A stretch of DNA of 64,000 nucleotides, taken from contig MU004241.1 in assembly GCA_010405405.1 (NCBI GenBank), forward strand, positions 620,001 to 684,000. The letters are read 5' to 3'. Made by a program: the position numbers and the translations under genes. The notes below the pieces were generated by a model. That model did not search any database and was not told the origin of the DNA. It was given only the letters and a program-made list of their open reading frames with translations. Source of the DNA: Microthyrium microscopicum (Eukaryota). This document shows, one piece after another, positions 1-64,000 of the stretch (positions within the stretch are counted from its first letter, which is position 1; each line of letters opens with the position of its first letter).

Positions 1-869
1 ACTACTAAAAAATACCCTTAATTAAAGTAATTATACGCTTACTCTATTTATTTAGCTTATATTATCTTATAATAGACCTATACTACTAAAATATAAAGTT
101 AGAGTTTATAAAGTTAATAGTAATATTATTACTTCTTAAGATACTTAAGTAAGGCTTTATAACTAACTTTAACTAGCTTTGCTACCTATATTCTAATTAA
201 CCTATCTAGGATAGTAATTATAGTAATATTAAACTACTAAACTTCTTTATTAGTATAGGAGCTATATTTAGTATAAAAGTAATACTTTTAACTTAATATA
301 TATTATTATAAAGGAAAGCTACTACTACCTAGCTTCTCTAAAGAATACTATATTTAGAGGCTATTATTACTATATATAGCTACGTTACCTTTTTTTACTT
401 ATACTTCTAAAATACCCTAGAAGTCTAGGAACGTTTAAAAAAGTACTTTAAGTATTTACTACTTAGTATCCTTTATTCTTTATAAGGTCTACTTTATATA
501 AGAAAAGGTTAGAAATATTATAGTAATACTTAGTATATTACTCTACCTCTATTACTATAAAAGTTATCTCTATAGCTACTATCTTAACCCTTCTATATCT
601 TTACCTTAACTACTATAAAACTTATCTTTATTGCTATTACCTTCTTCTTTATTATTATCTTAACTACTATAGAATTTACCTCTACTATATATTTTATATA
701 TTTTAAAGCCTTTAATATTTTAGTTAGCTTTATAAATAAAGTAGTAAGATTATATTAAAGTTTAGAAGTAATAAAAAAAAAAGAGATAGAAATAAAAAAT
801 ATAGTTAGGCTATTATTAAAGCTACTAAGTAAATACTAAAGGAAGCATAATTAATAATAATAATAATTA

Positions 870-1125
870 CTATCTCCTTCTTTATTAAACTTACTTCTAT
901 ATTAATTACTATAGAATTTACCTCTATAGTTGCTACCTTCTTTTCTATTAAACCTACTTCTACCTTAACTATTATAGAATTTACCTCTATAGCTATTATC
1001 TCTTTCTCTATTAAATCTACCTCTATCTTAACTACTATAGAATTTACCTCTATAGTTACTACCTTCTTCTCTATTAAATCTACCTTTACCTTAACTACTA
1101 TAAAATTTACCTTTATAGCTATTAT
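870..1125. repeat. ~63-bp tandem repeat (about 4 copies; degenerate copies at 540-690)
   Basis: Unit TAACTACTATAGAATTTACCTCTATAGCTACTACCTTCTTCTCTATTAAATCTACCTCTACCT recurs near 903, 966, 1029 and 1092, differing mainly by transitions. Confidence 0.85.
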
Positions 1126-2587
1126 AATTACTATAGTAAGACATAAAGAGCTTATTAAGTTAAAGAATATAAAAATTAAAGTAATAAGAAAATAAACCCT
1201 AAGTAAAGATTATTCTTAACTATATTAAAATAGTAAGTATCTAAAGATTTAATAGTTACTAAAGTAGTTACTAAGATATAATAATCTTTCCTTCTTAGTT
1301 AAGATAGTACTCTTTCTAAATTTTTCTTTTAGCTTTAACTTAATTTAATTTCTTCTCTCTTTCTTTACTTTACTTTCTACTTAGCCTAAGTATAAGGAAA
1401 ACGCCTATTAAAGTTATTTTAATAGCTTTTATATAGCATAATACTAAAGTACTACTATACCTAAAAAAGTACGTTTCTTTATAACTACCTAAGACTTTAA
1501 ATCTTACGTATAAAGTAAAAAAAACTCTATTTTTTTATATTATAGATACTTTTTATATAAGAAATAAAAAAGATTAATAGCTAAGCATAAATAGCTTATT
1601 TTCCTTCTTTACTTTACTTTCTATACTTATTTAGTTCCTTTAAATTAATTATATAAGACGTATATCTACTTTATAGTCTTTTTCTTTATAATAAATATAA
1701 TAGATAGAGTTCTAAGTAACTCTTACCTTCTTAAATTAGTAATAGACTATATATATTTATATACTTATTTACTATAAGAATATAAAGAAGTTATAAAGCT
1801 CTATCCTATTTACTATTTAGTTAATATTATACTATTATATATAGTAAAACTACTTTCTATAGACTTATATTTATTAAGATATAGAAGTAGCTATATAGTT
1901 TTATATAAGTAGATACTATTTCTTACCTATATATACTTAATAAATAGTTTTAGTTATATATAGTATATAAATAATATATATATAAATATTTAGTATAGCT
2001 ATATAACTTTTATACTATTAGAGTTATAAATATTAAGTAGTTTAGTAATATATTTACTACTAGTAAATAGAAAGAAGCGTTTTAAGTATATCTTCCTAGA
2101 TTAAAAGTTAACTAAGTAAGTTTACTATTTTTAGACTATAGTTAACTTAATAAAGTAGTTAAGAATATAGATTCCTAATACTAGGAAGTACTTACTAATA
2201 AGATAGTCTCTTCTAGGCAAACTAAGCAAAATATTTAACTAACTCTATATTATATTATAAAAGAAAAGTAAATAGCTTATCTTAAAAGAATTCTTTATTA
2301 GGCTAGTAAATTATAATAAAATTATAAAGAGCTAAGAGATTACCTTTAGCTACTACTCTTTATAATAAATATCTTAATAGCTATTTAGTTTATATTAATT
2401 AAAATAGTATCTAACGCTAGCTATAATAATTAGCTAATCTTTCTTTAACCTCTTAATATATTCTTTAATTACTTTTACTAATCTAACGTAAACATAGCTA
2501 TAATTAAACTATAAAAAGTTTTTCTATTTATTAGAGCTAATTTATAATAGCTTTATCTTAATAGTAGCTTATTAGTTCTCTAAAGAT

Positions 2588-3313
2588 ACTATACTAGTAC
2601 TTAACTTATAACTTCTTATATATTAGTTAATATTAATATTAGTAAGGTAGCTTTTTATCTTAGTAGGTTACTATTTAAGCTTATAATATCTTATTAGGGT
2701 AATTATAGTACTACTAATATATATAGATTAGCTTAGTTCTTATTTTGTATTTATATAAAACTAACCTATCTAAAAGAGTAAAAGAATAAAGCTAGCTAAA
2801 TAGTTATGTAAGTAAAGAATATATATAGCTTAATTAATATTAATAATAGCTGCTCCTTTAATAAGAAGTTACTACCTAACCCTAATCTTATACTTAAAGA
2901 ACTAATATAAAGTTTCTATATTTAGTATAAGCTATAATTACCTACTATCTATACTAGTACTTAACTTATAACTTCTTATATATTAATTAATATTAATATT
3001 AGTAAAGTAGCTTTCTACCTTAGTAAGCTACTACCTAAGCTTATAATATCCTATTAGGGTAATTATAGTACTATTAATATATATAGATTAACTTAATTCT
3101 TATTTTATATTTATATAAAACTAACCTATCTAAAAAAGTAAAAGAATAAAGCTAGCTAAGTAGTTATATAAGTAAAAGGTATATATAGCTTAGCTAACGT
3201 TAATAATAGTTACTTCTTTAATAAGAAGTTACTACCTAACCCTAATCTTATACTTAAGAAACTAACGTAAAGTTTCTATATTTAGTATAAGTTATAATTA
3301 TCTACTATCTATA
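2588..3313. repeat. 360-bp direct tandem duplication
   Basis: 2588-2950 aligns to 2948-3313 at an exact 360-bp offset (e.g. lines 2641 vs 3001). Differences are mainly C/T and G/A. Confidence 0.9.
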
Positions 3314-3699
3314 AATTATTATTCTTATCTAGTAATCTATTAATAACTAGCTATCCTAGCTTTATTATATTTATAATAAGAGCCTAAATGTTTTAGTAGA
3401 AGCCTATCTTCTTATTTTTAAGAGTATACTTAATAGCTATAATTTCTTTATATACTTATAAAAGCTAGCTAGGTTAAGGATATTAGGAAGCTATCTAATT
3501 ACTAAGTTGTCTTTTGTTATTACTTACCTAAGCTTCTAAAGTACTAACTACTATATTTACTATAAGAATATTTAAAGGCTATAATCTTACTACTAAAACT
3601 TTAGGTAATAATACTAAAAATAAGTCTAGTACCTAAATAATTTTAATTATATTAAAGTTAAGGTAAATATAATTATTATTACTATAAATAACTACTCTA

Positions 3700-6600
3700 A
3701 GCATTTAATCTATTTACTTATAAATAAAGTTAAAGTAGTCCTTAATTACTTCTTTAATAAGTTAGGAGTATAAACGTATTTATTAACGTAATTACTTAAT
3801 TTTATATTTTAACTTTATAGGAGCGTACGCTAAATACTTAAAAAGAAAGTAAAGTTAATAAGAGATAGACTTAATAGTAAAGAATATAGAATATATAAAC
3901 TCTTTAACTACTCTAGTTAATAAACTAACCTTTATAGTTCTTAACTTAAAAGGTATAACCTATAGGTATATAAGATTTATTAGTAATTAGCTAATATATA
4001 TTCTAGAAGTATTACTTACTAATAAATACTTTAGAATCTTAAAATTCTTTAATTACTTTATTACTAAAACTAGTACCTAGCTTATAAGAATCCCTTATAA
4101 TACTATAATTAAACTACTTTTAATACGTTAGTAGGTTAATAACTCTAATATTATTAAATATTCTACTCTTCTTTATAAAAGCTTCTCTATTACCTAATTT
4201 ATTTATTAGCTTTAGACTAGGAAAATACTTACTACTATAATATAAGCTTTTCTACCTTAATAATTAGTATACTTTTATTAACTTAAGGATAGCTACTTTT
4301 CTTAATAATGTTTATTAGATTACTAAATCCTTACTAATATAAGAATTATAAAGATACTAAACTTTTAATCTTAACTTCGTATAGCGTTCTTTAACTATAT
4401 TTATTATAAAAGAACCCCTTTCTTTATCCTAAAAGAAGAGCCTATATAGGACGCTATTAAAATATCTAAGGAAATATTTAAAAAAATCTAGTCTATTTAC
4501 TATTACTCTTATTATTATAATTAACTAATATACTACTAAAGGTACTATTATCTTACCTACTCTTAATATCGTTACTACTTTATTTAGGTACTAGATATAT
4601 CTAGATATAATAAAGGTTACTAGTAAGCAACATTTCTATACGTAGTAATAACCCCTAAATAACTATTATTACTCTAAGTATCTAATCTACCTACTTATAA
4701 ACAAAGCTTAAGGTAGTCCTTAGCTACTTCTTTAACTAGTTAGGAGTATAAATATATTTATTAACGTAATTACTTAATTTAACTATAAAAGTAATATACT
4801 ACTTACTTAGTAAGGTATAAGATATAGAAATAGCGCTATTTTAACTAGGAAGGAAAGGTTATTACTTCTTAGTAACTACTTTAGTAATTACTAAGTCCTT
4901 AAATATAACCCTAGCTTTGTATAGTATTCTTTAACTATATCTATTATAAGGAAACCCCTTTTATTATCTTAGAAGAAGAGCTTATATAGGACGCTACTAA
5001 AACGACTAAGGAAATATTTACTTACTTAATACCTTTACTATATTACTTAAGTATTCTTACCTAGTTTAATAGCTATGTAATAGTACCTTTATTAGACTAA
5101 AAATAGTAGATAAATTTTTAACTTTACTAGTTATATAAAGGAGCAAGTAGCACTATATAATTAAAATAATAACTAAGCTGCTTTTAGCTTAATTTATATA
5201 CTATTTACTATTACTTTTATTATTATAATTAACTAATATACTACTAAAGGTACTATTACCTTACTTACTCTTAATATTATTACTACTTTATCTAAGTACT
5301 AAATATATCTAGACATAATAGAAGTTACTAATAAGTAACGTTTCTATACGTAGTAATAATCCTTAAATAATTATTATTACTCTAAGTATTTAATCTACCT
5401 ACTTATAGATAAAGCTTAAGGTAGTCTTTCCTTTACTATATTACTTAAATATCCTTACCTAGTTTAATAGCTTATTAAAAGTATTTATAAAGGCTTATAG
5501 TATATTAAATATTTCTTCTTATTATTAAGTAAAATTATACTAGAAATATATTCTATCTAGTAAATTCTTTAGACTTTAAATCTAATACGTATATAAACTA
5601 CTAAAGTTAAAAACGCTACTAGAAGCTTCTTAAGTCTAGCTTAATAAACTATATAATAGTACTAAATATAGAAATTTTTAAAGGAAACTTTCTTATTCTT
5701 ATAAGAAAGATAATTTAAGAAAAAAAGAAGTTAATAGCGTTCTTTAAGTAGTATAGGGTAGAAAAAACTTCTTTAGTATATTATAATTAATTTTTAATAT
5801 TAATCTCTATTAGATTAGGAATAGTAAATAAATCTCTAACTTTGCTAGTTATATAAAGAAATAAGTAGTACTATATAATTAAAATAATAACTAGGCTACT
5901 TCTAGCTTAATTTATATACTACTTACTATTACTCTTATTATTATAATTAACTAATATACTACTAAAGGTGCTATTACCTTATCTACTCTTAATATTATTA
6001 TTACTTTATCTAGGTACTAAATATATCTAAATATAATAGAGATTACTAGTAAGTAATATTTCTATATATAGTAATAACCCCTAGATAATATATAGTATTA
6101 AGGATTATAAAGCTTTATATAGAATTTTTAGAGTATACTATAGGCGTAATTAGATATACTAAATAGATTTACTACTATAGGTATTAATTATTACTCTAAG
6201 TATCTAATCTACTTATTTATAGATAAAGCTTAAAGTAGTCTTTCCTCTACTATATTACTTAAGTATCCTTATCTAGTTTAATAGCTATATAATAATACTA
6301 GATATAGAAATTTTTAAAGAAAACTCTCTTATTTTTATAAGAAAAATAATTTAAGAAAGAAAAAAGTTAATAGTATCCTTTAAGTAGCATAAAGTAAGAA
6401 AGACTTTTTTAGTATATTATAACTAGTCTTTAATATTAATCTTTATTAGATTAAAAATAGTAGATAAATCTTTAACTCTACTAATTACGTAAAGGAGTAA
6501 GTAGTACTATATAATTAAAATAATAACTAGGCTACTTATAGTTTAGTAAGAGTAATATCTTATCTTTAGTATAGTAAGCACGTAAGACTTTATTATAAAG

Positions 6601-7600
6601 GATTATGTAGTATATAGAATAAGTAGTGCCTTAAAGTATAGAGTAGAGTTAAAGATAAAAGTCCTAAGTATAGATATTAGTAATACTATAATTAATAATA
6701 GTACTAAGGTAATAGTTACTATTATAGTCTATATCTTAAAGACTAGTAGAATAAAAGTAAATATAATAGCGCTTTATAATAATAAGGAGCGTTATATATA
6801 AACTTAGCTTAATTTATATACTACTTACTATTACTCTTATTATTATAGTTAACTAATATACTATTAAAGGTGTTATTACTTTACTTTACTTTGCTTACTC
6901 TTAATATTATTACTACTTTATCTAGGTACTAGATATATCTAGATATAATAAAAGTTATTAGTAAGCAACGTTCCTATACGTAGTAATAACCTCTAGATAA
7001 CTATTATTACTCTAAGTATCTAATCTACCTACCTATAGATAAAGCTTAAGGTAGTCCTTAGCTACTTTTTTAACTAGTTAGGAGTATAGATATATTTATT
7101 AACGTAATTACTTAATTTAATTATAAAAGTAATATATAGCTTACTTAGTAGGGCGTAAAATATAAGAATAGTACTATCTTAACTAAAAAAAAAAGGTTAT
7201 TACTCCTTAGTAACTACTTATAGTAGTAATTACTAAGTTCTTAAATACCTTCTTAGTTAGCTATAATAAATATAAGAAATATATCTTTCTATTAGGTCTA
7301 GAAGATAAAAGCTTAGTTATATATCCTACTTATAACCTACTAGAATTAGAATAATAATATTAAAGGCTAATTAAAACGTTTAGAAAGGATAGACTATAAA
7401 GGTAATATATAGCTTACTTAGGACGTAAGATATAGAAATAATAATATCTTAACTAGTTAGAAAAGGCTATTATGCCTTAATAGCTAGTTATATAGTAATC
7501 TTTAATCTCTTTTCCTAAAAATTATATCTTCTACCTAAAGATTATAACTATTTTATCTAGGTACTAGATATATTTAGATACTAATATCTAGATATATCTA
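3700..7600. repeat. mosaic of shuffled, reiterated modules (RIP-degraded)
   Basis: A ~220-bp module (ACTATTACTCTTATTATTATAATTAACTAATATACTACTAAAGG...AAAGCTTAAGGTAGTC) occurs at ~4495, ~5200, ~5920 and ~6826. Other modules repeat at 3725/4703/7041, 4380/4920 and 5660/6295. Confidence 0.8.
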
Positions 7601-7715
7601 GATATATTTAGATATATCTAGATATATAAAAAATTACTAGTAAGCGTTATTTATATTCTATTATACGTAGCTCTAGCTATAATAAATTTACTTAAGTATA
7701 GTATAAGCTATACTT

Positions 7716-8270
7716 AAATAACTATAATATATTTAATAAGTTTAAAATATTTTAAATAGTTTTATAATATTTCTAATAAAGTATATAATATTTTATACGT
7801 ATTTAATATCTTTATAATAAGTTTAAAATAACTATAATATACCTAATAAGTTTAAAATATTTTAAATAGTTTTATAATATTTCTAATAAAGTATATATTA
7901 TCTTATATATATCTAATATTTTTATAACAAGTTTTAAATAACTATAATATACCTAATAAGTTTAAAATATTTTAAATAGTTTTATAATATTTCTAATAAA
8001 GTATATATTATCTTATATATATCTAATATTCTTATAATAAGTTTTAAATAACTATAATGTACCTAATAAGTTTAAAATATTTTAAATAGTTTTATAATAT
8101 TTTTAATAAAGTATATATTATCTTATATATATCTAATGTTTTTATAATAAGTTTAAAATAACTACAATATACCTAATAAGTTTAAAATATTTTAAATACT
8201 TTTAAAATATTTTTAATAAAGTATATAGTTATCTTATACGTATCTAATATCTTTATAATAAGTTAAATAT
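7716..8270. repeat. 110-bp tandem array, 5 copies
   Basis: ACTATAATATACCTAATAAGTTTAAAATATTTTAAATAG... starts at 7721, 7831, 7941, 8051 and 8161. Confidence 0.92.
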
Positions 8271-8339
8271 AACTTTTCTAGTATAATACGTAGTCCAATT
8301 TACAATGTATAATAATTTTTTCATAATATAGGAGATGTT

Positions 8340-8753
8340 ATAGCCTTAAGTAATTAAGTAATAAATAAGTCCTAAAAAGGAAACTAGTAATAAGGATAGT
8401 ATTAAGGATTAAGATCTTAGTACGTAGCGTAAAATCTATATAATATATAGTATACTTAAGCTACATAGAGCTCCTAGTAGTTAGTAACTATTAATTACTT
8501 ACTATATTAACCTACTAACTAGAATTCCTTTAGTAAGCTTTATAGTTTATAAAGAGATAATGTAAGTCCTTTCATTTAGAAGCAATAGACTAAGAGGGTG
8601 TTACAATAATACTAGAATAAGGCTACTAGAAGGCGACTAAAGGAACACTATAGGTTTCCCTATAAGGGTTTTTCTAAAAGTAAGAGTAGTGTCTATATAG
8701 CCCATTAGCGTAGCTAAAAGATAATAAACAAGATTTAAAAAAAAAAAAAAAAA
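8340..8753 (+). mobile_element. probable 3' end of a 5'-truncated LINE (Tad1-like)
   Basis: Less RIP-altered segment ending in AATAAAC followed by an A-run at ~8737-8753, abutting Gypsy RT sequence. Confidence 0.4.
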
Positions 8754-8980
8754 TAAAGCTTATATTTATAAAGTCTTTAAATAGCTATAAAAAGTAAGAC
8801 TCTACTTTAATATTTAGAAGTATAAATTTATAACTACTTAGATAATATACTTAGGTTATATTATTAAGGCTAGATAAGGAATCTTAATAGACCTAGCTAA
8901 AGTTAAAGTAATTTAAGAATAAGAAGCTTCTAAGAATATTTATAGAATTTAAGCTTTCCTTAGCTTTACTAATTTCTATT

Positions 8981-9202
8981 TATAAGGAATCCTTATAGGT
9001 TTAGTGTTTTAGTGTTAGATCTAGAGATCTAATTCTATAAATAAGATCTCTTTATCCCGTTTAGGGTTAGTGTATCTAAGGATCCCTTAGGCCCTATATC
9101 TTTATATTTATAGCTCTATCTCTAGATCTCTTCTCTTTATATATAGATCCTATAATACTAGCTATATTCTGCTTACTTAATTACGTTTAATAGCTTTTTA
9201 TA
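8981..9202 (+). repeat. 5' LTR of nested Gypsy element
   Basis: TATAAGG...TTTTATA (RIPed TGTAAGG...CCTTACA); colinear with 16419-16640. Confidence 0.92.
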
Positions 9203-12200
9203 TAATCTACGTACCTTTATATTAAAAAATAATTCTACGTATTTATTACGTATTACTAAATTATTGTTAGCTAAAGTTATATTTAAATCCACTAAACGAT
9301 AATAATAAATTAGTAGTACTATCCTTAGTTAGGATTAGCGCTATTTAGACCCTTATAGAAAGTACTAGTAAAGTTATAAATATTTAATTAAATAAGTGCC
9401 TTTTTAGCATCGTTTACTAAAATAAAGAGTATAAAGTAGTTAAAGCGTTTACCCTACTATGTTTTTTTATTAACGATTTATAGAGGCGTTTTTATATTTT
9501 CTCTACTTACTATCTACTTATATATACTTTATTTCTTATCTAAAAATATTTATTATTTTATTAGATTAATTCTAATAATAATAGAAATAATATTATTATA
9601 GATTATTAGAACGACTAGCGTGTTAATTATAGTACACTACCTTATTCTCTTTACTTTAAACATAAGCGTTTATAATCTTATTTATTAGAGCGTTTCTTAT
9701 TTCTCTATAACTTATATAGACGTTTCTTAAAGGCTACATTAGTCGTATTAGATATAAAAGTTAATTAGATATTAACCTTATAGTTAACTCTTTAATATAA
9801 ACTACTTAGGGTTTAAGATACTATTAAACTTTTTCTAATACTTAAAAAAGATAAAAGACTTTTTAATAATAAAGATACTAAATTCTTACGTTAGAATACT
9901 ATAAATATTTAGGAAGTAGAGAAAGCTTTTAAAGTAATACTTATCATAGCGTTAATAAAAGAGCTAAAATTAAAGAAAAAGATATTAACCTTTAGTACTA
10001 CTTAGATTATTAGCCTTTTCGTAGTAAAAGTAATTAAAAGGAAAGAACGTATAGTAAAAGTATTAAATAATAGTAAAGTATATCTTTTAAAAGATATATA
10101 ACTTTAGTTAAATTTACTACTTAGTTAACTTAACTCTCTAAATATCTTTTTAGGATTCCTTTCCTATTTACTTATTATACTTATAGATTTAAACTATAAT
10201 ATTGCTTTATTAGTAGTAAATAAGTCTTTATTTATATAGGCTTTATATAGTATTAGACTAAAATAGAGAAAATAAGTATTAGTAATTTATTAAGATAAAG
10301 TAGACTTATTAAACCTAGTATAGAATTAATACCTTATTATTAAAAGAGGTAATTTCTTATACTATTATATTAAATTTAGCTACCTTAAAGATTTCTTTAA
10401 ATAACTTTATACTATACTAGTAATATTATAAACTATAGCTCTTTATTATTAGTCTTTAAGATTAGTATAGAATACTATTATAAAGAATCTCTTAGAATTA
10501 AACTTTAATATAACTTATTTTAAGAAGTTATTTAAAACCTTATAAAATAAAGCTATAGATTAGTAACATTTAATAAAGGATATTTAAGTCTATATTAACT
10601 AGTTATAATATAATTATGCTATTAAATTAAATATAATATATTAGTCTAAATAATAGGCTATTATAAAGCTAGAGACTAAATAAGCTACTAACCTTTAATA
10701 TTAAGAGTTAGTTAACTTACTATGTACTAAAATTACTAAACTAGAAGGATAGCTATAAATAGTATTAATTATAGTACTATTTCTCTATATTAATTATAAA
10801 GATTTAGAAGATAATATTATTTTAAATTATTATATATTAAATTTTATATATTTAGTAGTATTAAGTAATATTTAACTTATAGGTATATAATATCTAACTT
10901 TATTATTAACTATTATAAGCGTAGTAGGTAATCATCTTTATTTTAAGGAACTTAGTAACTTTATTAGAATTAATATAATTAAGTATAAGATATAGAAGAA
11001 GAAGATACTTAATATTTTGCTTAATAATAAAATATATTTATATATCTTAATAAAAAAGAAAAAAATTAAGTTTATTTACTAATGCTTTATTAGTACTACT
11101 TATAACCTTATTATTATTTAAAGAGGTAAAGAATTAAAGAATCTATATAAGTATATAAATAAGATATAGACTAATCTAGATAGCTACTTCTATTCTAAAA
11201 ACGATTTTAAGAATACTAAAGCTTAGTTAAAGTTACTTAAAGTTAAGATAAAAGATTCTAAGACTTTTTAAGAGTTTCTAAGATAATTTAAAGCTAACTC
11301 TATAGATATAGAATTTAATAAATATAAGAAAATTTTTAAACTTAAAGATCTAATCTTAAAAAAGTTTATAAATCTTTTAGTAGCTTATAATATTAAAGAC
11401 TTTGCTACCTTTTATATTTAATTTTATAACGTTAGTTATTATATTAACTATAAACTAAATACTAATATAAATCTAAATAATAGTAACCCGCGTTAGAATA
11501 ACTTATATTAGGAAAATAATTAATCTTCTAATTAAGAAAATAATACTAACGCTAAAAATAATAATATTTCTTAATCCTTAGATATATTCTAAGTATTAAA
11601 GGCTAAGAAACGTTGTATTTATTATAATAAAAAAGGATATTATACTAATATTAAGAACTTACCTTATAAGGGTTAAGAGCTATTATCTAATTAGAAGATT
11701 AAAGCTAAGGTTGTTTAACTAGTTATAGTATTTATATATATATATTAAGATTAATAGCTCTTCGTTAAGAAAGCTTAAGATAAAGATAATTACTATTTAT
11801 TAAACTAGATGCTTCTTTACTAAGCTATAAGGAAAAGTTAAATAAGAATAAAGTGTAAAATAAATAAAAGAAACGTTAAGATAACTAACTTAATGCCTAA
11901 TTGCCTAATATTAAAATTAATAAGTAAAAAGCTAAGAAGATCTTTCGTAAGAATAAAGAGGTTATTATTAAATATTTATATTATTATATTAAGTACCTTA
12001 AATACAAAGAAGTAGTCTATAAGGGCTATATTATACTAGTATACTTTTAAGCTATTTATATATTACTAGCTTCTATTATATTTATAATATAGCTAAAGGA
12101 TATTAAAAAGAAAGACCCTATCGTTAGATTTTAGTAAACTATAGTAGAGTAAGTTTACGTCTTATATAGTAAAGCGTATTTTAATATAGGTATTCTAATT

Positions 12201-15200
12201 AATATAAGTAGTAGTACTATAGGTATTATTAATCCTTACTATTTAAGATAATATAATATACTAATATTTAACCTTACTTAACCTTAAATTATTAAGCTTA
12301 CTAATAGTAAGTCTATTTCTATAGTTAATAAGGCTACTCTTATTAATATTTATATTAGCTACTACGTTAAATAGCTTAGTTATTTTATTATAGAAGTTAC
12401 CTTACATAACTTAATATTAGGAGTGCTTTAGATAGACTAATATAAAGTTAATCTCTATAGGAGATTAAGAACTTTAACCTTTAGTAGTATACAATATATT
12501 ACTAATTATATTATATTACGTTACTTAATATCTATAGATCTAAAAGGACATATAATTAACCTTTCTTTTTTTAACGATATAAATATTACGTTTATATTTA
12601 TTATAATATTTAAGAAGCTTTTAAAACGTAAAGATGCTATTATTAACGCTTTTTAGTTAGAAGATTTTAAAAAGATGAAAAACGATAGAATAATAGATAA
12701 GGATAATAATAACGAAGAAGTAATAAATCTTTCTACTTATATTATCTCTAAAGAGGATTATATTAAATAGTAGAATAAGTAGGATAGCCTATATATATTA
12801 TAAGAGGAAATATTAAAGCTTATTTTAGAGGAGTTTTAATAATACTTTAAGGTTTTTAACCTAAAACGAGCTAATACTCTTATATTATATTAAGGTAAAT
12901 TTAATTATATTATTAATCTTATCTTAGATATAAAAATACTAAAACGTTATTCTATCTTAATATCTTTAAAGTAAGTATTAATAGTAAAGTAGTATATAAA
13001 ATAATTATTAGTATATAGGTTTATAGGGCCTTTTAAGTCTTAATATACTATACTAATACTTTATATTAGTAAGCTAGATAGAGGTATTAGAATTTATATT
13101 AATTATTATAAACTTAATAAAATTACTATTAAGAATAGTAATATTTCTCCTTTTATTAATAAAATACTTACGTATTTAATATATATAAAGTTTTACTTAA
13201 AATTTAACGTTATTATAGCATTTAAATAAATTTAGATTAAACTTAGAGATAAGTATAAAATAGCCTTTCTTACTTAATATAGCCTCTTTAAATTTAACGT
13301 CCTTTCTTTTAGTCTTATAGAGAGGCTAGAAACATTTTAATCTTATATTAATTATGTATTAATGTAATTTCTTAATAATTTTATTATTATTTACCTTAAT
13401 AATATTTTAGTCTTTAGTAAGATATTAGAGGAATATAATATATATATTTATCTTATTTTAGATATATTAGAACGTATAGGTTTATTCTTAGATATTAAGA
13501 AGTCTAAATTTTGCGTTTAGGAAGTTAAATACCTTAGTCTAATTATTATTATTAAGGGTATTAAAATGGATTCTACTAAGGTTTAGGTAATACTAGAATA
13601 GGAATAACTAGCGTACTTAAAAGACGTTTAGGCATTCTTTAGATTTACTAATTTCTATTATTGCTTTATATTTAGCTACTTAGCTATAGTGGCGCTATTA
13701 ACTAATCTTATAAGAAAAGACGCTATTATAGTCTTTTTATAAAATCTAGAGAAGCTAGAGGAAAGAGTATTTAAAGCTCTTAAAGAAGCTTTTACTTTTA
13801 TTCCTATCTTTATTTACTTTAACTATAATAAGGAAACTTAAGTAGAAATAGATACTTTAGATTAAGCATATATAGTAGTACTATTATAAAAAGACGTTAA
13901 TAGAGATCTTAAACTTATTACGTTTCTATTTAAGAAGATAATACTTATAGAATATAATTATAATATCTATAATAAGAAGCTATTAGCTATTATCTAAGCT
14001 TTTAAAGAATAGGAACTTAAGCTCTTTAGTACGGAAGATATTATTAAGGTCTTTTTAGATTATTAAAATCTTTAGATATTTATAAAAATAAAGAAGCTTA
14101 CTTACTATTAAATATAATAGGCTAAATTCTTATTATAATTCTACTTCTTTATTAAATATTACTTAGGAATAGCTAATAATAAAGCTAACGCTCTTATAAG
14201 ACGTTTTTAAGATCTTCTCTAAAGTAATAATAATTTATAGATTACTTAGTAATATTAACTACTTTTATTTCTCTACTAATTTAGTATAAAAAAAGTAATT
14301 AAACTTGCTATAATTCTTATTAACCTTATTACCTTATTTCTTTTATAAGTAGCTATAATTATAATAGATAAGTTAGATATTACTATAATAGAGAAATTAT
14401 ATTTAGAACCTATTATAGAAAGCCTTTAAAATAAGGCTTTAGCTAGTTTAGATAATTTTCTACTAGTTAATAAGGAATCCTTAAACTTTACTCTAAAATA
14501 GTTCTTAAAAGAGGTAATAAAAGTAAGTAAGGTTAATAAGCTATTAATTATAATTTAACTAGCTAAAGTATAAAAAGACTACTTTCTACCTTTTAATATC
14601 CTTAACTAAAAGTATATTAAGTTAATAAACTATAAAGCTATACTAGATAGCATAGTATTTTATTAATAAAAGCTCTTTATTTTTATTGCCTATTTATATT
14701 ATAAAGCTATAAAGTAGGCTTATTAATATAAGATAATAGAGTATAGAAAAGTTATAATAATATATTATTATTTATAATAAAACTACTAGTAGCTATATAT
14801 ATTAAAGTTAGTAAAGACTTTTATTAAGAGCTATTACTATATCTTTACTAAACCTATACGTTAAAAGAAATAAAGTTTATTAAGATTCTTTCTACTACTA
14901 GATTATGCTTAGTTAAATATTTCTATTAACTTTATTATCTTCTTACTAAAATATATATATTAAGGAATTATCTATTATTATATTATAGTTATAGTTAATT
15001 ACCTTATATAATCTTAGAGATTTATTACTTTTCTTAATCTATTAGTTAAAATAATAGTTATTATATTTATTAACTATATTTAGAAGCTTTATAGTTAGCT
15101 AGATTTTATTCTATTAGATAAAGGAATCTAGTTTATATTAGTATTTTGGAGCTACCTTTATAAGCGTATTAGCGTTACTTTAAGACTAAGTATAGCTTAG

Positions 15201-16418
15201 TATTTTAAGATAAATAGAATTATAGAAATTTTAATTACTATACTTAAATAGTACTTACGCTTATTTATTAACTAGAATTAAGATAATTAGGCCTTATTAT
15301 TACTCTTTACTAAGTTCGTAGTTAATTTTGTAGTAAGTACTACTACTAGGTTTATATTATTTAAGGCCTAGAACAGCTTTCTATTAAAATTAGAATTAGA
15401 ATTAGCTTATTATCTATTATTTAAGGCTTTATATAAATCTATAGTAGCTTATAAGGAAGTTGCCTTAGTAGACTATATTTAGGATAGTAGAGAGAAGTTA
15501 TACTAATTTTTAAAGAAATAATTAGTATAGGCGTAATTATAGTAAAAGCTCTATGCTAATAAGTATTAGCGTTTAGTACCTAATTTATATTTAGGAGATT
15601 AAGTTCGTCTTAACGTTTATAATTATAATATAATATATCCTTTAAAAACGCTTAATAATAAGAGCGTAGGACTATTTAAAGTTCTTTATAAAATTAATAA
15701 TATTACTTATAAATTAGATCTATTTAAGTTAATAAAAATATATTTAGTATTTTACGCTTAATTATTATATCTTATTAATAATGAGGCTAAGCTTTTTAAG
15801 GAAGTTAACCCTTTATTAGTTATTATTAGCAAAATTAAAGGTAAAGAAGAAGAATGGCTTGTAGACGCTATTATTAATAGTAAATAGAAAGGCCATAGTA
15901 AAGGTAAAGTCTTTAAATATAGAATTAAGTAGAATAGTTATTATAATAAGAGTTAGTAATTATAGTAGAACGTGCTTAATATACTTAATACTATTTTAGA
16001 GTTTTATTATTTATATCTTAATAAATTAGGTTTATATTTCTCATAGAAGCTACTAAAGCTTAACTAGGAAGAAGATTATAATATTAATAATTTACTTATA
16101 GATTAAGATTACGTAGTATAAAAGTACTTTATTTTTATAGTTTTATACTCCTTGTTTTTAGTTTGTTTTTAATAACGCTATTATTAAGATTATTAGATAC
16201 TATAAACTATCTTAAATAGATATTCTTATCTTTATTAATAGATTTTAATAGTTATTAGGGTTAGTAGATAACGTATTATATGTCTCTTAGTAGTAATATA
16301 TATAAAGGAGTTTAGTATTTATATAGATTAAACTAGATTAGACTAGACTAGCCTAGCTTAGTTTAGAATAAAATAGATTAAAATAGTTTAAAAGATTTAT
16401 TTTAGAAGAGAGGAGTTA

Positions 16419-16640
16419 TATAAGGAATCTTTATAGGTTTAGTATTTTAGTATTAGATTTAGAGATCTAATTCTATAGATAAGATTTCTTTATCTTATTT
16501 AGAGTTAGTATATTTAAGGATCTTTTAGGCCTTATATCTTCGTATCTATAGCTTTATCTCTAGATTTTCTCTCTCTGTACGTAGATTCTATAATACTAGC
16601 TATATTCTGCTCGCCTAATCGCGCCTAATAGCTCCTTATA
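16419..16640 (+). repeat. 3' LTR of nested Gypsy element
   Basis: Follows the purine tract, ends in CCTTATA, followed by TSD CTATT. Confidence 0.92.
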
Positions 16641-19600
16641 CTATTATAGGTTTATACTAAACTTTTAAATAATTATAAAACCTTTTATTTAACTTACTTA
16701 AAAGGACGTTCTCTTCTTATTTAAAGACTTAGAAAGAGCTATATTTAAGAAACTAAAATAGCTCTTTACTATTAACTAAATACTAGCCTTATTTAACTAT
16801 AATAAAGAAACTCTTATCTATACTAATTTCTTTAGTTACTCTTTAGGAGCTATATTAGTATAAAAGGATAAGATAAGTAAGTTTTAACTAGTAGCTTATT
16901 TCTCTAAAAAGTATAACTCTACTTAAAGTAATTACTTAATCTATAATAAAGAGATACTTATAATTATACTTACTTTAGAAGAATAAGACTTAGAGCTATA
17001 AGTAGTAAAAAAGTTTAAAGTAATATTTAATTATAAAAACCTAAAGTATTTTATAAAACTATAGAAGTTTATAGAAAGGTACGTCTAATAATCTATTAAA
17101 CTTATAAAGTATAATATAATAATTAAGTACTAACTAGGCTTATAAAATAGTATAGTAAATAGTCTTTCTTATTATAAATAAAATATACCTTAGAATATAG
17201 CTAATAAGAAGATTTAGGCTAGAACTTTTTAACTACTTTATATCTAAAGAGATTAATTACTTAAACTACTATAAGCCTTATCTATCTATATTATTACTCT
17301 TCTTATAGTAGTTAAAGATAAATTAGTAGAGACTTTACTAGCTAATAAAGCTTTAATCCCTAGCTTATTACTACTAATACTAAATATTTCTAAACTATTA
17401 GTAACTTAGTAGAATAAAGTAGTATAGGTTAATAATACTTATTAAGTAACTTATTAGATAATTAAAGCTAGTAGATAAAAGTTTTCCCTATTAATTATAG
17501 GTATTAAGATCTTTATTCCTAACTACTTAATTAATAGTAAGGATTATCTTTACTAGAAAAGATAACTATAGATTTTAAATCTAAAACCTTTATAAATAGT
17601 AATACTATAAATAGCTTATATATTCTTAACTTAAGGCTATTTTAGCTATAAAGATACTTACTAAGCTTTATAGCTATACTTCTTCTAGCTTAGAATTATA
17701 GCTAATATAAGGCGTTTTATAAGAAATTATAGTATATATAGCTAATTAAAGGTTAGTTATAAATAGAAAAGAGGCTTCTTAAAGCCTTTACTTATCCTAA
17801 GCTAATAATAGTAAAAACTATTTATAGATTTTATAATAAACCTTTCTCTATTAAATAAATATATAATCTTAATAATTATTACTAATTAGCTAAGTAAAGA
17901 AGTAATCTTAATCTTCCTTACTTAAAGAGAAGTTAAAGACGTTATAACTATTTTCTTATAATATATCTATTTCTTTTATAATATTCTTAACGTAATTATT
18001 TATAATTATAACCTAGTATTTTTAAAAGACTTTTAGATAAAGTTTTATATACTACTATAAATAGAGCTATAATTATTAACTATATTTTACTCTTAGATAA
18101 ATAGCTTTATAGAATAATAAAACTTAGATATTAAAGCTAAAGTATAAATATATATAAATTATATATAATTAAACTAGTTTTTACTAATATTAATACTTTA
18201 ACTTATACTTAACTTATAACGTTTATTTATAATAAAACTCTTACCCTTTTTTCTATCCTATAGCTTTAAAAACTTTACTTTCTTAGACTTCTTTAAGTAA
18301 GCTTTCTTATCTAAATAAAAAGATACTTTAAAAGAAAGAAGAGAAGAAGCTACTTATATAATTTTAAAAGCTATAGAATAGGCTTAAGATACTATAATTT
18401 TTACTTAAGAAAAAATATAGAAATAAGCTAACTAAATAAGGATCTAAATACCTAAGTATAAAGTTAGTAATTAGGTTTAGCTAGACCTAAAGAATATTAA
18501 GACTAAATAAGTAAAGAAGAAATTTAATTATTATTACTCTAAGTTCTAAGTTATAAAGATAGTAAGCTTATATATAATTATACTAAATATACTATAAAGA
18601 ACTAAGAAATTCTATATTAATCTACTTAGACTAGTAATAAATAACCTATTCCTAAGTTAAGACGCTAATAATTTTTATCTACTACTAATCTTAGTTAAAG
18701 ACTTAGATAGAGAAGAATAAGAAGAGTAGCTAGTAGAAGAGATTATAGCTAAAAAATATAAGAAGATAATAAAGAGTAAACTCTATATAATCTATATTAT
18801 TAAATAGATAGATTATCTAAATATAATAGAAAAACTAATTAACTTTATTAAATAGTTAAAAGCTTATATAAAGTAAATAGAGAAGATAAAGTATATATAA
18901 GATAATTATAGAAGATTAGTACTAAACTAGTCTATTCTTTAAGTATAACTAAGATTAAAAACTAGCTTTCTTATTATAGTAATTAACTTTATAGAGATAT
19001 AATTAGAAGTACTATTTATAACCTATATATAGAAATACTTTTCTTTTATTTATATTAAGACTCTCTTTCTTACTAAATAAAATTAGAAAATTATAAAAAT
19101 ATAAGAAAATTAAAGAAATAAGATACGCTTAATAAATTTCTACTACTAAGAAAGAAAAACCTAATTAGTACCTTAAGGTATAGAAAGACTAAAGTAGATA
19201 ATTAAAAATAGAAGATTCTTATCCTCTTTAGTAACTTCCTTCTTATTATTATAAGGATACTTCTTAGCTAAGCTAATATTATTATTATAAATATAGTTTA
19301 AATATATATTATTATAAAATCCTAGAAGCTAAATATAACCTATATATTATAGCTAATTCTTTAAATTAGAATAGCTAATATAATAAGTATAATACTACTT
19401 TTTATAAGTCTTATTTTACTTATTTTTAGTAGAGAATTATAGAATACTTATATAATAAATACCTAAGGCTTTAAGATAACTAGCCTAGCTACTAGTTAAT
19501 TAAATTATACTAAGAGAATTCTAATAAATTATAATACTATAAACGTTAGGTTATAAATTATTAATAAACCCTTTAAGAGAGGCATTTAATAAGTTAAGAT

Positions 19601-21469
19601 AATTATTAAAGAAGTTAAGAAAATAGTTAGCTATAATATAAAAGGCTTTACTCTATAAATATATTAGTATAAATTAAAAAAGGCTAAAGAAGTATATATA
19701 GTCTAGTTAATATAAAGTACCTTAAATAAAGTATAGTTTTATAGATTATAGTAGTTAATAACTATATATACCTTCTTATATTAAAAAGTAGTTAGTAGAT
19801 AAGAATAAGAATTATAAATAATATTATTCTAATAATAAAATAAAACTTAGTTAAAAAGGTAAAGGCTCTTATTTATATCATTCTAGTAGGCCTTATATAT
19901 AGTTACCTTATACGTAGTAAGTAGATAAAGTAAAGAAGTATTATAATTAATAATAAATATATAAGTAGAGGCAATAGTAATAAGGATATAATTATTAAAG
20001 CTAATAATATAGTTAAAAGTATTAATAATTAGGGTAGCTATCTCTATATAGTTAGTAAAGCTATAACTATTATAATAAATAACTTACTTAATTAATTAAT
20101 TAGTTAGGTAAAGAAGAAGAAACTTAATAAAGACTAATTAGAAGAAAAGAAGCTTATTTAAAGTATAATAAAAGAGGAATAGTTAACTCTATAGAATAAT
20201 ATTACTTTATATTCTCTAAATATATAAGTAGAAGTATAGTAACTTAACTATAGTTACGTTCTTTTAATCTTATTCCTTAATATTATAATAGAGCTTTAAC
20301 TAAGTATAAATAAGATAATTTGCTAATTAAGTAACCTTTATAGGATTATAACTAAAAAGAACTAATATTATATACTAAGAAAGAGGCCTTATACCTAGAA
20401 TTTAGTCTAAAATAAGTAAAATACTAGTATAAAACTAATAGTTAATAATCTAAGCTTTATATTTTATACCTAAAAGTAAATATATAGATCTATATGTTAT
20501 AAATAAAAGCTTTATTATAAATTATAAGAATAATAAGTATTAGATATAGCTAGATAAGATTAGAATCTTATAATTAACTTAGTATTTTAGCTAGAATTTT
20601 TTAAATAAAGGAGGTAATATTAAGGATTAAACTTCCTAAAGCTATACCTATTTAGGCTACCCTTATTATATATAAATACCTTAATTAAAGAGTCTCTTAA
20701 CTCTTCTTTCTCTCTAAGTTACTTTCCTATTTAGTAAGCTTACAATATAACTTATCTCTTTATTATCTAACCTATAATATATATACTAGATATAATAAAT
20801 TTAAAGTATATTATAAGTACCTTAGAGTCTATAGTTTATAATAATATAGAATTTATTTCTTATTTAGGCTTAGTACGTAAATAATTAAATAAAATAATAT
20901 ATATAGATATTTTTTATAACTTAAGTATTAAGCCTAAATAAGACTAGTAATTAGCTTTACTATATACTATATATTTACTATAATATATTAGTATAATAAT
21001 ATAATATAATATTCTACTATTATAGCTTTAATAGCTATATATTTATAAAATATAATAGTTTTAATATTTTATTAATCTAGAAACCTCTATAACTTTTTAT
21101 ATACTTAGTATTTTTAGCTAAAAATACTATAGTTAGACTCCTTATAAAATAACGAGTCTAAATATATATAGATTTATAGTAAAACTACTATATTTTATCT
21201 TTTTACCTTTATTATTCTTTCTTATCTTATTTAAATAATTTATCTCTATAACTTTATGTTCTTAATAACGTATTTTTAACGTTCTAATATATAATTACTA
21301 AATATAGCTCTAATTTATTTTTTTTCTTATTTCTTATAAATCTAATAGCCTAGTATCTAAATTTTAGCTTATTTTACTTAATACTAGACTATATAATTAA
21401 CTTTAATACTAAAATAATATTAAAAAAATACTAAATTTAAACTTTATCCTAGAACAGTTAGTCTAAAAA

Positions 21470-21743
21470 GAAAACTAAAACTAGTATTAAAATCTATATA
21501 ACTAGCTAGTTTAAATACTATAGTTTTTATTAGATTTAAAAAACTAGTATTAAATAATAGTAAATACTAGTTATTATAATAGTATTATTACTAGTTAGTA
21601 ACTAGTATTAGAAAATACTAGTCTATTTATTAACTATTCCTAGAGTATACTAATACTATTTAGTACTAGTATTGAAAATAAAAAACTAGTCTAGTACTAG
21701 TATTAGCTAATAATAGAGTAGACTAAGTAGTTTACCAACCCTG
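21470..21743. mobile_element. terminus of a RIPed DNA transposon (hAT-like) with subterminal ACTAGTATT repeats
   Basis: About 9 ACTAGT(A/C/T) motifs at 21480-21705. The block ends in CCAACCCTG (CAGGGTTGG on minus) exactly at the AT/GC boundary. Partner end not seen. Confidence 0.5.
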
Positions 21744-23112
21744 AAGCTGAGTTCTCAGGAACAGCAGTTATGTTGGGAGCAGCGGCCTGAACGCAAATGC
21801 ATCGTTGCGAGTAGCATTGCTCAAACAGGTTTGACGATCCCCGGCATAGTTCATGTCATAGACACTGGCTTTGAGAACATAGCATTTTACCGCCCTCGTC
21901 ATGGTCTGTACCTCACGCTGAGAGCCGTCATCTCTAATGCTACTGCTGAACAGAGAGCCAGTCGTGCGGCCCGTACTGGCACACAAGATGGGGTATGCTA
22001 TCGGTTTTACACCGAAAAGGCATTTGATCGTGTCGAGTCATTACCACTGCCTTGCATCATGTACCAGGATCTTAAGGCTCATATCCTATTGCTTCATTCG
22101 ATGGGATTCAGCACCTTCCTTTCTTTTGACTGGATCCTAAAACCAGAACCAGAACTGGTTTTGCGAAATTATAGGGACTTGCGAGATTTGTGAGCTAGGT
22201 ATATATCAGCATCATGACGGGCGCTGCTAATTGTTGACGTAGGAACTTCATCGACGACGATTATAAGTTGACTCAGACTGGCCATTTCGCCACAAATTTA
22301 CCTATACAGCCAATCTGGTCTGGAGCCATCTTTCTTGCAACCGAGCAGTTCAATTGCGGAGAAGATATGGCGGATCTCGCAGCCATCTTCAGTGTCCAGA
22401 AATCCATTTTCACGTCTCCTCAAGGCTTTCTTGCTGCTGCTTCAATGGCTGTACTCGAGCTGGGAACTCATAAGTCAGACCATCTCTTCTATCTCTGGGT
22501 ATTCCAGAAATATATCTCAATCACCATGGCCAGCAATGAAAACATGGACCAGGTAAGATCGCTAATTTCGAGGGTTATATCACTACTAACAATGTGGAAA
22601 GTGGTGCGCCTCGCGCCTTCTCTGCAAAGATACCTACCCTAGATGAAGTCGTGAGGCTTCGCTTACGGCTCGAAAGACGCTTGGCCGAGTTGCCTGGCTG
22701 GGAGTTCCACCCGCGCAACCCTTTTGGGAGTGAGGGAAGCCTAAACATCCGCAAAGCTTTGGCAAATGCATTTCACACGCAGTCGGCGATTCACGAGAGT
22801 CTGGATGTCTACAGAACTGTTCATGACAACTGTCCGGCTTTGCTTCACCCTATTTGTGCGCAGCTAAACGCCTGCCATGAATGGATTGTATTCGGCGAGT
22901 TTTCTCAAGGATGGCAGGAGAAGCAATACTTGGAGATTGTCACTGTCATCGAGCCGGAATGGATCATGCTTTTGCCGTATTTTCAGGATGATAGACTGCG
23001 TAAAAATGACGATGGCGAGTTTGAGATGGGCAAGGTGAAGGCTTCGCTTGATGCAGCGCGCGGTGCAACATCCCAGGAGCCCGCTTCAAAACGTCGCAGA
23101 CTTCTTTCTTAG
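21744..23112 (+). pseudogene. 5'-truncated, frameshifted Prp43-like DEAH-box RNA helicase (RecA2, HA2, OB-fold)
   Basis: RKCIVASSIAQTGLTIPGIVHVIDTGF..EQRASRAART..CYRFYTE resembles DEAH motifs V/VI. Introns 22190-22242 and 22553-22601. A TACC duplication at 22631-22638 shifts the frame. The N-terminal half is replaced by the TE block. Confidence 0.85.
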
Positions 23113-23356
23113 TAGTCGTAGACAAAAATCCAGTGTCACGGATCAAGATTGCTTGTTTAGTAGTATTGTTAAAGTTGATGCTTCAGGGATCAACCACATT
23201 GGAGGACTAGCGGCAAATGTTATCCCCTTAGAGGATATTACATGTACCTTTTACCATCACTCCTCGAATTTCAAGTTATCATCATCAGTATAAAGCTTCG
23301 AAGTCATAGCACTTTCTTTTCCTCGACCTAAAAAAACTGACTTTCAAACAGTGACC

Positions 23357-24106
23357 ATGGCAGAACCGCTCTCAGGACCAGGCATTCTCATATCCGCATC
23401 TCATATCATCAAGCCTTCTGAACTTTCCGACGAGGCCTTTAATAAATGGTACAATGAAGTCCATATTCCGGATGTCCTGGCCACTGGCGGCGTAAGCCGA
23501 GCGACTCGATTCCGTAACGCCAGCTCCAAAGCCACTGAAAAATATCTTGTGATATACGAGGTCGATGATCTTTCAGTCATAGCGTCAGAAAGGTTCAAAA
23601 ACATTCCGTTCAAGCACAAGATGTTGCCAGGAGGAGGAGATATTCACGACTTTGTGAACATGGAGATACGGTTCTATAAGAAAATACAGACAGATCCAGA
23701 AGGCAGTGGACAAAAAGGTATGTTGTATTATATCACTATATATCAAATTTCAGGCACTAACTTATGAAAAGAGTTCTATCCGGCTTTGCTTTGGGCTGGT
23801 GTAGGACCAGGAGAGGGCAAGGAGGATGACTATGATGCTTATATGCGTCAAGAGCATCTGCCTCAATTCCGATCTGAGCCAGGCTGGCGACGCTCAACGA
23901 GATACAAGCTCGCCGTGCACGCGAAGAACCCCAGTAAGGAAGGTTGGGGTGAAGGAGAAGCGACTTCCTATATAGCACTGTATGAGTTTGACGAAGGGAA
24001 CAAACTGGGTTCTGAAGTCCAGCCATTGGATCCAATGACGGACTGGACTAAGAGGATCATGGCGCATGCTAAAAAGTTTGAGCTTGGTATATTCCATAAG
24101 ATATGA
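23357..24106 (+). CDS. EthD-like dimeric alpha/beta-barrel protein (two repeats)
   Basis: FNKWYNEVHIPDVL and YDAYMRQEHLPQF..PGWRRSTRY repeats; one intron at ~23718-23772. Confidence 0.75.
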
Positions 24107-24576
24107 GCAATGAACGAATCTGATATTGGCTGCCTATCTGAAATTCAAAAGAGTATAAGATCAATTGAAGCATTTCTATCCAACAGGTTGCGTTGCGGTA
24201 TGTCTCGTCTCTGGTTATTATGAAGGCTACCTGCTTCCGGATGAGAGTCATATATTGTTCACCTTTCTACATTTCCAGGTCAACTTGGTCATCTACATCC
24301 CCTTTCTGTCAACGCTTTTCAGGAAGAAAGTGTCTCACAAGCTAGGAGGTAACGATGGCCCAATACTCCAGGTTTTCAAGGTTAGGAAAGATTCAAGATG
24401 CTTGACTCGTCACTACTACCTGCCCATTCGGGCCCCTGACTAAGTGGCACAGTACGACAGGGTACCTGTTTGTCGCCATGAGATCGAGTATGTTATTGAA
24501 AGATGCTTTCAGTCCACGGGCTCCAAATAGTGTTGACCTTAACAAATCAGCAACGCATAGGTAATCAACATCGAGC

Positions 24577-25411
24577 ATGGCTGCCGCTGTACAGAGCCTA
24601 TCTATAGTTTCAGCCTGGTTTCCGATACTTGGGGACGCGGTATCATGGATCAACACTTACAAACCGATGACTGCTTCAATTGCCGGTATTGTAGGCATAA
24701 ACTAGCATTTAGAATTAGTAGCCTTTTGCTAATGATTGCAGTCTGGCACGACCACAACTTTCGTTTCGCAATGTGAGCCTTCAGCCACTGGTGAACCTGA
24801 CTGTGAGAACAGCGGAGGAAGCAGATACCAAAAGACGTATACCATCGACCCAGCGGGCTTTCGTTACGCTGAAGCTCTTCCGTTCGTAATGTCACCCAAC
24901 ATCTACAACTACACAGACAAGTAAGCAATCTCTCACCACGCAACTCTACTCTGACCATACACTTACGGCCAGTGTTCTGAAATATGTGGAATTGACAGCA
25001 ACTCCGTTCGCAAGCGGTGCTGCAGCGACCGGCTTAGCAGTGTTAGGCCCAGGCGGTGAGTGTTGGAATACAAACGGAGCCAGAACATATTCACTTTCGT
25101 TTTTAACAACGAACATTGACCTAACGTTGACGACCACTTTCAATCATCCGGAGCGAACAGTCGAGCCGGTGATCATCAATTATCTGCCTACCACCATTCC
25201 TGATCCCGCTGGTCCTGTGACACTTACTCGAGGCTGCCCAACATCTACTAACTTCACTATTACGAACTTCCCTCTTTCAACGGCTACAGCTTATATTAGC
25301 AGTAACAATACTGCTACATCGACCAGTTTCAGCAGCGCAAAACAAAGAGCACGGTGGATTTGGGCATCAACATTACTGAGCGTATGCGGCGGCCTCTTGA
25401 TACTCGTGTGA
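24577..25411 (+). CDS. putative secreted/GPI-anchored Ser/Thr-rich cell-surface protein
   Basis: Spliced ORF (introns 24691-24741 and 24921-24972), ASIAGISGTTTTFVSQC motif, S/T-rich stalk and hydrophobic C-terminus. Start codon uncertain. Confidence 0.6.
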
Positions 25412-25526
25412 AGATGTACTGGGTTGTCGAAAACCATGAGGCAGCGACATAGGAGTTTTGCTAAGATATATCATCGGCCTACACCAGTTATTATGATCAT
25501 ATTTGGATTTCATTACGTACATAATG

Positions 25527-28500
25527 CTACAATCCCCTCATAAACTCCTCCACGGTAATAGGCCGTCGAACAGCATTCGAATAGCCTTCGTGAAAACTGA
25601 CCCACACGCGATTCACGTCCGACAACACCACAACCTTCGCTTGACGCTCCGCCTCCTCTCCCGTTGGCTCCTTGAACGCGCGTCCAAAGAAGTCTCTCTT
25701 CACCGCTTTTCTATCTCTAGCATCTTGCTCTGCCACCTCTTCGGCCTTGGTCTTCAAGACTTTGCCTTCTACTAAACCTGCACCGATCGTTGAGGAAGCT
25801 CGCTTGATTGCACGCCGACGCCACTCGCCTTCTAGCACTTGTCGTACTGCATAGCGTACTCCTTCGCCTTTGCTCTTCAGCGAGGCAAAGGTACCCAACG
25901 CATCGAGTCCGGGCTCCATACGGTATACCCAGCCGCCTTTGTTGCGTCCATCGTCTTCTACTTTGCTGCGCTCGAATCGTACGCCTGTGGCGGACATGCA
26001 TTCGACTGCGCGATTCACGCGCTCCTTCTCGTCGGCACGGCGGACACTGGCTGTTGGGGCGGAACGTGCACCTGCGCTAGTTGATGTGTGGATGACTACG
26101 GGCTTGACGTCAGGTGCTAGTAGACGTAGCGTATAAGGTAGGAGCTCTGAGGCGATGACATCGCGAGCGCGATAGAGCCGGGCAAGAGGAAGAGATAGGT
26201 TGGATTGTAGGGCGGTAATGGCAGCAGTGTTGGCTTTGAGGGATTCTGAGACGAGGTAGGGCGCTGCTGGGCCGGAGAATGGTGTGGATGGATCGGGCTC
26301 GTCTTTGGTGAATTTGTTGTCGTGAGCGTGGCGTGGCATGGAGCTGGCAAAGAGGTTGTGGAAGGCCAGTATGGAGGAGGAAAGGTAAGGGGCAAGTTCC
26401 CATTCTTGTGAGTGAAATAGTTGAGAGGAGAGGAAGTCGTGGAAGTACAACCATTCGTATGCGGCGTTTGGTTTGCTGAGGAAGTTGTCGTCTTGCATTG
26501 GCTTATCGGGGTAGATGGAGAAGCAATCTGTCTCGTATTAGTAGGGATAGGAAAAGATCTCAATTGACCTGCCTGTTATGATCTTCTCATGCTCTCCGCT
26601 GGCATCAATCATCTCTCTAAGACGACCCATAGCTCTTCGCTTCGCAGCTTCGGTGACTCCTATGACACCGTCCTTTTGAAAGTTATCGGATTTGGCTAAT
26701 GAGTTGTCTGCTGTCTTTGGAAATCCAGCGCCTTCCTGGAAGACACGATCTACTACTTCTTTGGACCCGCCTCGACCAAGACTGCGTGCTGCACCACCTC
26801 CATAGGAGACTTCAGAAAGGATGTTTTCTTCAATCCATTTTTTGGACACACGCGCTGTTGGGTCGACCAGACAAGAGCTACGCCATCGAGCGGCAACCCA
26901 TTCGCCAACAACAAGGACACTTCGGATATCTCCTTCGACAGTTCCACTACGAAACGATTCCTTTTTGCTGCCCACGCCCCATGTTGCCTCACAGAGTCGA
27001 CGAGTGCCATCCAGATCGCAAGCGATGCCTTCACGCTCGAAGATCGAATGAACTCTTGAGACAACCATTTGGAGTGGAGGCTTGCGAACGTGGATGATCT
27101 CGGCAAAAGAACTTTGGCGAAGAGGGCGTAAAGAAGGATGATAAACATCATTACAGATGAGAATCAGAGGTCTGAGTAGTCGGAAGCGATCACCTTTCTT
27201 CTTCTTTTTGGGAGCTCCGGATCCGTCTGACGATGATGTCGAGTTTGAGTTCTTCTGGTCCAAGTTAATGAGATCAATCAGTGCTTTGACGAAGCCACCG
27301 TCTCCTCCAGCGCCGCTTCCACCAACAACGCCGTCAACCTCATCCACAATTACGCAGACTGGTTTTCCAGCTTTGCGACTCTTTTCACCATTTGCAGCAG
27401 TCAGACTGACGCCACGAACATTTTCAGTCCCAACCATATCTCGGATACGACCTTTTACAACTTGACTGCTGCGTTCATCGCTTGCATTGATCTCTTGGAC
27501 TTCATATCCGGCTTGCTTAGCACACACATGGGCCAATGTTGTCTTTCCAAGCCCTGGTGGACCAGTAAGCATCAGTACTTTTCGGTGCTGTTTGGCATCC
27601 TCATCCCATTGGTTGTTACTGTGGTTATGCTTGGGTTTGGTAGACTTTTTCGCTGCTCCTGGAAAAACGATTGGATCCCAGCTCTTTAACCAATGTAAGA
27701 CGGACCGGTGGGTTCTTTCGTCGCCAACAAGATCTGTGAATTTTCGAGCGCGATACTTTTCAGTCCACAATCGAGGTGCCTTGCTGCTCTTTTTCACCGA
27801 GGAAGTTTCTACTGTTGGAACCACTGCCACTGCCTGTCGAATTTGCTCCAGGGCCTCGGCATCCTTCTTCTCTTTCTCAATCTCGTCCATAAGATCATGA
27901 ATCTCAATTCCATAGAAGGATCGAGTCGCTCGTCCAGCTGTTGTCGTCGATCTCGCAGCAATAATTCGTTCATAGGTTTCTGTGACACCCTTACGACGGA
28001 CTCCGATATAATGTTTGCGTCCTGAGAATAATTCCGCGGTCAAGAGTTCGTGGCGCCCTGAAGTCTTAGTTGGCTGGAGGATTGTCGCCTCCTGTTCAAG
28101 AGCATCGATGTCTTCGAAGTCTGTGCAGGTCTGGCCAGCGTTTTTCTCCTGTGTTTCTATATCCAAAGGCTCGCCAGGCTTCGGTGGCGACTTGTGCGTG
28201 TATTCAACCGGCTCTTCATCTTCGTCTTCCGAGTCCTCATCGAGCGCGAATCCTGCAATTGATCGCACATTGTTTGTGATGGGTCTCAAGGGCGAATAAT
28301 CTTGGTCAAGCTTTCTTCGTTTTCTTGACGCGTCTTGGTCCACTACTCCTTGTGTCTCTAAAACAGACATGATAATTCGACGAGTCGTTGGTGGGGATGA
28401 GGTGACTAGGGCAGTTCGTTCTGCTTTGGTAGGCGTCACTTGTATGGGATCAGAACGTGGACTGTGGAAAGATTGCCCAAAGAACTAACCAACAAGATGA

Positions 28501-28718
28501 TCGTCTTCGCTAAGAAACGCCTCAACTGAATGCCAGGCACGATGCTGAATAACTACTCCGTCTTTTGTCTTTTGCTCAAAATCTTCCGCGGTTTGTTGAT
28601 CAAGAGCTGCTATCTCTTCAGAAAAGGAGGTATTTGGTATGGGATCTGTGGATTCGGAGTGGAGGTGGATGGCAGGATCGAATGAGGATGAGAAATCAGA
28701 GGGAATTCCAAACGACAT
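25527..28718 (-). CDS. CTF18: chromosome transmission fidelity protein 18 (RFC-like clamp loader subunit)
   Basis: LWTEKYR, Walker A GPPGLGKTT, EINASDERS, VDEVDG, LICND and C-terminal WVSFHEGYSNAVRRP. Introns 28439-28489 and 26528-26572 (GC-AG). Confidence 0.95.
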
Positions 28719-28813
28719 CAGCCAGGCTCATTGACTGCTCTTGAGTGTGCCTATGGGGATTCGGTGCAAGGTGGGACCTGTTGAGTTGCTAGAATTGAGA
28801 AATCACTTGTCCG

Positions 28814-28849
28814 ACGCGTCAAAAACGCGTTCCCAGGCTCCGCGACGCG
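28814..28849. promoter_or_regulatory. MluI cell-cycle boxes (MCB) upstream of CTF18
   Basis: ACGCGT at 28814 and 28825, plus CGCGACGCG at 28841, ~100 bp upstream of a replication gene. Confidence 0.65.
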
Positions 28850-29112
28850 CTGCACGTGGTCAAAGCGTACACGTGCTGCGGGTCAACCCGGCTAGCGCCA
28901 AAATGAAACTCGTTAGTCGTTGCGTTCGCGATGTCAGTGCGATCCATGAAGACCAATTCTTCCAAGCTTGAGTTCACAATGATCTCATCAAAGTTATTAG
29001 AGTAGTACCGGCATGATTATTGTCTCCTCCTGCCTGTATGGCTCAACAGCCTGTAACTCCCGTATATTATCGCGACTTTGGCTATCCCAACTCCAAACGT
29101 TGGCGGCTTGAC

Positions 29113-30254
29113 ATGGACGGCAAAAGCGTCCTCGACGTCACTGCAAAGCAATATGCTGAGTATGTACTCTTTTGAGCCCCTGGTGTCTTGCATATTTACC
29201 ACCGTACTTCTTCTTGTAGAATCAAAAACTAAGAAATGTTATGCAGGCTACTTTCAGGTCCTACAGTTGACGTATACGTTGGTCAAGAACAACGCCACTG
29301 GAAACTGCACCGCAATCTCTTAATATATCACTCGGAGTATTTTCAGCATGAGTTACAAGCTCAATCAACATCATCAACTTCCGCTCTTGTTTCAGCTCTA
29401 TCCATGGGAGATTCGGATGACAATGCGAAATTCAGGTTGAACTTACCCGACGAGGACCCTGCAGGGTTTGAATTGCTGGTCAGATGGTTCTATCAAGGCA
29501 AGCTGGATGATGTCTCCAACATCCCGGATTCTCAGGACAAGTACGCATACGTGGATGCGTGCCAAAGATTACATATATTGTGCCACAAGTTCCAAATGCC
29601 ACATCTCATGAATCAAGCTATCGACCAATATCGCAAAGGTTTAAACGAAGCAGGACTGGTGCCAGACAGTAGCGAATTGGCCGATATATACACACGCAGT
29701 CCAGTTGGCTCCCCATTCCGTACTCTCATGACCAGGATTGCGGCTCGTCAAATTTTACACCCTGAGAGCGACAAAAATGCTGAAAGCTATCGCAAATGCT
29801 TTGCTATTAGTCCTGATTTTGGAATTGAACTCGTAGATGCCATCAAGAGAGGCACTGGAGGCGTCACTATAGAGGATCCTACTGAAGGAGACGCTCACGA
29901 GTTTCATAGTCACGACACAGGACACCACCCACATATCAATGGTATGCTTTTCTTCACTTTTGAACTTCCTTCACAACTCCGTTTTGACTTTGTGTAGGAT
30001 CTGAACCTGAACAGAATAAACCAAACGGTGTAGAGACCAGCTCAAGACTGTCCTCTCCACCAAAAGAGCTCGAAGCCAACAGTCCTGTACAAATAACAAA
30101 ACTACAAAATAGGCCCAAAAAGAGGGCTCTATATGGTACTCACAAAGAAGACGCCGTCAAGGAACTTTCGTCAACAGACCCTTTTGTACTTCCCATGTCA
30201 AAGCAACGTTCCGCCAAAGCTCCCTCAGTAAATGGATCCGCTGTCAAAAAGTAA
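29113..30254 (+). CDS. BTB/POZ domain protein
   Basis: VDVYVG..WKLHRNLLIYHSEYF..LPDEDPAGFELLVRWFYQG; introns ~29160-29246 and 29942-29997. Confidence 0.85.
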
Positions 30255-30783
30255 GATACATCAATTCGAATTTGGAAGGCTGTGGCGTATGCAAATTTGG
30301 TCTTGTACGCAACAACAGAGTATCTTACTGATATTTCAAAAGGCTGCCACCGAAATTGGCTAAACGAAGTCGAAGCCACATGTCATAGACGCGCATTTGA
30401 ACTGTTCCAAGCATATACATATCTGGGCCTTCCCATTCTTCAACATATCTAGCATTGTATATGATTTACGATTCGATTTACAAATATACATGTAACACAA
30501 CTTCCGGAATAGTCTACGTCAATAGCCACATTCTGTGTTGGATCAACATATTCTTACACAGCCTTTCTGACGACTGCCGACGTCAACTCAGTTGGCCTGT
30601 TCATGCCTACAGACGCTACTTGTTTACAATATTCATGCATCAACGGCGCCCTGGAACTGCGCGTTCCAATGGCGTCTCGGAATGGTGCATTTGCCGCCAA
30701 GCCTGACGTGAGGGAGCGACTTTGTCTACCGGCGCAACCAAAGCGTCTTTTCATTCTTTTCGACTTTCATTGACAATCACACC

Positions 30784-31550
30784 ATGAGCAAGCCAGACCT
30801 CAGCAGCAGCTGGCCACCAGGAGACAGTGAGGAATACATCAAAGCCCGCAATGGGCCCCTCAAGACGAACTCGAGTTGTGCAACCGCATGGAAGCCATAG
30901 CCGCCAAGCGCCGCGCTCTCCCCACCGGCGCCATCATGCGCGACTACGAATTCTGCGTCGCCACCAACAGATACAGCACTGGGCAGCTCACTCAACTCGT
31001 TACTGCAGACCGCTCTCTTGTTGTTTACAACCTCAAGTTCGGCGTCGAAGTCGATGAGCCATGCAGCATGTGTGCCGCCATCGTCGATGCGCTCAATGCG
31101 TACGCCAAACACATCGAGCAGTACGTGAATCTTGTCGTTGTAGCCAAACGCCCAACTGCGAAGTTGAACAGGTATGCATGTAGACGTGGATGGAAAAACC
31201 TTTGCATGCTCTCCTCATTCATCAATGACTTTAAATGGATATGAACGTCGAGCCCAAGGCGGATGATGATATTGGTGATTAGCGAGCGGTGCATGGGCAG
31301 GAGCCTGCTTTCAGTGTCTTCAAAGGAGATGAAGAGGGCAATGTTAGGCATGTTTGGACTGGCAGACCTTGCGTCAACGAGTACGTTATGAGTATGCGAA
31401 GGCTATCAATTTGAGCTGACTGAGTATAAAGCATCGTTAGGGAACGCAGCTTGGATGCTATTTCGCCTATCTGGCTATCTTAGACCTAGTTCTAGAAGAT
31501 CGTGAAAATGTGTACACAGAAAATGATTACGTTCCACCGAGGGAGATTTG
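30784..31550 (+). pseudogene. DUF899-family thioredoxin-like protein, disrupted
   Basis: WPPGDSEEYIKAR..EAIAAKRRALP..PCSMCAAIVD..LVVVAK..RRGWKNL..SS..PAFSVF. Frameshifts near 30858 and 31235, in-frame TAG at ~31280. Confidence 0.75.
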
Positions 31551-32254
31551 AGTGATCAAACGCTCACTTTTTTCTCAAATCGAAGTTATAGTGAGGACAT
31601 GCTGAGCAGGCTTTTAGTGTGCTATGGCGGTTGGTTGGAGGTTGTGTGTCTAGCAATGAAAGATAAAGTGCTTGCCTTGCCTAAGTGCTATTTAAAACTA
31701 CTAGAAAAAGAGCTTGATTGTGATTTTATCCTCAACGAACGTTTGGATTCGATTTTAAGATGATAAGTAGGAGGATTTGAATCCTGAGGGAAGTCAAGAC
31801 AGTCCTCCATATATACGCAAAGTAGGGAACATTTCCCAAGACACAAACAGGCGTGCGAGTGAGGCTCTCGTTTGGATCAAATTTGTGTGCATGTTGGAAT
31901 ACGGCGCTAGCCCTAATGGGCTCTGATACAATACACATTGATAATTCCAGCCTCTTACAAGGCGACGGTTCAATTCTGGGGGAGTCACTGGGGATTATAA
32001 TCCCCAGATCCCCCCCAATCCCCCGACCCCAGAATCGAGATAAAAGCCACCGGGCTTTTCCTCATGATACACCTCCTACCCACCGAGGGTAGGGGCTGTA
32101 TCATGAGTTTTTGCTTCATCGCATGATACAGTTGGCTATGTTTTTTTTGGCTCTGTGCTCAAAGCTCACTTGCAGTTTAGCAATAGGATTATAGAAATGT
32201 CATTTTTATTGTTATGTACTATATAGAGATTTTGCCACTGCCTCCTCCTATTGT

Positions 32255-32477
32255 TCTGCGGTGGGAGAATGATAAAATAAATGGCATGCTCTCATCGAAT
32301 ATGACGTCCACCAACGCACCTTATAAGCAGCATACTCTCTAATTCCTGTCTGATAAAATAACTTTTTAGCATTTTCTATATAATCGATGGGATATGAAGG
32401 GTTCATCACTAGAATATAGCAGACGAGAGCCAAAGAAGCCAAAATGAGGGTACACCATTTATTTTGTCATTCGATTG
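32255..32477. mobile_element. degenerate ~212-bp MITE copy
   Basis: GATAAAATAAATGGCATGCTCTCATC ... GAGGGTACACCATTTATTTTGTC inverted arms; left tip eroded. Confidence 0.65.
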
Positions 32478-32791
32478 AGATCTCAGCCTTATTGACGAGG
32501 CGAGGCTGTAGAGGGTGACTAAGCCATGTTGTAGCTCAAGTGCTTGGAAAATATCGGGACTGATCCGGTTCCGATCACGGCTATGCCCGTACCAGACATG
32601 GCGAACCGTGCGTATCTTCAAGCTCAACAACTCTCAAACAATCCAACTGTTGCTCCTCTGTAAACATTTGCCTATTCCTACTTGCTGACGCTCTCTTCAT
32701 CGAGCATATCTAGACGCCTTCCCGCGATGAACCCTTAAGCGCACCTCCTACAGCTGCGCGGTCAGCTTCTCTCCCTCTCACAACTCTCAGC

Positions 32792-34618
32792 ATGGACGAA
32801 TCCTCGCATCGGACGAAACGATTATTAGCGGTCGCTGCTGCCACAGTAGTCAGTTTGGCTTGCGGTACAAACTATGCATATTCCGCCTGGGCTCCTCAGT
32901 TTGCCCAGAAGCTGCAACTGACAGCCACGGAAAGCAATCTCATTGTATGGTGCAAGTTCAATGCGGTATGGGGTGGGCTGATCGTGTATAGGGAACCGCT
33001 GGCAATGTTGGCATGTACGCTTCTGGAATACCTTTCGGTTACATGGTCGATACAAGAGGGCCAAGATTGAATACAGTCATCGGATCAGTTCTACTTGGGG
33101 TCGGATACTACCCATTGTATTGGGGTAAGAGGATCAATACTTCATGTCGCAAGCAGAATACTAAACTGTTGCAGCTTATGAGAATGGAAAGGGATCTATG
33201 GGGGTCCCGATGCTGTTCTTTTTCTCATTCTTGACTGGCGCTGGAAGCTGCTCGGCGTTTTCAGCTTCTATAAAAACAGGTTGGTTATTTAGACGTGCTT
33301 TGGCTCGACTAACGTGTGCAGCTGCGCTCAATTGGCCTCACCATAGAGGAACGGCTACTTCATTTCCTCTGGCTGCATTCGGTCTCAGCGCCGTATTCTA
33401 TACTACTATCTCTGGAATACTGTTCCCTAGCAGTGTGCAGTCGTACCTCTTACTACTGACCTTTGGCACGTTTTGCATGTGCTTCTTCCCGGTTTTCTTC
33501 ATTTCCGTTCCAGCTGAGCAGAAGTACACAGCAGTCTCAGCAGACGAATATAATGAATCGGAGAATAGAAGAGACTCGAATGTACTACATCGACCAAAAT
33601 CATGGAAAAGCGTAGCAAGCACAACAAGCGATCCAAATAAGCCAGGTAAGCATTAGTTTCATTCTAGTATTATGCATTGCGCACATACTAAACCTCACCG
33701 CAGCTGCCCATTCTGGACAGACTGGTGTCACGGCAAATGGAGATGCAAGTGAAATATCGTCATTGCTTTCAAGCGAATCTATACCTGGCGACATTGATCC
33801 TGTGGAAAACAGCCTTAAGAACTCTGTACATAGTAACTCACATCATGGACCAGATATTACCGGACTCGCGCTTTTACCGACGGTAGAATTCTGGCTTCTT
33901 TGGTCGATGTTGGGAATACTAACTGGCATTGGCCTTATGACTATCAACAACATTGGAAACGACGTAAGCAACCAACTTCAAACTTGTCATTACACCCCAG
34001 CTAATATACACGCAGTCAAATGCGCTTTGGCGTTACTACGCTCCCGATACAGACCCCGATTATATCCTACAACGTCAACTTATGCACGTCTCCATTATTT
34101 CTATCATGTCTTTCTGTGGTCGTCTGCTTAGCGGCATTGGCTCCGACTTTTTGGTCAAGAAACATCACCTGTCCCGCTTTTGGTGCCTCGTCATCTCATC
34201 CTCGATTTTTGCCGTTGCTCAGGTACTCGCTCTCAGTATCGTCGATCCCAATTACCTCTGGCTTCTGTCGAGCATTAGTGGGCTGGGATATGGCTTTCTC
34301 TTTGGCGTGTACCCAGCACTCATCGCTGATGCTTTTGGCGTTAGCGGACTGAGCATGAATTGGGGCTACATGACGATTGCGCCAGTCATATTTGGCAATA
34401 TCTTCAATCTATTGTACGGTGGAGTATTTGATTCGCATTCAATCAAAGGCGAAGATGGGAACTTGGTTTGCGAAGTTGGTCTTGACTGCTACAGGAACGC
34501 GTACGTGGTTACAGCAATCGGCAGCGTTCTAGCCATCGGCTTAAGTGTACTCACAGCATGGCGCGACGGTCGCAAGCTTCGACGGCTTCGTGATTCTCTC
34601 AACGATCGACTTGATTAG
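32792..34618 (+). CDS. MFS transporter, MCH1/nodulin-like family
   Basis: SLACGTNYAYSAWAPQFA, WPHHRGTATSFPLAAFGLSA, GIGLMTINNIGN, GRLLSGIGSD; multiple short introns. Confidence 0.9.
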
Positions 34619-34736
34619 ACATTGCGTGGCGCTCCGGCGCACGCTCCTTAGATATCCTTTTTATCATGACACATAGCGTTAATCGTACAAGACATTATGA
34701 CCTCTTCCACGTCTTTCTGTAGCCCGGTGTTGTTCG

Positions 34737-35282
34737 TCATACTCGTCTCACACCTTCCAACAACCTCTCCAACCGGCCCACCAACTCATCCTTTTCCGCC
34801 TCCGTCTCCTTCGCCTCAACATCCAACTCCCCCAACTCCGCCGTCAGCTCCTTAATCCTCCTCTCCTGACTAGCCTCACTATCACCCAACCCCGGTAACG
34901 ATGCCACTAATGCCTCAAGCTGTTGTTCCTTCAGCACAAGATCTTGCGCCAACACTGTTAATCGCGCATGGATGTGTGGATCTGGCTGTATCTTGACACC
35001 ATCGTTTTCGGGTGCGCCATCTGTCGCCGTGCTTCCTTGCGTGTTGCCCCCTTGTGTGTTGTTTGTGGATGCAACGAGTGTAGTTTGTGTAGAGCCGCCT
35101 GGGACGACGAGGGTGACTTGCGAAGCGGGTGTGTTGTCTGTTGCGGGGACGGTGCCGAATTGGTCTGTTTGCCCGGGAATGTGGGCGTAATGGTGGCGAG
35201 TGTCGATGTAGTGGATTGTTGCGTACATTTGGGTCATTAGTTGGTCGAGACAGTCTTGGATTTGGGTCAGGCGGTCGGCCAT
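34737..35282 (-). CDS. SRB7: Mediator subunit 21
   Basis: MADRLTQIQDCLDQL start; LAQDLVLKEQQLEALVASLPG..SEASQERRIKEL coiled coil. Confidence 0.92.
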   Translation of the reverse strand: MADRLTQIQDCLDQLMTQMYATIHYIDTRHHYAHIPGQTDQFGTVPATDNTPASQVTLVVPGGSTQTTLVASTNNTQGGNTQGSTATDGAPENDGVKIQPDPHIHARLTVLAQDLVLKEQQLEALVASLPGLGDSEASQERRIKELTAELGELDVEAKETEAEKDELVGRLERLLEGVRRV

Positions 35283-35537
35283 CTTGCGGTTGGTGTTTAA
35301 GTGGTGTAGGTGGGGAGAGATTTCGAATTGTTGAGGGATGGGGAGGTTGACGACGTTAGGCTTGACTGAAGGAGTGACTGGCGTTGGTAAAAATGAGAAG
35401 TGATGTTTGTTACAAAGAATTCTCAAATTATTGTTCATTGACAGACGTTCAAAAACATTTGAATGTTCAATGTCCAAAAGTTACTGCCCGAATCAACAAT
35501 GTGTTAGCCTCAGGCACGCCTTTTCTGTCCAACGCTG

Positions 35538-35748
35538 CATGTGGGCGACAAAATAAGTGACACGCTTCCATCAAGTTTGATGTCTGCCATCTGCTACGCT
35601 ATACATGTATGCTAGGGTCTATCATTTTCTTCTAATGTACTCAATCCCCCATCGAATGCGTTGGGATTTAAAGTAGCCTTTCTTGAAGAGGTGCGATGGG
35701 AGACATCATACTTGATGGGAGCGCGCCATTTATTTTGTCACCCGGTTG
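35538..35748. mobile_element. ~211-bp MITE copy
   Basis: GACAAAATAAGTGACACGCTTCCATCAAG ... CTTGATGGGAGCGCGCCATTTATTTTGTCACCCGGTTG. Confidence 0.8.
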
Positions 35749-36629
35749 ACGCGTTCAAATTCCAGATCAATCGAGACTTCATCCACATCTGTGAGCTCCT
35801 CGTTGTGTTCTTCTATTGTCATTGGTACTTTATCAATAATACAGTAACGTTTTTTATGGACTCCTCTCAAAGGTGGTGTATCCCCGAACGCATAACCTGT
35901 AGGATCTTGAACTCTTCCGCCGATAGTTGCTTCCGACAGCTTACGAACCGCCTGCTCCTCCTCTGCCGTCAAAGAAATAGACAAACCTCCCAGATTCTCT
36001 TGCAGCCGATGTAGTTTCGTTGTTCCAGGGATCGCAAAAACATCATCGCCTTGCGCCAACAACCACGCGAGACAACGGCATAGCAAAATAAATGGCGTAC
36101 CCTTATTAACTCTAATGGCTACTACCAGCGCTGCTACCTAAAAGATACTTTACTTCCTATCGTATCTAACACATACTCCTAATCCGAAAGCCTTTAAAAG
36201 TCAATAGAGTATATAGTAACAGAGCGTAGCGTCTAAGCGCTATTAGAGCTGATAGGAGTACGCCAATTATTCTGCCATGCCTTACCTAGGACCTTTCTGA
36301 TACCAAATTTGGTAGACAAGAAGATGTCTTCGCGCTTAGTTGGATTGGCCTTGAACCACTTGTTCAGGAGATCTCCCGAGTCGCCATGTTCGTCGGCTAA
36401 AGGTATTTGATTAGCAAGATGTGCAGCTAGAGAGGGCGAGGATCTTACCAGAGTCCCAGAATGTCTCGCCAGCCTTGTATACTTCGTCCAAATACGCAAG
36501 GCGTGTCTCATCTGAACCAGGTAGGCCGTAGTTGCCACTGAGGCTCATAAGTCCCAGGCCTAGACGTGGAACTTCTGGACCATTGCGGCCCAAAGGACGG
36601 GTTGGAAGAGGCTTGGTAACTTTTGACAT
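35730..36629 (-). pseudogene. aldo-keto reductase (YakC-like), internally deleted and MITE-disrupted
   Basis: The N-terminus (LPTRPLGRNGPEVPRLGLGLM..FWD..REDIFLSTKFG) is joined through a MITE directly to the C-terminal LAWLLAQGDDVFAIPGTT..LQENLG. The central barrel is missing. Confidence 0.88.
36073..36284. mobile_element. ~212-bp MITE inside AKR pseudogene
   Basis: CAACGGCATAGCAAAATAAATGGCG ... CGCCAATTATTCTGCCATGCC; colinear with 60504-60720. Flanks do not match. Confidence 0.88.
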
Positions 36630-36848
36630 GATTCGATATCTGGACAAGTGATATGAATGGGGTATTTGATGTGTTCGCTAGTTTTGTAGACCGTGGAAAC
36701 TGACAGATTTCATTCTTTTACGAATAATTATATCCGACTCGTTTCAAAAGTCTCGGACTTCTCGGACTTTGCGGTGATCTCGTATCCTTATACGTCGTAT
36801 ATATTTTTTTAATTCGTCCTGATGTCAATCTTCGCCGCCGTAAACTGC

Positions 36849-37060
36849 CAACCGGTGGAAAAAATAACTGGCATGCTCCCATCGATTTCGATAGCTCCCA
36901 CCTGACACGCTTTACTATCGAGTGCTTCATTTCCCATAAGGCGCGTTCATACTGGCACAGTTTATTGAACGCAATGGAAAATATAGCATCTTTGTTTAGT
37001 AGCGTCCATGGGAGCCATTGAAGTGGATGGGGCCACGCCAGTTATTTTGTCGACCGGTTG
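36849..37060. mobile_element. 212-bp MITE with ACTGC TSD
   Basis: CAACCGGTGGAAAAAATAACTGGC ... GCCAGTTATTTTGTCGACCGGTTG; ACTGC at 36844-36848 and 37061-37065. Confidence 0.9.
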
Positions 37061-37652
37061 ACTGCATCATGTTCCCTAAGTACAAACAACTCCGCCGGAT
37101 CGCCGTTACTTCCACCGGTATTTCCACCAACCCAAGCAACCATTATGATGGGCAATCCTATTCTTCAAAATGGCCTATTTTGCTGAAAAGGCACTTCAGC
37201 CGTCCGATACGTCTGGATGGCTGAATGTGTGTGCCAGCGAAAGTCTGCCTGCACCCGAAGCGCCCGAACGATTGACAGGAAAAGAAGGTTTTCAGAAAGA
37301 TATGTATCGTGAATCCAGACCGTTCCAACAGATCCAATATATTGCCGAGTTTCGACAACATTTGAAGGCCATAAGTACCAGTAGGTATGTTTGATGCGAT
37401 AGCCATGTTGAGAGATCCTCCCAATTCGAATGGCGTATAATTTGAACCCCCCTTGTAACGTCGGCCAAATTGGCCGTGAGCCAGCTGCCAGACAGCTTCA
37501 AGTTCCAGGCTTCTTTATGTAGTTACAGCAACGTTTTGAGGCTTATATGTTACTCGGAGCTAAATACAGATAAGTTGATATTGAAGCTAGTATCCTTCTG
37601 TTAGATCACCCTACAATTGGTCATCGGACACGATTCCTAGCCGCCTGCCACA

Positions 37653-39600
37653 ATGGATAATGACACGACTCCATCAACGTCGACATACAACCCCTCCGGC
37701 AGTTCTTCTCCCGCAGCCGCTATTCAGTTTTGTTCGCGGTGTGATAAACCTTTCACAAACGGTCAGAATTGCAAGAACATGTGCTTAGCATTTCGATGGC
37801 TGATACTAGATGTAGAAACCTCGCATCGTCGTCATGTTCGTTACTGTGGGAGTCGTACCCGGAACCGACCACGATCGTGCCGTGCCTGCAACGTTGCAAA
37901 GATCAAATGTAACTTTGAGGCACCTTGTATGAGATGCGCCAAGAAGAATATAGACTGCATCTATGATGGTCCGATGGCTGGAGCCAAACGACCATCGTCT
38001 AAATTGGCAAAAGAGGCTCCAGAAGCTCACGCAACGCCCTTGAATGTGGACGATTTTACCATGGCATACGATGATTCTGCCTATGATGGCAATCTTGAAT
38101 TGACCGACTCTTTTCGCGAATCCGCTATCAATAGCAACAACAATCTTTCCCTGATGGAGTTCAGCACATCAATGCTTGAAATTGACGAGTCCGTGATTCT
38201 GGACGATTACTTCCATCTTGAAGATCAGACCTCAGCTCAGCTTATGAGGTTACCAGAGGTTTCGTTGCTATCAAACGGAAAGAATGAGGAGCATGTTTAC
38301 CGACTGCCTTCTTGGTGTTCATGGACGCAGAGGGGTGCTACGCTTACGGCAATGACCGAGACTGCCATAGATCTGTAAGATTCCCCGTGACAAATCACAT
38401 TTCTTGACGACACTTGTTGGAACGACAACGATTATATCTCCCATCCTACTCGATGGCTACCATAGAATGCGTTCTTGACCGAGTGCTATGGAGCGCGTCG
38501 AATGCGGCAGGTCTTTTATGGTTTCACACCGACAAGACTATTTGGTCTTTTCGTTGTGTTAGCTCCAATCGTAATCTTATACTGACAGATTCCAGGGAAT
38601 CAAATCATCGGGCACTTATTGAGCCTCATCGAACATCCGCTCTGAGCTACGCTGATCTTGTGATACAAGCGCTGAGGTCCTTCCCCACGATGATGCTGAG
38701 AAAAGAGACATTTCCATGGTTTATCCATCGCCATGCCAACCTTCTAACAGACTCTGGTAGAGATCTACCCCAAGCACTTTCAATTTGCATGAGTATTTCA
38801 CAGATGTTTGTTCTACGTACTCCAGAAACAAGACACTATCTCTGGGAAACCATCAAAAGAGAAAACCAACGGTTGTTCAATCAGGTATGCTACCAGAGCT
38901 CATAATTTAGACCTCTAGCTAACAATGAACAGAAAGACCAGATGCATGCTTTTGAAATAAGCGCTTCTTTACAAGCTCAAGTAATTTATCTGGTTATGAG
39001 TCTCATCGATAGCTCCCCTGAGAGCGAAGAAGCGTGCTTGGAATTAATGGAAAGTTTGAACGTAAGTCTGCAAATATTCATTATCGTGATCTGCATGTTG
39101 ACATCTCAAGTCGCTTTATATATCAGCGAAGAAGATGCTTGCAGGACCCATGACTCCAAGTGAGCTCTCTAGCCGAAGCATGAGTTGGAAAGGTTGGATT
39201 CTCGCAGAGTCTCAGAGAAGGTAGGCTCTATACCAAAGGATTACACTGACAAGATTACTGACTGATAGCCATCCATAGAATGACTAACTTATGGTTTCTT
39301 ATTGGTACCGTCATCTGTATCAAGACAGGCATGATGTGCGATGATTCCCCCTCCTATAAGCCTATACCACTCCCTGCTCTCAAATCTCTATGGGAGGCCT
39401 CCTCGGAATCAGCCTGGGGATTTGAATATGAAGCGACTCGCAATATTCAAACAAGCGGTCTAGAGACCTTCGGTGATCTCATGGAAGCCCAAAAATATCG
39501 GTTTCTACCATCAAACGCTCAAAGACTGGACAAATGGAACGCAGGGGTCGATAATCTAGGAGTTTTATTGACTTTGGCCTCAACAATAATACGAAGCTAA
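37653..39600 (+). CDS. Zn(II)2Cys6 transcription factor with N-terminal C2H2-like finger
   Basis: CSRCDKPF..HRRHVRYC then SCRACNVAKIKCNFEAPCMRCAKKNIDC; FPWFIH, WILAESQRR, LPALKSLWEA. Several introns, including 38375-38595. Confidence 0.88.
38375..38595 (+). mobile_element. introner-like element (221-nt phase-2 intron of the TF gene)
   Basis: GTAAGA..ACTGAC..TTCCAG; removal restores the frame (IDL-ESNHR). Homologous end to end with the intron at 53547-53761. Confidence 0.8.
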
Positions 39601-39636
39601 TTAAACATCCGGACAATACCCAAGTGCTGAAGCCCG

Positions 39637-39849
39637 CAATTGCATAGCGAAATAAATGGCGTACTCCCATCAACTCTAATGGCACCTAGACGCGACGCTC
39701 TATTATTAAGTGCGTTCTTTGCTACAAAGGGCGTTCAGATTGGGAATATTCATTAGATTCGATGGGAATTAGAACATCTTCTGATTAGCAGCGCTGGTGG
39801 TAGCCATCAGAGTCCATGAGAGTACGCCATTTATTTTGCCATGCCGTTG
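39637..39849. mobile_element. 213-bp MITE with GCCCG TSD
   Basis: CAATTGCATAGCGAAATAAATGGCG ... CGCCATTTATTTTGCCATGCCGTTG; GCCCG at 39632-39636 and 39850-39854. Confidence 0.9.
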
Positions 39850-39879
39850 GCCCGCTACCTGTCTTTTACGGCGACTCAA

Positions 39880-40623
39880 CTACCAAGGAATGACTCCATC
39901 TCTGTCTGTAAAAGTTGCGGTAGCTGTACCTTTCCCAGCAGTTGCCAATTGGACAATCCGAATAGCCCCCACATCTGTCGTTGTACCATAAGGGTGATAG
40001 GCGGTTGCTTTTGTCTTCACCAAGCCAGGACAAGCGACATTCACCAAAACGCCAGTGTCGTTGAGGATTCTGGCATAGTTGAGAGCCAGCATGTTGAGAG
40101 CCGCTTTGCTACAGTCATATGCCTTGTAATCGGTGTTGTAATACAAGGTTTCCTTATTGAGCGTTTCCTGAATAGAGCCCATGCGCGAGGAGACAAAGAT
40201 CAAGCGTGCAAACTCGGATTTGCGTAGGAGAGGTAGGCATGCTTCAGTCAAGCATGCCGTGCCGGTTACATTGGTGTTCAAAGTCTGGCTGAAGAGCTCT
40301 CGTGGAGTCAGGTCTTTGTATTGCTCATGACTATCCAAAAGAATCGCGGCATTATTGATCAAGACGTCCAAAACGCCAAACTCTTTTTCGATCCAGCTTA
40401 CTGCTTTGGTGATGGAATCGTCTGATGTGATGTCGAGTTGAACTGAGGAGGCTGCAAATCCATCTGCGACTAGCTTGTCAGCTTCCCCTTTTCCGGAAGC
40501 TTCGTTGCGAGATGCAATGATGACATGGTAGCCATGGTCCTTGGCGAGCTGTTGGGCTACTGCGAGGCCGATGCCAGTGTTGGAGCCTGAGATGAGAGCG
40601 ACGGTTTTCTTGGAAGGTGACAT
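39880..40623 (-). CDS. short-chain dehydrogenase/reductase (carbonyl-reductase-like)
   Basis: SGSNTGIG, LDVLINNA, VSSRMGS, YDCSK catalytic motif; start MSPSKK at 40623. Confidence 0.92.
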   Translation of the reverse strand: MSPSKKTVALISGSNTGIGLAVAQQLAKDHGYHVIIASRNEASGKGEADKLVADGFAASSVQLDITSDDSITKAVSWIEKEFGVLDVLINNAAILLDSHEQYKDLTPRELFSQTLNTNVTGTACLTEACLPLLRKSEFARLIFVSSRMGSIQETLNKETLYYNTDYKAYDCSKAALNMLALNYARILNDTGVLVNVACPGLVKTKATAYHPYGTTTDVGAIRIVQLATAGKGTATATFTDRDGVIPW

Positions 40624-41263
40624 GTTTGGGATTGGAATTGATGGAGAGCGAAGATACTTTTTATGAGCGAGATGTAAGTCAGGTGCGAGTTGAGTTGAAC
40701 AATAGCAGAAAAGGAGAGAGATTCCCACATATAAATACAAGAACTACCACGGCCAATTTGGTCATCTTATGAATAATCGAAATAGGCCAAATTGGTCACA
40801 TCACAAAAGCGAAGCAGAAATCGGCGAATTTTGCCGAAATCCTCTAGGCCATCTTAATGTTGAAAATGATGACCGAAACCAATTGTGCTCTGAAAAGAGA
40901 GGCACCTAGGAGATCGATAATAAATATGATATGCAAATATATATTGACCTAGCATCAAAACATGGTCGAATAGTCGGCACTGTGAGATCTTGATGGACCA
41001 TGAACAAGTGCGAAACCCTCTAACCACGATAATCGCTCATTAACACATCTAACGACCACATACTATGTGTAATTTCTGTCAAGCATGTTCATATTGACTC
41101 ATTCCATCGAATTTGATGGGCAAGATGAAATGCTTTATTGTTCAAAGGTGATGGCAGCCATCGCTGTTCATGGGAATGCGCCGTAATTGGCCAATAGTTG
41201 TCAAAAGGCTTGCTTTAGTTCAGCCTTATCTCAGCCTTGCCCATTCACAACACCAGCTCAAAT

Positions 41264-44200
41264 GGGGAGGGTTAGCAAACGAAATCGTGCTCAATTCGTT
41301 TACGTGTTTTCTAGCCAAATCTAGGTTAGGGGCTATTAGCGCTCAAATCTACGAGTATTAAGCAAAAATAATACGTTATATACAAATTTTTCCTATATAC
41401 GTTTTCCTACTATAACGTTGTTATATTTTAATTAGATCTTAACTAAAAAGAGCCCAAAATAGATACTACTAAAGCTAACAATATTAAGATAGCTATTATT
41501 AGTATTTTAGTAATACTAATATATAAGCTTCTTAATAATAAACGATAAGATAAAGAATATAGGCTACTAATTGAATATATATAGTTTAATTAGTATCTTA
41601 AAGATAAGTTAGATTAAATATATAAAGTCAAATATTAGTATATACTATAAGCTTAGATTAAAGTAATATCTATAGTACTAATTAGTATATAATAGATTTA
41701 AGAAGAATAAAATATAATAGCTAGTAGAGATATTTAATCTTAATAACGTCCCTCTTCTATATTAAATTATATTTCTAAATAAAGGCAATTTCCTATTATA
41801 TATAGTATACTATAGGCTTATTAGAATTTATACCTATATTAATATTTATTAATACTTTAGAAGAAGTATTAATTATATAAAGTTCTACTTTAACGCTATA
41901 TTATTATACTTATATAATAAATATATAGAGTTATTATTACGATTCTACTCTCTCCTTATATTATTAAGATATAAGTAATATGCTAAAGCTATTAATTGTA
42001 CTAGTAGTATATATAAATTTTAGAGCTAGATTAATAGAATATATATTAATATTAGTAGGCTAGAAAGCGTCTAAATCTAGTAAGAATTCTATAGTAGTTA
42101 TAAAGGAAACTACTATATAAAAACGCAAGCTATAGCTACGCCTAATAGGATATTACTAGTACTTAATTATAGCTACTTTAGATTCTTAAATAACCTTCTA
42201 ATATTAATTAATTCTAGTCTTAAAGATAGGATTTAATAGATATTTAGTAATAGTCTAAAGAAGCTATTATATAGCGACGTAGCTTATCCTACTAATAATA
42301 TAATTATATCTCTATACTAAGGCATAGAATTACTTCTTTAGTAGTAGAACTTTAATCTATAATAAGCTAATATTTATATTGCTATAGAGTAGATATTTAC
42401 TATTTTAAAGAACTTATAGTAGGGAGAGACGTCTAACTATAGGCGTAATATATAAATAGGATTAATACTTATAGTATATTATTAGACTATATTAGTATTA
42501 TTTTAAAACTATAGAATAGTGTTATAGGGATATAATCTTATTTAGAGTTATTTTAGGGTTTTGCTATTATTAATTAATAAATATTTAAATCTTATAAGTA
42601 TATTTAATATTCTAATGCTATTAAAAGGGAAAGAAGAAGATGATTTAAATAGTATAGAATAATTATAGTATTTATTAAAGATGTTAAAGTTATAGAGTAA
42701 AGTTAGATATTTTTATTAAAGGAAGAAAAGTTAATAAGGTAGGGTTAGCTAATTATTTAATCCTTCTATATACTTTTAAAGCTTTTAGTATCTATTATAA
42801 GATTTATATAAAAACTATATTCTAATACTACTACTAAATTACCTAGAGAATACTAGAATAATCTTACTAATGCCTATTATCTAAAAGACTCTTTAATAAC
42901 TTCTTTATCTTTATTATCTCTAAGTATAATCCTTTTACCTTTTCCTTTAAGCCTATAACTTTACCTCCTTTACTACTACTACTACTACTACTACTACCTA
43001 TAAAATTATTAGCATTACTACTACCCTAATTATTATAATCTCTAAGAGCCTAAATAATTAATTTAGACATCTTTATAATAGTATCTTTTAGTATATAAAT
43101 TTCCCTAGTTCTTTTATACTTTTTCTGCGCTCTTAGAGTTAAAGTAGAAGCCCTTAAAGAGTAAGGAATTACTAGAGGGGTAGGGATACCTATAAGATTT
43201 AGCTATAGGTTATTAGAACTAATATCTTAATGTATTATTACTAATATCTCTTTAGAATTATTAAATAATTCTACAATGTTGCTATTACTATCTAAAAGAA
43301 TATTAATTAATAGGGTACCTTTCTCTAAGAGTCGTTTAGTAAGATTATTATGAGTTATAAAGCTATTATTCTTCTATATCCTTTTAGTTTTAGTAGTAGC
43401 CTTTTTAGCTTTAATAAGGTTATCGTAATAGGTCTATATAGGTTTAAATTAATTAAGCGCCTATCTAAATTCATTATACAGAATATTGTAGCCTAAAGGA
43501 TTTAATCTCTCCTCTATTTACTATAAAATTACTCTCTCTACTACTACTATTATTACTACTTTAGTAGGTCCTTTATCTATTACTAGATTCTTCTTAGTTC
43601 TATATAGGATAGAAACTATATACTACTACTAGATCTTTTATCCTATAAGGGCGTTACTACTAATACTACTATAAGTATTAATCTTCTCTAAATAGTAATA
43701 AAGAGCTATAGTTAATACTAGTGAAGCTTAATCTAGGTGCTACTTCTTACCTCTATTTAAAGAGAGTACTAGCGTTAAAGATACTAGAGTCGTAGGAACT
43801 ATAGGTACTAGTGTAGTAGTAAATGCTTACTATGAAGAGGAGGGTAAATAAGGCTTTAGCTAGCTTTGTAATAGTAATATTAGCGTAAACTAATCTAAAG
43901 ATAGTAGTATAGTACTATTTTGGCGTATATTTCTATATTGTAGTTAGGGCTAGAGATCCTATAGTAGTAATAGTAGTATTTGCTAAGAATTAGCCTTCTA
44001 GCTAAATTCCTATATCTATAATCCTATAATAAAGTTAAAATTAGGATTTTAGCTAATATACGCCTTATTATAGGGTATTTACGTAAGAGCTATCTTATTA
44101 ATATTATAGGCTTTCTTAAATAACTCTAAATACTATAATTCTAGCTATTCTTATAATTCTTACTATTATAGAAGGTACTAAATTAACTCTTCTAGTAAGG

Positions 44201-44565
44201 AATTAGTATTGTTAAGTAAGTATTATAAATTTAAAGATATACTAATAATATAGATAAATTTATATAGTATTTTACTACCTATAGCTATATTAAAGATTTA
44301 TTTAACTTTATTAACTTTAATAGCTTTAGCGACTTTAGGATACGTCCCCTAATGACATTCTTAGACTTGTAAATTAACGGAATATCGTTTAAATAGATAC
44401 TAAGCTAATCCTATCTTAGTGCCACTAAACCCTTTTGATTAAACGAAATGGAAGTTAAGCTACTAGATCTTAGGTCTAGCGGCTTGACTTCCTTTTCGTT
44501 TACTAGCTATTTTGGGTAAAGATCTGCAAACGAATTGGGCATGATTTCGTTTGCTAACCCTCCCC
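41264..44565 (+). mobile_element. RIPed PIF/Harbinger-superfamily DNA transposon (ANT TSD, Pangu-like)
   Basis: ~40-bp TIR GGGGAGGGTTAGCAAACGAAATC..; TSD AAT/AAT. The de-RIPed + strand gives FWGWIDG..RP..FYSG..PDG..LYGD.AY transposase motifs (~41460-42560). Confidence 0.9.
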
Positions 44566-44923
44566 AATCAGCTCAATTTTGGCAACATCTGCCCTTGTTC
44601 CTGCCTCATTTTGTTGGCGCTAACGCCGCATTTGATATTGCTCAGGATGGATGGTACTGATTGAGACACCGCTTCGAAGATCAAGATACCTATCAGTTGC
44701 TATCCCTAAATAATGCAAGCTAGGAAGGTGAGCATGTACTTATTGATCTTTCATTGGCTGAAAGAGAGCACAGACAGTGAAGAGTCTGCAAAACGCACGG
44801 AAAAAGGTTACTCCTATGTCGAAGCCTAGCATGTGCCTAGGAGAAAGGTTGTTCCTTAGTCCGGCTTGGCGAAAGTGAGAGACGTTTAAGCGCATCGCCC
44901 GAGCCCACCACTCCATCCCTCCT

Positions 44924-45166
44924 TAGCTCTCTTTGGTTTGTGTTCCCTCGCCTTCAAGTTTGGATGCAGTTTGCTAACAGTGTGCAGCCTTTTGGCTTAG
45001 ATCAAGTGTAGTATCTGTTCTTACGACCTTAACAGGTCGTACACCTCTACGTGAGGAAGTACAACTGTTAAGCCACTTTTTGCAACCAGCTTGCGCACTC
45101 CCTGGGCTTGCCCATAGTCGCAGGCACTGTGTCCTCTGTATTGCACTGCCTCAGAGTGACGCGAAA
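44924..45166 (+). ncRNA. U2: U2 spliceosomal snRNA containing a 52-nt spliceosomal intron (44936-44987)
   Basis: Spliced AGCTCTCTTTG|CCTTTTGGCTTAGATCAAGTGTAGTATCTGTTCTT matches the fungal U2 5' end. Stems IIa/IIb/IIc, Sm-like ACTTTTTG and stem IV loop TATTGCAC present. Mature size ~190 nt; ends approximate. Confidence 0.93.
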
Positions 45167-46167
45167 TCCTTTTTTTCATTGCAGTCTTTGCCTAGAGCAG
45201 AGATGTGAGGAAGAAATACTTCAACCTTTTATTGAATCGTGGAGGGCGATATTGCTTGATACTGAGTTTTGGTGGTGAATTAGGGACGATGAATTTTGGT
45301 GGTGAAAACTCAAAATCTGTGCGTTTAGCGGGCGCTGTAACAGCGGTCAGGTCTTTCGTTGAACATTCAAGCAGTATCTTGGTACTATCGAACAGTGGAT
45401 AGATGTCTAGTTGCTATATTCTACACTTTCATTGCCATATAGATTGCTCATGAGCGACATGCTGTTGGACAAAGTAAACATTGAATGACAGCAGCCTTTG
45501 GTGATGGGAGCAAAAGTCTTTCGTCAAAACTCTTCGATGGAACATTGAAGTGCCATAGTTCCCATCGCCTTATTCACACTAAATCAGCGTTTTAGATCAT
45601 AGACATCACAGGTGACGGAAAGCGATCAGCTTTTTTGTCCATTTTGGTCAGCAATCTTGAGTGCGAGGGTTGGCTGAAATTTTGGTCCAGCGGTGGTGGG
45701 TACAGCAAATCTACGACGGCATTGCCAGGCGGCATCTGGACTGGCTAGTAGAGCAGATACATCTCATAGCATGATACTTATAGTCTCATAGACTCAAGAT
45801 AGATACGCAGCAAAGCCATCATCCAGAGTCGAACGCAACGCACAGTGATCGCACTCATTAAGGCCCCTCCATCAATATTCAGCACCAGCGCGGAGTAACA
45901 AGCCAGATAGGTAAACATGCAAAATGGCTCTCAGCCACGACTGTAGCTTTATACATCTATAGATTGTGATTTCAAGTATCTATTTGCAATATAAAGTCGC
46001 TCTTCAACAAGCCCACAGCCCTTCGCTATTCGCCAGCTAGGCTCACCTCGGTACAGGCAAAAAATGGATTCATCAACACCAGCAATAGCTCACATGCCAA
46101 TCAGCCGCAGATATCTAGCATCTCCCATCTAACCAGTATCATATCATAATATTCTTATCACTACATA

Positions 46168-47014
46168 ATGAAGCCGGCAGACCGAACCTTTGTCATCTCA
46201 GGCGCCTGCTCTGGCCTCGGGCTTGCCACAGTTCGCGACCTTCATTCCGAAGGAGCCTACATCGCCTTACTCGACCTCAACGAAGATGCTGGCGCAGAAA
46301 TCGTCAAAGAGCTAGGCGACCGCGTCAAATTCTTCGAATGCGATGTTAGCGAGACCAGTAGCGTAACAAAGGCGGTACATGGTGCGGCAGAATGGATCAA
46401 GACTACAGGAAAACCAATGGGCGGAGTGGTAGCTGCCGCTGGTGTTGGGGGCGCACAAAAGGTGGGTTGGAAATGATCAAGCTTCACTTCTACACTGGTA
46501 GCTAATATACAATCAGATCGTCGACGGGCGAACAGGCGAACCAATTCCCATTGAAGCTATCGACTTCATCCTCAATATCAATATTCGTGGAACGCTCGAT
46601 CTTGTCCGACTCTGCATGGCCCATCTTGTCAAAGTTACTCCTACGAGCCCCGATGGCGAGCGTGGTGTTCTCATTCTCGTGGCTTCATCTGCTGCCTTCG
46701 ATGGTCAACCGGGCCAGGTCGCATATGCTGCCTCAAAAGGTGCCATCGCTTCCCTTACACTTCCGCTAGCTCGAGATGTTGCACGATATGGCGTACGAGT
46801 TGTTACAATCGCACCAAGTTTGTTCGAGAGTAGGATGACTGCGGTATTGCCTGAGAAGGCTCGAAAGAGTTTGGAGCGGGTTATGGAATTTCCAGTTCGT
46901 GCGGGAAAGCCGGAGGAGTTCGCGAGCTTGGTTCGACAAGGTGTTGAGAACTTGATGCTGAACGGAACGGTCTTGAGACTTGACGGGGCAATGAGAATGC
47001 CCAGTAAGATGTAA
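46168..47014 (+). CDS. 3-hydroxyacyl-CoA dehydrogenase type-2 (HSD17B10-like SDR)
   Basis: SGACSGLG, ERGVLILVASSAAFDGQPGQVAYAASKG, MLNGTVLRLDGAMRMP; intron ~46462-46517. Confidence 0.92.
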
Positions 47015-47097
47015 AAACTGTTAGAAATATTATGCCATAGAAGTGTTTCTGGAAACAATATTCAAACAGAGAATCAAATCCATACGGAATCGGATAT

Positions 47098-47814
47098 TCA
47101 TCGCTTTCTCTCTCTAACCTTGAATTTGACACCTTTTTTGTTGACACCTCCAATACTGTTGCTCATCTTCGCTCTTTGTAGTTCCAGTTCCCTCGAAGCA
47201 GTGATGAGCTCTTCTTCCCGTTTCTTCAGGGCCTCCAGTGTCCGTAACTCCTGTTTTCGTGCCTTTGACTCTGGTGTCTTGCTCGGCACATCGTCATCTT
47301 CTTCGCTTAACCATATATCCTCGCTTTCGTCATCCTCGCTCTCCTCTTCTTCCACTTTATATGCATCCCGATCCTCCACAGTTTCCACGAAGACGACCTT
47401 CTTCGCGTTGCCGTCAAAGCCTAGAGCCTCAACCCCATCATCACCAACTCTTAACGCACCCTCTATCCGTGCTCTCTCCAGCCGCGTACGCTGCAACACC
47501 GTCCGTAAATATCCAGCATCTTGTGTCTTGAGCAGTTGTACCACCTCATGGCTCAGAGCCTTATTGCCACGATCACCAATTTTGACGCCTGCCTTGGTGC
47601 GCGTGCTCATCATGCCGAAGGTAAACTCATCGGGGTTACGGTCGCGTGCTTTCTCACGCAGCACCTTTAGATGCTTGCGCTTCTTCTTGTGGTCTGCAGC
47701 ACGTAGCGAGTAGTCGCTGTGTTTTTCGAGGAGGCCCCATTTGGCGCGTGAGGCAGGTTGGGCGCGTTCGCGGTGGTTGCGCCGCTGAATAGCGTTGCGC
47801 ATTGTGGAGGACAT
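47098..47814 (-). CDS. UTP11: U3 snoRNP/SSU processome protein Utp11
   Basis: MSSTMRNAIQRRNHRERAQP..GLLEKHSDY..RNPDEF.FGM..LLKTQD..KVRERKR. Confidence 0.95.
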   Translation of the reverse strand: MSSTMRNAIQRRNHRERAQPASRAKWGLLEKHSDYSLRAADHKKKRKHLKVLREKARDRNPDEFTFGMMSTRTKAGVKIGDRGNKALSHEVVQLLKTQDAGYLRTVLQRTRLERARIEGALRVGDDGVEALGFDGNAKKVVFVETVEDRDAYKVEEEESEDDESEDIWLSEEDDDVPSKTPESKARKQELRTLEALKKREEELITASRELELQRAKMSNSIGGVNKKGVKFKVRERKR

Positions 47815-48207
47815 GGCGGGCGGTGGGCTGCGGGAGAACGGTTTTCGACAGTGTATTTGTGTTCAGTAGAGCAGTTTGACGTAGTAAACGCGGATTTTGA
47901 AGTATGGGTTCGCGTGTGAGGTGTAAGAAAAGTTGGTTGGAGTAGAGTAGTTTCGATGGTTGGATGTACAAATTTCCCACTTTTTTTGGCGGGCAAAAAC
48001 GACCCAAATTTTGCACTTCCTCCACCACCAAATCACTTATTTTCATCGTCTGTTCTCACCATCGATAATACGTTGATTTGCGTTGATGATTAATCTCGAC
48101 TCTGAAACTAAGCATCCCTTAATTGCTAAAAAGATACTAGGAACTCCTTAGGATGTCTTGATCCACGCCCGTCACCCGAACATATTCCACATCCTTTCCG
48201 GCTTCGA

Positions 48208-48585
48208 CTATCGTGGAGCTGGCCCATCCTCCTGCTTGATCTCAAACTTCTCAAGGTCCGGTCTATCCAGCATTCGACAGTTAATTCCCATCTTCTTGAC
48301 TGATTTATCTGGGTGTGCCCAATGTGTCACGCAACCACAAATTTTACAACGGTGGAATTCCAAGTACTTTCCTTCGTTTGCTGGCTTGTTGCGCACGTAG
48401 ATGTCGGTTTCGCCTTCAATTTGGACTTGGCTTGGCTCGTAATAGGCCCACAAAGCAGCGTAGCGACCACAAATTGAGCACAAGCATTGGTTCAAGGGCC
48501 TGTCAGTCGTTGATCTGGTGAAGTGGATGCGAACGGCTTTGCATTGGCAGGTCGCGGTGAGTGAGAGCTTTTCGGATTCTGCCAT
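48208..48585 (-). CDS. GFA/CENP-V-like (Mss4-like) zinc protein
   Basis: CQCKAV, CLCSIC, FHRCKICG..MGINCR pattern. Confidence 0.88.
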   Translation of the reverse strand: MAESEKLSLTATCQCKAVRIHFTRSTTDRPLNQCLCSICGRYAALWAYYEPSQVQIEGETDIYVRNKPANEGKYLEFHRCKICGCVTHWAHPDKSVKKMGINCRMLDRPDLEKFEIKQEDGPAPR

Positions 48586-49037
48586 TTGTGATTGAGATGG
48601 TGAGAAGAGCTGAGATCATATGGGATTGAATGAGTTTAGAATAGTTTTAGGCTCTCGTACACGCTCTATCTTGGTTTTTTCGTGTTAAGATAGCACGATG
48701 ACTCTGCTTCCCCTCATCGCAGCCTAGAAGCTTACCGTATTGTTGCATCTGTGTTGCTTGGGCCGCGCTGTGATTGGCGACATGGACAACGGCGTTTGAC
48801 AAGGCTTCTCTGCCTTTCTTTGTACTTGTACAGAAAAGATCCATACATGCATTATGACGAATCCTCGATAGACATCTTTCAGCTGTTGCGGCTTCGTGGT
48901 TGCATGGTCACGCCAAACGAGCTGCTGGATCACGGGCATCAATTGACCATCTGAATGTTAAGTACTCTATCTCTACAAGCAGACTGAAGTAAATCTCACT
49001 GCCAAATGTTCATGTATTCACACTCAATTATATTCAA

Positions 49038-49786
49038 TTATGGAAGGCTATTCTCGACCATATCAATGCCATAAGTTGGCTTGTATCCTTTAATAAATCG
49101 TACACCATATTGCTCTGAAAAAGATTCTACCATCTTGTTAGCAAGACATCAAGTGGTTTCCTCCTTTCTCCAAACTTACCAATGGTGGCTTGAGGTTTAG
49201 TCTCTGCAAAACCACACAATATACGACGTATTCCTGCCGCCAAGTCCAATCGCGGAAATTCTGCAGTGACGGCATGGTACTCGTCCCAAGTCAACGTCTT
49301 CGTAGGATCAGTTGTCGGCCCTTGGAAGTCACTGGCAATGCCAGCACCAACAACCTGTACCAGTGGCTGTTTGAATGCTGCAATGCTGGGAGTGGTATGC
49401 AACGCAATTGCGTCCCAAATAAGATCTTTCTTGCTCTCGTCCAGGTTGCTCGCAAGACCATCCTTTTGCTGCTTGTCGATCCAGGCGCGGGCTGCAATGG
49501 CACCGTCAACTTCAAAGCGTTTGTCGCTGGATATCAGCTCGCCTGTATTGTCCCATCCGAGGTCGTGCATGATTGCTGCGATTGCTTGGGCTTCTGGGTC
49601 AACTGGGCCTAGGAAGGGCTCAAGTTTCTTGGATATAGTGACGCCGAAGAGCCAGCTGCGCATTACGTGGTTGTATGTCATGTCATCGCTGTGGGCACGG
49701 GCATATTGCTGAGCAGCTTTGACGAGATCGGTATCTACCACTGTTACTCCTGCGATTGTTCTTGTTGGTTGTTGTGAGGATGCCAT
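49038..49786 (-). CDS. HD-domain metal-dependent hydrolase (cyanamide-hydratase-like family)
   Basis: YNHVMRSW, AIMHDLGW, RFEVDGA, WDAIALHT; 3' intron ~49128-49180. Confidence 0.85.
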
Positions 49787-50363
49787 TTGGACGAATGGAA
49801 CTTTGATTGCTATCACTATAGGCTGTATCAAAGCTGGGAAGTGTAATGAAAAACGGGTCATCAAGTTTTTATGGCCATGGGACAAACAGCCTTATATGTT
49901 TTTAAAAACATTCCAAATGTTTATACAACCAGATCTCCTCGGTTCTTCAAGCTCGCAGCTCCAACGCATTAGTGTGGATGACTAAACTATCATCAGCAAT
50001 TTCCGATTTTGGTTGATGAGAATAAACATAAACCGTTACAGCGCGGATCCGCAATAATGGTAGTGATTTGTTGTACATTTCCAGCAGCCAAGCGGATGGC
50101 AACTGGAAGCGATGCGACGGAGGGCTGTTGTAAGCGGGTTATGTAGCAAATAGCTGATTTCCATTGCGGCTATTTTCGTCTCCTGGCGTTAAGCAAGCTT
50201 GCAGTAACATTAATGCAAGCCCAGAACTTGTTATACAAAGCGTTTGAGGACATGAAATATGGTGACCATGTGCAATTATGTCTGACCAACATAAGGTACC
50301 ATGGATACAGGTATGGAGCAACATAATGTTAAGCAGACTCTCCTCTCCCAGATATAAGGTCCA

Positions 50364-50861
50364 TCATGTATTCCCATTCACAGCCTGAGAACCCTCTAGT
50401 ATCGCCAGTAAATCGTTACGTTTGAACATCTTTGCGCAGTCGACAGCATTCGGGTGCCCAGCATTGACATCCGCATGTCCTTTCTCAACCAAAACTCTCA
50501 CCACATCCATGTATCCTTTGAATACTGAGCCAGCTAGAGGGCTCTGTCCGCGATCATTGAGGGCATTTGCATCAGCTCCAGCATCTAGAAGCATCGAAAC
50601 CGTTTCGGCATGGCCATGGTACGCGGCGAGCATCAATAACGTGTCTCCAGTGCCGTTTGTGAGGTTAGGAGGAATGCCGGCTTGGACGTAAGGTTGCAGA
50701 CTTGTGGTAGATCCGGCACGAGCATGATCAAAGAGTTTTGTGGCTAATTCGATCGCTTCTGGGGGCAGACTTGAGGCATCCCGTGTTGTGCTTGTGGCGG
50801 TTGCCTCATTTGATGATGAAGGTTGAGATGGAGCAGAAGAGGGATGTGTTTGGTCCGTCAT
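50364..50861 (-). CDS. small ankyrin-repeat protein
   Basis: GDTLLMLAAYHGH, NDRGQSPLAGSVFKG. Confidence 0.9.
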   Translation of the reverse strand: MTDQTHPSSAPSQPSSSNEATATSTTRDASSLPPEAIELATKLFDHARAGSTTSLQPYVQAGIPPNLTNGTGDTLLMLAAYHGHAETVSMLLDAGADANALNDRGQSPLAGSVFKGYMDVVRVLVEKGHADVNAGHPNAVDCAKMFKRNDLLAILEGSQAVNGNT

Positions 50862-52651
50862 AATACTACATGGAAAGTTGGACTCCTCGAAATCTCCTGG
50901 CTGAATCTGACGGGTGAAAGCGGCAAAACTTTGGAAAATGTAAAAGCTTGGAGCTCAACAGGTTGAATCTGACTCAAGACCTCTACATTCAAAAAAGCTT
51001 TCAAGAGATCTGGGCATCGAGATATAAACAGTGTAGGCGACCAGTTTGCTCAATCATAGAATTTGAGCGCGAATAGTCAACTTGAAGTGGCGGCCGCACC
51101 GAACAGGAAGCTGAATCGCCCGAGAACAGTTGAAGGACGACTCGGAATTGATGATGTATGACGTCATCATTGACTGGAGAGTTTTTTGCTACATCATGTC
51201 TATCGGTCATGAACCCCAAATCAGATGGTTTCATGTGCTTTTATGTATTTTACTTTTCTTTGGATTGGAAGGGCTCTGCTTCTTTTCCAGAGTACGTGCT
51301 TACCATAGTGAAGTGCGGTGCTGAATGGAGAATTGTACGCAGATCCTTCAGCCTTGTTCTCAGCCTTATTGGGAAAAAGTACAGCTTTACTAGTATGGTC
51401 TTTGCTAGCAGGCTCATATCATGTTATAAGAAAAATTTCAAGACCAGTGCGCACAGGAATCATCAAGGCCATTTGTGAGGACGCTCCCATCGAGTACGAT
51501 GTCTGCCATAACACGTCTTATAAAGAGTGATCGTTTTGTTTCTCATCACTGTACTCGATGGCATCATTCCCTTAAAGGCTCTGCTGATTGTGACACAGAA
51601 AAGGAGAAATAGCAGCAAAACGCAGTAGTAACATTATTAATCACGTTTTGAATTGGCAAAGATTTGTTATTTGGACAGCCTAGCGCTGTTATTAAGATAA
51701 ACTACTAATTGGATCTAGTAGATCGCTGATATAGTGAGATCGAAGCATCACTTAGAGGCCTCGAACTTTCGTCCAGTGGTAACGCTGCTATTGAAGGTAT
51801 ATCTTGGTGATCTGGCACTTTACATAGCGTCAATTGGCTACGAATTGCCTCTACATCAGCAGCCTCTTTCAAAGCTTTACCTGATAAAAATTAGACATCA
51901 GTTCCAACACCATCCAGGCAATGGCACTTACTAGCCCGTACTTCCCTTTCGCGGCAGACTCGTCTTTGAAAGCCACTGTATGAATATTCCTCACCGCTTT
52001 CGAGCCGTAAGAAGCCATGAACTGTAGTCCCACAGAGTGGCTAGAAAGTGTTAGTTACAGACTACAGTAAACGCACGAAAATATCATGGTGAATGCTTCG
52101 ATGAAGAACCATCACACTTCATGGTTGCCACCAATTGCGATGGGCGCCACGATGTGTTTTTGGCTTTATCATATATCCTCAAAAAATGTAATTTGACGCG
52201 GGGGTTTCTTACATATCGAGCGTATAGTCTGGCAGGCCGCAGAGTGATTGCGCTGGTAAATATTAGCCATTGGCATACTGATACATTGAAAGATATCAAT
52301 TGCCATGGGAGCCATCGCCTGCTATGAAAGCCATCGATTAGGATAGGGACTTCTTGCCAGGTGGGAGCATACGAAACATCAAAGGATACGCGACTTACTG
52401 TACAAAGGCGATCGGTCGAGACAGATGCCTTCCAATGCGATGGGAGCCATCTAGTCAGTTGGCAATCACGAGTTCACAAAAGAAACAAGACTTGTTTGTA
52501 TGCAAGAAAGTCCATCGTATGGACGAAATTGACGTATCACATATAAAGTCTTCAACGCGCTCAATGCTCAATGCTGCAAAATCATACTCTATGAACTTTA
52601 AAATAACCGATACTAAAGGCAACCCGGAACATCGAACAGAACACGCCTTGA

Positions 52652-54114
52652 TTAGGTTTCCTTGGCCCATTGCTTCCCGCTCCAGAGATCGCCAGTAGTC
52701 CAAAGCCAGTAATCACGGCCTTTGATCATCCAGACCAACCAGCTGGGAATCTGCCATCCCATTGCCGCACCAACGCCTTTGTTTCTTCCAATTGGTACTA
52801 GCTGGGTCTCGCGAGTATCTGCCTTGAAAAGCTTCTCATCTCCAACTGCTTTCATTCCAGCGGCAAGAAGTAGATCACGCTTGATGTTCGAACCAAGAAT
52901 AGGAACTGCATTCAGAATTTGATGAATCGCTGGACGCGCGAATGACGATGCATCACCAATCGCGTAGACTCGCTCCCCAACCTTTTCAACTCTCAGAGCT
53001 GCATTGACTTTCACTCGACCATCCGCTTCAAGCAGCGATTTGTCCACAAAATTAGTATTTGGCGTTGTACCCGTCGCAGGAATGTACAGGTCTGCCTCCA
53101 GTGTCTTGCCATCCGCGAGTATCGCCTTGGCTCGAGTTGCAACATTCTCTTTGGTCCCGGCACCAGATGGCTCCACGGCATTGATTCGGGTGTTCTTGAT
53201 GACATTAACTCCAACACAGGCAAGAAACACCTCTGCTTTTCTTGCAATTGATGGTCGAAGGCCTGGTAAAATTTCAGAACCGGCAGTGACGAGTGTTATG
53301 GCAACCTTCGGGCTCTCAAGTGTAGAGTTGAACCAGCCAGCGCTACCATTGAGATACTCGCCTAATTCTCCCGCGGTTTCGACGCCACTTGCGCCACCTC
53401 CAGATATCACGATGCTCTTGGCTGATGAGAGTTCTGAGCGAAACGCGGCCCAGCTGCTTCGAAGGTATTGTTCGTCCTTATTCAAGCCAAGTAGTGGAGA
53501 TGGTGTTGAAGCGCCAGTGGCAATGACCAAGGCGTAGAAGCCAATCCTGGAATTTGTCAGTCTAAGATTATGATCGAAGCTAACACAACCAAAGAAAACA
53601 ATTAGTCTTTTCGTGGCAAAATCATGAATATCCTATTACATTCAGTTTGATCTATATTAAGAACGCACTCTATGGTAGCCATCGAGTACGATGGGAGATA
53701 TGATTGTTTTCGTTTCAACAGATGTCGTCAAGAAATGTGATTTGGCATGGGGAATTCCTACCTCTCGGTCTCAATCCCAACGCTCACAGAAACAGTCCGG
53801 TTGACATGATCGAGTTCTGTTGCAGTGCCTTGAACAAATCGAAAGTTTTGACTTGGATATTGCTCAAACTGTACAGGAATGTTGACGAAAAGTTTCTCTT
53901 GAGGAAGCAAGTCGTCCGAGATCAGCGCGCGAGGGCAGGCTGGTCGACACAGGGCTTGAGAAGCTGTACTGACGATTATGACTTGGTATGTCTCATTGTC
54001 TGTCAGAACTGGTATGGTGTGCTTGAGGGTATAGTGAGCGATGGATATTCCACAATAAGAACCACCAAGGATGACAATGTTCTTTTGGGGCGTCGAGGTC
54101 TTTGTTTGGTCCAT
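52652..54114 (-). CDS. AMID/AIF-like FAD-dependent pyridine nucleotide-disulfide oxidoreductase
   Basis: IVILGGSYCG, LVIATGA, GGGASGVETAGE, VYAIGD; a single 215-nt intron at 53547-53761. Confidence 0.9.
53547..53761 (-). mobile_element. introner-like element (215-nt phase-2 intron of the AMID-like gene)
   Basis: Minus strand GTAGGA..ACTGAC..TTCCAG; removal gives ETER-IGFYALVIATG. Homologous to 38375-38595. Confidence 0.8.
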
Positions 54115-54622
54115 TCTTGAACTGTTTGTGTACTGAGTGCGTTGTCAACGGCTCAGGCTGAGCAACAGGACATTCGAAGGCGACTTCGACGGTATGAAGA
54201 AGCTGAGCAGGACTGAGGCGGGTTGATGAATGTGATGAAGCTGATCAACCACAATTTATGACATGCAAAAATGGAGCAGGGTCAGGACTTTGTGGGATTC
54301 TCAATTGTCAAACGGATGATGTTTTCACGAGCTTCCAGAGCTCAGGTGGACTTAGTCTTAAATATATAGCCATGTCTCCAAAAGTTGTTTATGGTGAAAA
54401 GGGGGAGAATTTCGTAAGCCGGGGTAATTGAACCCCCGGTTGTGGCTGAAGGAAGCGTGCCACAGCTCAAGGTCTGTTTATTCATCGCTGCAGAGTATTA
54501 ATACAGACAAGTGTATTGGTACTATATATGTATCAAAGAATGAACTAAAACGCTTCAAAGTTGTGATGGATTCATGCTCGTCTATCCATGCACAAAGTAT
54601 CATACTTCATAAAATACCCTCC

Positions 54623-56709
54623 TCAACTGCCAACGCTTTTCGCTCCAGCACTCTTACCACTCTTCCCACTAGCTGGAGAGCTTGCCCTCAAGTTCCCACT
54701 CGTTGCTGTATCGGCATTGATCTCTTCCCTAATCTCCCGCAACAGTTCTCTACCACCCTGTAGCCTCACGACCCGGCTCACGAGCAACGTATTCTCCTTC
54801 TGCAACTCGCCGACCCGTTCGCGCCAAATATCATTTTCCTGTCTCAGCACCTCCGCCATCCTTCGATGCTGATCCCTCTCCCTCGTAAGTCGAGTCACCG
54901 CGTCGCCCTCAGCCGCTTTACGACTTCTCTCCTCCGCTTTCCGTTGCTCAGCAGCACGCTTGTCATCAAGTTTGCGCACTTCCTTAGCGTGCTTCCGCTC
55001 TTGCCGTTGACGATCTTTCTCCAGCCGTTGACGAATCTTATCAACGTCCTTTTGATCTTTGGAGAGCTGTTCATTGGCTTTTTCAGCTTGAGCTTGTTGA
55101 GATTTGTTGAACTTTTCGTCTAGTTCTCTGCGGCGGTTTTCAAGCTTAGTGAGTTCGCGTTCAAGTCTGGTGGTGGCTTCCTTCTTTTCGGTGCTCGCAA
55201 TGCTGGCCGTTGAAGGAGTAGAGAGATCGCGCGCATGACGAATATAGGTTGGAACGCCAGACGGTCCGGCTTCTTGGCCATCAGGAGCTGTCGTGAATTG
55301 CTCTGCTGAGGCAAATGACTCGACGCTTGATGTCTCCGTCGAATCATCATCATCGTCATCTTCCTCGTTTACGGGCAAGTTCGAGGCGCCAGGCAGCATA
55401 TTCTGTATACCTTCAGGTATGTAATCTTTTGCCACGTTCGTCAAAGATGCAATGATGCCAGTGTCGGTGACTCCAGAAGGCTCGAACGTCGACGAGTTAG
55501 ATATCCTCCTGCTGATTTTCGGTGCTTCCAGTGTATCTACCTTTTTCAATAATTCAGGCTCAGGCGCTTCGTCATCTTCCACTAGAAATTCTGTCTTGCT
55601 AGTGGCCCAGTCAAGAAATTTGACCGCATCACCAGCAATGCTGCCAGGAGTTCCTCTTTCAACCATGAATCTTGGTATACCGCCACCTGGATCACTTCGT
55701 GTAATCATAATCCATTCTACGGGATTTGACATCTCGTCATCTGAGTGTTTATCAATGCGTTCGCCTTTGGCGCTAACTCCTCGTGATTCGGCAAATCCTA
55801 TGGTGCTACCACGGGCTCGTCCTCTACTTGCGCCAGCATCTAATAGATCTGGGGTCGATTTGGATCTTGCATCAGAGCGAGGCACTTCTCGTATTATTTC
55901 GACCGATTCGTATGAGGCTCGGACTATGCCAGATTTGACCGGCGCATCCGGGTGCTCTACAGGAATTGATACGACCATATAATGCTTGGGCATAAAGTCA
56001 TCGATCTTCTCCCCTCCATCGTGCGGCGAGCTTTTGTCACTCAAGCCAGAGTCTGTAGTTAGAAGTAAGGTGACGAAATCTCTAGGAGCTGTAGGTCCAG
56101 GAAACTGGGCAGAAAAGTGATAGACTTGGAAGGTCAGAAGCCGATTAGTCATATGTAAATTGTGAGCATACCTTCCATCTTGCCCAAGCCTTTGATAAGC
56201 TTTTTCTCTAGAACCCTATCTGCGCCTATACCACGAATAGCTCCCGCACCAGGGCCACCAGAAACAGCGAGACTTTCAGCAAATTCGCCTTGCATTGCCA
56301 TTTTCCAACGGTCGAATGGTAAGCCTTCGTGTACGCTGCGTCGCGCAAACCATGCACCATGACGATCATGGGCGGCCATTTTGTATAAGGTTAGACCCAG
56401 AGGGTTATCTTTGGCGTTGAGCTTGAGAGGTTTGCCCCAACTGGATCGAAGGTCTTCATGTTCGGGATGAACCGGATGAGGTTGTATGGCGGAGGGTGTA
56501 ATCTCAGCAGCTTTCGTTGCTATGCTGGATCCGGAGGAGGACGAGCTCAGAGCTTCTGCTGTTGGGTTTGGTGGTGGCGGCGGAACGGAGTTGACGATGA
56601 GCTCTGCTTGAGCGAAGGTTTCTGAAATGAAGTTGGAGAGGTCGTCTAAGGGAACATCGCCAAATGGACGAGGGCCCAAAGACTCTAGGGCGGCGTGAAG
56701 ATTGGCCAT
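54623..56709 (-). CDS. DUF3074 (START/SRPBCC-like) protein with C-terminal coiled coil
   Basis: WFARRSVHEG, YHFSAQFPGPTAPRDFV, YESVE, PVEWIMITRSDPGGGIPRF; intron ~56129-56172. Confidence 0.85.
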
Positions 56710-57120
56710 GGTTATGTGAAGGAAGATGTAGAATTGAGTGGTTCAGCAGCGGGTTTGCTGCGCTATGATAGCCTGAGTAGTGACATTCACGAAGGTTGAC
56801 TTGGTCAGCAACAAGTAAGATGGCGGTGGACAGGTGCAAGCTATGCTCTAGTATGAACAAGATATAGAGAGTGCAGTGAGGAAGAAAAGGATGAAAGGTC
56901 AATTGTTCCGATATGAACAAACAGTGGAGTTGGATATGTTTGAGCAGGTGAAGGTGAAAGGATCCAGGCGATGTGGCTGAAATGTGGGGAATCTCAATGA
57001 CCAAGGTTCCAGGGAACCCGCGTCATCATTGGAGTCTGTGCCTTTCGTGCCCGTCAAACAAGGTTCAGTCATAAGGCTGAGCATAAAACTGGCAGCTGCA
57101 ACCTTTTAAACTTGACTACT

Positions 57121-60100
57121 GGGGAGGGTCAGCAAGGTCATATTCTGCAAATATTTTCTGCTCGTAGATTAGCCAAAAGTAGGTTAGGGGGCGTTAGCGC
57201 GTAGATTAGGGAATATTAAACTAAGAAAACGCGCCTTATACAAATTACCTTCGCAAGGCTTTTTTAACTATAACCCTATCGTATTTTAATTAGATCTTAG
57301 CTAAAAATAGCCTAAAATAGACGCTACTAAAGCTATAGATATTAAGATAGCTACTATTAGTATTTTAGCGTTATTATTAAACTAGCTTTAAGAAGAAGAG
57401 GAATAGGAATAGGATTAAGTAATACTAGCGCGTAATTACTAATTCCCTATAGAATATCCTTTCTATAATTAGAGTCTTAAAGATAAGTTAGATTAAATAT
57501 ATAAGATTAAATATTAGTATACGCTATAGGCTTAAGTTAAAGTAACATCTATAGTACTAATTAGTATATAATAGATTTAAGAAGCATAAAATATAATAGC
57601 TAGCAAAGATAATAGATCTTAAATCTATGCCTCTACCTAATTAAATAATACTACCTAAAAAACTACTATTCCTATTATATATTATATACTACAAATTAGC
57701 TAAAATCTATACCTATAATAATATCTATTAGCACTTTAGAAGAAGTAAAACTTATATAAAGTATTACTTTAATGCTATATTAATCTAGCTTTATAATAAG
57801 TATGCTAATACTTTATTATAATTCTATCCTATCCTTATACTATTAAAATATTTTTAATACTTATAAGCTATAAATTATACTAGTAGCATACTTAAGTTTT
57901 AGGGCTAGATTAATAGAACGTATATTAATATTTTAAGGCTAGAGGGTAACTAAATTTAGTAGTAGTTCTATAGTAGTTATTAAGGAAACTACTATATAAA
58001 AACATAATATATTGCTATACCTAATAGAATATTGCTAGCTATTAATTATAGCTACTTTAGATTCTTAAATAACTCCCTAATGTTAATTAATTCTACTCTT
58101 AAAGATAGAATTTAATAGATGTTTAGTAATAGTCTAAAACTACTCCTTTATAGCAACACTACTTATCTAACGAATAATATAATTATAGCGCTATACTAAG
58201 GCATTAAATTACTACTTTAGTAATATAATTTTAATCTTTAATAGGCGTTCCTTTAAATAAGTATTAAGTAGATATTTATTATTATAAAGAATACGTAGTA
58301 AGGAGGATTATTAGACTATAGGCGTACTATATAGATAAGTTTAATGCCTATAGTATATTATTAAATAGTAGCAATATTATTACAAAACTATAGAATAGCT
58401 TAATAGTAGAAGAATCTCGTAGAGAGCTAATATACTATTAAATTACTAATAATTAATTAATATTTAAATCTAGGTAGTATATTTAATAGTTAAATACTAC
58501 TAGAATTATAGGAATAGGATAATTTAAATAGTATAAGGTAGTTATAATATTAATTAAAGAAGTAGAAGTTATAGAGTAAAGTTAGATAATCTTACTAAAG
58601 GAGAAGAAGTTAATAAAGTAGGGTTAGCTAATTATTTAACCCTTTTATATACTTTTAAAGCTTTTAGTGTCTATTATAAGATTTATATAAAAACTATATT
58701 CTATTTTTACTACTAAATTATATAGAGAATACTAGAATAATCTTATTAACGCCTATTGTTTTAAAGACTTTTTTAATAATTCCTTTATCTCTATTATCTT
58801 TAAGCGTAATCTATTTATCTCTTTTCTTAAACTTATAACTTTATCTCCTTTATTACTACTACTACTACTATTTATATAATTATTAGCACTAGCACTACTT
58901 TGTTTATTTCTATCTCTAAAAGCTTTAATTATTACTTCTAATATCCTTATAATTATATTTAAAGTATTAGAAATCTTTTTACTCTTTTTATACTTTACGC
59001 GTAGACTTAAAGTAGGATTTCTTTACCTTAGAGTTAAAGTTAAAGAACTAACCTATAGAGGGGTAGGAATTTAAGTATTTAAGGTAGGAACTATAGAATT
59101 TAACTACTAGCTACCCTTTTTAAGATTAATTACTAATAGTTCTCTAATAGGAAGATTAAATAATATCTTAATATTGTTATTACTATCTAATATAATATTA
59201 ACTAATAGCGTGCCTTTCTCTAAATACTATTTAGCTATATTATTATATATTTTAAAGCTATCTTCTTTTCTTATCTTCTTAGTATCTATTATTAACTTTT
59301 TCTTACCTATAGCTTTCTTATAGGCTGTTTAAGTAACCTTAAATTAATTAAAAGCTTATTAAAATTTATTAATTAGTATATTATAGCCTAATTTAAGCTA
59401 TTTAACTTTACTAATTCTTTAATGGATTGCTTTCTCTACTATAATCTTATAGGCGTTATAGAAAGGGCTCTCTTTAGTCATAATATTCTTCTTCTTCTTA
59501 AAGAGGTTTAAAATACTCTACTACTAAGTATACTTCTATTTACTAAAGGCGTCTCTACTAATACTACTATAGGTATTAATCTTCTCTAAATAGCAGAATA
59601 CTAGTATTACTAATAGTAGTTATTCCTAGTTTAGGTTAAATTTCTTCTTTTTATTTAAGGGTACTACTACTAGAGCTATAGGGGTAGCTAGTAGTAAGAA
59701 TATAATATCTAGCGTAGTAGGAACTATATACTAGCTCTAGCTCTATAAGTAGGAATTTAGTAATAAATATAGCTCTTACTAGCTCTAGGTAAGTAATATT
59801 AGAGTAAACTAATCTTTATATTATAGTATAGTACTATTTTGGTGTATAGACGTATATTAATCCTAGTTCTAGGTATTTTATAAAGTATATTAAATAATAT
59901 TAGAACTAAGGTCGTAATCTTACGTCTATAATTTTTTAGTAAACTTACTATTATAGTTTTAGCTAACATAAGCTCTAAAGTAAAGAGTTTAGGTAAGAGC
60001 TATCTTATTAATATTATAGGGTACGAGATATAACTCTTTAAACTATAATTCTTACTTAGAATCTAGTAGAGGGTATAGGATTAAGTCCTATAGAGAGGGA

Positions 60101-60444
60101 TTAATATTACTATTATTAAAGTTAAGTATATAGCATATATTTAAATCTATACTAATATTATAAATAGATTTATGTAGTATTTTACTACCTATAGTAATAT
60201 AAGTAGTTTATATAAGTTTACTAAATTTAATAGCCTTATAGAGTAACTAAGTATTGTTAAGATTTATGCTAAACTAATCCTCTTTTAGTATTGCTAAACT
60301 ACTTTAGAGAGAAGATATTAAGGTTATAGCGCTAGACCTAAGGTCTAGCGCTATAATCTTAATATCTTCTTCTAGCTATTTTAGGTTAGTAAACGCTACT
60401 AAAAGGAGAAGATATTTGCAAGATCTCGTTTGCTAACCCTCCCT
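57121..60444 (+). mobile_element. second RIPed PIF/Harbinger-superfamily transposon (ANT TSD)
   Basis: TIR GGGGAGGGTCAGCAA..TTGCTAACCCTCCCT; TSD ACT/ACT. Colinear with 41264-44565, with the same de-RIPed DDE motifs (~57320-58440). Confidence 0.9.
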
Positions 60445-60503
60445 ACTCATAGTGGCAACTTACTAATATCCGGATGTAGTTGAACTCTCCACTGCAAGCA
60501 TCT

Positions 60504-60720
60504 TAACGGCATAGCAGAATCAATGGCTTACTCCCATCAACTCTAATAGCTACTCTACCACCGGCGCTACTAACTCAAAGTGCTTTAATTCCTATTGTAT
60601 CTAATTACTATTCTTAATTCGAACGCCCTTTATGGGAGATAAAGTACTTAATAATAGAGCGTAGTGTCTAGGTGCCATTAGAGTCGATGGGAGTACGCCA
60701 TTTATTTTGCTATGCCGTTA
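60504..60720. mobile_element. 217-bp MITE flanked by GCATCT direct repeats
   Basis: TAACGGCATAGCAGAATCAATGG ... CCATTTATTTTGCTATGCCGTTA; GCATCT at 60498-60503 and 60721-60726. Confidence 0.9.
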
Positions 60721-61038
60721 GCATCTCAACTAGACTCACAACTACTAAATCAGATTCTTGCTTCTATTATTCAGACAAACAATGCTGCGGGCAAATGAGA
60801 CATTAGTAATATTTAACACGATAACTTTTAGAAAGACTATTAACTCTATAAGAGTAAAATTAAAGAATAACGACATGATATAACTCTTTATGCATATATC
60901 TATGGCCTTATCTTAAACCTATTTCCAACCTCAAAGAGAAACCTGTGAGGCTTTGACGCTTGTCTAAAATGAGTTAGCGACGGGAGGGACGGGACGGGAC
61001 GCTGGCGCTAGTAAAAAACGACAATATTTTGAGCAGAG

Positions 61039-61252
61039 CCCACAAAGCACAAAATAAATGGAATTCCCCCATCGACGGCGATGGCTCCCGCTCACTTCAT
61101 ACTCCGTAACGAGACTGTACTTACTTTTCCATCTTAATCGATTACCTGAGAGGAGATCCATCCACTCGATGTAAACAAAAGACGCGTAGAAAGCGTGTTA
61201 TATGGTAGCCATGGCACTCGATGGGGGCGTGCCATTTAATATTGATTTGTTA
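61039..61252. mobile_element. degenerate MITE copy
   Basis: ACAAAATAAATGGAATTCCCCCATCGAC ... CTCGATGGGGGCGTGCCATTTA. Confidence 0.7.
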
Positions 61253-62200
61253 AGGAGAAATCGTGAACCTTGCTGATCTCTCTGTCCCCTGAATTTCTGT
61301 GCTTTTTGACGACATAATCTGATGAAACACTACGGATACAAAGCAAGACCACCGCAGAAGCAAGTATAATCTGATATACCTCTTGGATAATCCTCTTGAG
61401 ATTATGAATCCTCTAAGGTCCTGTTTTCCGTCTATTTCAAGGCCGTATTTGGTTAATTCATATGTGCGCTACAGGAGTTTGGTTCTTTAGGTGTGGCTGT
61501 ACTGCGCCAATGGCTTTTAGTCCTTGTAAATGCCCATATTTGGGTGTGAAAATAATTTACATGAGCCAGGAATGTGACCCAAATGGATATCCAAGGGCCA
61601 GAACCTTTTAGGATGTGTCCTTGCTATCTATTTGCCAGAAGCTAGCTACCAGTTGATAGAATGAATGGCCCGCTCTCATCAGCCGCCCTGGCTCCTGAAC
61701 GCTAGGCACATTCTATCATCATGTCTTCTATCTATTGAAACAACCTTTCATTTTCGAACAGCTTATCGAATGCGATGGGCAATACAGCATCTTTTCCTTT
61801 CGCACATTGGTGGGAGTTATCGCCGTCGATAGATATGTGCCATTTGTTTTGCCAGTCCGTTGGCCAGATTTGAGCGAAACTTCTGATCGTAGTTATTTCA
61901 CTTTGACTCTGGACTCAGAAAGTGAATTCATGATCAAAATTCAGTTCATGCAGAACAGTTCACTAGCTATGAAACCGTAGTCGTAGTCATCAGAGAGAAT
62001 TTCGTTATTGACATGCCACAGACTGACATCAAAGTCACCCTTTCCCTCAGAAGCTGAGAACAATGCATGTCTCTCAGCGCACGTTATAAAAGCACCGCAT
62101 GTGCCAGAATCATCTATGCTCCCCCAATTTCCTCAACCCCTACAAATCTGCGTCTTCATATACCATCAGGTTCCAAGAAGTATCCTCTTCTATATCCAAG

Positions 62201-62452
62201 ATGTGCAATTGGAAGAAGATCAATTATCAAATCTGTGGACATGAAGAGACTGCTCTTACCAGTATGTGTTCGGAGGAGGTGCGAATGGCTCGACACCAGC
62301 GCGGTGCATGTCCACCACCTATTATTATTTTCCCGGTGGAGCATTTGAATCGGCCTGCAGAAAATGATACTACAAGCATGTGTTCCCTCTGCGAGCATAG
62401 GGCCCAAGTGAACAAAGCACTTTACATAGCCAGGACTGGTATGTGGCAGTAG
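62201..62452 (+). CDS. small Cys-rich hypothetical protein (MC..CGH..CxxC type), 83 aa
   Basis: MCNWKKINYQICGHEE..MCSLCE..KALYIARTGMWQ; paralog immediately downstream. Confidence 0.75.
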   Translation: MCNWKKINYQICGHEETALTSMCSEEVRMARHQRGACPPPIIIFPVEHLNRPAENDTTSMCSLCEHRAQVNKALYIARTGMWQ

Positions 62453-62681
62453 TCTACCAGTATACTATTTGACTATTCTTGTAGAGGTAGCTAGGCAATG
62501 TCAAAAGCACTCAGTAACATGATAGTCAGCATTTCAATATAAATATCCTAAGCCTGGGCTGTATCCCTTCTTCCGTTCTTTCTTCCTTGCTTCCTTCTTC
62601 TCTGCCAAATACTTTCATATCAGAATCTTCCTCAGTACTAAAGACTGAAGCTCTTACTCTCCCAACAAAACAAGCTGCAAA

Positions 62682-62927
62682 ATGTGTGATTGGAAGAAGG
62701 TCAGCTACATTTGTCAACATGAAGAAATCGTCCTGGCAGAAACTTGTCCTTTGGATCTTCGATTAGCACGAAGTCAGCCAGCTAGTTGTCCACCACCAGT
62801 TATCAGCCCTTCTAGACGTCGCTCTCTACCTGTAGATTATGTCAGCGTCATAATGTGTCATAAATGCGAGAAATTCGCCAAATTACATAAAGCACTTTAT
62901 CTGGCTAGGACCGGTCTCTGGCAGTAA
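62682..62927 (+). CDS. small Cys-rich hypothetical protein, tandem paralog, 81 aa
   Basis: MCDWKKVSYICQHEE..MCHKCE..KALYLARTGLWQ. Confidence 0.78.
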   Translation: MCDWKKVSYICQHEEIVLAETCPLDLRLARSQPASCPPPVISPSRRRSLPVDYVSVIMCHKCEKFAKLHKALYLARTGLWQ

Positions 62928-63286
62928 GCAGTCAATTGTAGAAAGTAGCGGATGGGAGCCATATATGGTGATGAGGGTACGTCAAATATTGTGTCTAATA
63001 ACTTAGTTGATACTATAGATGATTTCCAATGTCATTGATGAGACTAAAATGTCAAAGTCCTCAGTAATGTCTGGATGGGACATCTAGTGTCAATAGCCGG
63101 GCTACAATTATTCCTCGTTTCGCTCATAATCCCTCTTTTGATTTCCTCCCTCACCATTAAGCTTACTCGGGCAAAACCACTTTACTTCAAAATGTGTGAG
63201 GCTATGCTCTATTGCTAGGCTTGCGTTCACGGGAAACGAAGCAGAAATCGCATTTAATTGTCCGATCTAAAATTTCGGTGGACCTC

Positions 63287-63499
63287 CAACCGATGGACAA
63301 AATAACTGGCGTTCTCCCATCAGCGTCGATGGCTCCCACGAACGTTGTTAATTCAAACGTGCTATATTTCCCATCGCATTCGATGAATAATCGAAGTTTG
63401 AACGCGCTCTATGGCATATAAAGCACTCGATAGCAAATCGTCTTGTATGGGAGCCATCGCACTCGTTGGAAGCGCGCCATTTATTTTGTCGACCCCTTG
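63287..63499. mobile_element. 213-bp MITE with ACCTC TSD
   Basis: CAACCGATGGACAAAATAACTGGCG ... CGCCATTTATTTTGTCGACCCCTTG; ACCTC at 63282-63286 and 63500-63504. Confidence 0.9.
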
Positions 63500-63793
63500 A
63501 CCTCCCTGCAGCATGGGTCGGTTGACTTATACTGCACCTATTCGAATTGAAGAGGATTGCAGAACCTGTGTCTATAATACGATGAGTGCCAAAAAGGCTA
63601 AACCTAAAAGAGTGTAAGTAGCAGTGGCAGTGACTTACCTCATTGTCACTGATTGAACGCGATCACCTGGTTTCTCAAATTGTCTTAAATAGTTCTTATT
63701 AAATTTCCCAATAAAAGTATTTTCTTACTTGCTTCAATACCCACTACCACCTACCAACAATTTTCCACTATCCGCATAAAACTCCCATCCAAT

Positions 63794-64000
63794 ATGTGTG
63801 TGGTCGAATGCTTCAAGGGGACCTGCGGTCATGTACATCGACAAATCTACACTTACAAAAGCGGTACTAACTGCACAGTAGCATGTCCAGCCTATTCTAC
63901 AACTGGCAAAACATGCTGCCGTACTGAGTTGAAAGATCTAGGCATGAGAACCACGACATCCATCTGTCACGATTGTCAACTTGTGTCAACGCAGCCTGAG
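63794..64000 (+). CDS. third small Cys-rich protein (runs off the window end)
   Basis: Open frame MCVVECFKGTCGHVH..C..C..CC..ICHDCQ with the same MC/CGH/CxxC layout. Absent from the ORF track because there is no stop in the window. Confidence 0.6.
   Translation, partial: MCVVECFKGTCGHVHRQIYTYKSGTNCTVACPAYSTTGKTCCRTELKDLGMRTTTSICHDCQLVSTQPE

What the first reader, a model, noticed from the sequence alone, without database searches (positions are those of the whole stretch)
38375..53761. Two homologous full-length introns in unrelated genes: candidate introner-like element
Seen: the 221-nt TF intron (38375-38595, +) and the 215-nt AMID-like intron (53547-53761, -) align from donor to acceptor. 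5' ends: GTAAGATTCCCCGTGACAAATCACATTTCTTGACGACA vs GTAGGAATTCCCCATGCCAAATCACATTTCTTGACGACA (about 12 differences in the first ~100 nt by eye). 3' ends: GTTGTGTTAGCTCCAATCGTAATCTTATACTGACAGATTCCAG vs GTTGTGTTAGCTTCGATCATAATCTTAGACTGACAAATTCCAG. Similarity stops at the splice sites. Both are phase 2 and about four times longer than the ~50-nt introns typical here. The TF copy is self-complementary (TTGGAACGACAACGA vs TCGTTGTGTTAGCTCCAA; 5' GTAAGATT vs AATCTTA before the branch site). Known: introner-like elements are multicopy hairpin introns causing intron gain in some fungi. Inference: a mobile intron family, possibly undescribed.
Basis: partly seen in the sequence, partly recalled or inferred. 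Interest (0 to 1): 0.9.

Follow-up and report, generated by a model that had tools for sequence, protein, structure and literature searches.

The report
Old mobile-intron family in a fungus
Two unusually long introns in unrelated genes of the leaf-litter fungus Microthyrium microscopicum are copies of one sequence from first to last base, the mark of a known kind of self-copying intron that has not been reported in this species.

Summary
Intron 38375-38595 (+, 221 nt) and intron 53547-53761 (-, 215 nt) are 79% identical from GT to AG (blastn E 2e-43). Their exon flanks are unrelated.

The second intron is exactly the one removed in the public protein model of a Microthyrium microscopicum oxidoreductase. 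The first is absent from all 3 homologues of the transcription-factor gene that I found.

A profile of the two finds two decayed relatives close by: 52041-52212 (E 9e-11) and 52253-52398 (E 8e-4).

No copy has target-site duplications or terminal inverted repeats. All carry their own donor, branch site and acceptor. They are about four times longer than nine predicted ordinary introns (47-56 nt).

This fits the introner-like elements (ILEs) of Dothideomycetes, here as an old, diverged family.

What I could not show:
- Genome-wide copy number: no genome was held, and read laying failed.
- Splicing by RNA.
- An unusually stable fold (z -1.0 to -1.6).

Two published screens list this genome with zero introner families.

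A lead worth following: the intron core resembles a very abundant local MITE.

Verdict: a new member of a known kind, of moderate interest.

The parts
38375..38595 (+). ILE copy 1: a 221-nt phase-2 intron of the Zn2Cys6 transcription-factor gene. Donor GTAAGA, branch CTGAC, acceptor CAG.
   Evidence: Sequence; phase. tblastn alignments of 3 of 3 homologues break at 38360-38369 / 38597 and resume colinearly.
53547..53761 (-). ILE copy 2: a 215-nt phase-2 intron, the only intron of the AIF/AMID-like FAD/NAD(P)-binding oxidoreductase gene. Donor GTAGGA, branch CTGAC, acceptor CAG.
   Evidence: Sequence. The CDS spliced at exactly these ends translates letter for letter to P0001, 415 aa, named by NCBI for Microthyrium microscopicum.
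52041..52212 (-). ILE copy 3: decayed, 172 nt, with a roughly 43-nt deletion. It keeps GTAAGA, CTAAC and TAG. It lies in a short ORF of unverified status.
   Evidence: A profile built from copies 1 and 2 only scores 36.3 bits, E 9.4e-11, starting at model position 1. It is 57-63% identical to copies 1 and 2. No homologue of the surrounding ORF was found.
52253..52398 (-). ILE relic 4: 146 nt, bounded by GTAAGT and CAG. Only the core is recognisable. It lies 40 nt upstream of copy 3.
   Evidence: The profile of copies 1 and 2 scores 13.7 bits, E 7.7e-4, model positions 67-148. blastn gives 81% over 32 nt. Sequence.
38438..38463 (+). Best-kept core of the family, a short hairpin (CCCATC ... GATGG). 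This is the part that resembles the local MITE.
   Evidence: Columns 76-100 have 24 of 25 identical. Five of the six predicted stem pairs are kept in all three copies. MITE similarity.
37653..39600 (+). Host gene 1: fungal Zn(2)-Cys(6) transcription factor. The CDS is approximate, and the other introns are short (for example 38885-38932, 48 nt).
   Evidence: Translation; homologues P0121-P0123 carry PF00172; tblastn.
52652..54114 (-). Host gene 2: AIF/AMID-like pyridine-nucleotide-disulphide oxidoreductase, CDS including the stop codon.
   Evidence: Pfam PF07992 and PF00070; 1349 homologues; exact match to P0001.
51872..52450 (-). Putative host 3: a short ORF starting at ATG 52450. Its two candidate introns are copy 3 and relic 4. 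Its coding status is not established.
   Evidence: Reading frames; no homologue among proteins of 33-107 aa.

Best explanation
These are members of one family of introner-like elements (ILEs): spliceosomal introns that were copied as a complete unit, from GT to AG, into unrelated genes of Microthyrium microscopicum.

Each copy carries its own donor, branch site and acceptor, so the spliceosome can remove it wherever it lands. That explains why homology begins and ends exactly at the splice sites.

The lack of target-site duplications and terminal inverted repeats fits the RNA route proposed for ascomycete ILEs: an excised intron reverse-splices into another transcript or into DNA, is reverse-transcribed, and is fixed by recombination. 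That route is inferred, not shown.

The family is old:
- The two best copies are 79% identical. That gives a Jukes-Cantor distance of about 0.25, or roughly 10-120 million years at the fungal rates of 1e-8 to 1e-9 quoted in PMC12130899.
- Two further copies have decayed in sequence and length towards ordinary introns, as the published ILE life-cycle model predicts.
For: Shown:
- Whole-intron homology with E 2e-43 and unrelated flanks.
- The AMID-like copy is exactly the intron of the public gene model.
- Removing the TF copy restores a colinear alignment with 3 of 3 homologues. These are unspliced genomic ORFs: they read into, or stop in, the neighbouring 48-nt intron. All three lack any interruption at the ILE site, so the intron looks gained.
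- A profile of the two copies finds a third member at E 9.4e-11, aligned from the very GT, and a fourth at E 7.7e-4. Both are bounded by GT..AG with a branch motif.
- There is no terminal inverted repeat and no flank duplication.
- Lengths are 215-221 nt against 47-56 nt for nine predicted ordinary introns.
- The ends are 82-86% identical and the centre 50%.
- Two inner helices are kept in both good copies, each with one change on both sides.
- No Rfam family matches, which argues against intron-hosted snoRNA paralogues.

From print: the definitions and the decay model of ILEs come from PMC3609843, whole text read except part 3 of 3, which I took to be the rest of its reference list, and from PMC4457414, the outline with its abstract and sections 3 and 10 read.
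Against: - Copy number in the genome is unknown.
- The supplement tables of two genome-wide screens list this species' assembly with 0 introner families: PMC9860276 Supplementary Table 4 and PMC12130899 file 7. Their rule is at least 4 introns with similarity at both ends, E below 1e-5. The BLAST task they used is not stated in the text I searched, so I cannot tell whether a 79% pair would have passed.
- The copies are not 'near-identical'.
- Predicted folds are not significantly more stable than shuffles. The pairing counts do not beat shuffles: 130 of 500 shuffles reach the observed value.
- Splicing rests on annotation and homology only.
- Copies 3 and 4 lie in an ORF with no homologue, so they may not be introns of a real gene.
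- Three of the four members sit within 1.7 kb on one strand, which random spread does not predict.
Confidence: 0.62

Rival explanations
1. Low-copy intron duplication (the 'LCI' class of Collemare et al. 2013). An ordinary intron was copied a few times by rare intron transposition, with no dedicated multicopy element behind it.
For: Only four members are seen, two of them decayed. Published screens list 0 families for this genome. Three members are clustered within 1.7 kb, as expected from re-insertion into the same or a read-through transcript. LCIs occur in nearly all fungi surveyed.
Against: LCIs are reported to have the length and folding energy of ordinary introns, whereas these are four times longer. 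Four members in one 64-kb window would be surprising for a family of a handful, unless spread is local. The decay series (221, 215, 172, 146 nt) matches the ILE model.
Confidence: 0.22
2. An introner derived from a DNA transposon. The family descends from, or moves like, the abundant local MITE (about 213 nt, about 50-nt inverted ends, 5-bp target duplication) and inserts at the DNA level.
For: Positions 65-128 of the ILE profile resemble the sub-terminal part of the MITE. Of the 11 hits with E of 1 or less beyond the four ILE members, 7 fall in MITE copies, which cover under 4% of the window. The reversed-window control has no hit better than E 4.7. In the reciprocal search, the MITE profile hits both ILEs at E 0.026 and 0.061. 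Gapped colinear scores against 7 MITEs exceed most controls: 7 of 300 and 3 of 300 controls are as high. Clustering could be local re-insertion.
Against: The ILE ends have no inverted repeat and no target duplication. The first 62 and last 90 nt show no MITE similarity. All four members lie in one orientation relative to their (putative) transcripts and are bounded by GT..AG. The MITE copies themselves are intergenic with clean 5-bp duplications. The shared stretch is short and of borderline E-value. Copy 3 does not exceed controls (166 of 300 as high).
Confidence: 0.1
3. Two unrelated, pre-existing introns each received the same dispersed repeat, so only the insert is homologous.
For: This is the commonest false positive in introner screens. 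The core does resemble a local repeat.
Against: Homology covers the first and last bases, including the donor region, branch site and acceptor. The ends are the best conserved parts. The TF position is empty in 3 of 3 homologues.
Confidence: 0.04
4. Chance similarity, or a segmental or paralogous duplication that carried the intron along with its exons.
For: None beyond the nearby direct repeats of AT-rich DNA.
Against: E 2e-43. Flanks share 11-16 of 40 bases. The host proteins belong to different families. The two copies are in opposite orientation and fall outside the 15.9-kb-spaced repeat.
Confidence: 0.01

Closest known systems
Introner-like elements (ILEs) of Dothideomycetes (van der Burgt et al. 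2012, as described in PMC3609843 and PMC4457414)
   Same: Complete spliceosomal introns repeated in unrelated genes, carrying their own splice signals. They are longer than ordinary introns, have no target duplication or inverted ends, sit at a gained position, and decay in sequence and length. The host is in the same fungal class.
   Different: Only four members were seen and the genome-wide number is unknown. The best pair is 79% identical rather than near-identical. The predicted fold is not significantly stable. The host order (Microthyriales) is not among the species listed in those papers. No sequence comparison with published ILE families was possible here.
Introners as defined by Gozashti et al. 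2022 and 2025 (PMC9860276, PMC12130899)
   Same: Similarity reaches both intron ends and stops at the exons, and the host genes are not paralogues. The absence of target-site duplications and inverted ends matches what is reported for ascomycete families.
   Different: Their rule needs at least 4 such introns. Here two pass clearly, and the third is recognisable mainly at its 5' end. Both papers' supplement tables give this species' assembly 0 families.
Low-copy introns (LCI) and same-gene duplications (PMC3609843)
   Same: Few copies, some of them very close together on one strand.
   Different: LCIs are reported to have ordinary length and folding energy; these are four times longer. The flanking exons are not duplicated.
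Sister (stw)introns of Hypoxylaceae (PMC8469720, outline and abstract read)
   Same: Proliferated fungal introns integrated seamlessly, without flanking duplications. Internal complementarity may bring the ends together.
   Different: Those have 45-55-nt terminal inverted repeats and a nested intron in the donor. Here the longest internal inverted repeat is 15 nt and no nested intron is seen.

Membership tests
Introner-like element (ILE) | A spliceosomal intron with canonical donor, branch point and acceptor | tested here: met
   GTAAGA or GTAGGA donor, CTGAC branch, CAG acceptor. Exact match of the spliced CDS to the public protein. Colinear homologues for the TF gene. No RNA evidence.
Introner-like element (ILE) | [quoted passage not shown] | tested here: inconclusive
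   The hosts are unrelated and the flanks random. Identity is 79%, and 57-63% for the third copy: homologous but not near-identical.
Introner-like element (ILE) | High copy number (tens to hundreds; a profile search at least doubles the cluster) | not testable with these tools
   No genome was held. The metagenome pattern scan gave 3 chance matches. Within the window, a profile of 2 copies found 4 members.
Introner-like element (ILE) | Longer than regular introns | tested here: met
   221 and 215 nt against 47-56 nt for nine heuristic candidates.
Introner-like element (ILE) | Stable predicted secondary structure (low free energy) with compensatory changes | tested here: inconclusive
   Energies are -55.2 and -44.0 kcal/mol, but z is only -1.31 and -1.63. 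Two of 20 proposed pairs change on both sides; 130 of 500 shuffles do as well.
Introner-like element (ILE) | Sits at a gained intron position | tested here: met
   TF copy: 3 of 3 homologous genomic ORFs are uninterrupted at the site. AMID-like copy: not testable, because no orthologue DNA was available; the protein is colinear with 12 homologues.
Introner (Gozashti pipeline definition) | At least 4 introns from different paralogy groups with similarity at both ends, E below 1e-5 | tested here: not met
   In the window only copies 1 and 2 match at both ends. For copy 3, blastn matches only the 5' 98 nt. Published tables give 0 families for this assembly. I could not test this genome-wide.
MITE / TIR-transposon-derived introner | Terminal inverted repeats and locus-specific target-site duplications | tested here: not met
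   No terminal inverted repeat and no flank duplication. By contrast, 4 of 7 local MITE copies have perfect 5-bp duplications.
Intron-hosted snoRNA paralogues | A conserved known RNA family inside otherwise diverged introns | tested here: not met
   0 Rfam matches at E up to 1. Conservation is highest at the intron ends. An undescribed RNA is not excluded.

The most novel reading that the evidence does not exclude
The ILE family arose from the very abundant 5-bp-duplication MITE of the same genome, or captured part of it. The ILE core (profile positions 65-128) is homologous to the MITE's sub-terminal region, and three of four ILE members cluster within 1.7 kb. If that is so, an ascomycete introner-like element, a class whose origin and way of moving are unknown, would be tied to a terminal-inverted-repeat transposon that later switched to spreading as a complete intron, with local re-insertion.
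Probability: 0.15. Interest if true: 0.7.

Novelty: new member of a known kind. Interest (0 to 1): 0.4.

Why it matters
ILEs are the main documented source of new introns in some fungi, and how they move is still unknown. This case adds an order (Microthyriales) and a species that two large screens scored as free of introners. It suggests those screens miss old, diverged families, so past intron invasions may be more common in fungi than the counts imply. The window also shows a decay series within one locus: 221, 215, 172 and 146 nt. The resemblance between the ILE core and a local MITE offers a testable lead on where such elements come from.

Tried and rejected
- Whole genome: none is held for this window.
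- Sequencing runs: one search listed four DNA runs of the likely source sample and no holder on record as RNA ('no RNA holder listed'). Two runs were guessed to be RNA.
So there is no splicing, copy-number or presence/absence evidence from reads.
- Metagenome scan: a 22-nt family-wide pattern gave 3 loci, all chance matches that do not extend beyond the pattern.
- Search for other copies mistranslated inside proteins: a 62-aa open frame of the TF intron, searched against 1.84 billion representatives, gave 3 hits. The two that I read are tandem-repeat artefacts; the third shows the same pattern of many matched stretches at low identity.
- Host gene 3: a 36-aa query was too short. The 61-aa ORF found no homologue of 33-107 aa.
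- The species' own TF protein was not among proteins of 325-2000 aa, so the public model of that gene is unknown to me.
- Rfam: no match.
- Earlier scan notes: nothing on this genome or sequence. The 8 notes shown for the word 'introner' concern other organisms.
- Segmental duplication with the 15.9-kb-spaced AT-rich repeat: rejected, because orientation and offset do not fit.
- RIP as the cause of divergence: transitions are 32 of 45 differences, and GC-to-AT changes number 28 against 13 the other way. This is suggestive only.
- Literature: searches for 'introner-like elements' with 'Microthyrium' and for 'Microthyrium microscopicum' with 'genome' found no paper describing repeated introns in this species.
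Full report
WHAT IS THERE

The window is fungal. GC-rich gene blocks of 43-53% GC lie between AT-rich blocks of about 20% GC.

The protein encoded at 54114-52652 (-) is 100% identical to a 415-aa protein that NCBI names 'FAD/NAD(P)-binding domain-containing protein [Microthyrium microscopicum]'. Microthyrium microscopicum is a Dothideomycete.

One is 38375-38595 (+), 221 nt. The other is 53547-53761 (-), 215 nt. Both have GT and AG at the stated ends.

THE OBSERVATION

- The two introns align from the first to the last base. blastn gives 77% over 217 columns, E 2e-43. MAFFT gives 168 of 213 positions identical.
- The 40 nt of exon on either side share 15/40 and 11/40 bases, which is random.
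- Conservation is uneven. Columns 1-100 have 84 of 98 identical and the last 50 columns have 41 of 50. Columns 101-150 have only 25 of 50.
- Both introns are phase 2.
- A heuristic scan for introns that join long open frames gives nine short candidates of 47-56 nt in the window's genes. The two are therefore about four times the local norm.

ARE THEY INTRONS?

For the oxidoreductase gene the answer is as firm as it can be without RNA. Joining 54114-53762 to 53546-52655 translates exactly to the public protein P0001. That protein is colinear with 12 homologues across the junction.

For the transcription-factor gene, three homologues were found. Their tblastn alignments stop at 38360-38369 and resume at 38597, with no residues unaccounted for beyond the 14 nt of exon in between.

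Those three proteins are evidently unspliced ORF calls on genomic contigs. At the window's next intron (38885-38932) each continues with a valine, which is the GT donor read as a codon. Each then either runs through about 16 non-homologous residues or stops.

All three are uninterrupted at the position of the 221-nt intron. The intron is therefore absent from 3 of 3 relatives while a neighbouring short intron is shared. This is the pattern of a gained intron.

MORE MEMBERS

A profile built only from the two introns finds two further members.
- 52212-52098: 36.3 bits, E 9.4e-11. The alignment starts at the very GT.
- 52347-52267: 13.7 bits, E 7.7e-4.

Read with their surroundings, the first is a 172-nt unit, 52041-52212. 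It runs from GTAAGA through CTAAC to TAG and is 57-63% identical to the two good copies, with a roughly 43-nt deletion. The second is a 146-nt unit, 52253-52398. It runs from GTAAGT to CAG, and only the core is recognisable.

These two are 40 nt apart, on the same strand as the oxidoreductase gene and just downstream of it. They lie inside a short ORF that starts at 52450. I found no homologue for that ORF, so their status as working introns is unproven.

WHAT IT IS NOT

- There are no terminal inverted repeats; the longest internal inverted repeat is 15 nt.
- There is no flank duplication.
- There is no Rfam family, so no known intron-hosted snoRNA.
- It is not a segmental duplication. The flanks are unrelated, the host proteins belong to different families, and the copies are inverted relative to each other.
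- It is not a repeat dropped into older introns, because the ends are the best-conserved parts.

FOLDING

The two inner helices are kept in the second copy (100% and 93% of cells paired), each with one G-C to A-U double change.

With three sequences this is not significant: 130 of 500 shuffles do as well. The minimum free energies (-55.2, -44.0 and -38.6 kcal/mol) lie only 1.0-1.6 sd below shuffles. Calling these 'hairpin introns' is therefore not supported statistically, although pairing that brings the two ends together is plausible.

COMPARISON WITH WHAT IS KNOWN

ILEs were described in six Dothideomycetes. [quoted passage not shown] They are longer than ordinary introns, have stable predicted folds, account for most recent intron gains, and decay in sequence and length until they look ordinary. 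The same work separates 'low-copy introns' and 'same-gene duplications', which have ordinary length (PMC3609843; PMC4457414).

Later surveys call such elements introners. They note that the fungal ones lack target duplications and inverted ends and are thought to move through RNA (PMC9860276, passages).

The present family meets these tests:
- it is a complete intron with its own signals;
- its hosts are unrelated;
- it is long;
- it sits at a gained position;
- it has no duplications.

It fails or leaves open these tests:
- near-identity;
- copy number;
- fold stability.

Both surveys include this species. Supplementary Table 4 of the 2022 paper has 'Microthyrium_microscopicum_CBS_115976' with ie = 0. 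File 7 of the 2025 paper lists its assembly with 0 introner families. Their rule is at least four introns from different paralogy groups with similarity at both ends, E below 1e-5. The text I searched does not state the BLAST task, so a family at about 79% identity may or may not have been detectable.

Either the family is small, or it is old enough to have escaped. In both cases it has not been described. My searches for the species with 'introner-like elements' and with 'genome' found nothing on its introns.

HOW IT MOST LIKELY WORKS

Shown: the unit that was copied is the intron itself, with its splice signals and without a footprint.

Inferred: it spread as ascomycete ILEs are proposed to. 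An excised intron reverse-splices into another RNA or DNA, is reverse-transcribed and is fixed by recombination.

The Jukes-Cantor distance between the two good copies is about 0.25. At the fungal rates of 1e-8 to 1e-9 per site per year quoted in PMC12130899, they separated roughly 10 to 120 million years ago. Substitutions are transition-rich (32 of 45) and lean towards AT in the oxidoreductase copy, so RIP-like mutation may have inflated that figure.

TWO THINGS THAT DO NOT FIT NEATLY

First, three of the four members lie within 1.7 kb on one strand. Random spread, even of a large family, does not predict this. It hints at re-insertion into the same or a read-through transcript, or at local re-insertion in DNA.

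Second, the ILE core resembles a local MITE.
- The MITE is about 213 nt with about 50-nt inverted ends. Four of 7 copies checked have perfect 5-bp target duplications. There are nine full-length copies and three fragments in about 43 kb of GC-rich DNA.
- The similarity centres on a 26-nt motif. Its local alignment score is reached by 0-2 of 500 shuffles for the two good copies, and by 24 and 70 of 500 for the third.
- With profiles, the similarity extends to ILE positions 65-128.
- Of the 11 hits with E of 1 or less beyond the four ILE members, 7 fall in MITE copies. The MITE profile hits the two ILEs at E 0.026 and 0.061. Searches of the reversed window give nothing better than E 4.7 and 3.3.
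- Gapped colinear scores against 7 MITEs are matched by 7 of 300 controls for the TF copy and 3 of 300 for the oxidoreductase copy. The third copy is not distinguishable from controls (166 of 300).

I read this as a real but short shared segment. It could be an old MITE fragment inside the progenitor intron, or a sign that the ILE descends from the MITE. The ILE ends show no MITE features, so I give the second reading about 15%.

VERDICT

This is best filed as an old, diverged introner-like intron family in a species and order where none has been reported: a new member of a known kind.

Noticed in passing
32257-32486, 35531-35756, 36067-36289, 36842-37065, 39630-39857, 60499-60728, 61049-61238, 61642-61865, 63281-63507; fragments 41035-41182, 51482-51527, 62925-62995: A very dense MITE-like family, about 213 nt long. 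It has about 50-nt terminal inverted repeats beginning CAACSG, and perfect 5-bp target-site duplications in 4 of 7 copies checked. There is roughly one copy per 4.5 kb of GC-rich DNA, mostly between genes. Its superfamily was not determined.
   Followed up: partly
35930-36680 (-): Remnant of an aldo/keto-reductase gene. Pfam PF00248 positions 1-79 and 244-290 are present, and the MITE copy 36067-36289 lies where positions 80-243 should be. It is probably a pseudogene with a MITE-associated deletion.
   Followed up: partly
1-21500, 41000-45000, 57000-60500: AT-rich blocks of 18-28% GC. Stretches 41402-44328 and 57260-60238 are direct copies at 72-82% identity, spaced about 15.9 kb apart. They look like RIP-decayed repeats bracketing a gene block.
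   Followed up: no
51872-52450 (-): A short ORF between the oxidoreductase and ankyrin genes. Its first 25 nt resemble the ILE/MITE core (E 1) and its two candidate introns are decayed ILEs. The strong donor and acceptor of a third candidate intron lead to a stop after 3 codons. No homologue was found. It may be a young or spurious gene, or part of a read-through transcript.
   Followed up: partly
37762-37809 (+): A non-conserved stretch of 17-22 residues inside the zinc-finger-like N-terminus of the transcription factor and its three homologues. In the window it coincides with a possible in-frame 48-nt intron with a weak donor, GTCAGA. Whether it is spliced is open.
   Followed up: no
39883-40743 (-), 46119-47014 (+), 52652-54114 (-), 37653-39600 (+): Two short-chain dehydrogenases, the oxidoreductase and a Zn2Cys6 regulator lie within 17 kb. 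Some sources name homologues of the oxidoreductase 'oxidoreductase ptaL'. This might be a small secondary-metabolism neighbourhood. I did not examine it.
   Followed up: no

Follow-up and report, generated by a model that had tools for sequence, protein, structure and literature searches.

The window analysed here, a continuous stretch of 64,000 nucleotides (64 kb) from Microthyrium microscopicum contig MU004241.1, carries two long introns in two unrelated genes. The first, i1, lies in a gene for a C2H2/Zn2Cys6-type transcription factor, with Zn_clus within exon A, and shows the donor GTAAG, the branch site ACTGAC and the acceptor CAG. The reading frame is open through its exon junction, where the homologues P0124 and P0125 are colinear, and the product with i1 spliced out is colinear with both proteins. 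The public gene model P0121 starts downstream of i1, which thus lies outside this model and is invisible to annotation-based introner screens. The second, i2, is the sole intron of an AIF/AMID-like FAD oxidoreductase gene; its removal gives a product identical to the public 415-aa protein P0001 and colinear with six homologues, with Pyr_redox_2 continuing in exon 2 from profile position 101. Judged by annotation and homology, the homologous proteins are consistent with precise in-frame splicing of both introns. The two introns and their parts are as follows:

38375 to 38595, plus strand: i1, spliceosomal intron of 221 nt, phase 2, full family copy
38375 to 38437, plus strand: 5' module of i1, intron-specific, no MITE match
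38438 to 38506, plus strand: MITE-like core of i1, matched by the MITE HMM, with the hairpin motif at about 38436-38465 as its firm part
38508 to 38595, plus strand: 3' module of i1 with branch site and acceptor, no MITE match
53547 to 53761, minus strand: i2, intron of 215 nt, phase 2, second full family copy
53660 to 53697, minus strand: MITE-like hairpin core of i2, matched by the MITE HMM

Between i1 and i2 the homology extends from end to end, with 170 of 213 aligned bases identical from GT to AG. The homology begins precisely at the GT and ends at the AG, leaving seamless exon junctions, and the exon flanks are unrelated, as are the host genes. Identity by module is 86% in the 5' module, 92% in the hairpin, 54% in the middle and 78% in the 3' module. 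Donors in the family are GTAAG or GTAGG, followed by the branch site ACTGAC and the acceptor CAG. At 215-221 nt the two introns are long compared with the 48, 49 and 58 nt of three annotated introns of the same gene, a small sample. The predicted RNA folds of the family have z values of -1.31, -1.63 and -1.36, with 20, 9 and 17 of 200 shuffles, respectively, folding equally well or better. A 6-bp direct repeat lies just within both ends of each intron and covaries between them (GATTCC twice in i1, AATTCC twice in i2). An Rfam search in and around i1 returned zero families, so that an intron-borne snoRNA is not the cause of the similarity. The original prediction spoke of an introner; similar introns in unrelated genes at 80% identity agree with this, but the label is not established with the two full copies and one partial copy that are visible.

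Two further GT..AG-bounded stretches on the minus strand resemble the family, bringing the content of the 64-kb window to two full copies (i1, i2), one partial copy (i3) and one core-only copy (i4):

52041 to 52212, minus strand: i3, partial and diverged family copy, intron HMM E 2.6e-11
52253 to 52398, minus strand: i4, candidate intron that has only the core motif in common with the intron family

The 5' 109 nt of i3 are homologous to the intron family from GTAAG onward and its 3' portion differs. Of i4, a part matches positions 67-148 of the intron HMM (E 7.7e-4) and the rest is unrelated sequence. The stretch in which i3 sits is without a supported gene. The small ORF model beside i3 and i4 belongs to no Pfam family, and a search of proteins of 33-107 aa yielded no homologue; i3 and i4 are therefore not called proven introns. 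They share their strand with the neighbouring gene and could be part of an unannotated transcript.

The same window harbors a family of short, non-coding miniature inverted-repeat elements (MITEs) of 213 bp, with nine full copies (206-217 bp) and three fragments:

63287 to 63499: full MITE of 213 bp, ends CAACCGATGG...CCCCTTG, duplication ACCTC, best pairwise match of i1
36849 to 37060: MITE upstream of the transcription factor gene, duplication ACTGC
39637 to 39849: MITE directly downstream of the transcription factor gene, duplication GCCCG(C)
60504 to 60720: MITE, duplication (A)GCATCT
61039 to 61253: MITE with degenerate ends, reverse complement of CCCCCATCGAGTGCCATGGCTACCATA in its arm
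35538 to 35748: full MITE copy
36073 to 36285: full MITE copy
61646 to 61862: full MITE copy
32260 to 32477: most diverged MITE copy
41019 to 41201: MITE fragment, MITE HMM E 8.5e-15
51479 to 51583: MITE fragment with an arm and some interior, MITE HMM E 2.2e-5
62896 to 62997: MITE fragment with one arm and an end, MITE HMM E 1.5e-5

In the four copies tested, the first 30 nt agree with the reverse complement of the last 30 nt at 22-27 positions, and reverse-strand self-matches within the family reach down to E 1e-29. Exact flanking repeats of 5-7 bp (ACCTC, ACTGC, GCCCG(C) and (A)GCATCT) are found at four of the nine full copies, the ends or flanks of the other five being degenerate. Hairpin folding gives z = -4.7 for the copy at 63287-63499 and -7.9 for that at 36849-37060, and an arm motif is present three times per MITE.

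The strings quoted in the original prediction as common to intron and MITE exist in all three places, namely i1 and, in reverse complement, both the MITE at 63287-63499 and the arm of the copy at 61039; CTCCCATCCTACTCGATGGCTACCATAGAATGCG is present in i1 from 38438 on. A MITE HMM of 213 nodes, generated from the nine full copies and free of any intron sequence, matched i1 at 38438-38506 (E 0.0048, 11.2 bits) and i2 at 53660-53697 (E 0.014, 9.7 bits). As i1 and i2 are related by copying, these matches count as one event, not two. In a shuffling test, of the kind suggested along with the original prediction but at window scale, 0 of 3000 dinucleotide shuffles reached the observed score for i1 and 0 of 3000 for i2. 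The best score of the MITE HMM outside the MITEs, i1/i2 and 52041-52470 was 2.0 bits across about 120 kb, both strands counted. The reciprocal search with a 70-column profile of the i1/i2 core gave 24 matches at E<=5, four of them in i1/i2, four in 52041-52470, 16 in MITEs and none in unrelated sequence elsewhere; MITEs thus took 16 of the 24 matches, yet they cover 3.6% of the window. The profile of the 5' module (64 nt) matched only i1, i2 and 52212-52163, with no match in MITEs at E<=5, and that of the 3' module (about 88 nt) found i1 and i2, one self match and three unrelated places, again with none in MITEs.

It is unlikely, though the possibility carries some weight, that the core similarity arose without common descent, through a short palindromic motif that each family gained accidentally or by convergent evolution, for instance a binding site or a hairpin under selection in each of them. 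Only about 30 nt of the match are firm, and these are palindromic, the E values at window level are modest (0.005 and 0.014, for one independent event), and i3 obtained no MITE-HMM match of its own, its hairpin identity to the MITE arms of 0.46 falling inside the range of the random controls. Against this explanation stand the shuffles, the empty remainder of the two strands and the one-sided outcome of the reciprocal search. Moreover, the 34-nt hairpin shares an identity of 0.59 (i1) and 0.64 (i2) with 18 MITE arms, which equals the arm-to-arm identity between MITE copies (0.58), and none of 300 composition-matched random 34-mers reached this value (mean 0.29, sd 0.085, maximum 0.49). The pattern CCATC-N6-GATGG with at most one mismatch occurs at 23 sites against 0.46 expected, and 22 of these are in MITEs or in intron or intron-like stretches, leaving one outside these repeats. 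Non-palindromic flanks are also similar (GGCT.CCAT and TAT..CTCCC), which a plain stem requirement does not explain. The intron motif fits the MITE centre (0.59-0.60) about equally as well as the arms (0.59-0.64), so that the register and orientation of the alignment are ambiguous.

The extent of the similarity was further assessed in pairwise comparisons against real background windows, taken first unfiltered (including AT-rich blocks) and then matched for composition. The hairpin part (about 30-38 nt) was equalled by 1, 7 and 3 of 1342 composition-matched windows under three scoring schemes. The whole of i1 was equalled by 4, 7 and 14 of 257 unfiltered windows and by 1, 5 and 0 of 261 composition-matched windows; these whole-intron scores lie within the top 0-5% of the real background, which is modest. 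For the extension past the hairpin at 38466-38512, 222, 24 and 550 of 1277 unfiltered windows and 54, 2 and 300 of 1240 composition-matched windows matched or beat the score, depending on gap costs. The robust similarity between intron and MITE is therefore confined to the hairpin motif of 30-38 nt, and the extension, which depends on the gap model and is not robust, is suggestive. Accordingly, the proposed match of the intron segment to the MITE is firm in the hairpin part, and its continuation "with deletions" through CGAGTGCT..GAGCGCGT..CGAATGCG is no more than suggestive. The closeness in length that was also put forward is real (introns of 215-221 nt, MITEs of 206-217 bp) but carries no evidential weight, since no more than about 70 nt of the intron can be aligned and its ends have no counterpart in those of the MITE.

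It is also conceivable, although improbable, that the two families each obtained the motif from a third source, such as another MITE subfamily or the subterminal repeats of an autonomous transposon driving the MITE, with fragments entering several non-coding stretches separately, i4 and 52409-52462 as well as the founder of the introns. The about equal likeness of the intron motif to arm and centre would fit such a source, as would the MITE fragments without ends scattered at 41019-41201, 51479-51583 and 62896-62997. In addition, pieces resembling the core or a MITE arm occur in i4 and in the sequence directly upstream (52409-52462), which are unrelated in other respects, the core motif of i4 being followed by the MITE-arm-like GCGATGGCTCCCA. 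However, no autonomous element or second MITE subfamily is visible in the window, and the intron core (core-profile E 0.0019) is a closer match for i4 than the MITE profile is (E 0.89), so that a degenerate family copy fits better than a separate capture; its MITE HMM score of 3.8 bits was reached by 7 of 3000 shuffles. The refuting case named in the original prediction, MITE fragments at independent positions in otherwise unrelated introns, is borne out in part by i4, where the core alone is found in unrelated sequence. A degenerate full MITE at 52230-52490 was considered and rejected, as a single arm-like piece accounts for the score (3.7 bits).

The ends of the introns were examined for the hallmarks of a transposon. 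Terminal inverted repeats are absent, with 8, 12, 13 and 8 of 30 positions identical in i1 to i4, respectively, compared to 22-27 of 30 in four MITEs. The longest exact repeat flanking the intron borders is 2-3 bp at all four elements even when the ends are shifted by up to 4 bases, and the target-site duplication remnants anticipated at the intron-exon junctions thus failed to appear, none exceeding 3 bp. A MITE-like fold is likewise absent from the introns (z of -1.3 to -1.6, compared to -4.7 and -7.9 in MITEs). With neither inverted ends nor duplications nor such a fold, with homology running exactly from GT to AG across seamless exon junctions, and with 5' and 3' modules devoid of MITE similarity, it is highly improbable that the intron family is a MITE-type introner, that is, a non-autonomous DNA transposon served by the same transposase through the hairpin, bringing its own splice signals and becoming an intron on insertion into an exon, even though the MITE motif occupies the best-conserved section of the introns (where i1 and i2 agree at 37 of 40 positions), the placing of i3 and i4 in a stretch without a supported gene would fit spread at the DNA level, as with the intergenic intron homologues of Zymoseptoria (PMC5647799), and a covarying 6-bp repeat lies inside both ends of i1 and i2. 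This 6-bp repeat was rejected as a target duplication because the spliced exons are without that sequence. A MITE-to-intron transition, one of the two outcomes envisaged in the original prediction, thus found no backing. A complete MITE with its ends nested in the intron was also rejected, as no profile match runs over the MITE ends and the alignment halts at the boundary between arm and end. By eye, the 25 nt ahead of the hairpin are temptingly similar to a MITE end, for example in i3.

The best reading, which in our judgment has about an even chance of being correct, is an intron family with a MITE-derived fragment that was copied whole. The other outcome envisaged at the outset, an intron carrying a MITE fragment and copied as a unit, fits the whole-length homology of i1 and i2, their unrelated flanks and the restriction of the MITE likeness to the core. 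In this reading, i1, i2 and the partial i3 would form a single family of long spliceosomal introns, of the type known from Dothideomycete fungi as introner-like or low-copy duplicated introns. Full copies are tripartite, with the donor in an intron-specific 5' module, the branch site and acceptor in an intron-specific 3' module, and between them a core of about 35-70 nt. This core, most firmly its hairpin (CTCCCATC, six bases, GATGGCTACCAT), would descend from the motif in the arms of the local MITEs or of a closely related family, the founding intron or sequence having taken up a piece of MITE without the terminal inverted repeats. The unit copied into other genes would then be the whole intron from GT to AG and not the MITE. 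We infer the direction of transfer (MITE to intron), the capture event and the mechanism of copying; the seamless borders agree with the proposal that fungal introner-like elements spread by reverse splicing or retrohoming. The result is a hint on the sequence source of copied introns, and a transposon in the act of turning into an intron was not caught. It is worth noting that the firm match is short and palindromic, and the motif could be shared for its function instead of by descent.

A real link between an intron family of this kind and a classical MITE in one genome would point to a definite and testable source for a part of such elements. A wider version, in which resident MITEs may have furnished the structured cores of introner-like elements in ascomycetes, is doubtful and offered speculatively. 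Were it to hold, a DNA transposon would supply sequence, and perhaps a hairpin that aids proliferation, the introns themselves would be copied by another, seamless route, and the family would be the first case with donor and derivative side by side in one genome.

Fungal introner-like elements were reportedly treated by van der Burgt et al. in 2012. In the usage of van der Burgt and Collemare, the term implies, among other things, a high copy number, with a profile search that more than doubles the cluster and gives tens to hundreds of copies. Collemare et al. (2013) covered both fungal introner-like elements and low-copy duplicated introns (PMC3609843). Like these elements, i1 and i2 are homologous introns in unrelated Dothideomycete genes with canonical donor, branch site and acceptor, are about four times as long as neighboring regular introns and have seamless borders free of duplications and inverted ends, and i3, whose 3' part is shortened and degenerate, resembles introner-like elements in decay (PMC3609843). 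Unlike them, i1 and i2 are seen in only two full copies and one partial copy, at 80% identity and not near-identity, and their predicted fold is not unusually stable (z -1.3 to -1.6) (PMC3609843). Repetitive elements inside regular introns are known from Rhytidhysteron, Fusarium graminearum and Sclerotinia (PMC3609843); there too, transposon-derived sequence makes introns of different genes look alike, whereas the similarity of i1 and i2 runs from the first to the last base and the repeat part is a fragment without MITE ends. No description of a core matching a MITE of the same genome was found for fungal introner-like elements in the literature searched, and a literal search of published texts for four short intron/MITE strings gave no occurrence. 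In a large survey, ascomycete introners stand out as an outlier without inverted ends or target duplications (PMC9860276). The supplements to two published screens record zero introners for Microthyrium microscopicum, the species being listed in the supplement of PMC12130899. A metagenome scan with a 20-nt degenerate pattern of the 5' module returned 21 loci, which were rejected; the matches, of 20-37 nt, lie around the pattern only and none comes with a MITE match, so that they are chance matches.

In the MITE-type introners of the algae Micromonas and Aureococcus (Huff et al. 2016, as reviewed in PMC11282704), the intron is the transposon, with inverted ends, a 3-nt duplication and one splice site derived from the duplicated target. 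The i1/i2 family is similarly tied by sequence to a miniature inverted-repeat DNA transposon but, unlike in those algae, its MITE-like part is internal and its ends are without inverted repeats or duplications. The symmetrical sister (stw)introns of Hypoxylaceae (Fekete et al. 2021) have terminal inverted repeats of 45-55 nt and integrate seamlessly with no duplications (PMC8469720); i1 and i2 resemble them in having proliferated, in transposon-like sequence features and in seamless integration, and differ in being without terminal inverted repeats of their own. The intergenic intron homologues of Zymoseptoria (Wu et al. 2017, PMC5647799), defined by at least 80% identity over at least 80% of the length, show duplications in some cases and were likened to miniature transposons. 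As in Zymoseptoria, i3 and i4 are intron-like copies outside supported genes, whereas what connects i1 and i2 with a defined MITE family, one that has ends and duplications, is a short motif inside the introns. Finally, identity between MITE copies averages 58%, compared to 80% between i1 and i2, and this greater divergence fits a MITE family older than the introns.

The two full-length members of a group of related long introns, i1 in a transcription factor gene and i2 in an oxidoreductase gene, shared 170 of 213 aligned bases over the whole intron, first G through last G, with unrelated exon flanks. Identity was 86% over the first 64 columns, 92% (37/40) in the hairpin stretch of the core, 54% in the middle of the intron and 78% over the last 83 columns. 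A profile of i1 and i2 found a third copy, i3, homologous in the first 109 positions from GTAAG (E 2.6e-11) and with a different 3' part, as well as i4, a GT..AG-bounded stretch matching in the core only (E 7.7e-4). The stretch with both is unannotated, and they are treated here as intron-like copies of putative intron status; the small reading frame around them had no Pfam family and no homologue among 33-107-residue proteins. The features concerned are as follows.

Intron copies and elements of the MITE family (local inverted-repeat elements; copies found by iterated profile searches of the window)
37650-39600, + strand, transcription factor gene region (public model P0121 plus upstream exon)
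38375-38595, + strand, i1, 221 nt, phase 2
53547-53761, - strand, i2, 215 nt, phase 2, sole intron of the AIF/AMID-like oxidoreductase gene
52212 down to 52041, - strand, i3, partial third copy
52253-52398, - strand, i4, core only
63287-63499; 36849-37060; 39637-39849; 60504-60720; 61039-61253, MITE full copies 1-5
35538-35748; 61646-61862; 36073-36285; 32260-32477, MITE full copies 6-9
41019-41201; 51479-51583; 62896-62997, MITE fragments

The spliced i2 gene product is exactly the 415-aa public protein P0001, whose alignment to six homologues is gapless at the i2 junction, and the Pyr_redox_2 match of exon 2 begins at profile position 101. Intron i1 starts with GTAAG and carries ACTGAC twelve bases 5' of its acceptor CAG; its removal gives the in-frame join ...TAIDL + ESNHRALIEP..., the exon upstream encodes a Zn(2)-Cys(6) fungal domain (E 4.9e-8), and the transcription factors P0124 and P0125 from other fungi are colinear over the junction, where the two exon translations lie no more than a few columns apart. 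The public protein of this gene, P0121 (251 aa), starts with MMLRK at 38690, 3' of i1, so that i1 is absent from the annotated intron set; its model looks truncated at the 5' end because homologues in other fungi also span the upstream Zn(2)-Cys(6) exon. At 221 nt, i1 is longer than any of the gene's three annotated introns (48, 49 and 58 nt). No Rfam family was found within i1, so a shared snoRNA does not explain the similarity. The changes between i1 and i2 comprise 30 transitions and 13 transversions overall, and in the middle (i2 53620-53668, - strand, against i1 38466-38512) the differences are largely C-to-T or G-to-A at CpG-rich positions, a hint that one of the two copies has decayed through deamination or a RIP-type process.

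The nine full MITE copies (206-217 bp) and three fragments cover 2319 bases, or 3.6% of the window. Copies start with CAAC(C/G)G...GACAAAATAAATGGCG, and their other end is this sequence in reverse complement; in the four copies tested, the two terminal 30-nt segments, one of them reverse-complemented, matched at 22-27 positions. Exact direct repeats of 5-7 bp flanked 4/9 full copies, the remaining five having degenerate ends, and two copies formed long hairpins as single strands (z -4.7 and -7.9, equalled by 0/200 shuffles). Mean pairwise identity was 58% (range 45-81%, 36 pairs), indicating an old family. Each MITE carries three versions, one per arm and one in the centre, of a small hairpin motif, CCCATC-about six bases-GATGG. 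Allowing one mismatch, CCATC-N6-GATGG occurred at 23 sites against 0.46 expected, of which MITEs contained 15, i1 and i2 together 2, and 52041-52470 another 5, leaving a single site elsewhere. Copies cluster at 32260-41201 and 60504-63499, adjoining gene ends; the transcription factor ORF has one about 600 bp upstream (36849-37060) and another that begins 37 bp past its stop (39637-39849).

At the profile level the intron core resembles the MITE. A MITE HMM of 213 nodes, built from the nine full copies with intron sequence left out, matched i1 at 38438-38506 (E 0.0048, 11.2 bits) and i2 at 53660-53697 (E 0.014, 9.7 bits), the top score outside MITEs, i1/i2 and 52041-52470 being 2.0 bits; an earlier HMM with flanks included gave E 0.011 and 0.02 for the introns. 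None of 3000 dinucleotide shuffles reached the observed score for i1 (maximum 5.6 bits) or i2 (maximum 8.2 bits). The HMM scored 3.8 bits in i4 (52302-52329, E 0.89; 7/3000 shuffles) and had no match in i3. The reciprocal search used three intron profiles. Matches of the 5' module (64 columns) were confined within the window to i1, i2 and i3, those of the 3' module were i1, i2, one self match and three unrelated places, and neither matched a MITE. Of the 24 matches that the core profile (70 columns) gave at E<=5, 16 fell in MITEs and four each in i1/i2 and 52041-52470; unrelated DNA had none. Over the 34-nt hairpin stretch, mean identity to 18 MITE arms was 0.59 for i1, 0.64 for i2 and 0.46 for i3, arm-to-arm identity between MITE copies being 0.58 and 300 random composition-matched 34-mers giving 0.29 (sd 0.085, max 0.49). 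The likeness of i1 and i2 to the MITE counts as one event, not two, since they are copies of each other. Just upstream of i4, 52399-52470 (- strand) has the look of a MITE arm and centre in collapsed form (ATGGCTCCCATCGCATTGGAAGG). It includes the ATG of the one small ORF modelled near i4, for which no homologue or Pfam family was found.

The original prediction had the core matching the reverse complement of a MITE with deletions; this holds for the hairpin, over a shorter reach than claimed. Under three scoring schemes, the hairpin (38436-38465) was equalled by 1, 7 and 3 of 1342 composition-matched windows, and 38466-38512, with the CGAGTGCT, GAGCGCGT and CGAATGCG blocks, by 54, 2 and 300 of 1240, being exceptional only if long deletions are scored cheaply. 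The 30 extra i1 columns in the HMM alignment added 1.5 bits over i2. For whole introns, local alignment of i1 to its best MITE copy was unremarkable beside unfiltered real windows, 4, 7 and 14 of 257 doing as well, and was matched by 1/300 shuffles; it stood out more against composition-matched windows, with counts of 1, 5 and 0 of 261 for i1 and 8, 4 and 4 of 267 for i2. The motif in i1/i2 is about as close to the MITE centre (0.59-0.60) as to the arms (0.59-0.64) and acceptable intron-MITE alignments exist in both orientations, so the register of any longer alignment is uncertain. Similar lengths (215-221 and 206-217), also put forward earlier, carry no weight. We consider it rather unlikely that core and MITE motif lack common descent. 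By eye, i3 has a TTCATCGAA block after the hairpin that is like the MITE centre, which is a lead, not a result.

The reading we favour, at about even odds, is a duplicated long-intron family whose core holds a fragment derived from the MITE arm motif or from a close relative, the entire intron being the unit that would have been copied. We infer the direction from MITE to intron because the MITE copies are more diverged and the motif is triple, and structural, in the MITE. Separate capture from a third element is unlikely. The MITE profile alignment in the introns ends at the boundary of arm motif and terminal repeat; intron ends do not coincide with MITE ends. Comparison of the first 30 nt with the reverse complement of the last 30 gave 8, 12, 13 and 8 matches for i1-i4, i.e. 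no terminal inverted repeats, and no exact flanking repeat >3 bp was found at any of the four with ends shifted by up to 4 bases. A true transposon-type introner is improbable, as the borders have neither inverted ends nor flanking duplications and the outer modules have no MITE match. Intron RNA folds were ordinary (z -1.31, -1.63, -1.36). Immediately inside both ends, i1 (GATTCC, 38379-38384 and 38588-38593) and i2 (AATTCC, 53751-53756 and 53549-53554, - strand) each carry a 6-bp direct repeat whose first base covaries between the two; absent from the spliced exons, it is no target duplication, and it may be chance.

The seamless borders agree with ascomycete introner-like elements, which have neither inverted ends nor duplications and for which reverse splicing is the proposed means of spread (PMC3609843; PMC9860276). 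MITE-type introners are known in algae (PMC11282704), Zymoseptoria is reported to have intergenic intron homologues that were likened to miniature transposons (PMC5647799), and Hypoxylaceae are reported to have symmetrical proliferating introns with no duplications (PMC8469720). Regular introns with inserted repeats were classed as non-ILEs by Collemare et al. (PMC3609843). The supplement tables of two genome surveys give zero introner families for Microthyrium microscopicum (PMC9860276, PMC12130899), which is consistent with a family that is old, diverged or low in copy number and has one copy outside the annotation. A literature search, literal strings included, of a library with few subscription journals returned no report of a fungal introner-like family tied by sequence to a resident MITE, and a metagenome scan with the intron-family pattern gave chance matches only.

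The evidence base was the 64-kb window, protein databases and papers. A public protein 100% identical to a window-encoded protein names the Dothideomycete Microthyrium microscopicum as its source, and intron signals in the window are typically fungal, with GTAAG donors, CTRAC-type branch sites and YAG acceptors. Gene-bearing parts have about 45-50% G+C; the AT-rich blocks at 1-22000, about 42-44 kb and about 58-60 kb have about 20-25% G+C and resemble RIP-degraded repeat isochores. Naive background tests of sequence similarity are inflated by these blocks. A complete gene for the U2 spliceosomal snRNA is at 44974-45170 (+ strand), matching Rfam RF00004 over all of model positions 1-192 at 117.6 bits.

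Follow-up and report, generated by a model that had tools for sequence, protein, structure and literature searches.

A probable spliceosomal intron in stem-loop I of the U2 snRNA gene of Microthyrium microscopicum occupies the same site in environmental U2 loci

Results

A U2 snRNA gene in two parts

The window analysed here, a 64-kb stretch of Microthyrium microscopicum DNA, contains a full-length U2 snRNA gene on the forward strand (44925-45170), made up of a short first exon, a putative 52-nt intron and a second exon that holds the U2 body. Exon 1 (44925-44935, +; AGCTCTCTTTG, 11 nt) represents the 5' end of U2 and provides the 5' strand of stem-loop I, through the G that closes the inner helix. 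Exon 2 (44988-45170, +), which was delimited by the Rfam alignment and by covariation and has an approximate 3' end, supplies the remainder of stem-loop I, the branch-point recognition region, stems IIa and IIb, the Sm site, and stems III and IV. Within this exon, both sequence and Rfam alignment place the branch-point recognition sequence GTAGTA at 45008-45013 (+), and the Sm-site region (A C TTTTT G C; 45075-45083, +) aligns to model positions about 99-107. These functional elements are all intact, as are all of the stems.

When the window was searched with Rfam, RF00004 matched at 44974-45170 (+) over the full model (positions 1-192), scoring 117.6 bits where 46 is the gathering threshold (E 3.7e-23), and this was the sole gathering-level Rfam match across the 64 kb. 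A permissive scan of positions 30000-60000 (E up to 1) revealed nothing encoded in the U2 intron and added nothing relevant, and no tRNAs were found in the 64-kb window. A preliminary description of this DNA had proposed a U2 gene split by an insert, which we could confirm to the base; its gene start at 44924, however, needs to be moved, the likely first base being A44925.

The surrounding DNA is compartmented, with AT-rich blocks (window positions 1-22000, 42001-44000 and 58001-60000; GC 0.18-0.25) adjoining gene-rich DNA with a GC content of 0.45-0.50. In Dothideomycetes this kind of pattern is often ascribed to repeat-induced point mutation. A long ORF at 26538-28439 (-) is 99% identical to a protein of Microthyrium microscopicum, a leaf-litter ascomycete, and its next-nearest matches are from other Dothideomycetes, at 51-64% identity; in a comparison with the protein atlas the CTF18-like ORF matched generic AAA ATPase clusters only.

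Splice signals of the insert and its removal in silico

The universally conserved U2 stretch begins at 44988, directly after an insert of 52 nt (44936-44987, +) that interrupts stem-loop I in its 5' strand, 11 nt into U2. By its splice signals and by the effect of its removal in silico, the insert has the character of a U2-type spliceosomal intron of the GT..AG class. Donor, branch and acceptor were all found as previously described. The 5' splice site, GTTTGT (44936-44941, +), keeps the G at +5 and the T at +6 and is non-consensus at +3 and +4; the branch site, GCTAAC (44973-44978, +), has its branch A at 44977, 10 nt short of the final base of the intron; and the 3' splice site, CAG (44985-44987, +), includes an AG that could pair, in the unspliced RNA, into an AGCC/GGCU hairpin. 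A CTRAY branch is thereby found within 6-36 nt of a YAG (the A being 10 nt from the CAG), 6-36 nt being the branch-acceptor distance that PMC5832005 gives for fungal introns. A further AG at 44979-44980, 2-3 nt past the branch A, is a candidate alternative acceptor that would add 7 nt, and is probably too near the branch A to be used as one.

In the DNA itself, a contiguous 5' end of stem-loop I is absent, and the structure is present only after 44936-44987 has been taken out. The claim that excision restores the U2 5' end was borne out by the in-silico spliced 5' region, in which stem-loop I refolds into its canonical form: a UUUU loop closed by three inner pairs (G-C/C-G), then a small internal loop and three outer pairs. 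In addition, the motif formed by exon 1 plus the donor (AGCTCTCTTTGGTNNGT, allowing at most one mismatch) has a single occurrence in the window, at 44925-44941, where the chance expectation is 0.01, and it was matched in one of 100 shuffled sequences.

The other introns of the same organism that could be consulted are those of a nearby CTF18 gene, for which the annotated protein (P0003) was aligned to the window. They measure 51 and 45 nt, carry the branch motifs CTGAT and CTAAT, and have the donors GTTAGT and GCAGGT, both of which are non-consensus. Since these introns are similar in size and also have non-consensus donors, a 52-nt intron with a non-consensus donor would be normal for Microthyrium microscopicum. 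The second of the CTF18-like introns (26532-26576, -; 45 nt) starts with GCAGGT and would be a GC-AG intron if the annotation is right.

No RNA run of Microthyrium microscopicum with this U2 was found, nor any public run containing at least half of the locus words; 11 public sequencing runs share only 2-3 of the 25 sampled locus words, and we do not take these as evidence. Taken together, the signals, the restored fold and the conservation described below make it very probable that a real and conserved spliceosomal intron interrupts stem-loop I of U2, its splicing being inferred from sequence.

The U2 covariance model absorbs the intron tail

The first 14 bases of the RF00004 match in the window (44974-44987) lie inside the intron, which makes this part of the match an annotation artefact. 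In the alignments of the window and of two of the metagenome loci described below (L016 and L001), the first 12 positions of the model align to the pyrimidine tract of the intron plus its CAG; judging from the start coordinates of their matches, the same misalignment probably affects the other intron-bearing loci. The contiguous alignment obtained in this way has non-standard pairs in stem-loop I. Because the U2 model absorbs the tail of the intron, routine annotation hides the intron and misplaces the 5' end of the gene.

The same site is occupied in environmental U2 genes

The preliminary description had proposed a survey of intron presence beyond this genome. We scanned metagenome contigs for an AG followed by 33 conserved U2 bases, which returned 55 loci from 9 data-set prefixes that belong to about 3 series. 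An identical 11-nt exon 1 followed directly by a donor was found in 47 of these 55 loci, on 38 contigs; as the scan pattern demanded an AG at the site, this figure is the share of AG-bearing matches and not the share of fungal U2 genes. Exon 1 is invariant in the 47 intron-bearing loci, and, with the window added, all 48 genes have the intron inserted at exactly the same base position. Because exon 1 lies outside the search pattern, its invariance counts as independent evidence. Moreover, when Rfam was run on 20 of the 55 loci, all 20 proved to be full-length U2 matches, with scores of 105.6-158.4 bits. A general U2 pattern gave no matches in genome contigs and none in viral contigs, and the 400-nt flanks of the metagenome loci held no credible coding ORFs.

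The splice signals of these genes were likewise conserved. Donors in the 47 metagenome loci are GTACGT (27), GTAAGT (8), GTAAGC (4), GTATGT (3), GTCCGT (3), GTTCGT (1) and GCAAGT (1), so that 46 introns begin with GT and one with GC, and the GTTTGT of the window is both unique and the weakest among the 48 genes. With the window included, the branch reads CTAAC in 26 of 48 genes and CTAAT in 21, with none in L021, while the intron ends in CAG in 44 genes and in TAG in 4. The distance from branch to acceptor is 10-24 nt in 46 of the 47 metagenome loci. There are 33 distinct intron sequences, the one in the window among them, ranging in length from 51 to 83 nt.

As for the remaining eight loci, six (L007, L022, L034, L046, L049 and L050) are intronless U2 genes of another lineage, in which an AAG precedes the CC by chance and a TATAAATA box lies about 30 nt upstream of the 11-nt 5' segment, and a seventh (L028) is cut off by the end of its contig. 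The eighth, L055, is without exon 1 and donor, some 25 nt being deleted by comparison with L021. Some paralogues look damaged in other ways: L021 has lost its branch A (CTAC in place of CTAAC), and L040 has a GC donor. Beside the intronless U2 of L007, a partial tRNA match (RF00005, positions 1-41, -; 31.2 bits) is cut by the contig end.

A second intron was seen in two groups of loci, L008 (identical to L045) and L013 (identical to L019 and L041). It follows base 40 of exon 2, between mature nucleotides 51 and 52, at the junction between the 5' strand of stem IIa and the stem IIa loop, and its signals are a GTATGT donor, a branch of the CTAAC type and, as acceptor, CAG or TAG; its length is 57 nt in L008 and more in L013. 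Rfam matches of the loci that carry it are correspondingly longer, at 250 and 258 nt. In L027, the U2 body is near-identical to those of both groups and intron 1 is present, and intron 2 is precisely absent; U2 genes of these fungi thus do carry removable introns.

Conserved exons and drifting introns

The consensus structure of the in-silico spliced sequences was computed with RNAalifold for 34 non-redundant single-intron genes, the window included. Of 46 predicted stem pairs, 22 showed double-sided compensatory changes, which indicates that the intron-bearing U2 genes are under selection as RNAs. The pairs of stem-loop I were invariant in 34 of 34 spliced sequences. In the window, stem IIa departs from the common form at five of its six predicted pairs, four being changed on both sides with pairing kept and one being an A-C mismatch, and the sixth is unchanged. 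Pairwise identity averages 0.83 in exon 2 (search pattern excluded), compared with 0.67 in the intron and 0.69 in the upstream 50 nt. Exons that are conserved, splice signals that are kept, and intron sequence and length that drift form the pattern of real introns in functional genes.

The U2 bodies of the 47 metagenome genes fall into five clusters at 90% identity and a single cluster at 80%, and the window U2 is an outlier, with 64-71% identity to all of them. The intron site is therefore common to at least two deeply separated lineages; this is the breadth of two deep lineages, short of a kingdom-wide pattern.

Transcription start and promoter

A TATA-like box, TTTAAG (44885-44890, +), lies 40 nt upstream of the likely start and may serve as the promoter. 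Among the 48 intron-bearing genes, strict TATA-type patterns are found 40-56 nt upstream of exon 1 in 24; the other 24 have no strict match, and most of them show, by eye, a AAAAAGGCC-like box at a similar distance (39 distinct upstream sequences). The box is followed by a CT-rich tract that ends in a pyrimidine and then A. Its distance to exon 1 is roughly fixed at 40-56 nt, and its distance to exon 2 varies with the length of the intron. On account of the pyrimidine-then-A context, the TATA spacing and the presence of the 11-nt 5' segment in the intronless loci L007 and L046, A44925 appears to be the first transcribed base, in which case exon 1 would be just 11 nt long.

Further upstream, many metagenome loci have a CACTAGCGCC-like element at about -65, and another subgroup has GTTACCCTGC; downstream of this element come a box, either TATATAA or of the AAAAGGCC type, between -40 and -56, and then the CT-rich tract. 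In this, the upstream elements of the metagenome U2 genes resemble snRNA-type promoters, which combine a proximal element with a TATA box. Inside the intron, a C-rich block follows the donor at about +7 to +25 (window 44942-44960), with the consensus CTTCCC..CCCC..A..ACT.TCAA, and is conserved although the introns otherwise diverge. Measured from the likely start, it lies at about +18 to +35, which is where downstream promoter elements would sit. An alifold analysis of the introns revealed no conserved internal structure except the AGCC/GGCU hairpin and a branch-point stem-loop, and the unspliced 5' region of the window was no stabler than shuffled sequences (-19.7 against a mean of -21.7).

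Alternatives to a spliced, functional gene

Two other readings of the locus have to be weighed against that of a U2 gene with a working intron. If there were no intron, U2 would start within the 52-nt stretch and the 11-mer upstream would be a promoter or initiator element that happens to resemble the U2 5' end. The covariance model does give a full-length match by way of the pyrimidine tract plus CAG, the intron AG does pair into the AGCC/GGCU hairpin, and for 14 of the 33 distinct introns the tail is able to supply a complete set of three outer pairs for stem-loop I. The remaining 19 tails, however, fall short of the full outer helix (17, including that of the window, form two pairs, and 2 form one), whereas the spliced form makes all the outer pairs in all 33. 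Nor would this account explain why an invariant 11-mer, a donor and a properly spaced branch persist across a diverging spacer of 51-83 nt: a promoter element would have no need of splice signals, and an RNA without exon 1 would be without the helix II segment that pairs with U6. We find a contiguous U2 at this locus scarcely credible.

It is also highly improbable, in our judgement, that the locus is a decaying or silent U2 pseudogene in an organism whose working U2 comes from another, perhaps intronless, gene. In favour of such a copy are a donor that is non-consensus and has no counterpart in the other 47 genes, the location of the gene some 1 kb downstream of an AT-rich stretch (42001-44000, GC 0.25) in a window with large tracts of this kind, and the visible damage in some metagenome paralogues (L055, L021 and L040). 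Against decay, the CTF18 introns of the same organism also use non-consensus donors, GTTAGT and GCAGGT; the GTAGTA, the Sm site and all stems are intact; the divergent stem IIa keeps its pairing by paired substitutions, which points to selection on the sequence of this particular lineage; and the 64 kb contain no other U2.

Age of the intron

Several contigs carry 2-4 U2 genes with differing introns, and on one 35-kb contig the paralogues (L001, L006, L047 and L051) have diverged introns at the same site, from which it follows that the intron predates those duplications. A C-rich motif (consensus CTTCCC..CCCC) also recurs behind the donor from intron to intron, and the corresponding position of the window reads GTTCCC..GCC; this shared block hints at common descent or at function, and is not decisive. 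The preliminary description had associated the intron with apparent active intron gain in this genome, a view that the comparison does not bear out: because the same site is occupied in distant U2 genes, whose bodies are 64-71% identical to that of the window, and because the C-rich motif is common to the introns, the intron looks old. In light of these sequence comparisons, it is most likely that the stem-loop I intron is old and was inherited through gene duplications.

A recent, lineage-specific gain would require that the site was hit repeatedly and independently as an insertion hotspot, with reverse splicing into U2 beside the catalytic centre as one conceivable route, instead of being shared by descent. 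Such a history would fit with the low similarity of the window intron to the others, since their mean identity of 0.58 is no better than that of unrelated sequences under the same scoring, and with the observation, in PMC5855946, of numerous separate origins of fungal U6 introns and of their clustering around the catalytic core. It sits poorly with an insertion point that is the same to the base in 48 of 48 genes, with a C-rich motif after the donor that the window has in common with the other introns, and with same-contig paralogues whose introns have diverged in place. We therefore consider a recent gain improbable and retain the reading of an old, inherited intron.

Discussion

How such a gene might be expressed can be outlined from its parts. 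RNA polymerase II would start at A44925, about 40 nt downstream of the TATA-like box, giving a transcript with a capped 11-nt exon 1 followed by the 52-nt intron, which pre-existing spliceosomes would excise. Ligation would join the final G of exon 1 to the initial CC of exon 2, forming the 5' strand of stem-loop I in a mature U2 of about 195 nt, and the ligated RNA would fold into stem-loop I and later unfold to pair with U6. By the established pairing of U2 with U6, exon 1 is essentially the U2 strand of helix II, formed with the 3' region of U6. The start of exon 2 lies a few bases upstream of the strand that forms helix I with the catalytic region of U6. The intron therefore lies between two U6-pairing segments. 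In PMC5855946, the U6 nucleotides that pair with U2 are given as 93-102 for helix II and 55-61 for helix I. An origin by reverse splicing near the catalytic centre is plausible by analogy, and the placement between U6-pairing segments would fit this idea.

Every intron requires U2. The preliminary description had suggested that a U2 gene whose own maturation depends on U2 could be autoregulated in this way. Autoregulation is itself pure conjecture, and if anything a U2-dependent U2 intron would give positive, self-reinforcing feedback and not homeostatic control. A broader proposal, that the stem-loop I intron is ancient and near-obligatory in much of the filamentous fungi, has escaped notice through absorption by the model and is retained for a function, we regard as rather unlikely. 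Were the intron retained for a function, one possibility would be that the C-rich block acts as a downstream promoter element, in analogy with the B box of the S. pombe U6 intron. Another possibility is that obligatory splicing of an 11-nt capped exon could tie the supply of U2 to existing spliceosome activity.

The U2 gene of one basidiomycete yeast, Rhodotorula hasegawae, offers the nearest precedent within the same RNA, as it likewise has a spliceosomal GT..AG intron in a highly conserved part of U2, in a fungus. That intron reportedly lies just downstream of the branch-site recognition sequence. The Microthyrium intron, by contrast, lies upstream of GTAGTA, and its site recurs in 47 environmental loci besides this ascomycete of the Dothideomycetes; in the L008 and L013 groups, the second intron comes nearer than the stem-loop I site to the position reported for Rhodotorula hasegawae. 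PMC5855946 lists introns in U2 (Takahashi 1993) and in U1 and U5 (Takahashi 1996) of this yeast, as well as in many fungal U6 genes, where they are explained by reverse splicing followed by reverse transcription and are concentrated near catalytic-core regions.

The U6 genes of fungi (S. pombe, Tani and Ohshima 1989/1991; Canzler et al. 2016) are a further case of a spliceosomal RNA with canonical introns. They are transcribed by Pol III, however, and their introns occupy many unrelated positions, whereas the U2 described here would be a Pol II snRNA with its intron at one conserved position and behind an exceptionally short capped first exon. Closest in architecture is fungal U3 (Myslinski et al. 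1990; PMC5832005), which is independently transcribed and capped and has a TATA-type promoter, although U3 is nucleolar and U2 spliceosomal. According to the same paper (Canzler et al. 2017, PMC5832005), 133 of 138 U3 introns interrupt the first stem-loop from the 5' end, in its 5' half; they have GT-AG boundaries, RCTRAC as branch motif and CAG as the usual acceptor, they occur widely in Pezizomycotina and Basidiomycota, and their clustered positions suggest a few old gains. The authors knew of no small structured RNAs besides U3 and U6 in which introns are frequent, and U2 may belong beside these two.

Full-text searches of the literature turned up no report of an intron in stem-loop I of U2. 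The parts of a fungal snRNA survey available to us (PMC2396436) do not describe U2 introns, although Figure 1 of that survey flags intron-containing snRNAs and its supplement might list further cases. The stem-loop I site apparently joins a known class of fungal snRNA introns as a member that is unreported and easy to miss. Given that the same split recurs in many environmental loci, it seems to be a genuine trait that has been overlooked, rather than a chance event in one genome. It also carries a warning for annotation, in that Rfam-based pipelines will report such U2 genes as contiguous, with a 5' end about 12-14 nt inside the intron.

Introns in spliceosomal RNAs serve as natural evidence on which segments come close to the catalytic centre and on reverse splicing as a route of intron gain. 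An 11-nt first exon would, in addition, provide a natural test of the minimal capped 5' exon that a spliceosome can use. Finally, where the literature consulted here treats the U2 intron as the curiosity of a single species, a site conserved to the base would make U2 a third family in which the age, loss and gain of such introns can be followed.
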